A DNA stretch of 64,000 nucleotides from an uncultured delta proteobacterium (GCA_963771175.1 CAVYSY010000001.1:1-64000); one strand, 5' to 3'. Positions 1-64,000 are shown, counted from the first letter of the stretch. Notes: generated by a model not told the origin, from the letters alone. Program-made: numbers and translations.

Positions 1-1781
1 CGTCCGCACCCAGGCGGACGCCCTTGAACACGATCGCCGACGGCTCGACGACGGCGCGCTTGAGCCCCCCCGCGAGCACCATCTTGAGCTCGGGATCGAC
101 GAGGTCGACGACGTCGAGGGCCTGCCGCCCGTCGCGCGGCCGGAGGAAGCGGCTGGCGCCCCCGAAGGCGTGGACGAGCTCGCCGCGGTCGCTGACGAGC
201 AGGCTCGGCGGCATCAGCTCCTCGAGCAGCGTGTCGTAGGCGCCCAGGAGCTGCGCGAGCGAGTACCGCCCGACCGGGGCCGGCAACGCGCCCGCCGCGA
301 CGTCGGGGCTCGGCGTGGGCGAGGGGCTGCAGCCGCGTGTCGACGGGAGTGCGCGCGTCGCTGAACTTGCGGTAGAGCTGCCAGTGCTTGTCGACGGTCT
401 CGAAGCCCGGGCCAGGGCTCCCACGCTCTCGCTCGGCCCGAGGAAGAGCACGCCGTCACGGTTCAGCGCGAAGTGGAAGAGGGAGAGCACCTTCTGCTGC
501 GCCGGCGGCTGCAGGTAGATCAGCAGGTTCCGGCAGCTGATGAGGTCGACGCGGGTGAACGGCGCGTCCTTGATCACGTTGTGCGGCGCGAACACGATCA
601 TCTGCCGCAGGTCCGGCACGACCTGATACGTGTCGCCGATCCGCAGGAAGTACCGCTCAGGCGCTCCTGGGAGACGTTGGCCACCGCCTCGTCGTCGTAG
701 ACCGCGCGCGCGGCCCGCTCGAGCGAGCCGCGGTGAACGTCGGTGGCGAAGATCTTCACCTGGCGCTCGCCGAGCTTCGCCATGAGATCGTGGAGCACGA
801 TCGCCAGCGAGTACGCCTCCTCGCCGGTCGCGCAGCCCGCCACCCAGACGCCGCAGCGGGGCCTCTCGCGGGCCGCGCCGGAGGAGCTCCGGCAGCACCT
901 GCTGCTCGAGGATCTCGAAGGCCTCTTCGTCGCGGAAGAAGCGCGTCACGCCGATGAGGAGGTCGCGGTAGAGCACGTCGAGCTCGTCCCGGTCGCTCCG
1001 CAAGCGCCGGACGTACTCCTCGATGTCGAGCGAGCGCGCCAGGGCCAGCCGGCGCTCGATGCGGCGCGTGACCGTGCTCGGCTTGTAGTGGGTGAAGTCG
1101 ATGCCGAACTCTTGCTGGAGCATCCGGTAGACGACGCCGATCCCGTGCGGCTCGGCCAGGACCACGCCGTCCGGCACGCCGCGCGCGCTCGACGGCCGCG
1201 CCAGGTGCTCGAGCAGCACCCCCGGCATCTCGTCCGGCGGGATCACCCAGTCGGCGATGCCGGTGTCGCTGCGCCGTCCGCGGCATGCCGTCGAACTGCG
1301 CGCTGTCGAGGTCCTGCACGATCACCAGGCCGCCGGCGTCGTGGACGTCGCAGATGCCGCGCGAGCCGTCGCTGCCGCCGCCCGAGAGCACGATGGCGAC
1401 GGCGCGGCTGCCGCAGTCCTGGGCGAGCGAGCGGAAGAACACGTCGATGGGCAGCGTCAGCTCCTGCTGCCGATCGCGCTCGCTCAGGAGCAGCCGTCCG
1501 CCCGAGATGATCATCTCCTTCTTCGGCGGGATCAGATAGACGTGGTCGGCCTCGACCGGCATGCCGTCCTCGACGAGATGGATCGGCAGCCGGGTGTGTC
1601 GCGCCAGCAGCTCGTCCATCAGGCTCTTGAAGTCGGGCGAGAGGTGCTGAACGACGACGAAGGCCATCCCGGTCTCGCTCGGCACGTGGTCGAAGAAGCG
1701 TTCGAGCGCGTCGAGCCCCCCCGCCGACGCGCCGATCCCCACGACGCGCGACGGCATTCGCGTTTTCTGTGCGTCGATCAT
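1..1781 (-). CDS. CheB methylesterase-CheR methyltransferase fusion (frameshifted, runs off window start)
   Basis: CheB motifs [21 protein letters not shown] and LSGGGSDG in ORF 756-1781. CheR motifs [13 protein letters not shown] and KIFATDV in ORF 598-843. Frame switches between the blocks. Confidence 0.9.
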
Positions 1782-1824
1782 CGTCGCCCCGCCCCCTCAC
1801 GAATCGTGTTGGTGGGCCGGCATA

Positions 1825-1841
1825 TGCACGGTTTGTGCCGA
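1825..1841 (-). promoter_or_regulatory. possible sigma-54 (-24/-12) promoter for cheB/cheR
   Basis: Minus strand reads TCGGCACAAACCGTGCA, a GG-N10-GC spacing close to the TGGCAC-N5-TTGC consensus, about 45 bp upstream of the start codon. Confidence 0.4.
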
Positions 1842-2095
1842 ACCGATGATTGACGGAAGTATCCGAAAAATAAGGGCTTACTTGCCGGGGCGTCGATGAG
1901 CCCCGATGGAACGCACGGGGACAAGTCGTGTAAGAAAGTCTCGCGAAGGGTCACGCCGTGCTGTTCGTCGAGCGCCGGGAGGGGTCTCGGCTCTCCTCGG
2001 TTTCGCCCCCCTCCCATGGGATCGTATTGGACCTTGGTCCACTGCCGCGGTGGGGTGAATGGGCCGAGAATGGGTCCGACCCGTGGGAGGGGATT

Positions 2096-2497
2096 ATGCA
2101 AGTACCAATGTGGATCAAACCAATGGTCTGGGGCGTCGTCTTCGGTGCGGTGGGGATCATGATCGTCGGATTTACCTGGCTGGGGTGGACGCTCGGCCAC
2201 ACGACCACGAGATTGGTGGCGGAAGCCAGGGAATCGGCCGTGGTCGCCGCGCTCACGCCGTTCTGCGTTTCGAATTACATGAAGCAGCCCGACGCGTCCG
2301 CGAAGCTCGCGCTGCTCCGGGCGGACACGTCGGAATACACACAGCGGGACCTGATCGAGAGATTTGGCTTTGCAACCGTTCCCGGCAGTACCGAACCGAG
2401 CTCGGGGCTCGCGTCCGCGTGCGTGACCGCGCTCCGGACCGTCAGCGTGGCCGCCCCAGGAAAGGGCGTGCCGGGCAGCGGAACGTCCAGCCAGTAA
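2096..2497 (+). CDS. small membrane-anchored conserved hypothetical protein
   Basis: ATG 2096 follows GGGAGGG. N-terminal TM segment WGVVFGAVGIMIVGFTWLGW and two Cys (PFCV, SAC). The 3' end coincides with an apparent junction. Confidence 0.65.
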   Translation: MQVPMWIKPMVWGVVFGAVGIMIVGFTWLGWTLGHTTTRLVAEARESAVVAALTPFCVSNYMKQPDASAKLALLRADTSEYTQRDLIERFGFATVPGSTEPSSGLASACVTALRTVSVAAPGKGVPGSGTSSQ

Positions 2498-3093
2498 TGG
2501 TGGATTCGCATCGGGGGGCACGCTGTACGCGGCGACGCCGCCCGCCGTTCGAGCGAACACCAACACAATCATGATCAACGGAATGCAGCTCAGGTACAAA
2601 GAGAACTTGGCAACGTACTGGATCCCCTTCACGCCGACGTAGGACATGGCGTACGCCCAGGCGATGGCGATCAGCGTGAAGGGCAGGCTGCCGGGGCCGG
2701 CCGTCGATCCGACGCCTTTGAGTATGAAGAGCGTGGAGACGAAAACGTTGACCGAGATCCAGCCGACTTGCAGCAGGCCCATCAGCAGGCCCGGCATCAG
2801 GTAGCCGCCCTTCGTGCCGAAGGTCGAACTGCCGACGACATACAGCGGGTAGCCCGTTTGCATGCCGAGCATGGCGGGCACGCGGTAGAAGAGAGCGTAG
2901 CTCAGCAGACCGGCCACGGCCAGGCCAGCAAACAGAGGCCGACGCCAGCCTGGTCCAGCGTGCCTTTGGCAATGTCCTTGTAGAAAACGACCCATAAGAA
3001 GACGCCCGCATAGGCCGGCGCGGTGTTGATGTACCACGGCGCGCGGTTGGAAGCCGGATTCGGAACTGCTTTGGAGATGTAGTCAGGCAGCAT
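2498..3093 (-). CDS. NCS1 / purine-cytosine permease family transporter, N-terminal part only (frameshifted, truncated at junction)
   Basis: MLPDYISKAVPNPASNRAPWYINTAPAYAGVFLW..., then TGYPLYVVGSSTFGTKGG and several TM helices. Only about 200 aa are present before unrelated sequence begins. Confidence 0.75.
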
Positions 3094-3131
3094 GGATATT
3101 CCTCGCAAGAGATGAAGCGCAGACCAGTATA

Positions 3132-5159
3132 CTACCTGGGCAGGCCGTCGGAGAGCGCGGCCAGGAATTGCGCCCGGGCCGTGTCGACGAAGAAGTGACC
3201 GCCGGAGATGATGCGCAGGTCGAAGGCGCCGGTGGTTTGCTTGCTCCAGGCTTCCAGGTGTTCCCGACGCACGTTGGGATCCTCAGAGCCGCCGTAGGCG
3301 CGGATGGGGCAGTCGAGCGGCGCCTCCTCGGAGTACACGTAGTTGCGGTAGAGCGCCGTGTCCGCCTGGAGCGCCGGCAGAACCACGCGCAGCAGATCCT
3401 TGTTGTTGAGCACCTCGTCGGGGAGTCCCTTCGAGCCGGTTGAGCTCCTGGAGGAACTCTTCTTCGGAGGGCTCCGGAGGCGGCGCATGGCCCAGACGGA
3501 ACTGCGGGGCGCGCGCGCCGGAAACGAGGAGCGCCGCGGGCAGGGGCCGCTTCTCCCGGCGCAGCAGGCGCGCCAGTTCGAAGGCGACCGCGGCCCCCAT
3601 GCTGTGCCCAAAGAAGGCAAAGGGCTGGCCGAGGTACGGCTCGATCGCCTCGCCGAGCGCCTGCACCAGCGGCTCCATGCGCCGAAGAGGGACCTCGGCC
3701 ATGCGGCTCTCTCGTCCGGGGAGCCGCGCCGGGCAAACCACAACGCCAGGCGGAAGCGCTTCCGCCCAGCCTCGAAAGGCCGAGGTTCCCGCGCCGGCGT
3801 ATGGAAAGCAGAACAGCCGCAGGGTGGCTCCCGCGTTTCGATCCGCCAAGGGGAACCAGGAAGAGTCCGGCGCCTTCTTCCGCAACCGCAGCGCGAGGAG
3901 CCGGCGCTTCTCGGGCGTCAGACTCTCGAGCATGGACGCAGCGGGCGGCTGCGCTTGCGTCTGCGCGACTGTCACTTTCCTGGGCGATCGGACGATCCGC
4001 TCGAGGTAGCTCTCGAAGGGATCGACGCTGAGGCTCTCGGCATAAGCCAGCGCTCTCTCGCGGGAGAGCGAGGAGAGCTGCTCGTAGTGCGGCGATCCGT
4101 CAGCAGCTTGGCGGAGGGCCGCGTGCCAGGGACCGATGTCCTGCTCGGGCACTTCGGCGACGGGGACCATCTGTTCGTCGACTTCGTGGCGGTAGCGCCC
4201 GATGGGCCGGACGGGAAGCAGGTAATCGACACCCAGCATCGCCTCCGGAATGCCGCCGATGTTGCTTGCCAGGACGGGGACGCCCCGCAGCATCGCCTCG
4301 GGAATGATCCGCGACCGTGCTTCGGCCCAGAGCGACGGCACCAGGAGCACGCGCGTGCGCGAGAGGATCTTGTCGATGTCATCCACGGGCTCGAGAACCT
4401 GCACGTTGGCGTGCTTCCGCAGGGCCTGCATGTCTTCGCGGTTCGTGCCCCAGGTCGGGACGGCGGCGAAGCGCACCTCCGGCATCCGCTCGGCCAGGGC
4501 GAGGAAGATCGAGATGCCCTTGACGGCGCACGGATTCACGAGGGTGACGAACTCGTTGTCGAAGCGGCCGAGGAAAGGGTACGGGCCGGGATCGAGGAGC
4601 GAGATGGGAACGTGAACGGCATCGATGCCGCCCCACGTTCGCACGTAGTCCGCGACGTACTGGCTGACTCCCACGACGCCGTCCACGCGCCGCAGCATTT
4701 CGGTCTTGGCGGCGCTCGGGAAAGCGCAATCGGGGCCGAACGGAACAGCCAGCGAGGCACGCGCCAGGTACACGACCCTGGGCTCACCCGCCCGGAGCGC
4801 GGCTTCGAGCAGCAGTTGCGCCGGATCGTCGGTGGAGGTCAGGATGACCGACGGCCCGAATTCCACGATCTGGCCGGCGAAGTAGGCGCGGATGTTGGGA
4901 TGATCGGCACGACGTGGACTTCGACTTCCCGGTGGCGGAATACGACGACGCCCGAGCGCGAGGAAAGAACGGGCGTGGCCCGGGCAGCCAGATCGGCAAG
5001 GAAGCGCGCGTGCTCATCGGCGCCGAAGCTCGCCAGGCGCGCGACCACACGGCAGACGTGCCCCTTGCGCGCGAGCGCCTCCATGAGCAGCCGATTCGAC
5101 TTGTCGCCGCCGCCGTGCGAAGGATAGTACAGCGAGTTCTGGGCCAGCAGGATCTTCAT
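3132..5159 (-). CDS. GT-B (GT4-like) glycosyltransferase fused to C-terminal thioesterase (frameshifted)
   Basis: GT motifs MKILLAQNSLYYPSHGGG, NPCAVKG and VLLVPSLWAEARSRIIPEAMLRGVPVLASNIGGIPE. TE motifs RLFCFPYAGAG, FGHSMGA and GGHFF. Confidence 0.88.
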
Positions 5160-5169
5160 CGGGCGGCCT

Positions 5170-6476
5170 TCAGTGATCTTCCTGGCGCTGTTTCGCGCGC
5201 AGCCGCTGGAGCAGCAAGGCTCGCTTCCCGGCGGAGAGCGCGCCGAGTTGATCCTGCGTGGCGGCGCTCTGCCCGGCCAGCGCGTCCGGCGAGGGCGGCG
5301 CGAGCGACGTCAGAATACTCCGCCATCCGCTCCGGCCGGAGGCCGGTCACGAAGCGCAGCGCCCTTTCCCGCGAAGTCTCCGACTCCTCCTCATACAGCG
5401 CGCGTTCGGTGAGCAGCGCCCGCAGCGCCTCGGCCCACGGCTCAATGTCCTGTTCCGGAGTGACCGGGCTCGGCAGGCCGTGCTCGTCGAAGACGGGTTC
5501 ATAGCGCTTGATGGGCCGCACGGGCAGCACGAAGCGCGTGCCCAGCTTGGCTTCGGTCAGGCCGCCGGAATCGCTGGCAATCACCGGAATGCCGCGCAGC
5601 ATCGCCTCCGTGACGCTGAGGCCGAAGCCCTCGTACCACAGCGAGGGCATCAGCAGTACGCGCGTCTTGCTGAACACCTGCTCGATGTTCCTCACGTTCG
5701 CGAGCAGCGTGACGTTGGGGAGCGCCTCGAGCGCCCGGCGGTCCGCCGCCGTGGTCCCCCAACCCGGCAAGCGCTCCGAAGGAGTACTCGGGAAACCTTC
5801 GCGCCAGCGCCAGAAAGATCGAGATGCCCTTCACGGCGCAGGGGTTGACCATGGTGACCAGACCTTTGTCGAAGGAGCCGTACTTCTCGAAGGGGCCGTG
5901 GCCGTAGATCGGCGGATGGATTACCACGGGACGCCGGCCGGCGTAGTGCTCGATGTAGCCGGCGGTGTGCTGGCCGATGGCGACGATGGCCGCGCAGGCG
6001 TGCACGAGCCTGGTCCCTTCGGGATTGGGGTTCCAGCTGGCGGGACCGAAGGGGAACAGCTGCGGCGTGTGCGCCAGGTAGACGACGCGGCCCGGCGCCG
6101 CGTGCAAGGCCTCGCCGAGCAGCACCTGGCCGAGGTCTTCGGAGGACACCAGCACCCAGTCGGGCTGGAAGTCGCGGATCTGCTCGCGCAGAACCTGGCT
6201 GCGGCGATGAGGCTCGGCGGCGGAGAGAACCAGGATGGACCCCCGGCGGACCATCTCGACGCCATCTCTCTTCTCGAGGCCGGCTGGAAGCGACGTGGAT
6301 TTCCTCGTCGCGGATCTGTTCCGTGCTTGCCGGCGCGGTCATGCGCGAGCTCGGAGGCCGACGATGCGGCACTCGTGCCCGGCCGCGGACAGCAGTTCGA
6401 GCCAGACGATGTTGCTGCGCGTCGCGCCGCCTCGCGGCGGCACGTACGACGCGTTGGCAGCCAGCAGAATGCGCAT
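5170..6476 (-). CDS. GT-B (GT4-like) glycosyltransferase (frameshifted)
   Basis: MRILLAANASYVPPRGG..., NPCAVKG and VLLMPSLWYEGFGLSVTEAMLRGIPVIASDSGGLTEA. The frame-corrected C-terminus ends ...LSAGKRALLLQRLRAKQRQEDH* (TGA at 5170-5172). Confidence 0.88.
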
Positions 6477-6479
6477 GGC

Positions 6480-8678
6480 TCAGCGGCCTCCGTCGCTCTC
6501 GAGTTGCCTCCGTCTCCTGTGCCAGCAGGGCCCGGACTTCGTCGTCGGAGAGCCCCTCGAGCTCCGCCAGGATGGCAGCGTACTCATCCGGGCCGGCCTG
6601 CTCGATCAGGCGCACTTCTATGGCTTTGGCCAACTCGGCCACCGTGAAAGCGCTGCTGTAGACGACATCCAGCGGCAGCTCTACCTGGTAGGTCTGGCGG
6701 ACGCGCGAGAGCAGTTGCACCGCCAGCAGGGAATGCCCGCCGAGGTCAAAGAAGTTATCGTAGATGCCCACCGAGGGGAGGCCCAGAAGCTCGGCCCACA
6801 GCGCGGCAAGCTGCTGCTCGAGCTCGGTGCGCGGCGCGGCAGGCGCACCGTGGCGAACCGCGCCATTGCGGGAGGAGGCCCGCACGTGTTCCTGAATCTC
6901 GGCCGACCGTGCGCAGCTTGGCTGGCGATGTAGTTGAAGTCGATCGGCTCCCGGGCCGCTGACTTCTCAGCGGGTTCCTCGGGCGCCGGCCGCTGTGGCG
7001 CGCTGGCCGGCGTGTAGTGGATGGAGGCGGCGTAGCAGGCCGGAAAGCGGAACAGGAAGCCCTGCTCGGCGGGCTGCTTGAACTGCGCTCCGACGCTCTC
7101 CAGGAACAGCAGGGCCGGCCGGTTCCGCTGGGTCGGGAGGAACGGAACGTCGACTCTGCGGAGGCCTCTGCTGCAGGGCGATTTCACCAAGCTGGGCGAG
7201 CAGGCGGTGCTCGACGCCACGGCCCAGCACACGGCAGCTCAGAAGGAACGTATCCACGCGCAGCGCGTCGCGGACCGGATTCGAAGATCGCCAAACCCGT
7301 GAGCCCGTAGCTCCCGAAGCGGTCGCTCACGTCGACGGTCAGACACTCGGCGGTACCCGAGCGGAGCAAGGCCTGAATGTCGGCCTCGGTCCGCCGGATG
7401 GTCGTGAAGTTCATCTGGTTGGTCCGCTGGGTCAGTTGAGCGACCCGGGGAAGCTGCTCCGGCAGTGATCGGCGCGATGTGGACTTCGAGCTGGAGCGAG
7501 GCGATGAACTCTTCCAGGGTCTTGGCCTGCTTCTCGAGCCGGGCGCGCTCGATCCGCTGGGTGTAGAGCGCGGTGCGGTGCTTGTCCTCTTCGGTGATCT
7601 TGATGCGGTCGAAAGCCCAGACGTGTTGCAGAAAGTCCGGGATCTCGTCCGGGTCGGCGGGCAGCGGGAGGGTGAGGACTTCGGGACGCGCCGCCTGGAC
7701 CTCGGCGCACTCCTGGGGGTTGTCGTCGACGAAGATGAAGCTGTCGAGCCCCAGCTGCAGCTCCTCGCCAGGCGGCCAGGTTGGCCGACTTGGCCGCCCA
7801 GTTGATCGCGCCGGGCGACAAAGTGCTCCAGCCGCAGGGGCATTTCGGGGTGAACGCGGAAGGTCTCGAGGACGTCCTCCTCGTTGTTCTTGCTGCACAG
7901 GCACAGCAGCATGCCGGCGTCGTGCTGCGCCACCATGAACTCCTGGAGCGCTCGCCGCGGCGGGTCGAGGACGACTCCTTCCGGTCCGTCCTCGCCGCAG
8001 ATGCCCTGCCAGAGAGTGTCGTCGCAGTCGAGCGCGATGACCTTGTAGGGCGTCGCGCGCAAGGCGTGGATCTTCCGGGCGAGCAGGGTGCCCAGCGCGG
8101 TGAAGTACTCCGGCGGTGTAAGGGATGTGGCCCAGCTCGTCGCCGTGCGGATCGTGCTTTTCCGGCACCGGATAGAGGCGTCGAGTTCGGCCGCCGGAGG
8201 AAGTGCACCGTCGCCGAGGCCGCGCAGGCTGGTCTCGATGTGCTCCGTCATGCGCTCGGCGAAAGCGGCGCGGGCCGGATCCGCCAGAAAGCCGGGGAGA
8301 GGGCAGACGCACACCAGCAGCGAGGAAGGAGAAGGAGCCCGCCGCGGCCGAGCGCAGGCAGGAAACCAGATAGCGGGCGTTCTCTTCCAGGCTCTCCAGG
8401 CTAGGGGTCGGAGGCGTTCTGAAAGCGCACCCAGTCCTCGAGGCGCACCAGCACCACGTTGATGCCGCCGCGGTTCTGCGCCAGCAGGCTCGGCGGGGTC
8501 CAGCAACTGCTGGAAGACCTGGTTGTAGGGAGCGAACCGGACCGGCAGGTCCAGGCCGAGCCTGCGCAGCCAGAAGGACAGGGTCTCCCCCAGCGACTCC
8601 GCCGTGAAGGTGGCGCTGACGGCGACCAGCGGAGCCGACTGCGGTTCTGGCTTCTGGCCTGGTGTGAATCGGGGTCAT
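6480..8678 (-). CDS. FkbH-like (HAD IIIC) glyceryl transferase/phosphatase with C-terminal phosphopantetheine carrier domain (frameshifted)
   Basis: HAD motif KVIALDCDDTLWQG, CSKNNEEDV, FIFVDDNPQEC, QLTQRTNQMN, DRFGSYGL and LSCRVLGRGVE. Carrier domain DNFFDLGGHSLLAVQL. Confidence 0.9.
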
Positions 8679-8921
8679 CTGGATACTTGAAACTGCGAGA
8701 CGTCAGGGACGGGGTGGAAGTTTCGCACTCCGGCCTCTCAATTCCATTATGGTTCGAGCCGCCGCGCCGGGCACAACTCGGATGGGTGCGGCGGGGAAGG
8801 TTCAGCGCGGAGGCGCGGAGGGCGCGGAGTTGTGATATAAAAGAACGATTGTTAACGTACTAGATCTCATGGGGCTACTGGTTGTTACTGGGGGAAGTGA
8901 CTTGGACATGGAGGTCCACCA

Positions 8922-11900
8922 GTGGCTCGTGTTTCGGCGGTCTTCTCTCGCGTTTCTGCAATCTGCCTGGCCGTTCTCCTGGGGGCGGCGTGCGTCAGCA
9001 CGGCATCCGCACAGGACTCGCACATTCGTTTGCTTGAAGAGAAGTCTGATCCAGGCCACTCCTGGCAGCCTGCCTGCGGTGTCTTATTCGGTTCGCGACA
9101 TCGGCCGCGTTGCGGGCGCCGTGCGGCTGGCGTTGCCGGAAGCGGGCGGGCACGCCCTGGTGCTGACCGAGACGGGCAAGGTGTGGGCGTGGGGGGACAA
9201 CCGAACGGGTCAACTCGGTGTGGGTGACACCAGAGTCCGCCCGGAGTGGGTGGCAGTCGCGGAGCTGGACTCGGTGGTGGCCATCGCGGCGGGAACGCAG
9301 CACAGCGTCGCAGCTGCGGCGCGACGGCAGGGTGTGGACTTGGGGCGGGAATAGCCAGGGGCAGTTGGGGGACGGGAGCCTGTGGGCGCGCTATCGGCCG
9401 GTGCGGGTGCAGGGGCTCCGCGATGTTGTGGCGGTGGCGGCGGGGGTGCAGTACACGCTGGCGCTGCGGCGAGACGGAACGGTGTGGGCCTGGGGCAGCA
9501 ACTGGACGGGTGTAGCGCCAGGAGTGGCGGAGAAGATTCTGCTCGGCGCCGGTCGAAGTGCGGGGTCTTGAGAAGGTTGAGGCTATCTGGATACGCGGCA
9601 ACCGGCCCTATGCCCGGGACGCTGAAGGGCGGCAGTGGACCTGGGGCACGCCGGAAGCTGGCCCGCGGCAAGTGGAACCGCCAATCGAGCCGGAGACAGC
9701 CGCGAGAGTGAGCTGGCCGGGTCTGTTGGGACGCGATCGCGTGGTGCGGGTGGTGGAAAGCGCACTGGAGGTGGAGGAGAAGGGCGAGACGGTGGCGCGG
9801 ATCGAGGCGCGGCGGCCCGGAGTGGAGTTGCAGGCCGGCTGGGCGGTGGGCTGGATTGAGGAGGCGGCGGTCGGCGGGGAGCGGACCTGCTGGGGGCTGC
9901 AACCTACGCGCTCGCCTCGGCAGCCACAGTGCAGTCTGGTCCACGAAGCTGGCGGGTGCGGCAGGGGCCCTCACGGCCAGCACCACCACATTGGCTCCAG
10001 CGCCCAATCCCGCGGTCTTCGGTGCGCCGGTGACCCTGACGGCCACGGTTTCGCCCTCGGCGGCCACGGGCCAGGTGACGTTCTACGACGGCACGACGGT
10101 GCTGGGCGTGGGCACTCTGGCCAGCGGAACGGCGACGCTAGCGACCAGCCTCGTTGCCGGCGGGCAGCCGGTCCTTGCGGGCGTACTACGGGGGCGACGC
10201 GATCTACGCCGCCAGCACATCGGCGTCGGTAGCGCAGACGGTGAACGCGCAGCCGGCGAACAGCTTTCTGGCGGCGGTGAACTACGGGGCGGGCACCGGT
10301 CCTCAGTTCGGTGGCGGTCGGGGACTTCAACGGGGACGGCAAGGCCGACCTGGCCGTGGCCAACTAGCTCAGCAGCAACAACGTGAGCGTGCTGCTGGGC
10401 AATGGCAACGGGACCTTCCAGGCGGCGGTGAACTACGCGACGGGCACATGGCGCCTATGTCGGTGGCGGTCGGGGACTTCAACGGGGACGGCAAGGCCGA
10501 CCTGGCCGTGGCCAACTGCACCAGCAACAACGTGAGCGTGCTGCTGGGCAATGGCGACGGGACCTTCCAGGCGGCGGTGAACTACGCGAGCGGGCGACTA
10601 GCCCTAGGTCGGTGGCGGTCGGGGACTTCAACGGGGACGGCAAGGCCGACCTGGCCGTGGCCAACGACGCCAGCAACAACGTGAGCGTGCTGCTGGGCAA
10701 TGGCAACGGGACCTTCCAGGCGGCGGTGAACTACGCGGCGGGCAGTGGCTCCTATGTCGGTGGCGGTCGGGGACTTCAACGGGGACGGCAAGGCCGACCT
10801 GGCCGTGGCCAACGTCAGCCAGCAACAACGTGAGCGTGCTGCTGGGCAACGGCAACGGGACCTTCCAGGCGGCGGTGAACTACGCGGCGGGCAGCGGTCC
10901 TGTATTCGGTGGCGGTCGGGGACTTCAACGGGGACGGCAAGGCCGACCTGGCCGTGGCCAACTACAGCAGCAACAACGTGAGCGTGCTGCTGGGCAATGG
11001 CAACGGGACCTTCCAGGCGGCGGTGAACTACGCGGCGGGCACGAGTCCTTGCTCGGTGGCGGTCGGGGACTTCAACGGGGACGGCAAGGCCGACCTGGCC
11101 GTGGCCAACTACTCCAGCAACAGCGTGAGCGTGCTGCTGGGCAACGGCAACGGGACCTTCCAGGCGGCGGTGAACTACGGGGCGGGCAGCAGTCCTGCGC
11201 TCGGTGTGCGGTCGGGGACTTCAACGGGGACGGCAAGGCCGACCTGGCCGTGGCCAACTCGACAGCGACAACGTGAGCGTGCTGCTGGGGACGTGGTGCC
11301 GGTCCTGCCCACCACTACGGCGCTCGCGGCCGCGCCGAATCCTTCCACGTTTGGCCAGCCGGTGACGCTGACGGCCACGGTTTCGCCCTCGGCGGCCACG
11401 GGCCAGGTGACGTTCTACGACGGCACCACGGTGCTGGGCGTGGGCACCCTGGCCGGCGGAACGGCGACGCTGTCAGACCAGCCTCGTTGCCGGCGGGCAG
11501 CCGGTCCTTGCGGGCGTACTACGGGGGCGACGCGACCTACTCGCCAGCACATCGGCGTCGGTAGCACAGACGGTGAACTGCGCGAGCCCTGGCGAACAGA
11601 CTTTCCTGGCGGCGGTGAACTACGGCGGCGGGCACGCGTCCACCACTAGTCGCGTGGCGGTCGGGGACTTCAACGGGGACGGCAAGGCCGACCTGGCCGT
11701 GGCCAACGATACGGACGGCAACAACGTGAGCGTGCTGCTGGGCAATGGCAACGGGACCTTCCAGGCGGCGGTGAACTACGCGAGCGGGCACGAGTCCTCG
11801 CGTCGGTGGCGGTCGGGGACTTCAACGGGGACGGCAAGGCCGACCTGGCCGTGGCCAACACTGAGCAACGGCGTGAGCGTGCTGCTGGGCAATGGCAACG

Positions 11901-12376
11901 GGACCTTCCAGGCGGCGGTGAGCTACGGGGCGGGCACTGTCCTGCTATCGGTGGCGGTCGGGGACTTCAACGGGGACGGCAAGGCCGACCTGGCCGTGGC
12001 CAACTGCAGCAGCGACAACGTGAGCGTGCTGCTGGGCAATGGCGACGGGACCTTCCAGGCGGCGGTGAACTACGCGGCGGGCACTGGTCCTATGTCGGTG
12101 GCGGTCGGGGACTTCAACGGGGACGGCAAAGCCGACCTGGCCGTGGCCAACTACGGCAGCAACAACGTGAGCGTGCTGCTGGGCAACGGCAACGGGACCT
12201 TCCAGGCGGCGGTGAACTACGCGGCGGGCAGCTGGCCTCGTTCGGTGGCGGTCGGGGACTTCAACGGGGACGGCAAGGCCGACCTGGCCGTGGCCAACGC
12301 CGAGCAGCGACAACGTGAGCGTGCTGCTGGGCAATGGCAACGGGACCTTCCAGGCGGCGGTGAACTACGCGGCGGC
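8922..12376 (+). CDS. large secreted/surface protein: RCC1-like repeats, Ig-like (Big_3) domains and FG-GAP beta-propeller repeats (frameshifted, truncated at junction)
   Basis: Signal peptide, RCC1-type GKVWAWGDNRTGQLG repeats, two Ig-like blocks (PNPxxFGxPVTLTATV...GQVTFYDGTTVLG) and 12 GDFNGDGKADLAVAN repeats. Confidence 0.85.
10310..12376 (+). repeat. near-identical ~150 bp FG-GAP coding repeats (7 copies, Ig domain, then 5 copies)
   Basis: Core ggggacttcaacggggacggcaaggccgacctggccgtggccaac recurs at about 10320, 10472, 10621, 10769, 10918, 11065, 11214, 11663, 11815, 11960, 12107 and 12254. Confidence 0.95.
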
Positions 12377-12621
12377 AATTCCTGGCGCACTCGGCTCAGG
12401 CAGGAGTCCAACGCTTCCGCGACCCGCTTCCCATCGACCCCATGCTGTCGCAGCTCTCGCTCAGCCTCGTTCAGTCGCGAGCCAAGCTCGGTGCGGCGAA
12501 GGTGCGCGTCGGGGGCATGCGGAGGATCGACGCTTAGATAGACGCTCAGCACGAAACGACCGGGTCCGCCCAGCTGGGTCAGCTGCCGCAGCTCCTCCTG
12601 GTTGACCTCGCGCAGCTCCAT
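12376..12621 (-). CDS. N-terminal fragment of a bacterial eRF1/pelota-like (baeRF) protein, cut at junction
   Basis: MELREVNQEELRQL...FVLSVYLSVDP...LNEAERE resembles the actinobacterial baeRF N-terminus. It runs directly into FG-GAP DNA. Confidence 0.5.
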
Positions 12622-12854
12622 CGAGACCGGCCAATTCTCCGCCGTCCGAGCGTGGGCGTCATCCGCGTTATCCCCACCTCTTGGTGTGGTTTTACCCCGA
12701 TGGCGGGACCCTCGAAGGCGCCTACTCTCGTCGGAACGAAGTTCGATCCAAAGGAGAAAAGAGGACTCCGGTGAGCACCGGGAGGAGAGCGAAGAGAAGA
12801 AAGAGCACTACATGCGCCGCGAACGCCGCTTCGGCTCTTTCTCTGACTAGGAGG

Positions 12855-12928
12855 GGTGGACGACCGGATTCGAACCGGCGACCGCCTGGACCACAACCAG
12901 GAGCTCTACCAGCTGAGCTACGTCCACC
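12855..12928 (-). tRNA. tRNA-His (GTG)
   Basis: Minus strand G-GTGGACG TAGCTCAGCTGGTAGAGC..CCTGG TT GTG GT CCAGG..GGTTCGAATCC..CGTCCAC C. G-1/C73 pair present. CCA not encoded. Confidence 0.95.
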
Positions 12929-13072
12929 GCGTGGCTTCAATCTAGCGGTAGCGTTGAGGGGGATGTCTGGGCGTCGCTCCTCTGGTCTTCTTCGGTCGCG
13001 GGCTCGGTCTGCTTCGGCGACTGGGGCTCAGGCGCGAGGAGCTGCACGTCTGCGAGCGCTCCGCGTGCCAAC

Positions 13073-13681
13073 TCAGTCCCCGCCGAGGACCAGATGCCGG
13101 AACTCGACCTGGAGGCGCGATTCCAGTTCCGCCGCGGCATGAGCCGAGCGCTCGGCGTCCGCGTCTCCTGAGCTGACCAGGAGCACCTCGTCGGCGGAGT
13201 CTGCAGCTGGTCCTCAATCGCCTGCAAGACGTCCTCGTCGCCCACCCTGGCCTCCGCTGCGATGCCCGCCTTCGCCAGCGCCGCCACAGTCGCGACCAGC
13301 GTCTGCTGCGCCCCCCGTCGCGCGCCTTCGACATCGGAGGCCCAGCGGTCGAGGAAGCCGATGCGGGCCGGCGCCAAGACGAGGACGTCGGCGTCTTCCT
13401 CCCCGCCTGTCCCCTCGATCCCGGCCTCGCGGGCGATCGCTCCCACCGTTGCGGGCTCCTCGATCGGGCAGGTGACGACGAGGAGGACGTGGCGCCGCGC
13501 GCCGGCGGCGGGTGGCGTCGCCGATCGGCCCACGCGGACGCTGCCGCGCGGCGATGACCAGAATCGCGACAACCGCCAGCGCCCCCATGGCGACCCCGAT
13601 CGCGGGACCCCCGACCAGGAAGCCGGCCACGATGGGCACGGCGAGCGCGGCGACCACCAGCGGAAGCTTCCACGGAGCCAT
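13073..13681 (-). CDS. membrane-anchored hypothetical protein with USP-like domain (frameshifted)
   Basis: Two N-terminal TM helices, then RHVLLVV...VLVLAPA...EARVGDEDVLQAIEDQL in another frame. Confidence 0.6.
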
Positions 13682-13693
13682 CGTCCCGTCGCC

Positions 13694-14546
13694 TCAGCCC
13701 CGCGTGCCGCCGCCGCTGCCGTCGGGCGACCAGCCCGGGTTGCGGAAGACGTAGCCGAGCTTGTGGCGCCAGCTTGTGGCCTGGCGCACGTCGCGGGCGA
13801 TCGCGGCGAACTCGTGGAAGGCGACGCGTGTGGGCTTGAAGGTGCGGATGTTCTGCGTGAGGCCGTAGCGCGGGCGCTCCGTCTCACCCTGGAAGCTGCC
13901 GAAGAGGCGATCCCAGACCATCAGGATGCCGGCGTAGTTGCGGTCGAGGTAGCGCGGGTTCGACGCGTGGTGGACGCGGTGGTGCGACGGCGTGTTGAAG
14001 AGGTACTCGAACCACGCCGGCAGCCGGCGGATGGCCTCGGTGTGGATCCAGAACTGGTAGAGCAGGCTGATCGCCTGCAGGTGAGGATCATCTCCGGCGG
14101 GAAGCCGAGCAGGGCCAGCGGCGCCCAGAAGGGCAGCGCCGCACGGCGTCCAGGTCTGCCGCATCGCCGTGGAGAGGTTGTAGTGCTGGAGGAGTGGTGG
14201 ATTGACGTGCGCTCGCCCAGAAGACCGCACCTCGTGGCTGATGCGGTGGAACCAGTAGTAGGCGAGGGTCCTCGGCGAAGAAGAGCACCGCGTACGTCCA
14301 CCACAGGTCGGGCGGCATGCGCAGGGGCGTCAGCTCGTAGAGCCCGGCGTAGACGACGACCACGACCGCCTTCCAGGCCGCGCTGATCGCGACGTTGCCG
14401 CCGCCCATCGTCAGGCTGGTGCGAGTGTCCTTGGACTCATAGCCGACCAGGTCGTGATCGTGGTCGTGGACGAAACGGAAGGAGAGCACCTCGGCCACGA
14501 GCAACAGGACAAAGGCCGGAATCGCGTAGAAGATCAACTCGGCCAT
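13694..14546 (-). CDS. sterol desaturase / fatty acid hydroxylase family (alkylglycerol monooxygenase-like) (frameshifted)
   Basis: His boxes YYWFHRISHE, YQFWIHTE and FNTPSHHRVHHASNPRYLDRNYAG. Confidence 0.85.
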
Positions 14547-14558
14547 GCTCGAAGCAAT

Positions 14559-16725
14559 TTAGCTCGCCGGGCAGGCTGCCGGGTCGAGCTTGCCGTTGAC
14601 CCTGAATACGTAGTCCGGCTGAGGGGTGATGTCGGCCTCCGTGATGATTTCCTTCACCGCGGGGTCGGTCCTCAGCCAGTAGTAGACGCGGTACCAGTAG
14701 GGAGAGTCGAGCGAGTCGGCCGTGAAACGGCTGACGATCAGGTAGTCGTAATCCGCCACGTTGACCCGCTCGCGAAAGGTGGCGCAGTCGGTCGCCAGCC
14801 GGTAGGCGCCGTTCGACCCCGGCACGCCGATGTACTGGACGTAGTTGTCGAGGTTTTTGCCGTAGAAGCCGTACTGGCCGAAGAAGATCTCCCCGAGCCG
14901 GCGATGCCGATCCGCTTGTCGTGCTGGCTGTGGGCGAACTCGTAGGCCTTCTGCGGCCCGCCGTCCTGCAGGAAGAGGGTCGTTCTCGTGTAGTGGTGCT
15001 TGTAGTACTGAACCTCCTGGGCGCGGCCGAGGACGACCGCGAGCAGGACGATCGCCGCGACCGCCGCGGTGACGGCCCCCCGGCCGATCTCCCGCCGCCC
15101 GCGCAATCTCGTCAACGCGGTCGGCGCCCAGACCAGCGCCAGGGTGAGGAAGACGGTGCCGACGATGAAGCCCGGGTACCAGCGCGGCGTCGTCAGCACC
15201 GAGATGGCGAAGACGCCGGTGAGGAAGAGCAGCGTCTGCCAGGCGCGCGCGTCGGGGGCGCGCAGCGGCCGCGCGATCGGCAGCATCACCATCGCGAGGA
15301 GCAGGCCGGGCATCAGGTAGCGGGTGTTGGTGAAGAAGCCGGTCGGCGAGCCCTCCTGGCCGGCGGCGGTCAGCGGCGTGACGATGTAGACGGCGGCGGT
15401 CAGCAGCGCCGCGGCGCGCCAGCACCCGCAGGATCAGGTTGCGGGAGCGGAAGGCGATGTAGACCGCGGCGGCGACCGCGATCACCAGGATCAGCGGGAA
15501 GAGGGGGCCGAGCGCGTTGTCGAGCTGGGGGAAGAACCACTTGCGGTAGATGGTCGGCTCGAACAGGTAGTCGGCGACGGCGAAGCGCGGCCGCGGGTCG
15601 AGCGGCATCTGGTCGGGGCGCGGCAGGTGCAGCGGGCCCCAGCCGATCTGCGGGATCGGGTTGCCGCCGGTGTGGATCGCCGCCCGCACGTACCAGTAGC
15701 CGCCGACGACGAAGGCCGGGACGCCGATCGACAGCGCCGTCGTCAGGCGACGGCCGCGGCCGCTGACCAGGACCATCCCCAGCGCGATCGCCCCCACCGG
15801 GGCCAGCAACGGCAGCTTCACCGAGACCGCCAGCCCGGCGGCGATCCCCGCCATCACCAGCGGGCCCTTGTCGAGCAGCGGCGCGTCGCGCTCGGGCGCG
15901 TCCTGCACCGCGCCCTCGGCCGGCGCCCGCCGCTGGTGGCCGTTGATCAGGAAGGCGGCGAAGGCGACCAGGAAGGCGAGCCCCATGATGTCGTTGCGCC
16001 CCTCGCCGGGCTGGGTCTCGATCATCACCCCCGCGGAGAGGACGATCGCGCCGGCGACCAGCGTCGCCGGGCCGACCTTGTAGGGGCGGCCGACGCACCA
16101 GGCGGCGAGCAGGGCGATCGCCAGCCAGACGAGGTTGATCAGCGGCGAGAGCCAGTCGCTCTTGAAGAGGACGATCCCGGCGGCGTGGACCAGCTCCGAG
16201 CTGCTGCGGGTAGAACCAGGCGGCGAGCCGCAGCGGGTCGGTGAAGTGGAGGTGGACGATCGAGGCGTCCTGGGCGATCCGCCCGGAGAAGGGCATGTGG
16301 TACCAGGTGGTGTCGCCGCCGAACATCCCCTGGTCGAGGCTGAGCTGGGCCGGGAACGTCCACTCGGCGACGGTCCAGGAGGCGACGCCGAGCGCGATCC
16401 AGAAGGCGACTCTCTGCACCCGCGGGGCGGCGACTTCCTCGGCGCCGCCGGCGCGAAGCGCCAGCCGATCAGCGGCCGCGAGCAGGCCGACGCCGATGCA
16501 GCCGACGACGGTCCAGCCGAGCGTGAGGATGCTCAGCGTGCCGAGCAGCTGCAGCGCGAGGATCAGCAGCGCGGTGGCGATCGTCAGGTCGGCGAGGCGG
16601 GCCAGCGCGCCGGAGAACTCGGGCACGATCCAGCGCCGCAGCCAGTAGCCGCCCAGCCCGAGCGCGGAGACGATGCCGATCAGGGCGAGGCAGCCGCCGA
16701 TGTAGGAGCCGAAAGAGGGGGTCAC
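14559..16725 (-). CDS. large polytopic membrane protein, possible GT-C glycosyltransferase (frameshifted)
   Basis: Many TM helices. [22 protein letters not shown] and NTRYLMP motifs are typical of GT-C-like membrane proteins. Confidence 0.65.
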
Positions 16726-16762
16726 GCGGCGCGGGATGCTATTCGCCGCGCTCGGCGGCACG

Positions 16763-16806
16763 CGCTGTCGACTTTTCCGCGCCCAGGGCGGAAAAAGTCG
16801 ACAGCG
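16763..16806. repeat. intergenic inverted repeat (hairpin / REP-like)
   Basis: cgctgtcgactttt-ccgc...gcgg-aaaaagtcgacagcg lies immediately after the msrA stop. Confidence 0.75.
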
Positions 16807-16807
16807 G

Positions 16808-17392
16808 TCAGTAGGCGGCGGCCGGGATGCTGCAGGAGACGCCGGTGCCGGCCAGCCCGCAGTAGCCGTTCGGCACCTTGTGCAGGTACTGCTGGTGGTA
16901 GTCCTCGGCGTAGTAGAAGGGGGCGGCGGGCTCGACCTCGGTCGTGATCGGCTCGTGGCCGGCGGCGCGCAGCGCCTCGTCGTAGGCGCGCAGCGCCATC
17001 TCCGCGGTCGCCTTCTGGGCGTCTTGGTCGGAGTAGATGCCGGAGCGGTACTGGGTGCCGACGTCGTTGCCCTGGCGCATGCCCTGGGTCGGGTCGTGCT
17101 CCTCGAAGAAGACCTTGAGCAGGTCGGCGTAGGAGATCTTCGCCGGGTCGAAGGCGACCAGCACCGCCTCGGCGTGGCCCGGTCCTGCCGCTGCAGACCT
17201 CCTCGTAGGTCGGGTTCGGCGTGGTCCCGTTCATGTAGCCGACCGCCGTCGTGTAGACGCCGTCGAGCTCCCAGAAGAGCCGCTCGGCGCCCCAGAAGCA
17301 GCCGAGCGCGAAGTAGGCGACCTCGATCCCCGTCCGGGAAACGGGGGCTTCAGCGGCGTGTCGAGCACGGCGTGGCGCTTGATTCCCGCCAT
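16808..17392 (-). CDS. msrA: peptide methionine sulfoxide reductase A (frameshifted)
   Basis: [43 protein letters not shown] and [12 protein letters not shown]. Confidence 0.95.
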
Positions 17393-17406
17393 GGGAACAG
17401 GGTAAC

Positions 17407-17690
17407 TTGGCGGCCATCGGCTGCCTCGTCGCACTCTTCGCGCTGATCTCGCCACGGCTGGCGCTGTTCGTGCTGTGGCTCTTCAGCGACCTGCTCAGCC
17501 GCGCCTTCGAGAGCTGGATCGTCCCCCTCCTCGGCTTCTTCCTGCTGCCCTGGACGACGCTCGCCTACGCGGTGATGTGGGCCTCCTCCGACGGCGTCGT
17601 CGGCTTCGAGTGGTTCATCGTCGTCCTCGCCTTCCTCTTCGACCTCGGCCTCCTACGCCGGCGAGGGCAGGCGGCGCAGCGCCTGAGCCG
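17407..17690 (+). CDS. small integral membrane hypothetical protein
   Basis: [23 protein letters not shown]...[15 protein letters not shown]. The 3' end is uncertain because of a frameshift. Confidence 0.6.
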
Positions 17691-17700
17691 AAGCGCGACG

Positions 17701-17955
17701 CTAAGCGGGGAAGGCGAGCGCACGTGCTCCTTGCCGACGACGATGAAGGCGCGCTCGCTGATCATGCCGGTCTCCCGATCGGTGATCTCCACGTCGAGCA
17801 ACGGGATGAAGGCGAAGTCCGTCGCGGTTGATCGTGTCCGAGAAACGGCTCTGGTAGCCCTCGGGCGGCAGCGTCACGTCGCCGACGATCACGTACCGGT
17901 CGGTCTCGAACGTCACCCGCTCGATCCGCCGGCCACTCTGCCTGCTCGTCGCCAT
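17701..17955 (-). CDS. small hypothetical protein (frameshifted)
   Basis: MATSRQSGRRIERVTFETDRYVIVGDVTLPPEGYQSRFSD...FIPLLDVEI...AFIVVGKEHV, with GGAGG RBS upstream. Confidence 0.6.
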   Translation of the reverse strand: MATSRQSGRRIERVTFETDRYVIVGDVTLPPEGYQSRFSDTINRDGLRLHPVARRGDHRSGDRHDQRARLHRRRQGARALAFPA

Positions 17956-18235
17956 CGCCCCTCCATCGGCACGCCACCGTCCGTACCCGACCGACAAGTG
18001 TCCAGCGTTCGTTGCGAAAGGAACCGCCCTGGAGAGCCGGAACCTGTCTTCACTAAGCAAGGTCCATCCGGCGCGAACGCGGACAGTAGTCGCCGCCAAG
18101 GTTAGGCAGCTGAGGAAGGCCAAGCAAGCCTCGAGCAAGCCAAGCGTTCCGGCGTCGAACCTGGCCTCTGTTCCGAGCAGCCCGCATCATGCTTGGCGGG
18201 AACCGCGCCGCCTTGCGACCGGCAGCCTGGCCATA

Positions 18236-18309
18236 TCGGGGCGCCCGGATTCGAACCGGGGACCTCCGCCACCCAAAGGCGGCGCGCTACCAGGCTGCGC
18301 CACGCCCCG
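18236..18309 (-). tRNA. tRNA-Pro (TGG)
   Basis: Minus strand CGGGGCG TGGCGCAGCCTGGTAGCGC..CCGCC TT TGG GT GGCGG..GGTTCGAATCC..CGCCCCG A. Confidence 0.95.
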
Positions 18310-18402
18310 AACTGGCCAGTGTACGACCCGAGCTGCGGTGGAACGCGGCGCCCATTTCGTGCTCAATGCGTCACCGGGGCCAACCGCTAGGTTTCGCCGC
18401 CG

Positions 18403-19690
18403 ATGGCCGACGTCCGACCGATCAACGCCCTGCACTACGACCTCGACGCGGTCGGCTCGCTGGCAGGACGTGGTCGCCGCCGCCCTACGACGTGATCGAC
18501 GCGGCGATGCGGGCGGAGCTGCTCGGGCGCTCGCCCTACAACGCGGTCGCGGTCGACCTGCCGCAAGCCCTACGGGGAGACCGGGCCCAGGCACCGAGGG
18601 CGATCCCTACGCGCCGGCGGCGCGACCGATGAAGGCCTGGCGCGAGGCGGGCGCCCTCGTCGACGACCCCGAGCCGGCGATCTGGGCGATGACCCAGGAC
18701 TACACCGGCCCCGACGGCGCGACCCGCACCCGCCACGGCATCCTCGCCCGGGTCCGGGTCGAGGACTTCGGCGCCGGGCAGGTCCTGCCCCACGAGCGCA
18801 CCCTGCCCGGCCCGAAGAAGGACCGCCTCGACCTGACCCGCGCCACCCGGCACAACCTCTCGCCGATCTTCTCGCTGAGCACCGAGGACGCCTGGCCGCT
18901 GGTCGCGCCCGCGATCGAGTCGGCGAGCCCTGGGGCGAGGCGACCGACCCGACGGCACCGTGCACCGGGTCTGGCGGGTCGGCGACCCCGAGGTCCACGC
19001 CGCCGTCACCGAGCTGCTCGCCGGCGCCCAGCTGCTGATCGCCGACGGCCACCACCGCTACGAGACCGCGATCGCCTACCGCGACGAGATCGGCGGCGAG
19101 GGCCCCCACAACTTCACGCTGATGGCGCTGACCGGGCTCGACGACCCCGGCCTCACCGTCTTCCCCACCCACCGCCTGCTCTCCGGGCTTCGCCGAGTGA
19201 CCCCGAGCGCCAGCGCGTCCTCGGCGACGGGCCTGCGCGAGCTGTTCGACGTCGACGGAGGTCGACTCGACGCTCGACCCGCTGGGCGAGGAGGGCGTCG
19301 GCGTCTTCGGCCTCTACGACTCCCACCACAAGCGCGCTTCCGCCTGCGGCTGAAGGACACCGCCGAGCTCTCGACCGAGTCAGCTCGCCGGCAAGCCCGA
19401 GGCCTACCGCCGCCTCGACGCCGCGATCCTCGAGACGCTCGTCTTGAAGGGGATCGCCGGGATGAGCCAAGGACGACATCCTCGCCACGCCGCGGCATCG
19501 ACTACTCGAAGAGCGTCCCGGACTCGCTCGCCCGGCTGCGAGGACGGCTCCTCCGACGTCGCCTTCATCCTTCGCCCGATCCCCGTCGACCAGGTCCGGG
19601 CGATCGCGGCGCGACGAGATCATGCCCCCGAAGTCGACCTACTTCTTCCCGAAGATCCTCACCGGCATCGTCTTCAACCCGGTCGGTTGA
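18403..19690 (+). CDS. DUF1015 family protein (frameshifted)
   Basis: PPYDVI, VLPHERTLPGPKKDRL, LLIADGHHRYETA, VFPTHRL and MPPKSTYFFPKILTG. Confidence 0.88.
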
Positions 19691-19694
19691 ACCG

Positions 19695-19810
19695 CCGACG
19701 GGCCGATTCCGTCCGCTATATGGACGTTTTCGGCCCATCGATGGAAGGGGCGGCCGACGGGCCGAAACCGTCTGGGATATGGACGTTTTCGTCCCGTCGG
19801 CGGGGAGGGG
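19695..19810. repeat. two tandem ~59 bp hairpin units (REP-like)
   Basis: ccgacgggccga..ccgtc...atatggacgttttcg.ccc.tcg..gg.agggg starts at 19695 and again at 19754. Each unit is an imperfect inverted repeat. Confidence 0.75.
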
Positions 19811-19839
19811 CTTAGGATCGGGCCGTGGTGAAGATCTAC

Positions 19840-20496
19840 ACGAATCAAGGCGCAGACCCGGCCCGAGGTGGTGCCCATGTGAGTGGGGTAGCTCTGGCCC
19901 TGAGCCCAACTGTACTCGCCGCTGTAGGTACTTACCGCGACACACCGGGCCTGGGCGTATCCATCTCCTGCCTGGGAGTCTCCAAACAGGAACCACGAGC
20001 CGCCACTCGCATAGACGCGAACCCAATCCGCTGAGCTGTTGAAGCTTCCACCGACGCGCGTGAGGAAGCACACCCGACCCGTTGTCGAGCCCAGGTTCGT
20101 TGGCAGACTCTGCCCCGCGCGCCATGCATATGCGCCGGAGAAGGCGCTGCCGTTCAGGGCCGCGCATCCGGCCCTGGCGCTCGTCCCTCCATACCCGCCG
20201 ATGTACCAGCTTCCTCCGGAAGCGAACGCGTAGACGGAGTCGGCGCCGCTGTCGAACACGCCTTGGATACGGGTCAAGAAGCAGACCCGGTTCGACGTGG
20301 AGCCCAGGGGGGAGGCGGGAGCGGGAGCCGCCCAACTGTCTCCGTTGCTATAGGACAGCTCCTGCGTGATGGAGCCCAGCGCGGGCTGGGACTCAAGACC
20401 CGACTCACTCTGTTCGTCCAGCATGTCCTCGGGGCCGCAGCCCCCCAGGGTCGCGGTCGATGGAAGAACAACGAAGAGGTGCTTGATCCTCAACAT
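19840..20496 (-). CDS. myxobacterial-type lipoprotein with ~70 aa Cys/Trp repeats, truncated at junction
   Basis: Lipobox-like LGGC, spacer ending ITQEL, then three repeats of W..G....LGSTxxRVCFLTR. Confidence 0.7.
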
Positions 20497-20968
20497 GATG
20501 CCTCCTTGGGATTCGGGGGAAAAGGTGAGAGACAAACTAAGCCTTCGCTGCAGAAAAACCAGGCAGGCATGTCCGAGCTGTCACCGGGTTGATGCGTGGT
20601 CCGCCTTCAGGGCAATCAAAAGCCTTCTCGTGTATGGAATGACGGAAGCCTTGCCGACAATCTCAATTCTTGGCGGGTAATACCGCCTCGCCAGTGACAG
20701 ATGTCCGTCAGCGCGGGTAGACCGTTGGCGACTGCTCTGGCTCGACTCAGGGGGTTGTCGTACACCGCTCGTGGTCGACGACGAGCGAGGAGGGGGCACC
20801 TCGGTTGTAGTCGACTACAAGGGAGGAGGGCTCATCGCTCGGATCATGAGACAATGAGGATCATACGACGTCGGCTACTTCGGCCCGTACGACGACATCC
20901 TCTTCTCCAGCGGGGCCAAGGTGTGGGCGGGCTGCAAGGCCGGCTTGTCCGTGCTCGGCATCCATGAC

Positions 20969-21117
20969 GTATAGGACGAATGGGGGCCCTGTTGAGAGGC
21001 GAAGACATCCAGCGCGAACGTCCTGCGCAGCAGCCCGGCCCAATCCAATCGCTGCGTCCGCTCCTTCTTCGGCTCCGCCTTCGCGGCTGCCTCGGGCGGC
21101 GGGCTCGCCTCTTGCAT
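20969..21117 (-). mobile_element. degenerate IS91-family transposase C-terminal remnant with probable element end
   Basis: KERTQRLDWAGLLRRTFALDVFA resembles the C-terminal segment of IS91-like transposases. It is followed by TTCGTCCTATAC, similar to IS91/ISCR oriIS ends. Confidence 0.55.
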
Positions 21118-21245
21118 GGTGCGTTCTCCGGGGGGATGCCGGCGCCGCCCGCGAGCTCGGCGACACGGATGGTGCCGGCGCCGAGCGGGACGGCGCTGAG
21201 GGTGAGCAGGGCAGCGGGAAGCAACCAGTTGGCTCGGGTCTTCAT
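21118..21245 (-). pseudogene. 5' fragment of a DUF2306-like membrane protein, interrupted by the IS remnant
   Basis: MKTRANWLLPAALLTLSAVPLGAGTIRVAELAGGAGIPPENA stops where the IS-like sequence begins. Confidence 0.45.
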
Positions 21246-21432
21246 GGGAGAAACCATGTCGACACAGTCTCTAGTGCGCCCGAGCCGGTGGCCGCCGCTC
21301 CGCGCGGACAAAAAGCGGCTCCGAGCAGGCGCGCCGTGAGCATCCGCGCGAGTCCCGAAGGTGCACGCGAGGATTGAATAAACGGGCTCCGCCTACGTCG
21401 GGGTTCCGTCTCCTTCATTTCCGGTGCGCCCC

Positions 21433-22119
21433 ATGCTCCTCACGCTTCTCGGCATCACCCTGCTCGCCTCCACGCCATCGATTCCGCCCGTCTCTTGTCT
21501 GTTCGCCAATGGGAAGACGGTCTGTGGCTACTCCTGCCGCCGCAGCGCCGATGACGTCCGCTGCGCCAGCACGCCCTATGGGACGTGCGGCATGTTCAAT
21601 GGCCAGGTGTACTGCTTCGATCCTCCGCTCTCGGCCATCCACCACCCGCCCGACGAGGGCCTGCGTCCCGAGTGCAAGGGGCTGGGGAACGAGGCGGCCT
21701 GCGGCTTCAACTGCCTGGTGGCGCAGGGGAAGATCGCCTGTGCGCGGACGCCTTATGGCGTGTGCCGGGAGCACTTCGGCGAGCTGAAGTGCTGGGACCC
21801 GCCAGAGACCACCATACATGAGTTCGGCGCGGAGACGCCGCGGCCCACCTGCCTCACGGCGTCGACGGCCATCGAGTGCGGCTATGACTGCAAGAACAAC
21901 CGCACGGAGGTGAAGTGCGCGGCGACTCCGCGAGGCCGGTGCGAGAAGACTGACTTCCTGCTCGAGTGCTTCGATCCGCCGTCGCTCCTGCATTGCGCGC
22001 ACACCCAGCCGCCCGACCCCGCCGAGGTGCGCAAGCCGAAGTACAAGCGGCGGGAGGAGAAGCCGGCGGATGACAGTCAGGCGCTCAACGGTGACCCGCG
22101 CACGCGCTCCGGCGGCTGA
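21433..22119 (+). CDS. secreted Cys-rich repeat protein
   Basis: Signal peptide and three repeats of C..G..CG(Y/F).C......CA.TP.G.C......C(F/W)DPP. Confidence 0.8.
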   Translation: MLLTLLGITLLASTPSIPPVSCLFANGKTVCGYSCRRSADDVRCASTPYGTCGMFNGQVYCFDPPLSAIHHPPDEGLRPECKGLGNEAACGFNCLVAQGKIACARTPYGVCREHFGELKCWDPPETTIHEFGAETPRPTCLTASTAIECGYDCKNNRTEVKCAATPRGRCEKTDFLLECFDPPSLLHCAHTQPPDPAEVRKPKYKRREEKPADDSQALNGDPRTRSGG

Positions 22120-22178
22120 ACGGGGCTCGGAAAGCCGGCTGCTCGAGGAGTTGGACGCGCTCGTGTGTGCGGGGCTCC

Positions 22179-23274
22179 CTACCTGGAATGGCGCGGGGCC
22201 TTCTTCGCCGCCTCCACGAGCTCGTCGATCTGCGGGTTCTCGTCCCAGCCAAGAGCCGGGAGCAGGATGGCGGCCCTGCGCCGCAGCTCCGCGACATAGG
22301 CCTCGTCCCGGTAGACCTCGGGGGCCGCCTCGACCGTCTTGCTGCTCCTCCATCGGCGGCTAGTCCTTCGATTCGAGCTTCACCGGCACTTGCTTGCCGT
22401 CGACCATGCGCAGGACCATGAGGGTGCCGGACATGAGCAGGGACGAGCTCTCCGCGCCCAGCGACGTGCCCGCCAGGCGCGCCAGGGTTCCCGGCCGCCA
22501 TGATTTCAGGCGCGAGGCGACCCCGCTCTTGTCTCCCGTGACGGTCCACACCACGAACGCCTTGCCGGGGTAGCGCTGCGCGAGCGCGTCGGCGAGGCCC
22601 GCCTTCTCGAGCCGGCTCGGCTGGAAGTTCTCGAGGGGACTTCGCCGGAGAAAGTGGCCGTTGCCCATGATGACGAGCGCGTGCCGTCCTTGGGAGAGCA
22701 CCTCCTTCTCGAGCACTCGGAACGTTTCCGGATCCCGGTACCCGTAGCCGGGCGGGAAGTCCTCGGGGCGGCGGATGGCCTCCCAATCAATGGGCGGGTC
22801 TCCGAGCAGGACCCGCAGCCGTTTGTCCGCGGGGAGCGTGCGATTGACGTCCCGGACGGTGGTGAAGAACTGCTCGTAGAGGGGCGAATCCCAGACGAGC
22901 AGCTGGGTCGTGTTGCGCCACGCAAGCCGCAGCTCCTCGGCCGGGACGGACTCTCCGGCGAGGTAGCGATCGATGACGCCCTGGTACCGGGGGTTGCCGA
23001 ACTCCACGACGATGTCCTGGAACGCGGTGGGGAAGCGCGGATCGCTCACGAGGCGGCGCAGGAACTCGTGGGTGGACGCGCTGTGGTGCCGCTCGCCGAC
23101 TCCGACGATGAGATGGTCTTTCGCGGCCTCGAGGATGGCCGAGACCCCGTCGACGGGAGCGGGAGCCGGCTTCGCCGCGTGGACGGTGGAAGGCTTTTCA
23201 GAGGACTTCTTGGGAGGCTTCTCGGGCGGCGCGGACAGCAGGACACCGAGCGCGACGGTCATCGCGGTGAGCAC
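22179..23274 (-). pseudogene. secreted ChaN/EreA/TIKI-like protein with in-frame TAG and C-terminal frame disruption
   Basis: VGVGERHH, DIVVEFGN, RVLLGDPPIDW and MGNGHF. After TAG (22360-22362) the frame continues PPMEEQ, and a shifted frame gives ...PEVYRDEAYVAELRRR...* ending 22179. Confidence 0.6.
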
Positions 23275-23626
23275 GGAGGCTCCAGGCGGAGGTGGGGGGA
23301 GACGGACCGCTGATTAGCATTCTTCGCGGGGCAGGTCCGTCTGGCGCGCTCGTCAGGAGGGCGCACCTGGGGGCGCATAAGAGAAATGGGGGCACTGTTA
23401 AGGGCAGGGGGCATGCTCATTCCGAGATGCGGCAGCGCGGTGGATGTGGGGGGATTTTTCGGCGTGCTTCCCTCGCTTCTCATTCCCGCCGCGTGTCGTG
23501 CCGGGTCGCGCTGTTCGAATTGTTTGATACCCTGGCTGGAATTCTTTGACACCCTGGCAGGCCCGTCGCGCTCTTCGTCCCTTACACCACCCGCTCCGCG
23601 GGTGGGTGCTGTTATAAGTGCAAGCC

Positions 23627-24568
23627 ATGCGCTTGCTTTGTGGGTGGAGGAAGTTGTGGCTGGTGGGGATGTTCGTGCTCGGGGCCTGGGGGTGTGGTCC
23701 CGAAATCGATCCCAACCGCGGATTCCGGGTGGTGGAGCCCTTGGTGGTGTACTACGGCAATTCCGAGGAATTGAGCGATCTGCAGCGTTTCGCGGACAGC
23801 TACCGGGTCATCATCATCGAGGCCGATCCAGGCTTTGGCTACTGGACCCCCGAACAGGTGGAGTTCCTCAAGCAGGGGGGGCGCAACCACGTGCTGAGCT
23901 ATCTGAACTTCGGCTCCTGTGAGACGTACCGCACCTATTGGGATCAGGTCCCCGAGGGATTCGTCTCGTGCAAGGACAACGTGCGCGCCCAGCGTGGCGC
24001 GTACGAGGGCTACCCGGACGAGGTGTGGATGGACCCCTCGGATCCGGACTACCAGCGGCTGCTGCTCGAGCATATGGCGCCGCGCATGGCCGAGATGGGG
24101 GTGGATGGGTTCCTGCTCGACAATGTGGAGATTCTCGAGCACGGCTCGGACACGGCCAACGGGCCCTGCGACGCGGAGTGCTTCCAGGGGGGATTGGAGC
24201 TGCTGCTCCAGTTGCGCGAGCGCTTCCCCACGCTGCGCCTGGTGCTCAATCACGGCACCGGCGATGCGATACGGACCGCGACCGTGGGAGGGCGCGCGCT
24301 CACCTCTCTGGTGGATGGCGTGCACCAGGAGGGGGTCTACGTGCCCCGTCATGACCTCGAGGTGGAGCGGCAGCTGCTCGCCTGGCGCGACCTGAACCTG
24401 CAGCCCGGGGGAAACGCGTTCTTCATCGGCACCACCGACTACGTGGGCAGCTGCGACAACACCGAGCAGGCGCGCGGGGCGTTCGAGCAGAGTCGCAGCC
24501 ATGGTTTCTCTCCCTATGCCTCTGATGCGGCCAACGGGCTCAACGTGGTGTGCTATTGGCCATTCTGA
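23627..24568 (+). CDS. GH114-like endo-alpha-1,4-polygalactosaminidase (PelA/Ega3-like) lipoprotein
   Basis: Lipobox AWGC, VLSYLNFGSCE, YPDEVWMD, GVDGFLLDNVE and DGVHQEG. Confidence 0.8.
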   Translation: MRLLCGWRKLWLVGMFVLGAWGCGPEIDPNRGFRVVEPLVVYYGNSEELSDLQRFADSYRVIIIEADPGFGYWTPEQVEFLKQGGRNHVLSYLNFGSCETYRTYWDQVPEGFVSCKDNVRAQRGAYEGYPDEVWMDPSDPDYQRLLLEHMAPRMAEMGVDGFLLDNVEILEHGSDTANGPCDAECFQGGLELLLQLRERFPTLRLVLNHGTGDAIRTATVGGRALTSLVDGVHQEGVYVPRHDLEVERQLLAWRDLNLQPGGNAFFIGTTDYVGSCDNTEQARGAFEQSRSHGFSPYASDAANGLNVVCYWPF

Positions 24569-24722
24569 CCCCGCGCCCACGATAGTCATTCAGGGCGCAG
24601 GGGGGGCTCTTGATAAGCCTTCCCCTGGCGAAGGGTTCATGAGACAACCATTGGTCATGGGCCGGACTGGGGCGGCGCCCCGGGCGTTTGGGGTTTGGAT
24701 GGATCTCGCTGGGGGAGGATTC

Positions 24723-26633
24723 GTGAAACGGTTCTTGTACATCACTGGGCTGCTGTGGAGCACTTGGATGGCGAGTGCGTGCAAACCGCCGCCTTCGGAG
24801 CCAACGGAGTGCGTGCCCATCGAGGATCGCAGCGTCGCTTTGGACGTGCTCGTGCGCTGGAAGGACGGGCGCGCGTGCGTGGGCACTCAATGGTGCTTCG
24901 AAAACCCTCTTCCGCATCAACTTGATCATCGTTCGGTTTCAGGCACGGACCCCCAGAACGTCTGGGCTGTCGGCGATCTCGGCGTCACGATGCATTTCGA
25001 CGGCACGCGGTGGGCGAGTGAGGAGATGCCGGTTGGCAACGCCCTCAACGCCATCTGGGCGCACTCCGCGCAGGAGGTCTGGGCCGCGGGGGCCGGGGGG
25101 GTCCTCCTCCACCGCACGGGCACTGGATGGGAGCGGGTGGCGAGTCCCACGGATGCATCCCTGTCTGGCTTGTGGGGGTTCGATTCGAAGGACATCTGGG
25201 CCGTTGGCGAGCGCGGAACCCTCCTGCACTGGAACGGATGTCGCTGGGTGTTGCTCGCGTCTCCGGCGGACGAAGATCTGTTGGGCGTGTGGGGCTCTGC
25301 TCCGAATGACGTGTGGATCATTGGCAAGAAGGGCCGCGCGTTCCACTATGACGGCACTCAGTGGGCGGAAAGTGTCATTGCGGGCAGATACTTGCTCAAG
25401 TCGATCTCGGGCAGTGGGCCGAATGACGTCTGGATCCTTGGGGAATCCGCCGAGCCCGTCTCCGAGGTCGGGCGCTTGTCAGCGCTGTACAGATGGGATG
25501 GCTCGGCATGGAGCCAGGTGATTAGCCTGCCCTACCCGTCGTACATGGGTTTGGCATATTCAGTCAGGGTCGAGCAGCCCGGTGTCGTGTGGGTCAGCAC
25601 CTCAGAGTACCTGGTACGAGGCGATGGCACGACCTTCTCATTTGTGGGGAGGGGGACGAGCCCTGCGGACCTGTGGTTCGCTGATGATGGAACCGGCTGG
25701 GGCGTGGGTGTCAACGGGAGCATCCAGCGTTGGGATGGAAGCAACTTCTCACAGCAACTGCCCGTGGGGCTCGCCGTTGAGTTGGACGACATCTGGGCGG
25801 GTGAGGGGGCGGCATGGGCCGTGGACACACAGGGGAAGCTCCTGAACCGTCAGCAGGATGGCACGTGGTCGCTCGTTGACGCCGGTGCGCAAGGCCCGCT
25901 TATCGGAGTGTGGGGAAGCAGCCCCTCTGACGTCTGGGTGGTAGGTGACGGGACTCAATTGCTGCACTGGAATGGCCTGAGCTGGCTCGCCTCTCAGACG
26001 GGCATCAACGGGCAGCTCAGCACCCTCCATGGGTCGGCCAGGGACAACGTCTGGGCAGGCGGTCGGGAGACCTTGCCGGACAGATCCTCCGTGCCGCTAC
26101 TCCTGCGGTTCGATGGCGCGAAATGGTCGAGGGTTTCGATTCCCGATGGGGCCAGTTCCATCCTCAAGGTCGCGGTGGCGAGCTCGGATTCCACCTGGGT
26201 GGTGGATGCTCAGGGCCGGCTCCTGCGCTGGGACGGGACACAATTCATCCAGCAGACGCCCCCGTTAGCTCCGGGGGGATACGTCTCGGAAGTGTGGGCG
26301 GCCTCGGCTGACGAGATCTGGCTGGAAGGTTTGCAACTCCTCGAGAATGGCAGCATAGACAAAAACTATCTGATTCGCTGGGAATCGGGCACGTGGACGC
26401 CGTTTGCCATTGAAAGAATAGGTGTTTACCCCATTCTTTCTCGTGACCTCGTGAGAGCGAGCCCAACGGACGTGTGGGCCGTTGTCGGCGAGAAGGAGGT
26501 GCTCCTCCATTTCGACGGCACGCGTTGGTCGAAGACTCCCGTCGGCGTGGTCTTGAACGCCATTTCCGGGAGTGATCCGGGATTGTTGCTCGCAGTTGGG
26601 GCGGGTGGAGTGATCCTGCGCTACTCCCCGTAA
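24723..26633 (+). CDS. lipoprotein with Trp-rich beta-propeller repeats
   Basis: Many repeats of L..(V/I)WGS.P.DVWAVG..G..LH(F/W)DG..W. Lipobox-like ASAC. Confidence 0.85.
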   Translation: MKRFLYITGLLWSTWMASACKPPPSEPTECVPIEDRSVALDVLVRWKDGRACVGTQWCFENPLPHQLDHRSVSGTDPQNVWAVGDLGVTMHFDGTRWASEEMPVGNALNAIWAHSAQEVWAAGAGGVLLHRTGTGWERVASPTDASLSGLWGFDSKDIWAVGERGTLLHWNGCRWVLLASPADEDLLGVWGSAPNDVWIIGKKGRAFHYDGTQWAESVIAGRYLLKSISGSGPNDVWILGESAEPVSEVGRLSALYRWDGSAWSQVISLPYPSYMGLAYSVRVEQPGVVWVSTSEYLVRGDGTTFSFVGRGTSPADLWFADDGTGWGVGVNGSIQRWDGSNFSQQLPVGLAVELDDIWAGEGAAWAVDTQGKLLNRQQDGTWSLVDAGAQGPLIGVWGSSPSDVWVVGDGTQLLHWNGLSWLASQTGINGQLSTLHGSARDNVWAGGRETLPDRSSVPLLLRFDGAKWSRVSIPDGASSILKVAVASSDSTWVVDAQGRLLRWDGTQFIQQTPPLAPGGYVSEVWAASADEIWLEGLQLLENGSIDKNYLIRWESGTWTPFAIERIGVYPILSRDLVRASPTDVWAVVGEKEVLLHFDGTRWSKTPVGVVLNAISGSDPGLLLAVGAGGVILRYSP

Positions 26634-26758
26634 ATCGGAGCTCAGCAGCAGTGAAGCCGCCATCAGCCGGGGGGACTCCGGCCACCGAGGAACCCTCCTC
26701 CTGGGTCAGGAGGGCAGCCTCACGGGCAGCGAGGCCACCTTCGGCATCTCCGAGCGCA

Positions 26759-26838
26759 ACGGGTTCAAATCCCGTCGGGGACACTCCAATCGGGGCCGGA
26801 AGCTGCTGGAATCCCAGCGGTCTCCGGCCCCGGTGCTT
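26759..26838 (+). other. tRNA-Glu 3'-end fragment plus downstream hairpin (att-like scar)
   Basis: acgggttcaaatcccgtcggggacac matches the 3' end of the tRNA-Glu at 54190-54262 with one mismatch. No D or anticodon arm upstream. Hairpin at 26791-26832. Confidence 0.75.
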
Positions 26839-28023
26839 TCAGGCTTGCAGCGCCGCCGCTCCCTCGCGGGGAACTCGCGCCCGGCTCAGCCACAGCGCCA
26901 CGGCGCTCAGCGCGAGCAGCCCCGCGCCGAGCCGCACGCCGTAGCTGCCCGGCCACACGCTGCCCAGTCCCACCAGCGCTGCCATCGCGCCGAAGCCCAC
27001 CAGCGCGCTGCTGTTGCCCAGGTTGTTGAAGGCCGCGAGCCACTCGGGCTCCCCGGCCGCCGCGCACGTAGTGACGTGCTCGCGGAAGGCCAGCATGAAC
27101 AGCGCGAACGCAACGCCCAGCACCACGCTCGCGCCGAACAGCACGGGCATGGCCCCGGCGGCATCCGTCCCCAGCAGAGCGCCCGCGAGTGCCATCATCA
27201 CCGGAGCCACCCGCATCCAGCGAAGCGCCAGCCCCTCACGGGTGAGCACGCCGATGACAGCGGTGCTCACGATGGCACTCGCGTACACCGTCGCAATCAA
27301 CGCGCTGCCCATCACGGTGGCATCGGCCCGGCCGTGAAGGTCCCGGAGCACGTACACCGCGCTGCTCGCGAGCAGGTAGTAAGCGCCGTAGATGGCGAGC
27401 GCGCAACCCCACACCGTGCGGCCGCTTCGCGAGAGCGGTCGAGGCGCCTCGGCGGGCCGCCGCGCCTCGTCCCCGCTCCCCACCGCCCGGCAGGCGGCGA
27501 GTGCGAGGGCTCCGAGCACCGCCAGCGCGCAGCCGTTCCACAGGGCCACCCGCGCCTGCGTCGCGCCCGCGCTGACGGCGCCCAGCCACAGCGGTCCGAG
27601 CAACATCCCTCCGAAGCGCAGGGCACTGCCGAGCTGATCGTTTCTCGCCCGCGCGGCCCCAGCGAGCGCCGTGGCGCGGCGGTCCAGTTCCTGGGTCACG
27701 TAGTTCGCCACGGCGCGCACGGCCACGTGCGCCGCCGCGTACAGCCACGGGCCCCGCGCGCCGAGCACCACCGCGCTCAGCGTCAGCATCGACAGTACCA
27801 GCAGGGTCCCGACGCGCACGCCGCTCCCCAGGAATCCGAAGCGCCTGGACAGCCGTACCGCCGCGATGGACGCGACAGTCCCCGCCAGGAGGCAGCCCGC
27901 GAGCCAACGCTCCTTCGCCGCGGGGACGTTCGCCGCGAAGAAGGCCTGCGCGTGCACGTTCACCAGGCCGGAGATGAGGAACGAGGTGAGCAGGAGCGCC
28001 CCGTTGCGGCGCAGCAGCGTCAC
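26839..28023 (-). CDS. MFS-like multi-TM membrane protein
   Basis: About 12 hydrophobic segments. GTG start overlaps the upstream stop (GTGA). Confidence 0.7.
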   Translation of the reverse strand: MTLLRRNGALLLTSFLISGLVNVHAQAFFAANVPAAKERWLAGCLLAGTVASIAAVRLSRRFGFLGSGVRVGTLLVLSMLTLSAVVLGARGPWLYAAAHVAVRAVANYVTQELDRRATALAGAARARNDQLGSALRFGGMLLGPLWLGAVSAGATQARVALWNGCALAVLGALALAACRAVGSGDEARRPAEAPRPLSRSGRTVWGCALAIYGAYYLLASSAVYVLRDLHGRADATVMGSALIATVYASAIVSTAVIGVLTREGLALRWMRVAPVMMALAGALLGTDAAGAMPVLFGASVVLGVAFALFMLAFREHVTTCAAAGEPEWLAAFNNLGNSSALVGFGAMAALVGLGSVWPGSYGVRLGAGLLALSAVALWLSRARVPREGAAALQA

Positions 28024-28631
28024 CACCACCGTACCGCGGAGGCCACGGTCGCCACGGGCACCAGCCCCCAGAGCAGCCGGGTGTGCCAGCCGTGCTTCGG
28101 AATCACGAAGCCGTGGATCATCGCGAGCGCCGCCGCCGCGAGGTAGCCCCCCACCAGCGCGCTGCGCAGCCCGGCCGGCTGCCCCGCCGCGCCCGCGGCC
28201 ACCAGGTAGAAGACCGCCGCTCCGTGGGCGGTGGGCAAGCCCTGGAAGCACTCGCGACCGGCCACCACCACCGTCCCCGTCTCCATGAAGCGCGCCAGCC
28301 GCCACACCCCCGTGAGCGAATACGCCACGAGGGCAACCGTCCACGCACCGCCAACCCCCATCGCGTGGGCGAGCATCGGCGGAACCAGGCAGAACGAGAC
28401 GGCATCGGCGAGCGAGTCGAGGAAGCCGCCGAAGGCGCTGACCTGCTTCAGCTTCCGCGCGATCTGGCCGTCAAGCACGTCGCAGGGAAGGGCCAGCGCG
28501 CCACAGAGCACCGCGGCTCCGAGCCGGCCCGTCAACGCGAGGTGACACGCCAGCGTGCCGAGCACCACCGACAGGCTGGTGACCAGGCTGGCCGCGTTGA
28601 GCTGCTCGAGCACCGGGAAGTGCTTCTTCAT
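28020..28631 (-). CDS. CDP-alcohol phosphatidyltransferase (PssA-like)
   Basis: Family signature DVLDGQIARKLKQVSAFGGFLDSLAD, plus WRLARF and FQGLPT. Confidence 0.9.
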   Translation of the reverse strand: MKKHFPVLEQLNAASLVTSLSVVLGTLACHLALTGRLGAAVLCGALALPCDVLDGQIARKLKQVSAFGGFLDSLADAVSFCLVPPMLAHAMGVGGAWTVALVAYSLTGVWRLARFMETGTVVVAGRECFQGLPTAHGAAVFYLVAAGAAGQPAGLRSALVGGYLAAAALAMIHGFVIPKHGWHTRLLWGLVPVATVASAVRWW

Positions 28632-29626
28632 TCGGGTACAACCTCCGGCGCGGGCACGTCCACGTGGAAGCGGATGGCCTTCGCGAGTGCCGTGGAGAAC
28701 GGCTCCTGGGCATACGGGAGCCCGCGTCGCTCACAGAAGGCGCGGACGAGGGGCGCGGCCCGCCGCAGCTGGTGGCGCGGCAGGTCGGGGAACAGGTGGT
28801 GCTCGAGCTGGTTCTCCAGCCCGCCGAAGACGAAGCGCGCCCAGGCGCCGCCCGTGTAGTTGCGGCAGGTGCGGATCTGCAGCTCCGCGAAGGTGAGCGT
28901 GCTCGCTTCGGCCTCGGTGAAGGACTCGAGATCGTAGTGGTTCCCGGCGAAGACCGTGTTCAGGTACAGCATCCCGATGCAGGTGTGGGCCAGGAAGAGG
29001 GGGACCGCCCACGCGCCGAAGAGCAGCGCGAGGCCCGCGCCCTGCAGCGCGAAGCCGCAGCCCACCAGGCACAGCTCGCGCACGAAACGCTCCCGGTGGA
29101 AGCGGTGGCAATAGAAGCCGTCGCGCAGGCCGAGCAGCAGCAACGACTTGGGCAGGTACCTCCCGCGGAAGCGCGAGAGCAGCAACAGGTTGGGCGCGGC
29201 GATCCAGGCGTGGGCGAAGCGGCGCTCCGCATCCCACCGCTCCGGTTGATCCCCATCCACGCCGCGCACGTTGGGCGCCGCGTGGTGCCGGTCGTGCCCA
29301 TGGCGCCAGCCCGAGACGAACTCGCCCAGGAGCCCCGCCGTCAGGGCCGCGAAGAGGCGGTTTGCCCTGCGAGAGCGGAACGTGCCTCCGTGCGCCGAGT
29401 CGTGCATCAGCCAGCCCAGCCGGTAGAACACCAGGCTCGCGAGCACGAACAGCGGGACCGCACCCCACGTGTCCGCCCGTGCGCTGGCCCAGAACAGGGC
29501 CGCCGCGCAGAGCAGGTGGAGCGGAAGGCTCACCACCGAGCGCCACGGCGCGTAGGCGTAGCAGCCCGCGGCGCGGACCTCGCGCTTGAGCTCGGCGTAG
29601 TCCGTGGAGGCTCTCAGCCGAACCAT
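28628..29626 (-). CDS. membrane fatty acid desaturase, front-end-type His boxes, no fused cytochrome b5
   Basis: HDSAH, HDRHHAAPN and GGLENQLEHHLFP. Confidence 0.9.
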   Translation of the reverse strand: MVRLRASTDYAELKREVRAAGCYAYAPWRSVVSLPLHLLCAAALFWASARADTWGAVPLFVLASLVFYRLGWLMHDSAHGGTFRSRRANRLFAALTAGLLGEFVSGWRHGHDRHHAAPNVRGVDGDQPERWDAERRFAHAWIAAPNLLLLSRFRGRYLPKSLLLLGLRDGFYCHRFHRERFVRELCLVGCGFALQGAGLALLFGAWAVPLFLAHTCIGMLYLNTVFAGNHYDLESFTEAEASTLTFAELQIRTCRNYTGGAWARFVFGGLENQLEHHLFPDLPRHQLRRAAPLVRAFCERRGLPYAQEPFSTALAKAIRFHVDVPAPEVVPE

Positions 29627-30579
29627 GCCTGCACCGCCGTGAAGAAGAGGGGAGCCGTGAGGATGAGACTGTCGCAGCGGTCCAGGAGCCCGCCCTGTCC
29701 CGGCAGCGCCGCGCCCAGGTCCTTGAGCCCGACCTCGCGCTTGAGCCCGGACACCGTCAGATCGCCCAGCAGCCCGAGCCCCGAGAGAGCCGCGCCCAGC
29801 AGCGCGCCCTGCGCGTGCGTGAAGGGCGTGATGGAGGGGGCCGCCAGCCCCGCCACCAGCGCGGAGATCGCCATCCCGCCGAGCAGGCCCTCCCAGGTCT
29901 TCCGGGGTGACAGCGTCGGCGCGAGCCTGTGGCGCCCAAGCGCCTTCCCGGCCACGTACTGCCCCGCGTCGCTCGTCATCACCGAGAGGAGCAGCAGCAG
30001 CACGAAGCCCGCTGCCCCCGAGGGGCCGGGCAGCGGCCCGTGGAAGAAGAACCAGGGCACGTGCCCGAGCGAGAACACCGTCCACACCACCCCGAGCTGC
30101 AGCCGAGCCGCGCGGGCGATGGGCCTCTCGCCGCCGAGGCGCAGCGACGCGAGCGTCAGGAGGCCGAAGGTCCACAACAGCCACAGCCCCGAGACGAGGC
30201 GGGCGTCGCCCGTTGCGATGGCCCCGAAGTGCAGCGGTACCGCCAGGTACGCGAGGGCGTCGAGGCGCGGGTCGCGCTCCGCTCCCTGGGTGCGCAAGTA
30301 CTCGCGCAGGGTCCACCCGCTGGTCAGCGCGAAGATAACCAGCGTCGTCCACGCGCCCAGCGCCACGCAGAGCCCGCCCGCGAGCGCCGGAGGCCACCAG
30401 GAGTTGATCGCCTGCCGGATGGGCTTCGCCTCCGCACGCCGCAGCCGGGGATGCGCGAACGAGATGGCGCTGCAGGCGAAGATGAAGCCGTAGATGCGGG
30501 CGAGCACCGCGAAGAGCTCTGCCGGCGCAAGGGAGACGGGCATGGGAGGGCGGGTGTCGAGAAGACGAGGCTCGACCAT
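29614..30579 (-). CDS. phosphatidate cytidylyltransferase (CdsA/YnbB-like)
   Basis: INSWW, SDAGQYVAGKALG, LSPRKTWEG, GDLTVSGLKR and LPGQGGLLDRCDSL. Confidence 0.9.
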   Translation of the reverse strand: MVEPRLLDTRPPMPVSLAPAELFAVLARIYGFIFACSAISFAHPRLRRAEAKPIRQAINSWWPPALAGGLCVALGAWTTLVIFALTSGWTLREYLRTQGAERDPRLDALAYLAVPLHFGAIATGDARLVSGLWLLWTFGLLTLASLRLGGERPIARAARLQLGVVWTVFSLGHVPWFFFHGPLPGPSGAAGFVLLLLLSVMTSDAGQYVAGKALGRHRLAPTLSPRKTWEGLLGGMAISALVAGLAAPSITPFTHAQGALLGAALSGLGLLGDLTVSGLKREVGLKDLGAALPGQGGLLDRCDSLILTAPLFFTAVQAWFG

Positions 30580-30719
30580 CGCACCCAGGCTGTTGCTTTA
30601 CAACGTCACCGAGTACAGGCACTCAGCGCATCAGAAAGAGGGGAGAGTTGGCCCGGAGCCGGGTTGCCGCTCAAATGACCGGGAATGTCCACGACCCCGA
30701 ACGCGGAAGCTACCCAGAC

Positions 30720-31020
30720 GCTGCTTTCCCTCTGCGAGGACCGTGCGCGCTGGCGCCGGGAACTCAGGAGCTCACCCACCTGCTGCGCGCGGCCGGGGCC
30801 CGGGTTCCCGACGATGTGACGGGCGGAAACGCGGGGGCGTTCCGCTTCGATGGGACACCCCGCCTCTACGCGGAGCTGCTCGACGCGGGTGCACGCATCG
30901 ACGTGCGTGACGACAGTGGGGCGACCCCGCTCCACCAGGTCGCCGCGTTTGGGAAGGCGCCCGTGGCCGAGCTGCTGCTCGCCCGGGGCGCCAACGTCAA
31001 CGCCATCGACGGGCTCGGGC
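30720..31020 (+). pseudogene. ankyrin-repeat fragment
   Basis: LLDAGARIDVRDDSGATPLHQVAAFGKAPVAELLLARGANVNAIDGLG. No convincing start, and the sequence degenerates afterwards. Confidence 0.6.
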
Positions 31021-31265
31021 ATCCTGAATCAGCGCGCGGCGTAGTACGCGAGCAGGTCCGTCGTGGTCTCCGGGCCTCGTCCTGTGTCCGCCCGGCCGCG
31101 GGCTCGTTTTCTGGAGGGCCTCGACCGTGGCCAGACAGCCCCTTTGGAAGGGGTGCTTGCCTGCCTGGTCGTCGGCACGCGGTGTGCTTTGGGGTGGGTC
31201 CGCCCGGGTGCGATGGCGCCCGAGCCTCTTCTCCCCACCCCGTCCCGGGGTCTCCAGGTGCCACC

Positions 31266-33005
31266 ATGCGCTGGTTCAAGTCTCTCGCCGTCTCCTTCTG
31301 TCTGGCCGCCTCCTCGGCCGGTGCCGCCTCGCCCGAAGTCATCATCACCCCGCAGAGCAGCCAGTTCCCGGTCGTCACCCTGACCGTCAACGTGCGCGAC
31401 CGCGCCTCGGGCAAGCGCATCAGCGGACTCTCCCGCGAGGCCTTCTCCCTGCGCGAGGACATGGTCCCCAGCGACATCCTCTCCTTTCAGGAGCAGCGCC
31501 TGGAGGGCTCCTCCACGGCTCCGGTGGACGTGGTCTTCGTCTTCGACCAGACCGGCAGCATGAGCGAGGAGATCTCCGGGCTCGTGGATCGCTCCCGCCA
31601 GTTCGCGGACATCCTCGGCAACAGCGGCTTCGACTTCCGGCTCGCGCTCGTCTCCTACTCGGACCGCGTGGAGCGCGTGTCCGGGTACACCTCGGACGTC
31701 GAGGAGTTCAAGCGCCAGCTCTCGAAGCTCCGGGCGGACGGCGGCGGCGATGAACCGGAGAATCAGCTCGACGCGCTCGTCGAGGCCGCGAAGCTGCCCC
31801 ACCGCTCGGACGCGAAGAAGGTCTTCCTGCTCATCACCGACGCGTCCTTCCACTCCAGCGACTCGGTCTCCTCCCGCACCGCGCGGGGCGTGGTGGAGGT
31901 GCTCCAGTCCAAGGGCGTGCAGCTCCACGTGGTGGGCCCGGACCTGGAGCCCTACCACTGGATGCCGGGCCGGCTGGGCGGCACCTTCTTCGACAAGGAC
32001 TCGGGAGACTTTCGGGAGATCGTCCGTTCGCTCGCGGGCGGTGTCGCCGTGAACTACGTCATCAGCTACCGCAGCCCCCGTCCGCAGGACGACGCCACCC
32101 GCCGCGCCGTGGAGGTGCGGGTGAAGCAGGGCAAGGACTCGGGGCTGGACGTGACGCAGTACCAGGCGCCGAGCTGGATCACCGCCAGCTCCCGCATGGA
32201 CTTCTTCCAGGGCGAGGAGAGCCGCTACGCGCCGCTCCACGTGGTGGATGGTTCTCCCGACACGGTGTGGGCCGAGGGCGTTCCCGGCCAGGGCGTGGGT
32301 GAGTGGCTCCACCTGCGCTTCGAGAAGGAGGAGGCCGTGAGCCGCGTGGCCCTCACTCCGCCACCGGCCGGCTACGGGTGCCCCAAGGAGGTGCGCCTCA
32401 CCCTCGGTAGCACGAGCAGGGTCGTCACCCTGGAGAAGGGCAAGGGCCGACAGGAGTTCGACATCTCTCCCGCCGTCACCGCGGGCTCGCTGGAGCTCGA
32501 GGTCGTCAGTGTGCATGAGGGCGCCGACCTGACGGGGCTCGCCGAGGTGGAGGTGCTCGCGGGGAGCCCGCCGGCGCTGCTCGGCCAGTTCGTCCGCTCG
32601 CGCCGCACGGTGGCCGCCACCGAGAGCGCCGAGTCGCTCAACAAGAAGGGCGAGCAGCTCTACCACCAGGGCAAGCTCCGCGAGTCGATCGCGTCCTACC
32701 AGCAGGCGGTGGACAAGGACCCGACGCATGCCCAGGCCTTCAGCAACCTGGGGCTCGCCTACCAGAAGGTGAGCGACTTCCCGAACGCCATCTGGGCCAA
32801 TCGCAAGGCCATCGCGCTCGCTCGCGGGGCGGGGAAGAATGGCGTCATGGCCAGCTCGTACTACAACATCGCTCGCATCTTCGAGGCCCAGGGCGACTGG
32901 AAGCAGGCCGAGCAGAACTTCTGGTGGGCCCGGCAGAACCGGCCGATGAAGGTCTACGACGACGCCGTCCTGCGCATGCAGCGCAAGCAGTCCGAGTCGA
33001 AGTAG
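31266..33005 (+). CDS. secreted VWA + discoidin-like + TPR domain protein
   Basis: Signal peptide, MIDAS DVVFVFDQTGSM, LITDA, VVDGSPDTVWAEGVPGQGVGEWL, C-terminal TPRs (AFSNLGLAY, SYYNIARIFE). Confidence 0.85.
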   Translation: MRWFKSLAVSFCLAASSAGAASPEVIITPQSSQFPVVTLTVNVRDRASGKRISGLSREAFSLREDMVPSDILSFQEQRLEGSSTAPVDVVFVFDQTGSMSEEISGLVDRSRQFADILGNSGFDFRLALVSYSDRVERVSGYTSDVEEFKRQLSKLRADGGGDEPENQLDALVEAAKLPHRSDAKKVFLLITDASFHSSDSVSSRTARGVVEVLQSKGVQLHVVGPDLEPYHWMPGRLGGTFFDKDSGDFREIVRSLAGGVAVNYVISYRSPRPQDDATRRAVEVRVKQGKDSGLDVTQYQAPSWITASSRMDFFQGEESRYAPLHVVDGSPDTVWAEGVPGQGVGEWLHLRFEKEEAVSRVALTPPPAGYGCPKEVRLTLGSTSRVVTLEKGKGRQEFDISPAVTAGSLELEVVSVHEGADLTGLAEVEVLAGSPPALLGQFVRSRRTVAATESAESLNKKGEQLYHQGKLRESIASYQQAVDKDPTHAQAFSNLGLAYQKVSDFPNAIWANRKAIALARGAGKNGVMASSYYNIARIFEAQGDWKQAEQNFWWARQNRPMKVYDDAVLRMQRKQSESK

Positions 33006-33037
33006 GGCCCGGCCCCCACGTCTCCCGAGAACAACCC

Positions 33038-34156
33038 ATGCACTGTTCGCTTCGCCTCCTGACCGCGCTCCTGAGTGTCTCCCTGTTCGCACCCTCCGCC
33101 CACGCGGCGGGCCTGAAGGTGTCGCTCACCGAGCGCGCCCACTGGCCCTGGTCCCTGGAGTCCCCGAAGGCGTTCGACGTGGCGTCCCGCGCGGAGATCG
33201 CCGTATCCGTCGAGGCGATGGCGGAGTCCGATGCGCGCAACGACGCTCCGGGAGACGCCGCCTCGGTGGCTCGGTGGAAGGACCGGATGCGCGAGGTGCT
33301 GGTGGAGAACTTCGCGAAGGCTCGGGAGACGTGCGCGGACGGGGCGCTCTTGTGCGAGGGGCCGGTGCCTGGGAACTGGGACGCGCTGGTGTCGACCGCG
33401 AAGGGGGCTCTCGGGAAGCTGCCAGCGGAGCTGGCGCCCTGGTACGCGGAGCAGAAGCCCTTCCATCAGGGATACCTGTACGAGCAGGTCCGGCTGGCGG
33501 GGCTGTTCCCGAAGGTGACGAGCGAGATCCTCCCCCTGGCTCCCTCCGAGCGCTTCGGTCTGGAGCTGCCGGACCGGAGCTTCCTGCTCACCTTCGATGA
33601 CGGCCCCACGCCCAAGGGCGGTGGAACGGACACGCTCACCACGCAGCTCCGGGCCCAGGGCATCCACGCGGCCTTCTTCCTGCTCGGGAGCAATTACGAG
33701 ATCCGCCGGAAGGCGACCTCGGTGGAGCAGCTCAAGGCGCTCTACGCGGGCATGTGCGTGGGCTCGCACGGCCAGGAGCACCGCTCGCACGCCTCGTGGG
33801 ACGGCGCGGTGGCTGGCATGGAGTCCTTCCACTCGAAGCTCGCGGAAAGCCTGCCCGAGGGCCAGTCGAAGCTGACGCTGTTCCGCCCGCCGTACGGCCA
33901 GCGCAACGCGGAGCTCCTCCAGGCACTGGAGCGCGGTGGGCTGAAGAACATCCTGTGGAATATCGACTCCCAGGACTGGCACGCGAGCACGACGGGCACG
34001 AAGGCCGCAGGGCGCGTGCTGTCGCTGATGCTGCTGTGGCGGCACGGCACCATCCTGTTCCACGACATCCACCCGAAGGCCCCGCAGGCCCTGCCGCTCA
34101 TCTGGCGCCAGACGCGCGACTCGGGCGTGAGCTGGGTGGACTGCCGCGAGGAGTAG
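33038..34156 (+). CDS. secreted polysaccharide deacetylase (CE4/NodB)
   Basis: LTFDDGP, GSHGQEH, FRPPYG, WNIDSQDW and ILFHDIH. Confidence 0.92.
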   Translation: MHCSLRLLTALLSVSLFAPSAHAAGLKVSLTERAHWPWSLESPKAFDVASRAEIAVSVEAMAESDARNDAPGDAASVARWKDRMREVLVENFAKARETCADGALLCEGPVPGNWDALVSTAKGALGKLPAELAPWYAEQKPFHQGYLYEQVRLAGLFPKVTSEILPLAPSERFGLELPDRSFLLTFDDGPTPKGGGTDTLTTQLRAQGIHAAFFLLGSNYEIRRKATSVEQLKALYAGMCVGSHGQEHRSHASWDGAVAGMESFHSKLAESLPEGQSKLTLFRPPYGQRNAELLQALERGGLKNILWNIDSQDWHASTTGTKAAGRVLSLMLLWRHGTILFHDIHPKAPQALPLIWRQTRDSGVSWVDCREE

Positions 34157-34163
34157 GCCTGTT

Positions 34164-34922
34164 TCAGAGGCCCGACAGCGGGCTCTCCGGAGTGGCGGAG
34201 GCCCTCGGTTCCGGCGCGAGCGTGCCGAAGAGCCGGTCCCACAGGAGTGTGTAGAAGCCGAAGTTGGAGCCGGGCTCCAGGTGGTGCTGGGCATGGAACG
34301 TGGTCGTCGCGATGCGTCCGAGCACGGGCCAGCGCACCCAGCCCTCGGGGAAGGGCTCGACTCCGAGGTGTCCGAGCACGCCCCAGAGCGTGTTGAAGGT
34401 GAGGTAGAGCAGCATCCCCACCCACGAGGACTCGTAGGCCACGCAGACCGCGAGCCACAGGGCGCCAAAGCCCAACACCTCGAAGGGGCTGAGCACGAAG
34501 AGCGTGAGCGGACGGGTGTGGACGTAGCGATGGTGGGGGGCGTGGAGGTGCGCGTACAGGAAGCGTACGTGCGCCACCCGGTGCATCACGTACATCGCCG
34601 CGTCCATCACCAGCGTGAGGACGACGAAGTCCACGAGTACCCGCGGACCGGTATCGGCCCGGAAGCGGATCCACTCCGCGCGCCACAGCAGCAGGCCCGC
34701 GAAGGTGACGGCGCTATTCAAGACCACGCAGGCCGCGGCGAGCACCACTTCGTCGCGCTCGATCGGCGGCGGCTCGGGAGTGACGCGCCGGTGGGAGAAG
34801 CGTCGCACCAGACCCTCTCCCACGGCGAGCGTCAGCAGGAACACCCCCAGGTTCATCCCGAGGAAGGCGAGCGCCGCGAGCCACAGGGGGAGCTCGTGCA
34901 GCCAGGTGATGATGGGTTCCAT
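34164..34922 (-). CDS. sterol desaturase / fatty acid hydroxylase family
   Basis: YVMHRVAH, HAPHH, GHLGVE and FHAQHH..PGSNFGFY. Confidence 0.88.
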   Translation of the reverse strand: MEPIITWLHELPLWLAALAFLGMNLGVFLLTLAVGEGLVRRFSHRRVTPEPPPIERDEVVLAAACVVLNSAVTFAGLLLWRAEWIRFRADTGPRVLVDFVVLTLVMDAAMYVMHRVAHVRFLYAHLHAPHHRYVHTRPLTLFVLSPFEVLGFGALWLAVCVAYESSWVGMLLYLTFNTLWGVLGHLGVEPFPEGWVRWPVLGRIATTTFHAQHHLEPGSNFGFYTLLWDRLFGTLAPEPRASATPESPLSGL

Positions 34923-34954
34923 GCTGGGGGCTCCCTCCGGGCTCGGCTCGTCCG

Positions 34955-35422
34955 TCACCCGAGCATGAACCGGTAGAGTACCTCCGCGGCGCACGCCGGC
35001 TTGGGCTCCCCGTCGATCTCGATGTTCGCGCGCAGCAGGGCCTCGACACCCTTCGGGATGTCCTTGAGCTCGGCCAGCTCCAGGCTCAGCCGGTAGCGGG
35101 CGCCCATCTTGAGCGGAGCGGGGAAGCGCACCTTGTTCAGCCCGTAGTTCAGCACGAGCGCGAAGCCCCGGACGTCAACGATCTCGAAGAACAGCCCCGC
35201 GATGCGCGAGACGCTGAAGTACCCGTGGGCGATGGGCACTCCGAACGGCGACTCCCGCTTGCACCGCTCCCGGTCCAGGTGGATCCACTGGAAGTCGCCC
35301 GTGGCCTCGGCGAAGCGCGCGATGTCCTCGTACGCCAGCTCCTTCCATTCGGAGGCGCCGAGCCGCTGCCCGAGCACCGCCTTGAGTCCGTCCAGCCCCT
35401 CAATGGTCATCTTGTTCGGCAT
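34955..35422 (-). CDS. MaoC family dehydratase
   Basis: FAEATGDFQWIHLD, PIAHGY and NYGLNKVRFPAP. Confidence 0.92.
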   Translation of the reverse strand: MPNKMTIEGLDGLKAVLGQRLGASEWKELAYEDIARFAEATGDFQWIHLDRERCKRESPFGVPIAHGYFSVSRIAGLFFEIVDVRGFALVLNYGLNKVRFPAPLKMGARYRLSLELAELKDIPKGVEALLRANIEIDGEPKPACAAEVLYRFMLG

Positions 35423-35596
35423 GCGCCTGCCTTAGCATGCCTGGAAGGTCTCCAGGCAAGACTCCAGGTCGGGTATGGCGGGCATGGAGGGTATGAGACC
35501 TCCTGTTGGCGCTCGAGGTTTCTCTCGTGGTGTCACCGAGGGCCAGACGTTACGCTCCTGAGCCAATTCGAGGCTCGGGACGGCTTGGAGGAACGT

Positions 35597-35812
35597 ATGT
35601 TGTGGGAGTCGATCATCGGCATCGTGGTGTTCTCGGCCCTGGTCCTGTTCGCGGCGCCGGAGTGGTGGAGCACCAGCCAGGGTGTGCTCAAGGAGAAGGA
35701 GCGCAAGCAGGCCGAGGCGAACAAGCAGGCCGAGGCGAACAAGCAGGCCGAGGCGAACAAGCAGGCCGAGGCGAACAAGCAGGCCGAGGAGCAGCCCAAG
35801 TCGGGGGGGTGA
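35597..35812 (+). CDS. small single-TM protein with KQAEAN tandem repeats
   Basis: GGAGG RBS, TM segment IIGIVVFSALVLFAA, repeat-rich tail. Confidence 0.55.
   Translation: MLWESIIGIVVFSALVLFAAPEWWSTSQGVLKEKERKQAEANKQAEANKQAEANKQAEANKQAEEQPKSGG
35705..35789 (+). repeat. perfect 18 bp tandem repeat (VNTR)
   Basis: aagcaggccgaggcgaac x4 plus a 13 bp partial copy. Confidence 0.95.
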
Positions 35813-35836
35813 GCGGTCGAGGCCACCCGGATGCCG

Positions 35837-37522
35837 CTACGGCACCGGTGCCGAGACCGTCCGCAGGTCAGGGCTCAAGCCGAGCCCGGCCAGCCGCGCG
35901 TCCAAGCGGGCCCCATCCAGGGGCGGAGTGACGGCGGCGCGCTGTTCGGCGAGCCACTGAGCACAGTCCGTATGCTGGGCCTTCGTGCAGGCCAGGGCGG
36001 CCTCGGCCAGCAGGGTCTCGCGCTCCATTCCCATCCATCCCACGAGGGGCCGCAGCAGCGAGAAGGCTTGCGCGGCGTCCCCCTGCTGCCCGTGCAGCAG
36101 CGCCGCGTGGTACTGCGTCCACGGGGACCGAAGGCCCTCGGTCGCGAGGAAGCGCAGCTTCTCGGAGACGCTCAGTCCCGGGTGCAGGAAGACGGTGCGC
36201 GACAGCAGCATGGGCAGGTGACGCTCGCCCGGGTTCCACTCCTTGAGCTGGAGCGTGTGCTCGAACGCCTCTTCCACCTTGCCATCGGCGAGCAGGTACT
36301 GGGCATGCTTGGCCAGACTCTGCGGCGTGGGCTCGGTGGCGTAGGCGTGCTCCCATAGCGCCCGGTCCGATAGCCACGACTGCGCCTGGCGCCACGAGCC
36401 GAACCCGAAGGCGAGCAGCAGCACGGCCGCCAGGCCCATCGCCACGGGCCGCCACGCGGGGCTCATCTTGGGACCGAGCTCGTGGAGGAGCACGGTGGCG
36501 AGCGCGGCGGCGCCGAAGGCGGGCAGTAGCAGGTAGGTGTCCGAGACGAAGATGTTGGTCATCCGCGTCGTGACGAGCGCGAGTGGGAAGAGGATGAAGC
36601 CGAGCCAGGCGGCCACGTCGCGGCGGGGCCCCAGCTTGAAGGCGGCGAAGGCGAGCGCCGGAGCGAGCAGCGCCCCGACGAGGTTGAGCGTGCTGCCCGG
36701 GTAGTACTGCGCGGAGAGCCGGAGGGGCGCCACGAGCTGGAACACGTACCGCCCGAGCGAGAGCACGGCGATGCCCGAGTCCCCGTCGGTGAGCTTCGAG
36801 TTGCCATACCGCAGCAGGTAGGGGCCGTTGTAGTAGGCGAGGTTGACCGCGGCGGCGGCCACGAGGAGAGGCACGCAGCCCAGCAGCACGCCGAGGTGGG
36901 CGCGCCGCGACTCCCGGGGAGACTGGAGCCACACCCAGAGCGCCGCCCAGCAGGGCCACAGCAAACCGAGTGGCTGCGAGGCCATGGCCAGTGCGTACCA
37001 GCCGGCGATGCACAGGGCCGCCACCCACCGGTTGCGTCGAGGGTCCACGGTGAGTCGCAGCAGCTCGCGGGTGGCCAGCAGGAGGAAGAACACGGCCAGC
37101 AGGTGCTTGCGCGCGGAGATCCACGCCACCGAGTTGGCGACGACGGGGTGGAGCGCGAAGAGGGCCAGCACGGCCCGCGAGCCCCAGGAGGGCGGGCGCA
37201 CCCACCGCAGCGCCGAGCCCGCCACCAGGACGATGCCGAACCACAGGAGCACGTTGGTCAGGTGCAGCGTGCCCACGCCTGTCCACTCGCTCAGCCGCAG
37301 ATCCACCCAGAACGACAGGTCCCGCACCGGCTGCCGGTCCAGCACGGCGTTGCCGCGCACGGCCTCGAGGTAGTCGGACACGGAGCGCACGGTGCGCAGC
37401 GGAGCCAACAACTCCTGGTCATCCCTCCCGAGGATGGGGTCGAGCCGCACCGGTTCCCAGTAGACGCAGAGGAGCGCGAGCGCGAGCAGGGACGGGAAGG
37501 AGAGGGTGCGGAGGACTCTCAT
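35837..37522 (-). CDS. TMTC-like GT-C membrane glycosyltransferase with C-terminal TPR-like region
   Basis: RDD acidic loop, QPVRDLSF, HLTNVLL, LFALHPVVANSVAWISARK, LSAQY, DTYLLLP and SWLSDRALW. Confidence 0.75.
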   Translation of the reverse strand: MRVLRTLSFPSLLALALLCVYWEPVRLDPILGRDDQELLAPLRTVRSVSDYLEAVRGNAVLDRQPVRDLSFWVDLRLSEWTGVGTLHLTNVLLWFGIVLVAGSALRWVRPPSWGSRAVLALFALHPVVANSVAWISARKHLLAVFFLLLATRELLRLTVDPRRNRWVAALCIAGWYALAMASQPLGLLWPCWAALWVWLQSPRESRRAHLGVLLGCVPLLVAAAAVNLAYYNGPYLLRYGNSKLTDGDSGIAVLSLGRYVFQLVAPLRLSAQYYPGSTLNLVGALLAPALAFAAFKLGPRRDVAAWLGFILFPLALVTTRMTNIFVSDTYLLLPAFGAAALATVLLHELGPKMSPAWRPVAMGLAAVLLLAFGFGSWRQAQSWLSDRALWEHAYATEPTPQSLAKHAQYLLADGKVEEAFEHTLQLKEWNPGERHLPMLLSRTVFLHPGLSVSEKLRFLATEGLRSPWTQYHAALLHGQQGDAAQAFSLLRPLVGWMGMERETLLAEAALACTKAQHTDCAQWLAEQRAAVTPPLDGARLDARLAGLGLSPDLRTVSAPVP

Positions 37523-37692
37523 ACGGCGCGGATGGTACACCCGCCTCCGAGGGAGCCCGTCCCCGTTTCATCATCCCGGGCCCTCCTCCGCTCTTCGGGC
37601 AAGGAGGCAGATGCTCGCCCCTTCGCGAGCGGAATGATCCTGGGTATACCTGTCTTTCCGCGATGGATCCTCATGCCCGGGAGGTTGTTCAC

Positions 37693-38565
37693 ATGCTTCG
37701 CACTCGCACCGAGGAAGGTTTGCGCCCTTGGGTCATCGGTCTCACCCTGGCCCTCATCCTGGTGGGGTCGCGCGGCGCCGCGCAGACGCTGTCCAAGTCC
37801 GAGGAGTTCTTCGGCAAGGAGGAAGTGGCCCGTCAGGTGGGTCTCCACGAGAAGGGCTGCAAGAAGGGCGATGCGGGCGAGTGCTTCAACCTGGCCCTGG
37901 CCCATGCGCAGGGCCTCTCGGTGAAGAAGGACGATGCACGCGCGGCCACCCTCTACAAGAAGGCGTGCGACAAGGGCCATCTGGACGCGTGCAACAACCT
38001 CGGCATCGCCTACGCGGAGGGCGTGGGGGTGAAGAAGGATCCGAAGCAGGCCCTCACCCTCTTCGAGAAGACCTGCAAGGCGGAGGACGCGAAGGGCTGC
38101 TTCAACGTCGGCCTCGCCCGGCAGGCGGGCCTCGGGGTGGAGCAGGAGCCGGCGAGCGCCGCCACCTTCTTCGCGAAGGCGTGCGACAAGGGCCACGCCG
38201 ATGGCTGCTTCACCCTCGGCATGGCTCATGCGCAGGGCAGGGGAGTGAACAAGGATCCGGCGCGCGCCGCGGAGCTCCTGTCGAAGGCGTGCGAGGCGGG
38301 GAACAAGGTCGGCTGCAGCGTGCTCGGCGTGTCCTATATGACGGGCAATGGCGTGAAGCAGGACATGAAGCGGGCCGTGTCCCTCTTCGAGCAGGGCTGC
38401 GACGCGGGAGTGGCGGCGGGCTGCCTCAACCTCGGCATCGCCCACCGGCAGGGCAATGGCGTGGCGAAGAATCCGGAGCGCGCGAAGGCCCTCATCCAGA
38501 AGGCGTGCGACTCCGGGCTCCCTCCGGCCTGCGACGCGCTCCGGGCCTCCGTGAAGGCTCCCTAG
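37693..38565 (+). CDS. Sel1-like repeat (Cys-rich Hcp-type) secreted protein
   Basis: Repeats of C.NLG..Y..G.GV..D...A..L...KAC..G. Confidence 0.9.
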   Translation: MLRTRTEEGLRPWVIGLTLALILVGSRGAAQTLSKSEEFFGKEEVARQVGLHEKGCKKGDAGECFNLALAHAQGLSVKKDDARAATLYKKACDKGHLDACNNLGIAYAEGVGVKKDPKQALTLFEKTCKAEDAKGCFNVGLARQAGLGVEQEPASAATFFAKACDKGHADGCFTLGMAHAQGRGVNKDPARAAELLSKACEAGNKVGCSVLGVSYMTGNGVKQDMKRAVSLFEQGCDAGVAAGCLNLGIAHRQGNGVAKNPERAKALIQKACDSGLPPACDALRASVKAP

Positions 38566-38575
38566 AAGAGGGGTC

Positions 38576-39391
38576 CTAGACCCGAGACAGCAGGCGCTCG
38601 GTGGTGTCCCGCACCGCGCGCCGCGTGGCCTCGTCCTCGGCGACGGCGGGCCACGGCTGCTCGTTCTCCTCGATGAGCCAGCGGGCCTCGCCGGTGGGCG
38701 ACCAGCGCTCGCGCGCGAGGATCCGAGCGAGACGCGCGGCGCACACCTCGGGCGCCTCCCAGCCGCGCTTCACGAGCGACAGGAGCCAACCGACCGGACC
38801 CGACCGGGCCCCGAGGTCCGTGCGCACCACGCCGGGGTGGAGGACGACCACGTCGAGCGCCGGCCAGGCGGCGGCGAGGTCTCGCATGGCCAGGGCGAAG
38901 CAGAGCTTGGTGGTGCAGTAGGTGCGGATGCCGGAGAAGTCCTCGCCGGTGGGAGTGCGGGCGGCATCGAAGTGCCCCTTCAGGATCAATCCGGCGCTCA
39001 CCACCATGACGCGGCGCAGGCGCTCGGCGTCGAGCAGTGCCCGCTGCATCACGAGGGGCGCCAGGTGGTTGACGACGAAGGCGGTCTCGAGCCCGTCAGG
39101 GGTGAGCGCCCGTTTCGACGGCCACAGCCCGGCATTGTGGATGAGCGTCGCGCCGGGGGTGACGACCTCGACGAGGCGCTGCCCGAGGGCCCGGGCCTCG
39201 GCCAGTGACGAGAGGTCTCCCGGGACCGCGACGGCGTGGCCACCCTTCTGCTCGACGGCGGTGACGAGGGCATCGAGGCGCGCGCGGTCCCGGGCGACGA
39301 GGACGAGGCGATCGTCACGTCGCTCGGCGAGGGCAAGAGCCAGGGCGTGGCCGATACCGCGGGAGGCGCCGGTGAGGATCAAGTCACTCAT
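38576..39391 (-). CDS. short-chain dehydrogenase/reductase
   Basis: TGASRGIG, HNAG, YCTTK and HPGVVRT. Confidence 0.92.
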   Translation of the reverse strand: MSDLILTGASRGIGHALALALAERRDDRLVLVARDRARLDALVTAVEQKGGHAVAVPGDLSSLAEARALGQRLVEVVTPGATLIHNAGLWPSKRALTPDGLETAFVVNHLAPLVMQRALLDAERLRRVMVVSAGLILKGHFDAARTPTGEDFSGIRTYCTTKLCFALAMRDLAAAWPALDVVVLHPGVVRTDLGARSGPVGWLLSLVKRGWEAPEVCAARLARILARERWSPTGEARWLIEENEQPWPAVAEDEATRRAVRDTTERLLSRV

Positions 39392-39554
39392 GGTCAGAGC
39401 CTGACAGGATCGCCTCTAAACTTCCATTAGATCGCCTCATGCTTCTGAGAGTGTTTACCTGCTTACGCAACTCGCCAGGCCGCCTGGTGAGCAGAGAAGG
39501 GGAGTGGGGACTCCTCGAAGGCAATTCGTTTCGGAACAAATTGATTGTCAGGTC

Positions 39555-39574
39555 AATCGATTGTGAAATCGATT
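39555..39574. promoter_or_regulatory. putative operator AATCGATT-N4-AATCGATT upstream of the SulP/Ehr genes
   Basis: Two palindromic 8-mers 4 bp apart in a lower-GC intergenic region between divergent genes. Confidence 0.4.
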
Positions 39575-39866
39575 AGAGAGCGTTGGACAGCAATGTCAGC
39601 AGGGTGTATCAACCGGCTCGTTGCCCGTGGATGTGGTTGGCTCATCGAAGGTCAGTGGCTTGGTGTTGCATTTGCGGGATGCGTTTGTATTCAATGTCGA
39701 AATTGGCAGCTTGAGGTTCGTTTGGGCTCGGATGGTTGTACGTCCGGAGTCGTAGGGAGAGTTTGGCTTCAAACCACATCTGTCCGGACGTGAAGTAGGG
39801 ACCTTGGGTCCAACTCTGGGACGGATGCTCCGTCCCTCTCGTCCGGTCAAATTGGAGGGACATCGC

Positions 39867-41510
39867 GTGGAATCTGATTCAACGGCCCAACCGGCCGATG
39901 AGGATGACTCATCTTCCTGGAAGAGTGACCTCGTCTCTGGCTTTCTTGTCTTCCTCATCGCCCTGCCACTGTGTCTGGGCATCTCCATGGCCAGTGGCTT
40001 CCCGCCGCTGGCTGGCATCCTCACCGCTGTCATCGGCGGTCTTCTCTCCACCTGGTTGGGTAGTGCCCGCCTGACCATCAAGGGTCCCGCGGCGGGCCTC
40101 ATCGTCATCGCGCTCGGGGCCGTGCAGGAGCTGGGCGGCGGTGACATGCAGCTGGGCTACCGGCGCGCTCTCGCCACCATCGCCGTGGCCGCCGTGTTCC
40201 AGATTGTCTTCGCCCTCGTCCGCGCCGGCTCCCTCGGGGACTTCTTCCCCTCCTGTGTAGTGCAGGGAATGCTCGCCGCCATCGGCGTCATCATCTTCGC
40301 GAAGCAGGCCCATTCGCTGCTCGGTGTCACCCCGACCGGCAGCAGCTCCCTGGCTCTGCTCGAGGAGATTCCCCACAGCCTCACGAAGCTCAATCCATCC
40401 ATTGCCCTCATCGGCGTGCTGAGCCTCGTCATCCTCTTCGGCCACCCGTATCTCAAGGGCCGCCTGGCATGGCTCAAGAAGGTGCCCGCGCCGGTGCTGG
40501 TGCTGCTCGTGGCCGTGTCGCTGGGGTTCGCCTTCGAGCTCGACCAGGTCCACACGTACACCCTCGGCTTGATCGGGGCGTCCTACGCGATCGGGCCGAA
40601 CTTCCTCGTCAACCTGCCGGACAACTTCCTGTCCGTCATCACCTTCCCGGACTTCTCCGCCGTCTTCTCGGCCGCCTCGCTCAAGTACATCGCGATGTTC
40701 GCCATCGTGGGTAGCATCGAGTCCTTGTTGATAACGAAGGCCGTCGACTCGCTGGACCCGGAGAAGCGCCGCTCGGACCTGAACAAGGACCTGCTGGCCA
40801 CGGGCGTGGGCAACCTCGCGGCGGGTCTGCTCGGCGGTCTGCCGATGATCTCGGAGATCGTCCGCAGCTCGGCCAGCATCGGCTACGGAGCGAGGAGCCG
40901 GCTCTCCAACTTCTTTCACGGCCTGTTCCTGCTGCTCTTCGTGGCCTTCGCCCCAGCGCTCATCCAGCGCATTCCGCTGGCGGCGCTGGCGGCCATGCTC
41001 ATCTACACGGGGGTCCGACTGGCCTCGCCGTCGGCCTTCGTGCAGACGTTCCGCATTGGCCCCGAGCAGCTCTTCATCTTCAGTGTCACCCTCGTCACCA
41101 CCCTGGCCACGGACCTGCTGGTGGGGGTCATCACGGGCGTGGTGGTGAAGATGGGGGTGCACCTCGTCAACGGCGCGACGATGCGGGGCCTCTTCCGCCC
41201 CTTCGTCGTCGAGCAGGAACTGGGCGGCAAGGTGGTGCTACGTGTGGGCCATGCGGCCGTCTTCAGCAACTATCTCGGCCTGAAGAAGCGGCTCTCGCGT
41301 TTTTCCCATGCGCGTGAGGTGGTCATCGACCTGTCCAGGGCCCGGCTGGTGGACCACACGGTGATGGAGCGGCTGCATCAGCTCCAGGAAGAGTTCGAGC
41401 AGGAGCATCGGCGACTGGAACTGCGCGGGCTCGACCGACACCAGCGTCTCTCCCTGCATCCCCTGGCGGCATGCAAGCGATCGGGCCCCCGGTTCCGGGC
41501 CTCCTCGTAG
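39867..41510 (+). CDS. SulP/SLC26 family inorganic anion (bicarbonate/sulfate) transporter with STAS-like C-terminus
   Basis: DLVSGFLVFLIALPLCLGISMASG, IKGPAAGL, GSIESLL, GGLPMISEIVRSS and VIDLSRARLVDHT. Confidence 0.92.
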   Translation: MESDSTAQPADEDDSSSWKSDLVSGFLVFLIALPLCLGISMASGFPPLAGILTAVIGGLLSTWLGSARLTIKGPAAGLIVIALGAVQELGGGDMQLGYRRALATIAVAAVFQIVFALVRAGSLGDFFPSCVVQGMLAAIGVIIFAKQAHSLLGVTPTGSSSLALLEEIPHSLTKLNPSIALIGVLSLVILFGHPYLKGRLAWLKKVPAPVLVLLVAVSLGFAFELDQVHTYTLGLIGASYAIGPNFLVNLPDNFLSVITFPDFSAVFSAASLKYIAMFAIVGSIESLLITKAVDSLDPEKRRSDLNKDLLATGVGNLAAGLLGGLPMISEIVRSSASIGYGARSRLSNFFHGLFLLLFVAFAPALIQRIPLAALAAMLIYTGVRLASPSAFVQTFRIGPEQLFIFSVTLVTTLATDLLVGVITGVVVKMGVHLVNGATMRGLFRPFVVEQELGGKVVLRVGHAAVFSNYLGLKKRLSRFSHAREVVIDLSRARLVDHTVMERLHQLQEEFEQEHRRLELRGLDRHQRLSLHPLAACKRSGPRFRASS

Positions 41511-41550
41511 CAGGCTCCTTCAAGCCCTCTCCTGGTCGGCCCCCCTGTGT

Positions 41551-43296
41551 ATGCGGGCGTATTGCGCGTGCGCCTTGGGGCGGCCCCTCACACCTTTCCA
41601 ACGGGTGACTGCCTTGCTTCCTCTCCTCGAAATCGCCGTCGTCCTGGTCTTGCTGTTGCCATTGGGGCTGGCCCGGCTCTTTGGCCTGGAGCTCCTGGGG
41701 GCTGACTGGCCCCTGGGCGCGGGACTCGTCGTGCAGGCCGTGGTGGGCCTGCTTCTTCTCACCTACCTGAGAGGCGCCCTGGCTCCACGCGAGCGCGGGA
41801 GGGCGCTGGGGGGCTACCTCCTTGCCTTCGCGGGCCTGGGGGGCGCGTACCTCGCGGGCAAGAGCCTGTGGCTGCCCGTGTGCTGGGAGTTGTCCACGCT
41901 GGGCTTCGTGCTGGCGTTCTTCTCCGGAGGCCATCGCGCGAGCACGGTGCGCGGCGTGGTGGTGCTCTTCGCGGCCAGCGGCGTGTCCATGCTGCTGCTC
42001 GCCGTGTGGGTCTTCCTCCCCGAGGGCCCCATGGGCCTCACGTGCCTGGCGCTCGGGCTGATGCTGAAGGGCGCCTTCTTCGGGCTCCACTTCTGGTACG
42101 CCGAGGTACACGCGGGTGCGCCCAACCATGTCTCCGCGGCGCTGAGTGGCGCGGCGGTGAACCTTCCCGTGCTGCTCTTCGCGCGCTACGCGGCCGGGTC
42201 CGCCGAGCTGGCGCACCATGCTTCGTGGCTGGTGCCCCTGGCGGGTGTGGGCGTGTTCCTCGGGGGCCTGGTGGCCTTCTTCAAGGGGGACGTGCGGCGG
42301 GCGCTGGCGCACAGCACGGTGGAGAACGCCAACGTGCTGTGGCTGTGCCTGCTGACCTCCGTGTTCTTCGCGAGCGAGGGGCAGGCGGAGCTGGCCGCGG
42401 GCTTCCGCTGGGTGTTCTACGGGGTGCTCGTCCACCACGCCCTCTCCAAGACGTTCCAGTTCCTCGGGCTGGGCTACCTCTACGAGCTGGCGGGCAGCAG
42501 CGCGGTGGAGCTGTGCAAGGGCGCGGGGCGCGGCTCGGGGCTGGGCGCGGGCCTGCTGGTGGCGGGCGCGGCGAGCTTCGCGGCCATGCCGGGCACGGTA
42601 GGCTTCCTCGCCGAGACCTCACTGCTGTGGCTGCTGGGTCGTGCCTTCGGGCTGCCGCTGGCGCAGGCTCTTCCGGTGCTGGCGGGGCTCGTCTTCATGC
42701 TCATCGGCCTGGTGCTGGGGGGCTCGGCCCACCTGCGCCTCTACCTGCCCATGGTCCTCTCGGTGCCGGCCCAGGGGGTGGCGGCCGACGTGCACCCGGC
42801 GCCAGCGGGCGTGCGGTACGCGCTGGGCGCGGGAGCGGCGGCCCTCTTCGGCCTGCCAGTGGGGGTGCTGGTGTTCCTGGGCATGCCCGCGTCGGAGGCC
42901 GTGCCGCCAGTGCTGCGCGGGTGGTTGCTGCCGGCCGCGGCGACCTCCACCGTCATCGCCTTGATCTGGGCCGCGCTGGCCCGCTGGCGCTTCGTCCACC
43001 GCGTGCGCGCGCGCGTGCTGTGGGACTGCGGCAATCGCTACCGGGGGCCGGAGTTGTCCGTGCCCTCCAACGTCTTCTCCGCCCCGCTGGAGGCGTCGCT
43101 GGCCCGCTACTTCCTTCGCGAGGACGGGCGCGCGCGGCTGGACCAGAAGCTGCACTCCGCCCTGGAGCGGGTGCTGAACCTGGGGCGCTACTGGATTGGC
43201 GCCGTGGAGTCCGGTGCCGTCTCCACCTACCTGGCCTTCTCCACCCTGGTGCTGATGCTCACCGCCGGCATCCTGGTGCTGTTCAACCTCCTGTGA
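41551..43296 (+). CDS. hyfB: hydrogenase-4 component B-like antiporter-type membrane subunit (start uncertain)
   Basis: WELS, LKGAFFGLHFWYAEVHAGAPNHVSAALSG, LAHSTVEN, HHALSK, MPGTVGF and WDCG. Confidence 0.8.
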   Translation: MRAYCACALGRPLTPFQRVTALLPLLEIAVVLVLLLPLGLARLFGLELLGADWPLGAGLVVQAVVGLLLLTYLRGALAPRERGRALGGYLLAFAGLGGAYLAGKSLWLPVCWELSTLGFVLAFFSGGHRASTVRGVVVLFAASGVSMLLLAVWVFLPEGPMGLTCLALGLMLKGAFFGLHFWYAEVHAGAPNHVSAALSGAAVNLPVLLFARYAAGSAELAHHASWLVPLAGVGVFLGGLVAFFKGDVRRALAHSTVENANVLWLCLLTSVFFASEGQAELAAGFRWVFYGVLVHHALSKTFQFLGLGYLYELAGSSAVELCKGAGRGSGLGAGLLVAGAASFAAMPGTVGFLAETSLLWLLGRAFGLPLAQALPVLAGLVFMLIGLVLGGSAHLRLYLPMVLSVPAQGVAADVHPAPAGVRYALGAGAAALFGLPVGVLVFLGMPASEAVPPVLRGWLLPAAATSTVIALIWAALARWRFVHRVRARVLWDCGNRYRGPELSVPSNVFSAPLEASLARYFLREDGRARLDQKLHSALERVLNLGRYWIGAVESGAVSTYLAFSTLVLMLTAGILVLFNLL

Positions 43297-43309
43297 GGCT
43301 GCTCTTTCC

Positions 43310-44191
43310 ATGAATGCGCTCGTCGTACTCATCCCGGCCTTCGTGGCCGTCCCGCTGCTCGGTGGCGGCGTGGTGCGCAAGGTGCGCGCCCGCGCGCAGG
43401 GTCGCCGGGGTCCTCCGGTGCTGCAGAACCTCTTCGACCTGATGCGGCTGCTGAGGAAGCAGCCGGTGGACGGCCCGTACTCGGGCTTCTTCGCCGAGGT
43501 GTCCCCGGCGCTGGCGCTGCTGGCGGCGGTGGGCACCTGGTCCGTGGTGCTCTTCGGCTGGGCGCCGCCGCTGCTGGCCGTCTTCCTGCTGGTGCTGCAG
43601 TACGTGGCCACGCTCGCCTTCGCGATGGAGACGGGCACCAGCTTCGGTGGCCTGGGCGCCAGTCGCGAGGTGCTGCTGTCGGTGCTGGCCAAGCCCTGCC
43701 TGCTGTTGGCGATGATGCTGGCGGAGGCGCGGCTGCCCCGCATGAGCCTGGTGGAGGGCGCGCTGCTGGAGGCGCTGATGCTGGGGGCCGTCGGAGTGGC
43801 GCTGCTGGCGGAGATGGCGCGTCCGCCCTTCGATGACCCGCGCACGCACCTGGAGCTGACCATGGTGCACGAGGCCATGCTGCTGGAGGCCTCGGGCCGA
43901 AGCCTGGGCCTCTTCGAGCTGGCCAACCAGGTGAAGCTGGCGGCGCTGCTGTGTCTGCCCGTGCGCATCCTGCTGCGCCACGGCCAGGCCCTCGCCGGCG
44001 TGGCCCTGCCCGGCGTGCTGGAGGGCGTGCTCCTGGTGGGGTTGACGCTGGGGGCCGCGGCGATGCTCGGTTACTGGGAGGCGGTGAGCGTGCGCCGCAA
44101 GTGGACGTGGAACGCGGAGCTCCTGGGCCTGTCGCTGCTGCTGCTGGTGCTGGCCGCTTCGCTCCTCACCTTCTACCCGGAGGCCGTATGA
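43310..44191 (+). CDS. hyfC: HyfC/HycD (NuoH-like) membrane subunit
   Basis: RKVRARAQGRRGPPVLQ, FGGLGASRE and RPPFDDPRTHLELTMVHEAMLLEASG. Confidence 0.88.
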   Translation: MNALVVLIPAFVAVPLLGGGVVRKVRARAQGRRGPPVLQNLFDLMRLLRKQPVDGPYSGFFAEVSPALALLAAVGTWSVVLFGWAPPLLAVFLLVLQYVATLAFAMETGTSFGGLGASREVLLSVLAKPCLLLAMMLAEARLPRMSLVEGALLEALMLGAVGVALLAEMARPPFDDPRTHLELTMVHEAMLLEASGRSLGLFELANQVKLAALLCLPVRILLRHGQALAGVALPGVLEGVLLVGLTLGAAAMLGYWEAVSVRRKWTWNAELLGLSLLLLVLAASLLTFYPEAV

Positions 44192-44814
44192 GCGCCGACT
44201 TCGCGCACCTGCTCATCCTGTTGGTGGGCGTCATCATCCTGTTGGAGAACCGGCTGCGGCGCGTGGTGCTGCTGTCCGGCGTGCAGGGAGCCCTGCTGCT
44301 CATCCCCCTGCTGTTGAACCGCTCCGGCGAGCTGCACGGGGCCCACCTCTGGGGGCTGGTGGCCCTGATCATCGTCTTCAAGGCGGTGTTCACGCCCACC
44401 GTGCTGATGTGGTCCCTGCGGCGGCTGGGCCTGCCGGAGAACACCGGGCCCCGTCTGGGCTTCCTGCCCACGCTGCTGATGGTGCTCGGGGGCCTCGCCG
44501 CGGCGGGGGCGGCGCTGGCGCGCGTGGACGTCGCCTCGGTGGGCCTGAGCCGGCCGGCACTCGTCTACACGCTGCTGGTCATCTTCGTGGGGGCGCTCAC
44601 CTTCATCGTCCGGACGATGTGGGTGCCGCTCATCGTGGGCTTCGTCGTTTTCGAGAATGGCATCTTCCTGTTGACCCTGCAGCTCGGGACGAACCTGCCG
44701 CTGGGCATCGAGCTGGGGGCCTTCGTGGACACCCTCTTGGTGCTGGTGGCGGCGGCAACGCTGCAGGTCTGGTCCCGTACGCACCCTGGCGCCGAGGCGC
44801 CCCGGCTGCCCTGA
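44188..44814 (+). CDS. hyfE: HyfE-like membrane subunit
   Basis: ATGA overlap with hyfC, multi-TM, VGFVVFENGIFL and IELGAFVD. Confidence 0.85.
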   Translation: MSADFAHLLILLVGVIILLENRLRRVVLLSGVQGALLLIPLLLNRSGELHGAHLWGLVALIIVFKAVFTPTVLMWSLRRLGLPENTGPRLGFLPTLLMVLGGLAAAGAALARVDVASVGLSRPALVYTLLVIFVGALTFIVRTMWVPLIVGFVVFENGIFLLTLQLGTNLPLGIELGAFVDTLLVLVAAATLQVWSRTHPGAEAPRLP

Positions 44815-44825
44815 GGAACCCCGCA

Positions 44826-46028
44826 ATGGAATTCATCGGCTTCCTGGTGCTGAGCGCCATCGTCTTCCTGGCCCTCCTGGTCAACTTCGTCTTCGGCTCC
44901 TCGCGCACGCACCGCGGACTGGGGCTGTGGCTGCTGCTCTTCCTGCTGCTGGGCGGCGCCATCGCCACCTCGTGGTTCCTGACGGACTCCATCCTGCGGT
45001 GGGTGGTCATCGAGCTGAGCACGCTGCTGGGCGCGCTGCTCATCTCCATGACGCGCTCGCGGCGCGCGCTGGACGTGGCGTGGAAGTTCCTGCTCATCAA
45101 CTCCTTCGGACTGGGCATCGCCTTCCTGGGGCTCATCGTCCTGCTCTTCGCCAGCGGCACGCCGGACAGCCGGCAGGTCTTCCTGCTGCCGCTGGGCACT
45201 CCGCGCTCGGTGGTGCTGATGGAGGTGGGGCTGTGGCTCGCGGTGTTCGGCTACTCGGCCAAGCTGGGCCTCTTTCCCAACCACTTCTGGGTGGGGGATA
45301 CCTACGCGGAGGCGCCCAACCAGGTGGCGGCGCTGCTGGCGGCCTTCATCCCGGTGGCCGTCTGCGTCCCCCTGCGCAACCTGTTGGACCTGGACCGGGC
45401 GCTGCACGTGGGGCGCATCAGCGCGTCCGACGGCCTGCTGCTGCTGGGCGTGCTCACCATGCTCTACAGCGTGTGGACGCTGTACCAGACGCACGACCTG
45501 GACCGGGTGGGCGCGCTGGTGGGCCTCTTCCACAGCGGCGCGCTGGCGGTGGTGCTGTGGTTCCGCCCGGATGACCGCATCTTCTGGTTCCTCATGGCCA
45601 GCAACGTGGTGATGAAGGCGGTGCTCTTCACCAGCCTGGGAGCGCTGCGCTTCCACGTGAGGGACCACCGGCTGGAGGGACTGGGCGCGGTCCCCCGGAG
45701 CGCGCTGTGGCTCTTCCTGCTGGCGCTGGCGTGTGCCTTCGTGCTGCCGCTGTCACCGGTGTTCGTCTCGGACATGCTGCTGGTGCGCGCGGGCTCGCTG
45801 GGCGGGCGGCTGTGGGCGCTGGCGGTACCGGCGCTGGGCCTGGCCTTCTTCGCGGTGGGCCTGGGCAAGGTGCTGCCCATGACTGCGCTGGGGCAGCTCG
45901 ATGTCTCCGGAGAGGGCGCCGCCGCCTTCCGGACGCGCCTGGGCCTGAGCGTGGCCCTGCTGGCCCTCACGGTGGCGCTCGGCGTCTGGGGCCTCATCCA
46001 TTTCCCGATTGGAGGTTTTGGCCTGTGA
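44826..46028 (+). CDS. hyfF: HyfF-like antiporter-type membrane subunit
   Basis: WVVIELSTL, AWKFLLINSFGLGIAFLG, GYSAKLGLFPNHFWVGDTYAEAP and PLSPVFVSD. Confidence 0.85.
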   Translation: MEFIGFLVLSAIVFLALLVNFVFGSSRTHRGLGLWLLLFLLLGGAIATSWFLTDSILRWVVIELSTLLGALLISMTRSRRALDVAWKFLLINSFGLGIAFLGLIVLLFASGTPDSRQVFLLPLGTPRSVVLMEVGLWLAVFGYSAKLGLFPNHFWVGDTYAEAPNQVAALLAAFIPVAVCVPLRNLLDLDRALHVGRISASDGLLLLGVLTMLYSVWTLYQTHDLDRVGALVGLFHSGALAVVLWFRPDDRIFWFLMASNVVMKAVLFTSLGALRFHVRDHRLEGLGAVPRSALWLFLLALACAFVLPLSPVFVSDMLLVRAGSLGGRLWALAVPALGLAFFAVGLGKVLPMTALGQLDVSGEGAAAFRTRLGLSVALLALTVALGVWGLIHFPIGGFGL

Positions 46029-47411
46029 GTGATTCTGCCTCCCTCATTACGGGTGTCTTCCGCCGCGAGCATGGCGGCGCATGGCACCTCTATTCGCTGA
46101 CGGACCGGGCGCTATCCTCGGAGGTGGTGTCCGCCACGGACCCCGAGGCGCTCGTGTCCGAGCGCCACATCCCCACATGGCTGTGGCGGCACTCGGTGGG
46201 GGTGCCCCACGGGCCCGAGGACCTGCGGACCCCCTCGGAGTCCCAGGGCCCGCCGGGCAATCTGGAGTACGCGGGACTCCAGGTGTCGGTGAGCCCGCGG
46301 GGCTATTCGCACGCGGTGGGCCCCATCCACGCGGGCGTCATCGAGCCGGGTCACTTCCGCTTCTCGTTGGAGGGCGAGGTCATCCAGTCGCTGAACATCC
46401 GCCTGGGCTTCCAGCACCGCGGGGTGCGGCGGCTGATGGAGGGCCAGCCTCCGCTGCGGGTGATGCCGCTGGCCGAGTGCATCAGCGGTGACAGCACGGT
46501 GGCCTATGGCCTCGCCTTCAGCCGGCTGTACGAGGAGGCGGCGGGGTGGGGCGTGTCGCCCGAGGTGGAGCTGCTGCGTCTGGTGATGTTGGAGCTGGAG
46601 CGGGTGGCCATCCATGTGGGGGACATCGGCGCCATGGCGGGGGATATCGGCTTCTACCCGCTGCTCGGCCTGTGCAGCACGGACCGGGGCGTGGCGCTGG
46701 GCGCGCTGGAGACGCTCACCGGCTCGCGCTTCGGGCGTGGAGCGCTCTGGCCGGGCGAGGTGCGGTTGAGCCGCAAGCTGACGCGGGAGGATCTCCAGCC
46801 GACGGCGCGGCGGCTGCTGGACATGTGGGCCCGGGTGGAGGACCAGGCGCAGCGGGCGCTCGATGACTCCACGGTCCGCGAGCGCCTGCAGGGCTGCGGC
46901 CGGCTCACGCGGGAGCAGGTGCTGGAGAATGGCTTCGTGGGCATGGCCGCGCGGTGCACGGGCCTGAAGCGGGACCTGCGCCTCGCCGAGCCGCTGTACC
47001 GGGACGGCGCGGGAGCGTCGTTGGAGCTGGCGCCAGACGCCGCGCTGATGCAGGGGGATGCGTACTCGCGCTTCGCGCTCCGGGTGGAGGAGGTGCGCCA
47101 CAGCGTGGAGTGGCTGGCGGCGGTGCTGCCCCGGCTGGACGTGACGTGTGGCGGCCAGGGCCCGTCTGCGCGTCATGGAGCGGCTCGACTGGAAGCCGGG
47201 CGTGTATGCGAAGGCGGTGGAGGGCTGGCGCGGCCCGGTGCTGGTGGCGCTGGACCTCGATGGGGAGGGGCGCGTGCGGCAGAGCTACCTGCGCGATCCG
47301 TCCGTCCTCAACTGGCATGCGTTGGAGTTGGTGGTGCGCTCGGAGCTCATCGGCGACTTCCCGCTCAACAACAAGTCCTTCAACCTCAGCTATGCGGGGG
47401 TGGATCTCTGA
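46025..47411 (+). CDS. HyfG/HycE (NuoD-like) large subunit lacking NiFe ligands, Ehr-type (one frameshift near 47160)
   Basis: VGPIHAGVIEPGHFRF, LGFQHRG, LAECISGDS, ELERVAIH, VEGWRG and GDFPLNNKSFNLSYAGVDL. Confidence 0.9.
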
Positions 47412-48265
47412 TGTCGATCTTCGAGTGGAAGAACTTCTTCTCCCGGCCGGCCACGCAGGATTACGCGAAGGCCTCGCCGGTGCAGGCGCGGGCTCGCGGG
47501 GTGCCCGTGCCGGTGCGCGATGCGGCGGGCTCGTGCGCGGACTGTGGGGTATGCGAGCGTGTCTGCCCCTCGCGGGCGGTGAAGGTGGAGGGCTCGCGGG
47601 CGCTCGCCTTCGACTATGGCGCGTGCCTGCAGTGCGGGCTGTGCGTGCGGGTCTGTCCGGAGCAGCGGCTGGAGGACTCGGGGCTGACGTACGCCTTCGC
47701 TCTCGAGCGGGACACGCTGAAGGTGACGTTCGACGGCTGCGACTTCGAGCCACGCGCGGAGCCGGTGCCGGAGAACGTGGAGCGCTTCCGGACGCTGACG
47801 GGGGGCCGGGGCCTCAACTACCGCGAGGTGGCGGCGGGCAACAACACGGTGGAGTGCGAGCTCAACGCGAGCTTCAACAACGTGTTCGACAGCGAGTCGC
47901 TGGGCATCCGGAGCGTGGCCTCGCCGAAGCACGCGGACGTGGTGCTGTTCTCGGGGCCGGTGGGGCCGAACATGGTGGGGCCCCTGCGGACGGCCTGGGA
48001 CGTGATGCCGGAGCCGAAGGCGCTGGTGGCCTGTGGCACCGAGGCGGTGAGCGGAGGCCTGTTCCCCATGGGCGAGCGGCCGAAGACACCGGACCTGTTC
48101 ATCGCGGGGGACCCGCCGAGACCGGACACGGTGCTCAACGCGCTGCGCTACCTGATGGGGAGGATGAAGTACTCCTTCCAGCACGCGCTGCGGGACCGGG
48201 TAGCGGAGCTGCGCCAGCCGTCGGGCCTCCCGGCAGGACAGGCACATCGGGGCTCTCGCTCCTGA
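47411..48265 (+). CDS. 2x[4Fe-4S] ferredoxin (HyfH-like) fused to a degenerate HyfI/NuoB-like small subunit
   Basis: CADCGVCERVCP and CLQCGLCVRVCP, then ASPKHADVVLFSGPV, MPEPKALVACG and IAGDPPRP. Confidence 0.88.
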   Translation: MSIFEWKNFFSRPATQDYAKASPVQARARGVPVPVRDAAGSCADCGVCERVCPSRAVKVEGSRALAFDYGACLQCGLCVRVCPEQRLEDSGLTYAFALERDTLKVTFDGCDFEPRAEPVPENVERFRTLTGGRGLNYREVAAGNNTVECELNASFNNVFDSESLGIRSVASPKHADVVLFSGPVGPNMVGPLRTAWDVMPEPKALVACGTEAVSGGLFPMGERPKTPDLFIAGDPPRPDTVLNALRYLMGRMKYSFQHALRDRVAELRQPSGLPAGQAHRGSRS

Positions 48266-48450
48266 GTGCAATCCGTGCACGAGCCACTCGCGGGCTGTCT
48301 CCAGGACGCAGGATGTGCAGGGCACTTGTTCCTGAGCGCAGTGCCCATGTCGCTGGCCTGGGTGATGCAGTGAACTCCGGGCGAGTGGCGAGGACATGAT
48401 GCGGGTCCTGCCGCCTGTCGTGTCACGCGACGCATAGCGGAGAAATGGTC

Positions 48451-48663
48451 ATGATGCGCAACGAAGCTGGCTGGGACCGGGCGGCGCGGGTGCTGGTGGG
48501 GATTGTGGGTCTGTCGATGGTGTTCCTGGGGCCGAAGACGTGGTGGGGGCTGATCGGGTTGATTCCGCTGCTCACGGGGCTCATCGGTTACTGCCCGCTC
48601 TACCAGCTGTTCGGCTTCAGCTCGTGCCCCGTCAAGGCGCTGCGGGAGACTCCGCCCAGGTAA
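48451..48663 (+). CDS. DUF2892 (YgaP-like) small membrane protein
   Basis: NEAGWDRAARVLVG...LLTGLIGYCPLYQLFGFSSC. Confidence 0.88.
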   Translation: MMRNEAGWDRAARVLVGIVGLSMVFLGPKTWWGLIGLIPLLTGLIGYCPLYQLFGFSSCPVKALRETPPR

Positions 48664-48837
48664 ACCCCCACCGCGAGCCGCCCCGACGCAGGTTCTGCGT
48701 GCGAGGGGGCTCGCGGACGCCGCTCCCGCAATCCTTGCGTGTCCGGAGGGGCGGATGGTTGATGAGTGGACAGGCACGAGGACTGCAACGTCCCGGGTGG
48801 GCCCAGCGCACTGGTGCCCGAATCCAAGGAGGTTTTT

Positions 48838-49224
48838 GTGAGCATCAAATGGATGGGCGCGATGTTGGCGCTCGTGGTGGGCCCGACTGCATGGGCCGCG
48901 GCGCCGAAGTCCACGCCGGCGCTGATGGCGAAGGGCAAGGCCTCGTACGCCACCAACTGCCTCGCGTGTCATGGCGAGAAGGGCGAGGGCAACGGCCCGA
49001 CGGGTCAGTACCTGGCCCCGAAGCCGCGCAACTTCGTGGCCGAGCCCTTCAAGAAGGGCAACAAGCCGGAGGAGGTCTTCAAGAGCATCACCGACGGCCT
49101 CCAGGGCAGCACGATGGTGTCCTTCGCCAAGCTTCCCGAGGAGGAGCGCTGGGCGCTCGCCTACTACGTGCTCGACTTCCAGCCGAAGGCGAAGCCGGCC
49201 CCCGCGAAGAAGGGCAAGAAGTAG
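48838..49224 (+). CDS. monoheme cytochrome c
   Basis: Signal peptide, CLACHG, PKPRNF, distal Met (GSTMVSF). AAGGAGG RBS before GTG. Confidence 0.9.
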   Translation: MSIKWMGAMLALVVGPTAWAAAPKSTPALMAKGKASYATNCLACHGEKGEGNGPTGQYLAPKPRNFVAEPFKKGNKPEEVFKSITDGLQGSTMVSFAKLPEEERWALAYYVLDFQPKAKPAPAKKGKK

Positions 49225-49424
49225 TCACGAGGCCGCACCGGCCCGGTTTCCCTGGTGCCTGGGGGGGAGCACCGGGGCACGGCAGGCGGGGCTGAGTTGC
49301 GATGGGCGGCCTGACGCCGGAGAGCGCGCTGGTGCCTCCAGCGCTCCCTGGACGGCTGCCTGGAGATTCGCGGGGGCCTCCTGGATGGGCCGTGGCGCCA
49401 GCTTCTGGGAGAACACGAACCTTC

Positions 49425-49970
49425 TCACGGTGGAGCGGATGCCTCGGGGATGCACTCGTTCGCGCCGTTGCAGACGTAACCGGGCGCGCATTCCAGCTCA
49501 TCAGCCCGACAGTAGGGTTCGCATTCCCCGACTGCGACATCACACACATAGCCCCCACAGAGGGGGTCCCCGCGGCTCGTGCACTTCCTCACGCATTCGT
49601 TCGTGTCGCCGCGACAGTAGAACCCGTCCGCGCAGGGGCCCAATGCGCAATCAGGAGCACATTTCCCCTTCACACACGCATAGCCGCCGCACAGCGTCGC
49701 AGCGGTGTCCTGGGTGCACTCCGTGCCCACGCAGAACCCCGCTTCACAGACATGGCCCTGCGTGCACTCGGCGGAGCTCGTGCACATCGTCAGGCAGGCT
49801 CCATAGTGGGAATCGCACGTGTAGGGCGCACAGAGCTCGACCGAACAGCCCGGTGCGTCGCCCGTCGAACCGTCCCCCTGCTCGTTCGAGGAGGGGGACG
49901 ACCCGTTCGCGTCACATCCCGCGAGCACGCCGAGCATCAATGAGAGTGACCACAATGACGCCGCGGGCAT
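49425..49970 (-). CDS. Cys-rich repeat lipoprotein
   Basis: Lipobox LAGC. Three Cys-rich repeats (C..Y.C....G.C...C.....C..G..C). Confidence 0.7.
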   Translation of the reverse strand: MPAASLWSLSLMLGVLAGCDANGSSPSSNEQGDGSTGDAPGCSVELCAPYTCDSHYGACLTMCTSSAECTQGHVCEAGFCVGTECTQDTAATLCGGYACVKGKCAPDCALGPCADGFYCRGDTNECVRKCTSRGDPLCGGYVCDVAVGECEPYCRADELECAPGYVCNGANECIPEASAPP

Positions 49971-49978
49971 GGCTGCTT

Positions 49979-51569
49979 TCAAGGCAGGCTGTAGAGCACC
50001 CCATATGGCGGAGAGATGCTGCTGTCCGCGGGGAGTGACGGCGGGGGCAGACCGCCAACGGTGTCGAGCCAGCCCATCGCACCTTGATCCTCATGCTCGA
50101 GGATGTGGCAGTGCATGATGGTGCGCCCCTCGTAGACGGTGCTCGTGGCGGCGTTCAGATCGAAGCGCACCGAGCAAGCCGACGTCAGCGTGTCGTAGTA
50201 CTCGCCGTTCTCGAAGGAGCCCGAACAGTTCTGCGCCTGGAAGTGGTAGACGTGCAGGTGGAAGGGGTGCTGCGTATTGCCCGAGACGCTCCACTCCTGC
50301 ACCTTGTCGGCGGGCAGCGTGAAGGTCGGGACGTCGTGGTCGAACGCCGTGCCGTTGAGAGTGCGCGCGCCCATGCGGACACTCGTCACGTTCAGTGCGG
50401 AGCTGGGCACACCGCGCAGATCGCGCAGGTAGGCAGGACGGAGCGCCGACCAGGTCGATGCCACTGCTGCCCTGGCTGTACGGGCCGACGGTCGTGTTGC
50501 CGGCCCCGTTCGACGTAGATGTTCGCGATGGTGGTGCCGTTGATGGTGAGGGTCGAGTCGTTGGTGCAGCGCACCGCGAGGTCGGCGCGCGAGGCGCCGG
50601 TGAGGCTGATCGAGCCGGTCGAGAGCACCTTGGGGGCGGTCGTGCGCCACACACCGTCGCGCGCGAGCAGCGCGACCTCGCAGTTGGAGCCGACCCCGAC
50701 GGTCTTCTCCGTCGCGGAGCGATCGGCGAGCAGGACGCGCCAGTGCTGCCACTCGTTCGCGGGAGCGCAGAAGGCGCCCTGCACCAGTCCGTTGACGGTC
50801 CAGGTCGGGCTCAAGCGTGCCGCTCATCAACGTGTCGCCGCCGGTGCCGGCCGCGCCGGGATCGAGATAGGCGATCACGAGCTGGCGCTCGGTCATGGCG
50901 GCGACGTTCGCGGGGATGCCGTCGTTGCCGTCGTCGATGAGCATCTGGCCGAAGGCGCCGCCGGAGACCTGGAGGATAGGTCGAGCCGTGGTGGTGCGCG
51001 TGGTACCAGTAGGTGCCGCCCATGTGGTCGGCCGGGATGTCGTAGACGAAGTCGCCGCCGAAGCCGCCCTCGAAGGAACGGCTCACGTCGTCGCTGGGAG
51101 ACTCGCCCGAGATGTGCAGCCCGTGGGTGTGCACGTTGCTGACGTTCGGGTCCTTGAACACGTTCATGGCCGAGCTGGCCGGCTGGTACGGCAACCTGTT
51201 GTGGAAGCGCAGCACGTACTTGTTGCCGGGCTGCATCTTGATGGTCGGACCCGGAATCGAGGGGGCGGTGCCGGCCTGCCGGTACGCGCGCGTGGTGAGC
51301 GTCTGGCCACCGATGAGGAACGACGCCGCGCCCATCTCCAGCGTGCCGCTGTAGTAGGCGGTCGGATTGGTGTCCGACGGGGCGTGGTAGGTCCACTGGA
51401 ACTGGGGCGGATCGGTGATCACGTTCGTCGCCGGGCACACGGTGAGTGACCCGGAGCCGCGGCTCGCCAGTCCCTGGCTCTCGTTGTTGCATCCGGTCAG
51501 GCAGAGCGTACCGAGAATCGCGATGGCGCTCGTACGAGCCGCCAGTTCAACCGATGGGCTTCGCTTCAT
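49979..51569 (-). CDS. multicopper oxidase (laccase-like) lipoprotein (frameshifted)
   Basis: All four Cu motifs: HTHG, WYHAH, HPFHLH and HCHILEHEDQGAM. Lipobox LTGC. Confidence 0.92.
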
Positions 51570-51625
51570 GTTCGTCTCTCTTTGTCTAGAGGCGGTTCGG
51601 TAGGGAAGGAGTTGCCGCGGATCTT

Positions 51626-52153
51626 CTACCAGCAGGGTCCTGGCGTGCCGCTCGGGCATGTGGTCGTCGCGTCTGTCCTCGCTCCGTCCAGGAGCGCGTC
51701 TTTCAGCACGGCGTTCGTCAGCCTGGTGCCTTCGAGGTTGGCGCCGGTCAGGTTGGCGCCGGTCAGGTCGACACTCGTCAAGTTCGCGCCGGCCAGGTCC
51801 GCGCCCGCGAGGCTTGCATGGCTCAGCACCGCCTTGAACAGGTCGGCACCCACGAGGTTGGCACCCGTCAAGTCAGCGTTGCTCAGGTTCGAGCGGCGCA
51901 TGCTCGTGCCGTCCAGGTTCGCACTGACCAGCCGGCATTCTCGAAGGTCGGGGTTCAACTCGAGCCAGTTGCCGGCATCGCACGGCTCGGTCGCAACGTC
52001 TCGCACCCCGGTGTCGTGACCATCATGCTGCCCGGCGTCATCGACAGGGTCGTGCTCATGTGTCGGGTCCCCGAGCTCGCCGGCGGAACCACAGGCCCCC
52101 AGCGCAAGTGCCAGCACGACGACGTACGGATGCACGGGTCTTTTTACGATCAC
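51626..52153 (-). CDS. pentapeptide-repeat lipoprotein (start uncertain)
   Basis: Lipobox LGAC and A(D/N)LxG pentapeptide repeats. Confidence 0.85.
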   Translation of the reverse strand: MIVKRPVHPYVVVLALALGACGSAGELGDPTHEHDPVDDAGQHDGHDTGVRDVATEPCDAGNWLELNPDLRECRLVSANLDGTSMRRSNLSNADLTGANLVGADLFKAVLSHASLAGADLAGANLTSVDLTGANLTGANLEGTRLTNAVLKDALLDGARTDATTTCPSGTPGPCW

Positions 52154-52178
52154 TTAAAAATTGTATTAGAAGTAGACC

Positions 52179-52850
52179 GTGAATAGCAAGGAAGTGCTGG
52201 CTGGTGCCTTCCCGGACACCGTGGCTGTCGCGACGGCAGCGCGCCAGCGCCACGGGCTCAAGCGCGGCCACACCGCTTCGACGTGGTTGCCCGACATCCT
52301 CGCGCGTGCGCCGGTCAAGGTGAGGGCAGGGGACATCCTCTACGCACAGCGGAAGACCGGCGAGGTGTGGCTGGAGGGATCGGGTCAGTTTCCCGTGGTC
52401 ATCCACGACGGTGAGAAGTTCCTGGGACTGGAGCCCTCGCCGGCCCTCGATGTGGCGCGGGCCTCGGAGCACGTCACCCTCTGGCTCAAGCGTGGCGATC
52501 TGTTCCTGGAGATCGAGCGCTTCGAGGCCATCGTGCAGGTGCACGCGGGCTACAACAACGGAAGCAAGACGACGCTTCGCTTCGCCTTCGACAGCACGGA
52601 TGCGACCGCGCGGGCGGTGCGGCGACTGGAGGCCCGCTACACGGGGGACTTCCTCCGCGTCACGACTGAGCTTCCTGGCCGGGGCCCCTGGAGCGAGAGC
52701 TTTCCAAGTACGCCAACGGGACGTCCGAGTACACGTCGGCCATCATCAAGGGGGCGACGCTCGTGACGAGGGATGGCGCGAGCAAGACCTTCGACGACGA
52801 GGCCTCCGCGCTGCTGGCGCTCGAAGATTGGCTCGCCGGGAGGACTCGCC
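52179..52850 (+). CDS. hypothetical protein fragment (frameshifted)
   Basis: Long ORF with coding-like composition and no recognisable motif. Boundaries uncertain. Confidence 0.35.
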
Positions 52851-52936
52851 TGGCGACTGCCTCCCACCGGACGCAAGTGGCAGGCCCGTGGCACCTGTGC
52901 GAACCTCCGCCGGCAGCACCTGCCCACGAGCGCACC

Positions 52937-53989
52937 ATGGCCTCGGAAGACAACCTCCAGCAACGGCTCGAGAAGCTCGGCCGCACCATCCTCCAGGAAG
53001 TGGAGGAGTGGGAGCAGACGACGCGCGGCAGCCGCCGCAAGGCGATGGAGCAGTTCTCGCGGACGGTGGAGCGGAAAATCGAGCAGGCGCTCGACAAGGA
53101 GAAGCGCAAGGAGGAACGGCGCGAGCGCCAGCGCCGGCAGCGTGAGGAGCACCGCGAGCGCCAGCGGCAGCAGGCGTCCATTCCCGGGGGCCTCTTCTTC
53201 CTGATGATGGCCCTGGTGTGCCTGGGCTTCGCCGTCTCCCGGCCCGAGCTGTGGTGGATGGTCTTCGTCGCGCTCGGCCTGGGGAGCGCCGGGGCGCGGC
53301 AACTCCACCTCGCGAGCGAGCGGCGGAGGCTGGAGCGGAGCCCCCGGGAGGAGCCAGCGGAGCTCGTGGCGCGGACGAAGCCGGAGGCGGCGGCGGCCCC
53401 CGAGCAGGCCGCGAGCCCCCATGAGGTGGACGTGCTATGCGACCAGCTCCTGGCCGACCTGGCGCGCAGCCCGGAGGCCGTGCGCGGCTTCCTCGATGAG
53501 CCGGAGAAGACAGTCGAGTCCCTGAGGCAGACGTGCCGTGCGCTCGACGAGCGGCGGCGACAGCTCGTCGCCGAGAGCCCTCCCGAGCGGTTGGAGTCTC
53601 TGCGGGCCCAGCGCACCGAGCTGCTCCGCAAGCACGCGGCCACCACCGACGCGGAGACGCGGCGCAGGCTGGATGACGCCGTGCACTCGTTGGAGGGCCA
53701 GCTCTCGGCACTGCAGCGGCTCCAGCAGCGCGCCGAGCGCGTGGATGGCGAGTACACCTCGCTGTTCGTGCTGCTGCAGGAGCTGCGCACACGTGTCTCG
53801 CTGGCCAGGAGCGCGGGCACCACCACGCAGATTGAAGGGCTGCGGCAGAGCGTGCACCGGCTCAACACCGAGCTGGATGCCATCACCGAGGCGCTCGACA
53901 CCGTGCAGCGAGAGGGGCTTCCACCCATCGCCGATATCATCGGCGAGGACACGGGCGGCCGCCCCGGGCGCGACCGCGAGCGCTCCTGA
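52937..53989 (+). CDS. membrane protein with two TM helices and long coiled coils
   Basis: Charged helical N-terminus, GGLFFLMMALVCLGFA / WWMVFVALGLG, coiled-coil C-terminus. Confidence 0.75.
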   Translation: MASEDNLQQRLEKLGRTILQEVEEWEQTTRGSRRKAMEQFSRTVERKIEQALDKEKRKEERRERQRRQREEHRERQRQQASIPGGLFFLMMALVCLGFAVSRPELWWMVFVALGLGSAGARQLHLASERRRLERSPREEPAELVARTKPEAAAAPEQAASPHEVDVLCDQLLADLARSPEAVRGFLDEPEKTVESLRQTCRALDERRRQLVAESPPERLESLRAQRTELLRKHAATTDAETRRRLDDAVHSLEGQLSALQRLQQRAERVDGEYTSLFVLLQELRTRVSLARSAGTTTQIEGLRQSVHRLNTELDAITEALDTVQREGLPPIADIIGEDTGGRPGRDRERS

Positions 53990-54132
53990 CGGTTCGATTC
54001 CCCCGACGACGAGGAGCTGCTCCTGCGCCAGCTCTTCCCGCGCAACACCTCGGCCGCGAAGCTCCGGACCGTGCCGCTCACCGGCGGGGTGAGTCTCCGG
54101 CGTGGAGACATTCTGGAGACGCGCCGGAGCCC

Positions 54133-54188
54133 AAAAACACCGAGGCCGGAAACCCCTGATTGCTCAGCGGCTTCCGGCCTCGGCTTTT
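54133..54188. terminator. hairpin downstream of the tRNA-Lys/Glu pair (probable intrinsic terminator)
   Basis: Stem ccgaggccggaa...ttccggcctcgg flanked by an A-run and a T-run. Confidence 0.75.
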
Positions 54189-54189
54189 G

Positions 54190-54262
54190 TGTCCCCGACG
54201 GGATTCGAACCCGTGTTACCGGCTTGAAAGGCCAGCGTCCTGGGCCTCTAGACGACGGGGAC
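54190..54262 (-). tRNA. tRNA-Glu (TTC)
   Basis: Minus strand GTCCCCG TCGTCTAGAGGCCCAGGAC..CTGGC CT TTC AA GCCGG..GGTTCGAATCC..CGGGGAC A. Confidence 0.95.
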
Positions 54263-54267
54263 CTCTG

Positions 54268-54340
<73 letters not shown>

Positions 54341-54526
54341 GCACTATTCTTTTTTGGTGGCCGGCCGGTTTTCGCAACTCCCCGGCGTCCGGGCGCTCTC
54401 TACCAGCACTTCTTTCCGACTTCTACTGGCGATCGCACCCCCCTGTTCCTGACGGCCACCGGACAACGGCCCGCCCCCACGCCTCCTTCCTTCCGCCACC
54501 CGGTGGAGGCGCTTATACAGGGGTCC

Positions 54527-55096
54527 ATGGGTCGAGACGTCCGGAATTCCGAGGAAGCCCCCCAGGAGAACGACGAGCTGGAGCTGGAGGGTGGGGAAGA
54601 GGAGGAGGAGAAGGGCCCCTCTGGCCACCGTCGCTACCTCACCCGAACGGGGGCCGAGCGCATGCACAAGGAACTGCTGCGCCTGCTCAACGAGGAGCGT
54701 CCCAAGGTCACCGCCGAGGTGTCCGCCGCCGCCGCTCAGGGCGACCGCTCGGAGAACGCCGAGTACATCTACGGCAAGAAGCGCCTGCGGGAGATCGACC
54801 GGCGCATCCGCTTCCTCCAGAAGCGCCTGGACACCGCCACCATCGTCGCGCCCTCCGAGCAGACCGACACCTCGCATGTCTACTTCGGCGCCACCGTCAC
54901 TCTCGAGGACGAGGATGGGGCACGGATGACCTACCAGATCGTCGGCTCGGACGAGATCGACACCGCGGGGGGCCGCATCAGCGTGGAGTCGCCCATCGCG
55001 CGCGCCCTGCTGCGCAAGAAGGTGGGGGACTCCGTCGAGGTGGTGCGCCCTCGCGGCGAGATCGAGTACACGATCGTCCAGATTCGTTACGTGTAG
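54527..55096 (+). CDS. greB: transcription elongation factor GreB
   Basis: AAAQGDRSENAEYIYGKKRLREIDRRIRFL, VYFGATV and ISVESPIARALL. Confidence 0.95.
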   Translation: MGRDVRNSEEAPQENDELELEGGEEEEEKGPSGHRRYLTRTGAERMHKELLRLLNEERPKVTAEVSAAAAQGDRSENAEYIYGKKRLREIDRRIRFLQKRLDTATIVAPSEQTDTSHVYFGATVTLEDEDGARMTYQIVGSDEIDTAGGRISVESPIARALLRKKVGDSVEVVRPRGEIEYTIVQIRYV

Positions 55097-55375
55097 CCGG
55101 AGATGGGCCCTCCGGAGGTCCGCCCCCTTGCCACCCTGGAGTGTCGCTCGGGCGACATTTGGGCGTTAGAGAGTGAGCCCGGGGCCAGGAGGCGTTCGGG
55201 ACTCCGCTTGTTAGCGCGTGCGTCAACATCCCAATCAGGCCGGGGAGGCTGCCTACGTGGGATGCCCGTCCTATAATGGGGTTGGCAGTCAGACGCAGTA
55301 GCGGTCCGTCAGTCGGAGTCCCGTCGCACGGTCGGTTCCAGCGGTCGCACCCATTCCGAGGTGGCGCTCCACACG

Positions 55376-56700
55376 ATGCGAAAGAACTTCATCCTCGACA
55401 CCAACGTCCTGCTCCACGACCCGCGCTCGATCTACGGCTTCAAAGAGCACAACGTCATCATCCCCATCTACGTCATCGAGGAGATCGATCAGTTCAAGCG
55501 CGATCTCTCCGAGCTGGGACGCAACGCGCGCCTGGTGGCGCGCTACCTGGACTCGTTCCGGGAGGAAGGATCCCTGAAGGACGGCGTGAAGCTGCCCCAT
55601 GGCGGCCTGCTGCGCGTGTGCTTCACCGAGAGGGACCTGCCGCTCGTCCATGGCGGACAGCAACCTGATGGACAACCGCATCCTCGCGGTGGCCATCGAC
55701 CTGATGGAGCGCGAGCCCCAGTCCCCGGCCGTCTTCATCACCAAGGACACCAACCTCCGCATCCGCGCGGACGCGCTGGGGCTGATCGCCGAGGACTACG
55801 ACGCCGAGCGGGTGGAGATCACCGAGCTCTACACGGGCTTCACCGAGCGCCTGGTCCCTCGCGAGCTGGTCGACCAGATGTACAAGCCCACCGCCGAGGT
55901 GGAGCTCTCCGGGCAGGACAAGCTCTCGCCGCACCAGTTCATCCTGCTCAAGGACGAGACCAACCCCTCGCACACCGCCATGGGCCGCTTCAACGCCACC
56001 CGGGGCCGGGTGGTGCCGCTGCTGCGCGGCATGAAGAGCGAGGGGGTGTGGGGGGTCCGCCCGCGCAACATGGAGCAGAGCTTCGCCCTGGACCTGCTGA
56101 TGAATGACGAGATCAAGCTCGTCACCATCGTGGGCAAGGCGGGCACGGGCAAGACGCTGCTCGCCATCGCCGCGGGGCTCCACAAGGTGACCGAGGAGGG
56201 CACCTACCAGAAGCTGCTCGTCAGCCGGCCCGTGTTCCCGCTCGGCCGGGACATCGGCTACCTGCCGGGCACCCTGGAAGAGAAGATGAACCCCTGGATG
56301 CAGCCCATCTTCGACAACGTGGAGTTCCTGATGAACCTCAGCCGCGCCGACAAGAAGGCCGGCCGGGGCTACCACGAGCTCATCGACCTGGGGCTGATGG
56401 AGATCGAGGCGCTCACCTACATCCGCGGGCGCAGCATCCCCAACCAGTACATCATCATCGACGAGGCCCAGAACCTCACGCCCCACGAGGTGAAGACGAT
56501 CATCACCCGCGTGGGCGACAACACGAAAATCATTCTCACCGGGCGACCCGTTCCAGATCGACAACCCGTACGTGGACGCGACCAACAACGGACTCGTCCA
56601 CGTGGTCAACCGGTTCAAGAACGAGAAGATCGCGGGCCACATCACCATGGCCAAGGGCGAGCGCAGCGCCCTGGCCGAGCTCGCGGCCAACCTGCTCTAG
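55376..56700 (+). CDS. PIN domain + PhoH ATPase (PhoH2/YlaK-like) (frameshifted)
   Basis: FILDTNVLLHDP, DNRIL, GKAGTGKT, IGYLPG, YIRGRS and IIDEAQNLT. Confidence 0.92.
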
Positions 56701-56727
56701 GCCCCTGCGCCGCCCGAGGAAGCAGTC

Positions 56728-57045
56728 ATGAGTGGAGACGGTAAGGGAGAAGTTCTCACCACCAGCACCGGCGACGGCCAGGAGAACAAGCCGCTCATCG
56801 AGTATCCCACCGTCTACACCTTCAAGGTCATGGGTCGGCAGGAGGCGGACTTCCTGGAGTACGTCCGGGAGTTGTTCCGGGCGCTCATGGGGACGGAGAT
56901 TTCCTCGGATTCCATCCGGGAGCAGCCCAGCAGCAAGGGCACCTACGTCTCCGTGAGCGTATCGGTGTACCTGCTGTCCGAGGAGCACCGCCGCTCCATC
57001 TATACCCGGCTCCGCCAGGAGCAGCGGGTCGTCTACTACCTCTGA
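56728..57045 (+). CDS. DUF493 / YbeD family protein
   Basis: LIEYPTVYTFKVMG and PSSKGTYVSVSV. Confidence 0.88.
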   Translation: MSGDGKGEVLTTSTGDGQENKPLIEYPTVYTFKVMGRQEADFLEYVRELFRALMGTEISSDSIREQPSSKGTYVSVSVSVYLLSEEHRRSIYTRLRQEQRVVYYL

Positions 57046-57127
57046 GGATGGCCCCCCTCCGGATGGCCCCTCGGTGCGTCAGGGGGAAGTGGCGATCCCC
57101 GGGGGGGCAGTGTAGAAGAGGCTACCC

Positions 57128-57886
57128 ATGAGTCTGGCCGAGCCCTTCCCGCTCTACTTCCCTGGTGATGCTCGGCGTCCCTTCTGCTCCGATGCTGCCA
57201 TCCGGCGCTTCGCGAAGGTGGCGCAACTGGAGGAGGGCGGGCGTGTGCTGGAGCTCGGCTGCGGGCCCGCTGGCTCGGCGAGCGTGCTGCTGGCCCAGGA
57301 GTTCGGCTGCTCGGTGGTGGCAGCGGACTCGGACGAGGCGCTGGTCTCCCGCATGCGCGAGCGCATCTACTCGCTCGCGCTGGATGGGCGCGTCGAGGTG
57401 CGGCGCGTGGACTTCAACAAGCCCGGCTTTCGCGAGGGCCAGTTCGACGCCATCCTCTGCTCGGGCCGGGTGCTGATGGGGCTCTCCGACGCGCTGGGCA
57501 CGCTGCGGCCCCTGCTGGCCCGCAATGGTCGCGTGGGCCTCACCTTCCCGGTGCGGGTGGGCCGGGTGACGCCTCGTGCGGTGCTCGAGTTCTGGGAGCG
57601 TCGCCTGGGGGCTCCGTTGATGCTCCCCCGCGAGCTGCTCCAACAGGTGGCGCAGTCCGGCTTCGAGCCGGAGTCCGTCGAGTCCCTCCAGGACGCGGAG
57701 CTGGACACCTTCTACCGGGAGCTCGAGCCCCACCTCGCCAAGGCCCCGCCCGAGCAGGGGAGCTGGCTGCGCGAGGAGATGGCCCTGCACCGGGAGAACG
57801 GCAAGGCCACCGCGAGCTACGCGTTCCTCGTGGGTCGCCGCAAGGAGTCCGGGGAGCGGCCTCCGGCCACTCGCGACCGCGGGTAG
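57128..57886 (+). CDS. class I SAM-dependent methyltransferase
   Basis: RVLELGCGP and GQFDAILC. Confidence 0.85.
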   Translation: MSLAEPFPLYFPGDARRPFCSDAAIRRFAKVAQLEEGGRVLELGCGPAGSASVLLAQEFGCSVVAADSDEALVSRMRERIYSLALDGRVEVRRVDFNKPGFREGQFDAILCSGRVLMGLSDALGTLRPLLARNGRVGLTFPVRVGRVTPRAVLEFWERRLGAPLMLPRELLQQVAQSGFEPESVESLQDAELDTFYRELEPHLAKAPPEQGSWLREEMALHRENGKATASYAFLVGRRKESGERPPATRDRG

Positions 57887-57977
57887 TTCGCCAGCACGGC
57901 GGCCCGTGGCGGAGCGCCTCGCCTCGGCCCTCTCCCAGCGAGAGAGAGGGCCTGGGGGCGCCCGCGGGGGAGGGCAC

Positions 57978-59069
57978 TCAGTGCATCGCGCCGTGGAAGT
58001 CCAGCAACTCCACCGTCTCGGGGGCCACGCTCAGCTTCACTTCCTCGCGGTAGCCCGCCGCGTCCCCGCCAATCTGGAAGGGCATCGCCCTGGCGAAGCG
58101 GATGTGGATCTCCTGCGCGTAGAAGTCCTGGATGCCCTCGGGGAACCAGCGGCCCGCCCACAGCTTCGGCAGGTTCGCCAGGATGTTCGGCACGGGGAGC
58201 TGGCCCAGGCGGAGCTGCATCATCCCCCGGCGCGCCCCCGCGAAGGGGAACATCCGGAAGCCGTACCCGTAGAAGGGCATCGTCGCCGCTGCCGCCATCA
58301 TCAGCCGGCCCTTGAAGATCGTCTGTCCCGGAGCGATGGGCGTGCCCATCGGGTTGCCATCCGGCCCCACCCGGTACGCATCACCGGCCCGGCCGTTGGT
58401 GATCTCGCAGTCCACCCACGTCGAGTTCGTCAGGTAGTGCGGCATCGTCTTGAAGGCCACCGCCGAGAAGTAGCCGCCCGGGCCCGACATCAGCGTCTTG
58501 AGCATCCCCTTGCCCAGGTTGCTCTTCACCCAGATGTAGTCGTTGAGCAGCTTCCCATCCACGCCCAGGCCCGCGAAGGGCGCGCGCTGGCCGTCCACCT
58601 GCAGCAGATCCATCCGCCGGTAGCCCGGCACCTCGCCGGCGCGGGCGCGCACCACGTCCTGGAGGATGCCATCCTTCCCCGTGCCGGCGTTCACGTACGT
58701 GGCCAGGCCGTTACCCGTGCCCAGCTTCAGCACGCCGAAGCGCGGCGCCCGCTTGCCAGCGAAGCGGCCTCGCGGCTCGAGCTGGCGGAACACCTCGTTC
58801 ACGAAGCACTGGAAGGTGCCGTCGCCGCCCCCGGTGAACACCATCGGGTAGTTGCGCTCCAGCACCGTCTGGACGATGCGCCGGCAGTCCAGCTCCGAGC
58901 GCGACAGGAAGAGGTCCTGCTCCGGCACCACGTGCGAGAGCGACTTCACCATCCGGGCATCCACCCGGCGCGCGTTGGCGTTCAAAAGTACCGCGACCTT
59001 GTGCTCGGGTGCGCCGGAGACGGACGGAACCTGTCGGGGATCCACGGACCGAAGCGGCTGTACCAGCAT
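57978..59069 (-). CDS. diacylglycerol/lipid kinase family protein
   Basis: LLNANA, GGGDGT, LKLGTGNGLA, AGLGVDG and FQIGGD. Confidence 0.88.
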   Translation of the reverse strand: MLVQPLRSVDPRQVPSVSGAPEHKVAVLLNANARRVDARMVKSLSHVVPEQDLFLSRSELDCRRIVQTVLERNYPMVFTGGGDGTFQCFVNEVFRQLEPRGRFAGKRAPRFGVLKLGTGNGLATYVNAGTGKDGILQDVVRARAGEVPGYRRMDLLQVDGQRAPFAGLGVDGKLLNDYIWVKSNLGKGMLKTLMSGPGGYFSAVAFKTMPHYLTNSTWVDCEITNGRAGDAYRVGPDGNPMGTPIAPGQTIFKGRLMMAAAATMPFYGYGFRMFPFAGARRGMMQLRLGQLPVPNILANLPKLWAGRWFPEGIQDFYAQEIHIRFARAMPFQIGGDAAGYREEVKLSVAPETVELLDFHGAMH

Positions 59070-59313
59070 AGAGGGCTGCCTCCAAGGGGGTAGGGGCATG
59101 TCGTTGCCGCGTGACGGCAACGTGCCTCCCGCCCAGTGCACATTCCCAGCCAAGGGCTGACGCGAGGCGTTATCCTGGCCCACTCCGAATAATTCCAGGG
59201 GGTTGGCGCGTTCGCTTTTGATCGCCCGTCCGGTTGGTTGCTACCGGACGGTGGCGGGGGTGGAGAGCGCGTTACGCACCCGTAGCAGCCCGGTGGCGCG
59301 TTCGTGACGCGGT

Positions 59314-61327
<2,014 letters not shown>

Positions 61328-61348
61328 CGGAGTGACAGGGTAGGACCC

Positions 61349-61393
61349 AAGGGCCGGCGCTTCCGCGAGGGAGTGTCCGGCCCTTCCTCTTTT
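61349..61393 (+). terminator. probable intrinsic terminator after dnaK
   Basis: Stem aagggccgg-cgcttcc...gggagtgt-ccggccctt followed by cctctttt. Confidence 0.6.
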
Positions 61394-61467
61394 CAGGACA
61401 CCCGGGGCCCGGCCGCATATGAAGGAGGTGTGGCCCGGATGAGCGGGCACACGGCGGAAGGAGACCC

Positions 61468-61875
61468 ATGAAGGCGCTGACAACGACGCCCCCGGGGCAT
61501 GACGTCATCCTGTACGACGGGCACTGCCGCCTGTGCCGAGGCGCCGCGAAGCAGTTCGAGCGGCTGCTGGGTGGCAGTGGAACCGAGCTGCGCTCGTTTC
61601 GGGACGAGGGGGTGCTGGCCGCGTTCCCCGGCATCTCACCTGATCGGTGCGAGAAGGGGATTCAGCTCGTCCAGCCGGACGGGCGGGTCTTCGAGGGCGC
61701 TGAGGCCGTAGTGCAGGCGCTGGGGCGCAGGCCGCTCGGAAAGCTGCTCTTCGTCTACTACGTACCGGGATTGCGGCAGGTGGCGGACTGGCTCTACGGC
61801 CTCATCGCCCGCTATCGCTTCCGCATCGCGGGGCGGACCTGCCCGGACGGGGCGTGTGCCGTGCACTTCAAGTAG
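61468..61875 (+). CDS. DCC1-like thiol-disulfide oxidoreductase (DUF393)
   Basis: ILYDGHCRLC and DWLYGLIARYRFRIAG. Confidence 0.9.
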   Translation: MKALTTTPPGHDVILYDGHCRLCRGAAKQFERLLGGSGTELRSFRDEGVLAAFPGISPDRCEKGIQLVQPDGRVFEGAEAVVQALGRRPLGKLLFVYYVPGLRQVADWLYGLIARYRFRIAGRTCPDGACAVHFK

Positions 61876-61980
61876 ACGGCGGGAAATCGGTCCGTTCGTG
61901 GGCATGGGCGGTGCCAGCCCTTCAAATAGAGCGGTGGTGGGGGCTACGATGGGTCCTCCTGTCCCAGCCTGTGACCGCCC

Positions 61981-64000
61981 GTGATCCACTCGCCCACTCA
62001 CGTCTACTCCCAGGCCGCGCAGGCCTTCCGCCACTTCTTCCCGGAGCTGCGCGAGGCCTATCTCGAGCGCGAGACGCTCTTCACCCAGATCGAGCTCGCG
62101 CTGCTGTGCCGGGAGCACGTGCTGGTGGTGGGCCCGCCGGGCACCGCCAAGAGCGCCATCGCCTCGTCGGTGCTGGGGCGCATCGTCGACGAGAAGACCG
62201 GGCAGCCCTCGCTCTTCTCCAAGCAGCTCGCCGAGTCCACGGTGCAGACGGACCTCATCGGCCCGGTGGACTTCAAGGTGCTCACCGAGACCGGCCGCAC
62301 CGAGTACCTCACCGAGGACGGCATGCTCGGCGCCATGCACGCCTTCCTCGACGAGGTCTTCGACGGGCGCGACATGCTGCTGCGCTCGATCCTCAACGTG
62401 CTGCACGAGCGCGAGCTCAAGCACGGCCGCCGGGTGACGACCGGGCGCATCGAGTGCGCGATCATGACCAGCAACCGCTACCTCTCGGAGGTGCTGGCGC
62501 GCTCGCCGGAGCTGCTGCTCGCCTTCGCCGACCGGCTCGGCCTTCATCTGCTTCGTGCCCAAGACCTTCGCCCGGCGCCCCAGCCGCGCGGCGATGCTGC
62601 ACCGCGTCGCCGCAAGGACCAGCGGCCGGAGCTGCGCGCCGCGCTGACCCTGCAGCAGCTCGACGTGCTCCAGGCGGCCGTGGAGCGGGTGGAGGTGCCC
62701 AGCCACGTCGCTCGAGGCCCTCGAGATGCTCGCCGACGAGCTGGAGCGCGCGCTCGCGGCCCAGGTCGGTCCAAGCTGCCCGACTACGTGCCCACCAAGT
62801 ACTTCTCGCAGCGCTCGGTGGTGAAGGCGCTGTGGGCGCTCAAGGCCGCGGTGGTGCGCGATCGGATCTACCGCCGCCCGGACGCGCTCGCTGGAGGCCA
62901 CCGTCGAGGATCTCGAGGTGCTGCGCTGCTTCTTCCTGCTCGGCGGGCCGCAGGCCGGAGGAGTCCGACGTGCTCCTCAAGGTGGCGGTGGATCCGCGCG
63001 AGCGCGCGCAGCTGGAGATCGTCCGCGTCGAGCAGAAGGCCTTCGACGCGGCGCTGACCAAGGTGCGCGCCGAGCTGGGCACGGGCGTGGAGCGCGAGGC
63101 GACGGCACTTGGCGCGGCCGATGACCTCAAGTCCGTGGAGGCGCTCGCGCGCAACTTCCAGCCCGGCATCGTCTCCACCGCGGCGCAGCGCCTGCGCACC
63201 AAGCTCGTCCCGGGGCCCCGCCACCCGGAAAACCGGGGAGCGCTGCTGGGCGCCGCGCGCGGGCTGCTCGCGGCGGTGGAGCAGCGGGTGGCGCGCGGGC
63301 CCATCGAGGGCTCCGAGGCCCGGCCGGGAGTGGCCGTGTTCTCCGCGCTCGTGGACACGCTGGAGCTGTGTCGCCTGGTGCCCGGAGCTGCGTCCGCAGG
63401 CTGCAGGTCCTGTGCGAGTCGGTGGCGCGCTTCGTCATGCAGGCGCTCGAGGTGATGGCGCTGAACGCCGAGAGCCTCGACTTCGACGAGGCGGTGGCGC
63501 TGGAGGCACTCGTCGGGCTCGCGGACAACCTCTCCGAGGAGCTGGGCCGGGTGGATCGAGCTCCTGGCGCTGCTCGCCGAGGGCAGCTCGGCCGCGGCGG
63601 TGCGGCTGCGGGCAGGGGAGTCCGAGTCGCGCCGGCGTGCCGTGGCGGCCCTGCGCCAGCGCGCGACGACCGCCTTCCCGGGCTCGAGGGGCCGGAGGGA
63701 TCCGCTCGATGCGCTCGCGGCCGACTCGCGCCGGCTCGGTCAGCTCGAGCAGGCCCTGTGCAAGCTGGATCCGGCGCAGCGCGGCCTCAAGCAGGAGCTG
63801 CTGCAGCCGCTCGGGTTCGCCTACGCGCGGGACGTGCTGTCCACCACGCTCTTCGAGCGCATCGACCAGCTCGCGCGCACGGTACAGTCGGTGGCGGAGA
63901 ACCTGCGGCGCGAGGGTCTGGCGCCGGAGCCCGTGTTCGCCGAGTGCCGGGAGATGCTCGAGGTGCGCCTGCGCGAGTACGTGCGCGACCTCGGTCGCGA
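61981..64000 (+). CDS. MoxR/RavA-like AAA+ ATPase with long helical C-terminus (frameshifted, runs off window end)
   Basis: EHVLVVGPPGTAKS, DLIGP, AFLDEVF, LNVLHER, TSN and AFADR. Confidence 0.85.

Follow-up and report, generated by a model that had tools for sequence, protein, structure and literature searches.

We analyzed a 64,000-nt stretch of DNA from an uncultured delta proteobacterium (the window). The reading we favor, at a probability of about one half, is that a SulP-family transporter gene and six genes for a stripped-down energy-converting hydrogenase-related (Ehr) complex form an operon-like unit, in which an ion-translocating Ehr module works with bicarbonate-type transporters. 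We infer that the cluster does not encode a hydrogenase and probably does not encode a conventional electron-transfer enzyme. The presence of neighboring genes for bicarbonate-type transporters suggests, on the basis of gene content and position, a role in inorganic carbon uptake or pH control and not in hydrogen metabolism. Ehr complexes are widespread, and excerpts from published work give their function as unknown (PMC7894505, PMC10284858, PMC6349859) and their role as never established (PMC10284858, PMC7894505).

Organization of the gene cluster

Seven genes lie in one orientation across positions 39867-48265, with no gap longer than 40 nt (Table 1). The longest gap separates sulP from the hyfB-like gene, and no terminator-like site was found at this junction. 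Gaps of 13 nt (hyfB-like to nuoH/hyfC-like) and 11 nt (hyfE-like to hyfF-like) and overlaps of 4 nt (nuoH/hyfC-like with hyfE-like, and hyfF-like with the large-subunit gene) follow, and the stop codon of ehrL overlaps the start codon of ehrS as TGATG. A sequence-only reading had placed sulP at the head of hyfB-C-E-F-G-(H/I)-like genes with tight junctions, and our analysis confirmed the order, the short gaps and the overlaps. Upstream of sulP (39392-39866) we found no sigma-70-like site and no Rfam match. An imperfect inverted repeat in this stretch (39778-39852) is no more stable when folded than its shuffled counterparts (z = -1.44).

Table 1. Features of the sulP-ehr region, numbered from the first base of the window
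Feature	Position	Strand	Product length	Remarks
SDR gene	38579-39391	minus		divergent from sulP
Upstream intergenic stretch	39392-39866	.		between divergent SDR gene and sulP; presumed regulatory
sulP, SulP-family anion transporter	39867-41510	+	547 aa	PF00916, E 4.8e-56; weak STAS-like C-terminus
hyfB/ehrA-like, antiporter-like membrane subunit	41551-43296	+	581 aa	PF00361, E 1.7e-15
nuoH/hyfC-like membrane subunit	43310-44191	+	293 aa	PF00146, E 1.5e-20
hyfE/ehrC-like small membrane subunit	44188-44814	+	208 aa	NCBIfam NF008556, E 1.8e-12, below cut-off
hyfF-like, antiporter-like membrane subunit	44826-46028	+	400 aa	PF00361, E 1.6e-13
ehrL (large subunit), first reading frame	46025-47164	+		PF00346, E 2e-17; LAECISGDS at 46469
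ehrL continuation, +1 frame	47166-47411	+		PF00346, E 6e-5; LRVMERLDWKP ... DFPLNNKSFNLSYAGVDL then stop
ehrS, fused ferredoxin-like and NuoB-like small subunit	47411-48265	+	284 aa	PF01058, Fer4 families

The large subunit lacks NiFe ligands

EhrL is homologous to NuoD and to the large subunits of group 4 [NiFe]-hydrogenases (PF00346). The nearest solved large subunits are MbhL of Pyrococcus furiosus MBH (6cfw_L, E = 2.4e-28) and HycE of Escherichia coli Hyf/Hyc (FHL; 7z0s_E, E = 2.1e-23). In alignments with these hydrogenases, SGDS of EhrL falls on the C-G-I-C of both proteins, and N-L-S falls on the D-P-C of HycE. DFPLNNKSF lies at 47355 and the protein ends in DFPLNNKSFNLSYAGVDL, where NLSYAG replaces the C-terminal cysteine pair. 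All four NiFe cysteine ligands are gone. The alignments bear out the ligand loss noted earlier from the sequence (SGDS for CGxC and the altered C-terminus). Pfam scans of the window ORFs, a set in which frameshifts leave coverage incomplete, turned up neither Hyp nor HycI families, in agreement with the earlier remark that no hyp genes are nearby. The absence of NiFe ligands and of hyp genes among the scanned ORFs supports the assignment to an Ehr-type complex and not a hydrogenase.

RxCGxC occurs in 6 of the 150 best cluster representatives, and nearly all others carry ExI[SA]GD and DFPLxNKSFNLSY. Mainstream Ehr proteins have the C-terminal motif DFPLCNKSFNLSYCGHDL, whose two cysteines are N and A/V in the window's clade. 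The NuoC-like N-terminal domain of mainstream Ehr is not detectable in this clade; in our search, PF00329 was present in L071, L043, P0126 and P0139 and absent from P0002, P0090, L001 and P0123.

The ehrL gene shifts by +1 between 47164 and 47166, which places its two motifs in different frames. The first-frame part of EhrL is 93% identical to a 461-aa homolog (P0002). Homologs of 460-461 amino acids cross this point without interruption, and the window has one extra base at about 47165. The frameshift, together with an upstream frame that continues without a stop into ehrS, could mean that the cluster is decaying, with ehrL a pseudogene and the complex no longer made in the host. We consider this highly unlikely. 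Frame breaks are abundant in window genes that are expected to be intact: dnaK lies in at least 10 frame pieces and has a well-conserved peptide sequence, the DUF1015 and multicopper oxidase genes are each split, and GC3 phase switches are numerous. The piece past the break is still close to its homologs, and each of the six remaining genes is unbroken, matching as one tblastn segment. Given the fragmentation of dnaK, a sequence error is the most likely cause of the ehrL frameshift.

The small subunit and the membrane arm

EhrS carries two ferredoxin motifs (CxxCxxCxxxCP) and a NuoB domain (PF01058). Of the four cluster cysteines of the NuoB part, three are gone, with GNNTVECE, GTEAVSGG and GDPPRP in place of GCNxCE, GACAxSGG and PGCPP. 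Among the matches listed, 59 of the 74 related loci with a small-subunit gene retain the NuoB cysteines, and 15, like the window, have lost them. Because these NuoB-type 4Fe-4S ligands are lost, we regard the cluster as a variant within Ehr.

The key charged columns of the antiporter-like and NuoH-like subunits (Glu, Lys and His) are invariant or nearly so. The hyfB-like subunit conserves the Glu of TM5 and the Lys and His of TM7. At its TM8 Lys column the window's clade has Asn, and 50 of the 56 loci outside it, among the matches listed, have Lys. Acidic residues of the nuoH-like subunit are conserved across 69 sequences. The hyfF-like subunit, whose nearest solved chain is 6u8y_H of MBS (E = 3.4e-15), conserves a Glu in TM5, a Lys in TM7 and an acidic residue in TM12. 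The hyfE-like gene has no Pfam match and scores 47.6 bits against a cut-off of 136 for the NCBIfam "hydrogenase 4 membrane subunit", and its product is 41-46% identical to those of the syntenic genes in three loci of the window's clade (L001-L003). With NiFe and NuoB ligands shed and ion-translocating residues kept, this clade is unlikely to act as a usual redox pump.

The standard view of Ehr is that electron flow from some donor to some acceptor drives ion pumping. EhrS would take electrons through its ferredoxin-type clusters from ferredoxin or a partner dehydrogenase, and nearby transporters would be unrelated or merely co-regulated. The window, L001 and L003 keep both CxxCxxCxxxCP motifs whole, so a redox function would still be conceivable; in L002, cysteines of both motifs have been lost. 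The window's clade also lacks the NiFe ligands, the NuoB cluster ligands and the two mainstream C-terminal cysteines, so the canonical electron path would stop at the ferredoxin domain. Excerpts of published work propose redox coupling, for example in FDH-Ehr complexes (PMC6349859), and report that Ehr subunits of Geobacter are abundant on formate (PMC7894505). The L. interrogans operon, moreover, is reported to be more highly expressed when perRA and perRB are mutated together, in a paper that ties it to oxidative stress. Downstream of one mainstream locus (L021) come genes for ferredoxin, an HdrA-like protein, CCG and AFOR. Our Pfam scan of ORFs found no dehydrogenase partner gene adjoining the window cluster. 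On balance, we think a redox-driven pump unlikely here.

Inorganic carbon genes beside Ehr loci

EhrL matches 292 clusters (50% identity) from many phyla at E <= 1e-30. Its close relatives are only four proteins (P0002-P0005), followed by Leptospiraceae at about 50% identity, and a neighbor-joining tree nests the window clade inside the Leptospira clade. The window's clade takes in all Leptospira species found among the large-subunit matches. Our locus scan covered 80 Ehr loci among the matches listed, including at least three of the window's clade (L001-L003). These three share the six-gene Ehr order with the window, and the flank of L002 is almost absent. Clustering placed an HTH-PTS-EIIA regulator gene upstream of 28 of the 80 loci among the matches listed; searches of the window and of L001-L003 did not turn one up.

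A SulP or Sbt_1 gene adjoins the cluster on the same strand in all three evaluable loci of the window's clade, namely the window itself and, among the matches listed, L001 and L003. SulP directly follows ehrS in L001, and an Sbt_1 gene (SbtA-like, E = 6.8e-111) and a porin gene directly precede hyfB in L003 (L. fluminis). SulP heads the operon in L043 and L039, and a beta-carbonic anhydrase gene follows ehrS in L060. Two planctomycete loci encode SulP-P-II fusions: in L032 the fusion directly follows ehrS and is followed by a PALP (cysteine-synthase-type) gene, and in L071 ehrS is followed by DabA (E = 1.9e-241), a DabB-like gene and the fusion. Barring regulators and antiporter-like subunits, SulP was the top recurrent flank family, found in six loci including the window, among the matches listed.

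Among the matches listed, an inorganic carbon gene lies beside Ehr in 8 of 80 loci and none does in 72; the plasmid loci have none (0/3). Eight such ORFs among 389 flank ORFs, among the matches listed, is far above a background of 0.1-0.4%, a range that is assumed and not measured. Loci that have lost the NuoB cysteines show the link more often (5/16 versus 4/59, Fisher p = 0.018, among matches listed that are phylogenetically non-independent). A tie to inorganic carbon, proposed earlier from the sequence, gains comparative support from neighbor genes in the window's clade and in some other Ehr loci, and does not extend to most Ehr loci. SulP itself did not hold up as a conserved partner of the clade, where Leptospira has an SbtA-like gene instead.

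In a published L. interrogans data set, the SbtA-like gene lies directly before the Ehr operon and is co-repressed with it, with RS17565-RS17595 (the porin and six Ehr genes) at -2.0 to -2.4. A carbonic anhydrase gene was up in the L. interrogans experiment while the Ehr operon was down. Our literature search found no publication connecting Ehr with inorganic carbon.

SulP and its adjacency to Ehr

The window SulP combines the transmembrane domain with a weak STAS_2 match (26.5 bits against a cut-off of 29.2), and we counted this as the SulP fold and STAS arrangement of the BicA type. It reaches no NCBIfam equivalog (BicA NF050096, 139 bits against 880; DauA, 168 against 614). Orthologs at 58-88% identity occur across Myxococcota, with those of Archangium, Cystobacter, Sorangium, Myxococcus and others at 58-80%. 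Identity to SulP proteins that adjoin Ehr is 54% in L032, 49% in L071 and 43% in L001. None of the best 120 SulP matches was placed on a contig as long as the one encoding P0004, the large subunit with 81% identity. Because SulP orthologs are widespread in Myxococcota and close large-subunit relatives number only four, SulP is, judging from these distributions, not dependent on Ehr.

Since SulP is widespread in Myxococcota and Ehr of the window's type is rare there, the adjacency could reflect insertion beside a resident gene. A Leptospiraceae-like Ehr cluster would have landed downstream of a myxobacterial sulP, for example one for sulfate, with no functional tie. The drop from four close relatives to about 50% identity in Leptospiraceae and the position of the window clade in the tree fit such an event, although the GC3 of the ehr genes (0.91-0.94) equals that of the host, so any transfer would be old. 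The PALP gene in L032 could hint at sulfur assimilation, but DabA/DabB, P-II fusions and carbonic anhydrase favor carbon over sulfur. SulP placement varies, before the cluster in the window and after it in L001. Nevertheless, same-strand SulP adjacency recurs in three separate Ehr sub-clades, and a non-homologous, co-regulated bicarbonate-type carrier occupies the same place in Leptospira. The 40-nt junction without a terminator-like site also argues against coincidence, to which we assign a low likelihood.

A proposed model for Ehr in inorganic carbon supply

We propose that the Ehr complex of this clade could be an ion-translocating membrane module that serves inorganic carbon supply, pH homeostasis, or both. 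In the simplest mechanism, H+/Na+ cycling by Ehr would maintain a cation gradient for use by a Na+-coupled HCO3- carrier, which would be SulP here and the SbtA-like protein in Leptospira. DabAB would use the gradient in one planctomycete locus. In a less likely variant, the remodeled peripheral arm would itself join in vectorial CO2 hydration. A bolder version, which we find quite doubtful, is that the cysteine-free Ehr clade represents a third machine derived from complex I that energizes the accumulation of inorganic carbon, evolved separately from the NDH-1/CupA complexes of cyanobacteria and from DAB, with the former NiFe pocket repurposed and a SulP or SbtA-like carrier in the same pathway. 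The invariant pocket motifs of EhrL (E-x-I-S-G-D and D-F-P-L-N-N-K-S) might then form a CO2/HCO3- or proton-handling site, coupled to the membrane potential through the NuoH-like and antiporter-like subunits.

The repeated pairing with non-homologous bicarbonate-type carriers provides a concrete hypothesis that makes Ehr function testable, as do DabAB, P-II fusions and carbonic anhydrase beside other Ehr loci. If the clade does serve CO2/HCO3- supply or pH balance, this would bear on how relatives of complex I evolved and, because the clade includes all Leptospira species among the large-subunit matches, on Leptospira physiology.

Comparison with known complexes

The cluster has the same subunit set as Ehr of Geobacter sulfurreducens (GSU0739-45; EhrA-1, EhrC, EhrL and EhrS), with NuoL/HyfB-, NuoH-, HyfE- and HyfF-like subunits, a small subunit, and a large subunit without NiFe-binding cysteines. 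It differs from mainstream Ehr in its lost NuoB cysteines, undetectable NuoC-like domain, missing DFPLCNKSFNLSYCGHDL cysteines and missing HTH-PTS-EIIA regulator gene, and in the attached bicarbonate-type transporter gene. Group 4 hydrogenases share the hyfB-C-E-F-G-like order and the ferredoxin-like and NuoB-like modules. Unlike them, the window has no NiFe cysteines, hyp/hycI genes or NuoB cluster ligands, and its HyfH (ferredoxin-like) and HyfI (NuoB-like) modules are fused in EhrS. MBS/MBX of P. furiosus (6u8y) is a non-hydrogenase relative that is hydrogenase-derived and no longer makes H2. MBS keeps its Fe-S chain and reduces sulfane sulfur, whereas the chain in the window is broken at NuoB, and the large subunit is a weaker match (6u8y_L, E = 2.6e-14).

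In DAB (DabA/DabB, MpsAB) and cyanobacterial NDH-1, a complex-I-type antiporter-like subunit energizes inorganic carbon accumulation, according to excerpts of PMC13684180, PMC13144422 and PMC6689103. The likeness to these systems is one of functional analogy and gene neighborhood (the dabA/dabB-like genes of L071), not of membership. The window ORFs scanned with Pfam contain no DabA (PF10070) or CupA/ChpXY-type family, and a tblastn search of 29001-59000 using DabA of L071 as query gave no match. BicA shares the SulP fold with the window protein, which falls far below the BicA equivalog cut-off. The P-II domain fused to orthologs of the window SulP in L032 and L071 recalls the control of SbtA by the P-II-like SbtB (10.1101/2021.02.14.431189); in the window SulP itself, the tail is weakly STAS-like and P-II is absent. 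As in Mrp antiporters, MrpA/D-like PF00361 subunits with the TM5 Glu and TM7 Lys are present. Pfam searches found none of the small subunits MrpB, C, E, F and G in the window cluster; in their place the complex includes a peripheral arm and a subunit resembling NuoH.

A seven-gene cluster joins a SulP transporter gene to an Ehr complex

The sequence-only reading described a SulP transporter gene heading a Hyf-like, non-hydrogenase complex. The window is rich in GC (0.645-0.728 per 2 kb). We recovered seven genes in one orientation, separated by -4 to +40 nt, obtained Pfam and NCBIfam assignments for their products and located the quoted large-subunit motifs, which start at 46469 (LAECISGDS) and 47355 (DFPLNNKSF); this confirms the description of the cluster. 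None of the cluster proteins reached a curated NCBIfam cut-off, and they are therefore named to family level only. When aligned with the solved MBH and FHL large subunits, S-G-D-S falls on C-G-I-C and N-L-S on D-P-C, bearing out the proposed loss of NiFe ligands. The absence of hyp genes nearby also held, with no Hyp or HycI family among the window ORFs scanned with Pfam. The features of the window and of the related Ehr loci with which it was compared (L001-L080, and L082 from a plasmid) are collected in the table.

Features of the window and of related Ehr loci.
Locus	Position	Strand	Feature	Evidence or remark
Window	within 39867-48265	+	SulP transporter	PF00916; STAS weak
Window	within 39867-48265	+	hyfB-like and hyfF-like antiporter-like subunits	PF00361 each
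Window	within 39867-48265	+	NuoH-like subunit	PF00146
Window	within 39867-48265	+	HyfE-like small membrane protein	Pfam/NCBIfam assignment
Window	within 39867-48265	+	NuoD/HycE-like large subunit (ehrL)	PF00346
Window	within 39867-48265	+	Small subunit (ehrS): two-cluster ferredoxin domain fused to NuoB-like domain	PF01058
Window	39530-39580		AT-richer stretch upstream of sulP	Repeated ATCGATT/AATCGAT words
Window	48766-49221	+	Cytochrome c gene	Downstream of cluster
Window	49982-51659	-	Multicopper-oxidase gene	Frame changes; downstream of cluster
Window	59300-61340	+	dnaK	Frame changes
Window	18338-20039	+		Frame changes
Window	13500-17200	-		Frame changes
Window	59984-61483	-	500-aa ORF antisense to dnaK	PF10712, E 2.1e-70
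Window	35840-37540	-	567-aa ORF	GC3 0.93
L001 (Leptospiraceae MAG)			SulP directly 3' of ehrS	43% identical to window's
L003 (L. fluminis)			Sbt_1, then alginate-export-type porin gene, directly before hyfB	PF05982, E 6.8e-111
L032 (Isosphaeraceae)	9991-11949		SulP-P-II fusion directly 3' of ehrS	54% identical to window's SulP
L071 (Planctomycetaceae)	10383-12368 (fusion)		ehrS, DabA, DabB-like, further PF00361 gene, SulP-P-II fusion, in this order on one strand	DabA: PF10070, E 1.9e-241; fusion: 49% identical
L060 (Planctomycetaceae)			Beta-carbonic anhydrase gene immediately 3' of ehrS	Convergent
L043, L039 (Verrucomicrobiota, Opitutia)			SulP-STAS gene heading operon	More distant
L057 (Verrucomicrobiota)			STAS remnant	
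L009	3806-4513		Regulator gene	HTH_17 + PTS EIIA
L006	3488-4294		Regulator gene	HTH_17 + PTS EIIA
L043	3865-4554		Regulator gene	HTH_17 + PTS EIIA
L067	9116-10618		Multicopper-oxidase/cytochrome c fusion	3 kb downstream of Ehr cluster
L060	519-1727		Cytochrome c gene	Upstream of Ehr cluster
L021	12036-19748	-	Ferredoxin, HdrA-like, CCG-domain and aldehyde:ferredoxin oxidoreductase genes	After Ehr
L082 (B. stagnalis plasmid)	13942-18923		2-oxoacid (branched-chain) dehydrogenase complex genes	Adjoining Ehr
L061	1785-8028		2-oxoacid (branched-chain) dehydrogenase complex genes	Adjoining Ehr
L035	75-1364 and 11907-14327		2-oxoacid (branched-chain) dehydrogenase complex genes	Adjoining Ehr

A scan of 38500-49500 returned no promoter-like sites and three terminator-like sites, all intragenic, against 4.4 expected from shuffled sequences; it found no terminator at the sulP-hyfB junction. 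An inverted repeat 5' of sulP (39778-39852) was considered as a leader RNA and rejected, having no Rfam match at E <= 1 and folding no better than shuffles (z -1.44). The AT-richer stretch upstream of sulP, which the repeat finder did not report, could be an operator. Cytochrome c or multicopper-oxidase genes near the Ehr clusters of the window, L067 and L060 may be a coincidence. The 567-aa ORF at 35840-37540 has a strong coding signal and no Pfam or NCBIfam match.

The ehrL reading frame is probably broken by a sequence error

The frame of ehrL switches between 47164 and 47166, a change absent from the sequence-only reading: the 380 N-terminal codons use one frame, and the final 82 are shifted to +1. 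In homologues of full length (460-461 aa), ...GGQGPLLVMERL... runs uninterrupted across this point, and the window's ehrL therefore carries one extra base. Many other genes of the window are also broken. The dnaK peptides are otherwise well conserved but spread over at least 10 frame pieces, the multicopper oxidase gene and a DUF1015 gene are each split in two, and the GC3 phase flips repeatedly, above all at 1-22 kb. These breaks look like indel errors in the sequence and not real pseudogenes. Because they are so numerous, the ehrL break probably reflects a sequence error, not decay. The ORF matching PF10712 ('NAD-specific glutamate dehydrogenase') lies opposite the Hsp70 coding frames and is for that reason most likely a shadow ORF, not a gene.

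The complex belongs to a stripped-down clade of the Ehr family

Ehr complexes were reportedly first described by Coppi and by Marreiros. With the N-terminal piece of the large subunit as query, four proteins were found at 76-93% identity, followed by a drop to 40-54% in Leptospira and Leptospiraceae. A HMMER scan with the 93% identical relative as query gave 3909 cluster representatives at E <= 1e-3, 292 of them at E <= 1e-30. RxCGxC was present in only 6 of the best 150 of these 3909, and nearly all others of the 150 carried ExI[SA]GD and DFPLxNKSFNLSYxGxDL. Judged by these motifs, the window complex is an Ehr complex as defined in the literature. The parts of the literature that we consulted describe Ehr as close to group 4 (4f) hydrogenases, devoid of the CxxC motifs and of unknown function (PMC10284858, PMC6349859, PMC7894505), in agreement with the earlier statement that ligand loss is the hallmark of a family of unresolved function. 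The window cluster is a variant of this known family.

We compared the window with 80 related loci among the matches listed, of which only L001-L003 belong to its clade. A neighbour-joining tree of a MAFFT alignment, which has no support values and calls for caution, places the window's clade next to L001 and inside the Leptospira clade. At the positions of GCNxCE, GACAxSGG and PGCPP in most relatives, the NuoB-like domain of the window reads GNNTVECE, GTEAVSGG and GDPPRP. This removes three of the four NuoB-type cluster ligands, a loss not mentioned in the sequence-only reading. Among those of the 80 listed loci with a readable small subunit, these cysteines are kept in 59 of 74 and lost in 15.

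The large subunit differs as well. A weak NuoC-like N-terminal domain (PF00329) occurs in large subunits from outside this clade (hereafter mainstream; L071, L043, P0126, P0139) and was not detected in four from the window's clade (P0002, P0090, L001, P0123). At the C-terminus, mainstream large subunits have the motif DFPLCNKSFNLSYCGHDL, which places two cysteines at new positions; the window's clade has N and A/V there. The C-termini of L004-L080 follow DFPLCNKSFNLSYCG(H/F)DL, whose two conserved cysteines, in many cases with a histidine, lie off the hydrogenase ligand positions. These residues possibly form a new metal site in mainstream complexes, which would be missing from the window's clade.

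Clustering of flanking ORFs placed a regulator gene with HTH_17 (excisionase-type) and PTS-EIIA (PtsN-like) domains immediately 5' of hyfB in 28 of the 80 listed loci. tblastn added a few further loci and found no such gene in the window or L001-L003. This arrangement suggests PTS-Ntr-type control of mainstream Ehr.

The charged residues of the membrane arm show little or no variation across 59-74 sequences. Both antiporter-like subunits retain the TM5 Glu and TM7 Lys, the hyfF-like subunit its acidic TM12 residue and the NuoH-like subunit its acidic residues. The sole exception is the TM8 Lys of the hyfB-like subunit, which is Asn in the window's clade. We take these columns to be the equivalents of complex I residues, using alignments to PDB structures and general background on residue roles.

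Inorganic-carbon-type genes recur beside Ehr clusters

We searched the flanks of each cluster with Pfam (388 of 389 ORFs of at least 130 aa within 6 kb, leaving out three recurrent families) and whole loci by tblastn with SulP, Sbt, DabA, beta-carbonic anhydrase and P-II queries. Of the 80 listed loci, tblastn with the window's SulP detected SulP genes in 4, and clustering of flank ORFs placed them in 5 and in the window. Altogether, an inorganic-carbon-type gene accompanies Ehr in 8 of the 80 listed loci, plus the window. L022 has a CLC channel gene, L031 a formate/nitrite transporter gene, and the remaining flank genes are mixed housekeeping.

The co-occurrence of this Ehr clade with SulP and carbonic anhydrase, put forward earlier as a check, was upheld in part. 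All three evaluable loci of the window's clade (window, L001, L003) have an inorganic-carbon-type gene, L002 having almost no flank; the gene is SulP in the window and L001 but Sbt_1 in L003, and 72 of the 80 listed loci have none. Loss of the NuoB cysteines goes with a more frequent link (5 of 16 loci, versus 4 of 59 with the cysteines kept; Fisher p 0.018, which becomes 0.048 when the window is left out), in loci that are phylogenetically non-independent. The 8 inorganic-carbon ORFs among 389 flank ORFs are far above a background of 0.1-0.4%, a figure that is assumed and not measured. Three annotated plasmid-borne Ehr loci (Rhizobium, Burkholderia, Allomeiothermus) lack such genes; 67 records of the plasmid collection have Ehr-like large subunits. 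Orthologues of the window's SulP are common in Myxococcota without Ehr of the window's kind. None of the SulP matches sits on a contig as long as the one with the 81% identical large subunit, and a search with the hyfB-like protein gave only 6 matches, which did not include the orthologue expected from the genome of that relative.

In two planctomycete genomes (L032, L071) the gene string that holds Ehr also encodes a SulP that carries a P-II domain (PF00543) at its C-terminus, an architecture not noticed among the best 120 SulP matches. An apparent P-II extension beyond the window's sulP stop, seen by tblastn with the L032 fusion, was judged spurious, as the P-II part alone had no window match.

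Published expression data are compatible with an inorganic-carbon role

No link of Ehr or group 4f to SulP, SbtA, DAB or carbonic anhydrase was found in the literature searched, which left aside bioRxiv supplements and subscription journals. As far as the consulted portion of PMC13066512 reports, an L. interrogans operon comprises an alginate-export family protein gene and six genes whose products match the window cluster. An SbtA-like gene is listed just ahead of this operon and is repressed along with it. Consecutive tags in these data suggest that the genes are adjacent, in the same order as in L003. Inside a dialysis chamber implanted in a host, the operon was repressed (log2FC -2.0 to -2.4), which would suit an uptake system induced by low CO2, given a CO2-rich host milieu. 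In the same portion, the authors tie the operon to oxidative stress, with repression by serum and an increase in a perRA perRB mutant, and a carbonic anhydrase gene rose in the experiment that repressed the operon. These two observations do not favour the inorganic-carbon reading, yet are compatible with it.

A 2026 preprint on a Methylocystis, in the part consulted, reports seven 'group 4f hydrogenase-related' genes, which may belong to the Ehr family, as strongly induced at pH 5 without detected H2 evolution, and BCKDH genes as induced together with them at low pH (10.1101/2025.08.29.672306). 2-Oxoacid (branched-chain) dehydrogenase complex genes also adjoin Ehr at L082, L061 and L035. Ehr could conceivably be tied to decarboxylation that releases CO2, or to reducing equivalents.

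Ehr may act as an ion-translocating module for bicarbonate-type transport

The window cluster lacks the NiFe ligands and the NuoB cluster ligands, conserves the ion-pathway residues and has a transporter gene tightly linked on the same strand. We infer that the canonical electron route is closed to this type of complex, and Ehr would work as a module that translocates ions to serve transport of the bicarbonate type. Cation influx energises SulP (BicA-type), SbtA and DAB alike. Because all three share this driving force, the simplest common denominator would be H+/Na+ cycling by Ehr, which could sustain the gradient that drives the carriers or balance pH. Vectorial CO2 hydration by a remodelled peripheral arm would be a bolder alternative to such ion cycling. 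Since the ferredoxin motifs are intact, the complex may have a redox or redox-sensing role. The genes that follow Ehr at the mainstream locus L021 are candidate redox partners of the Ehr type that keeps its cysteines.
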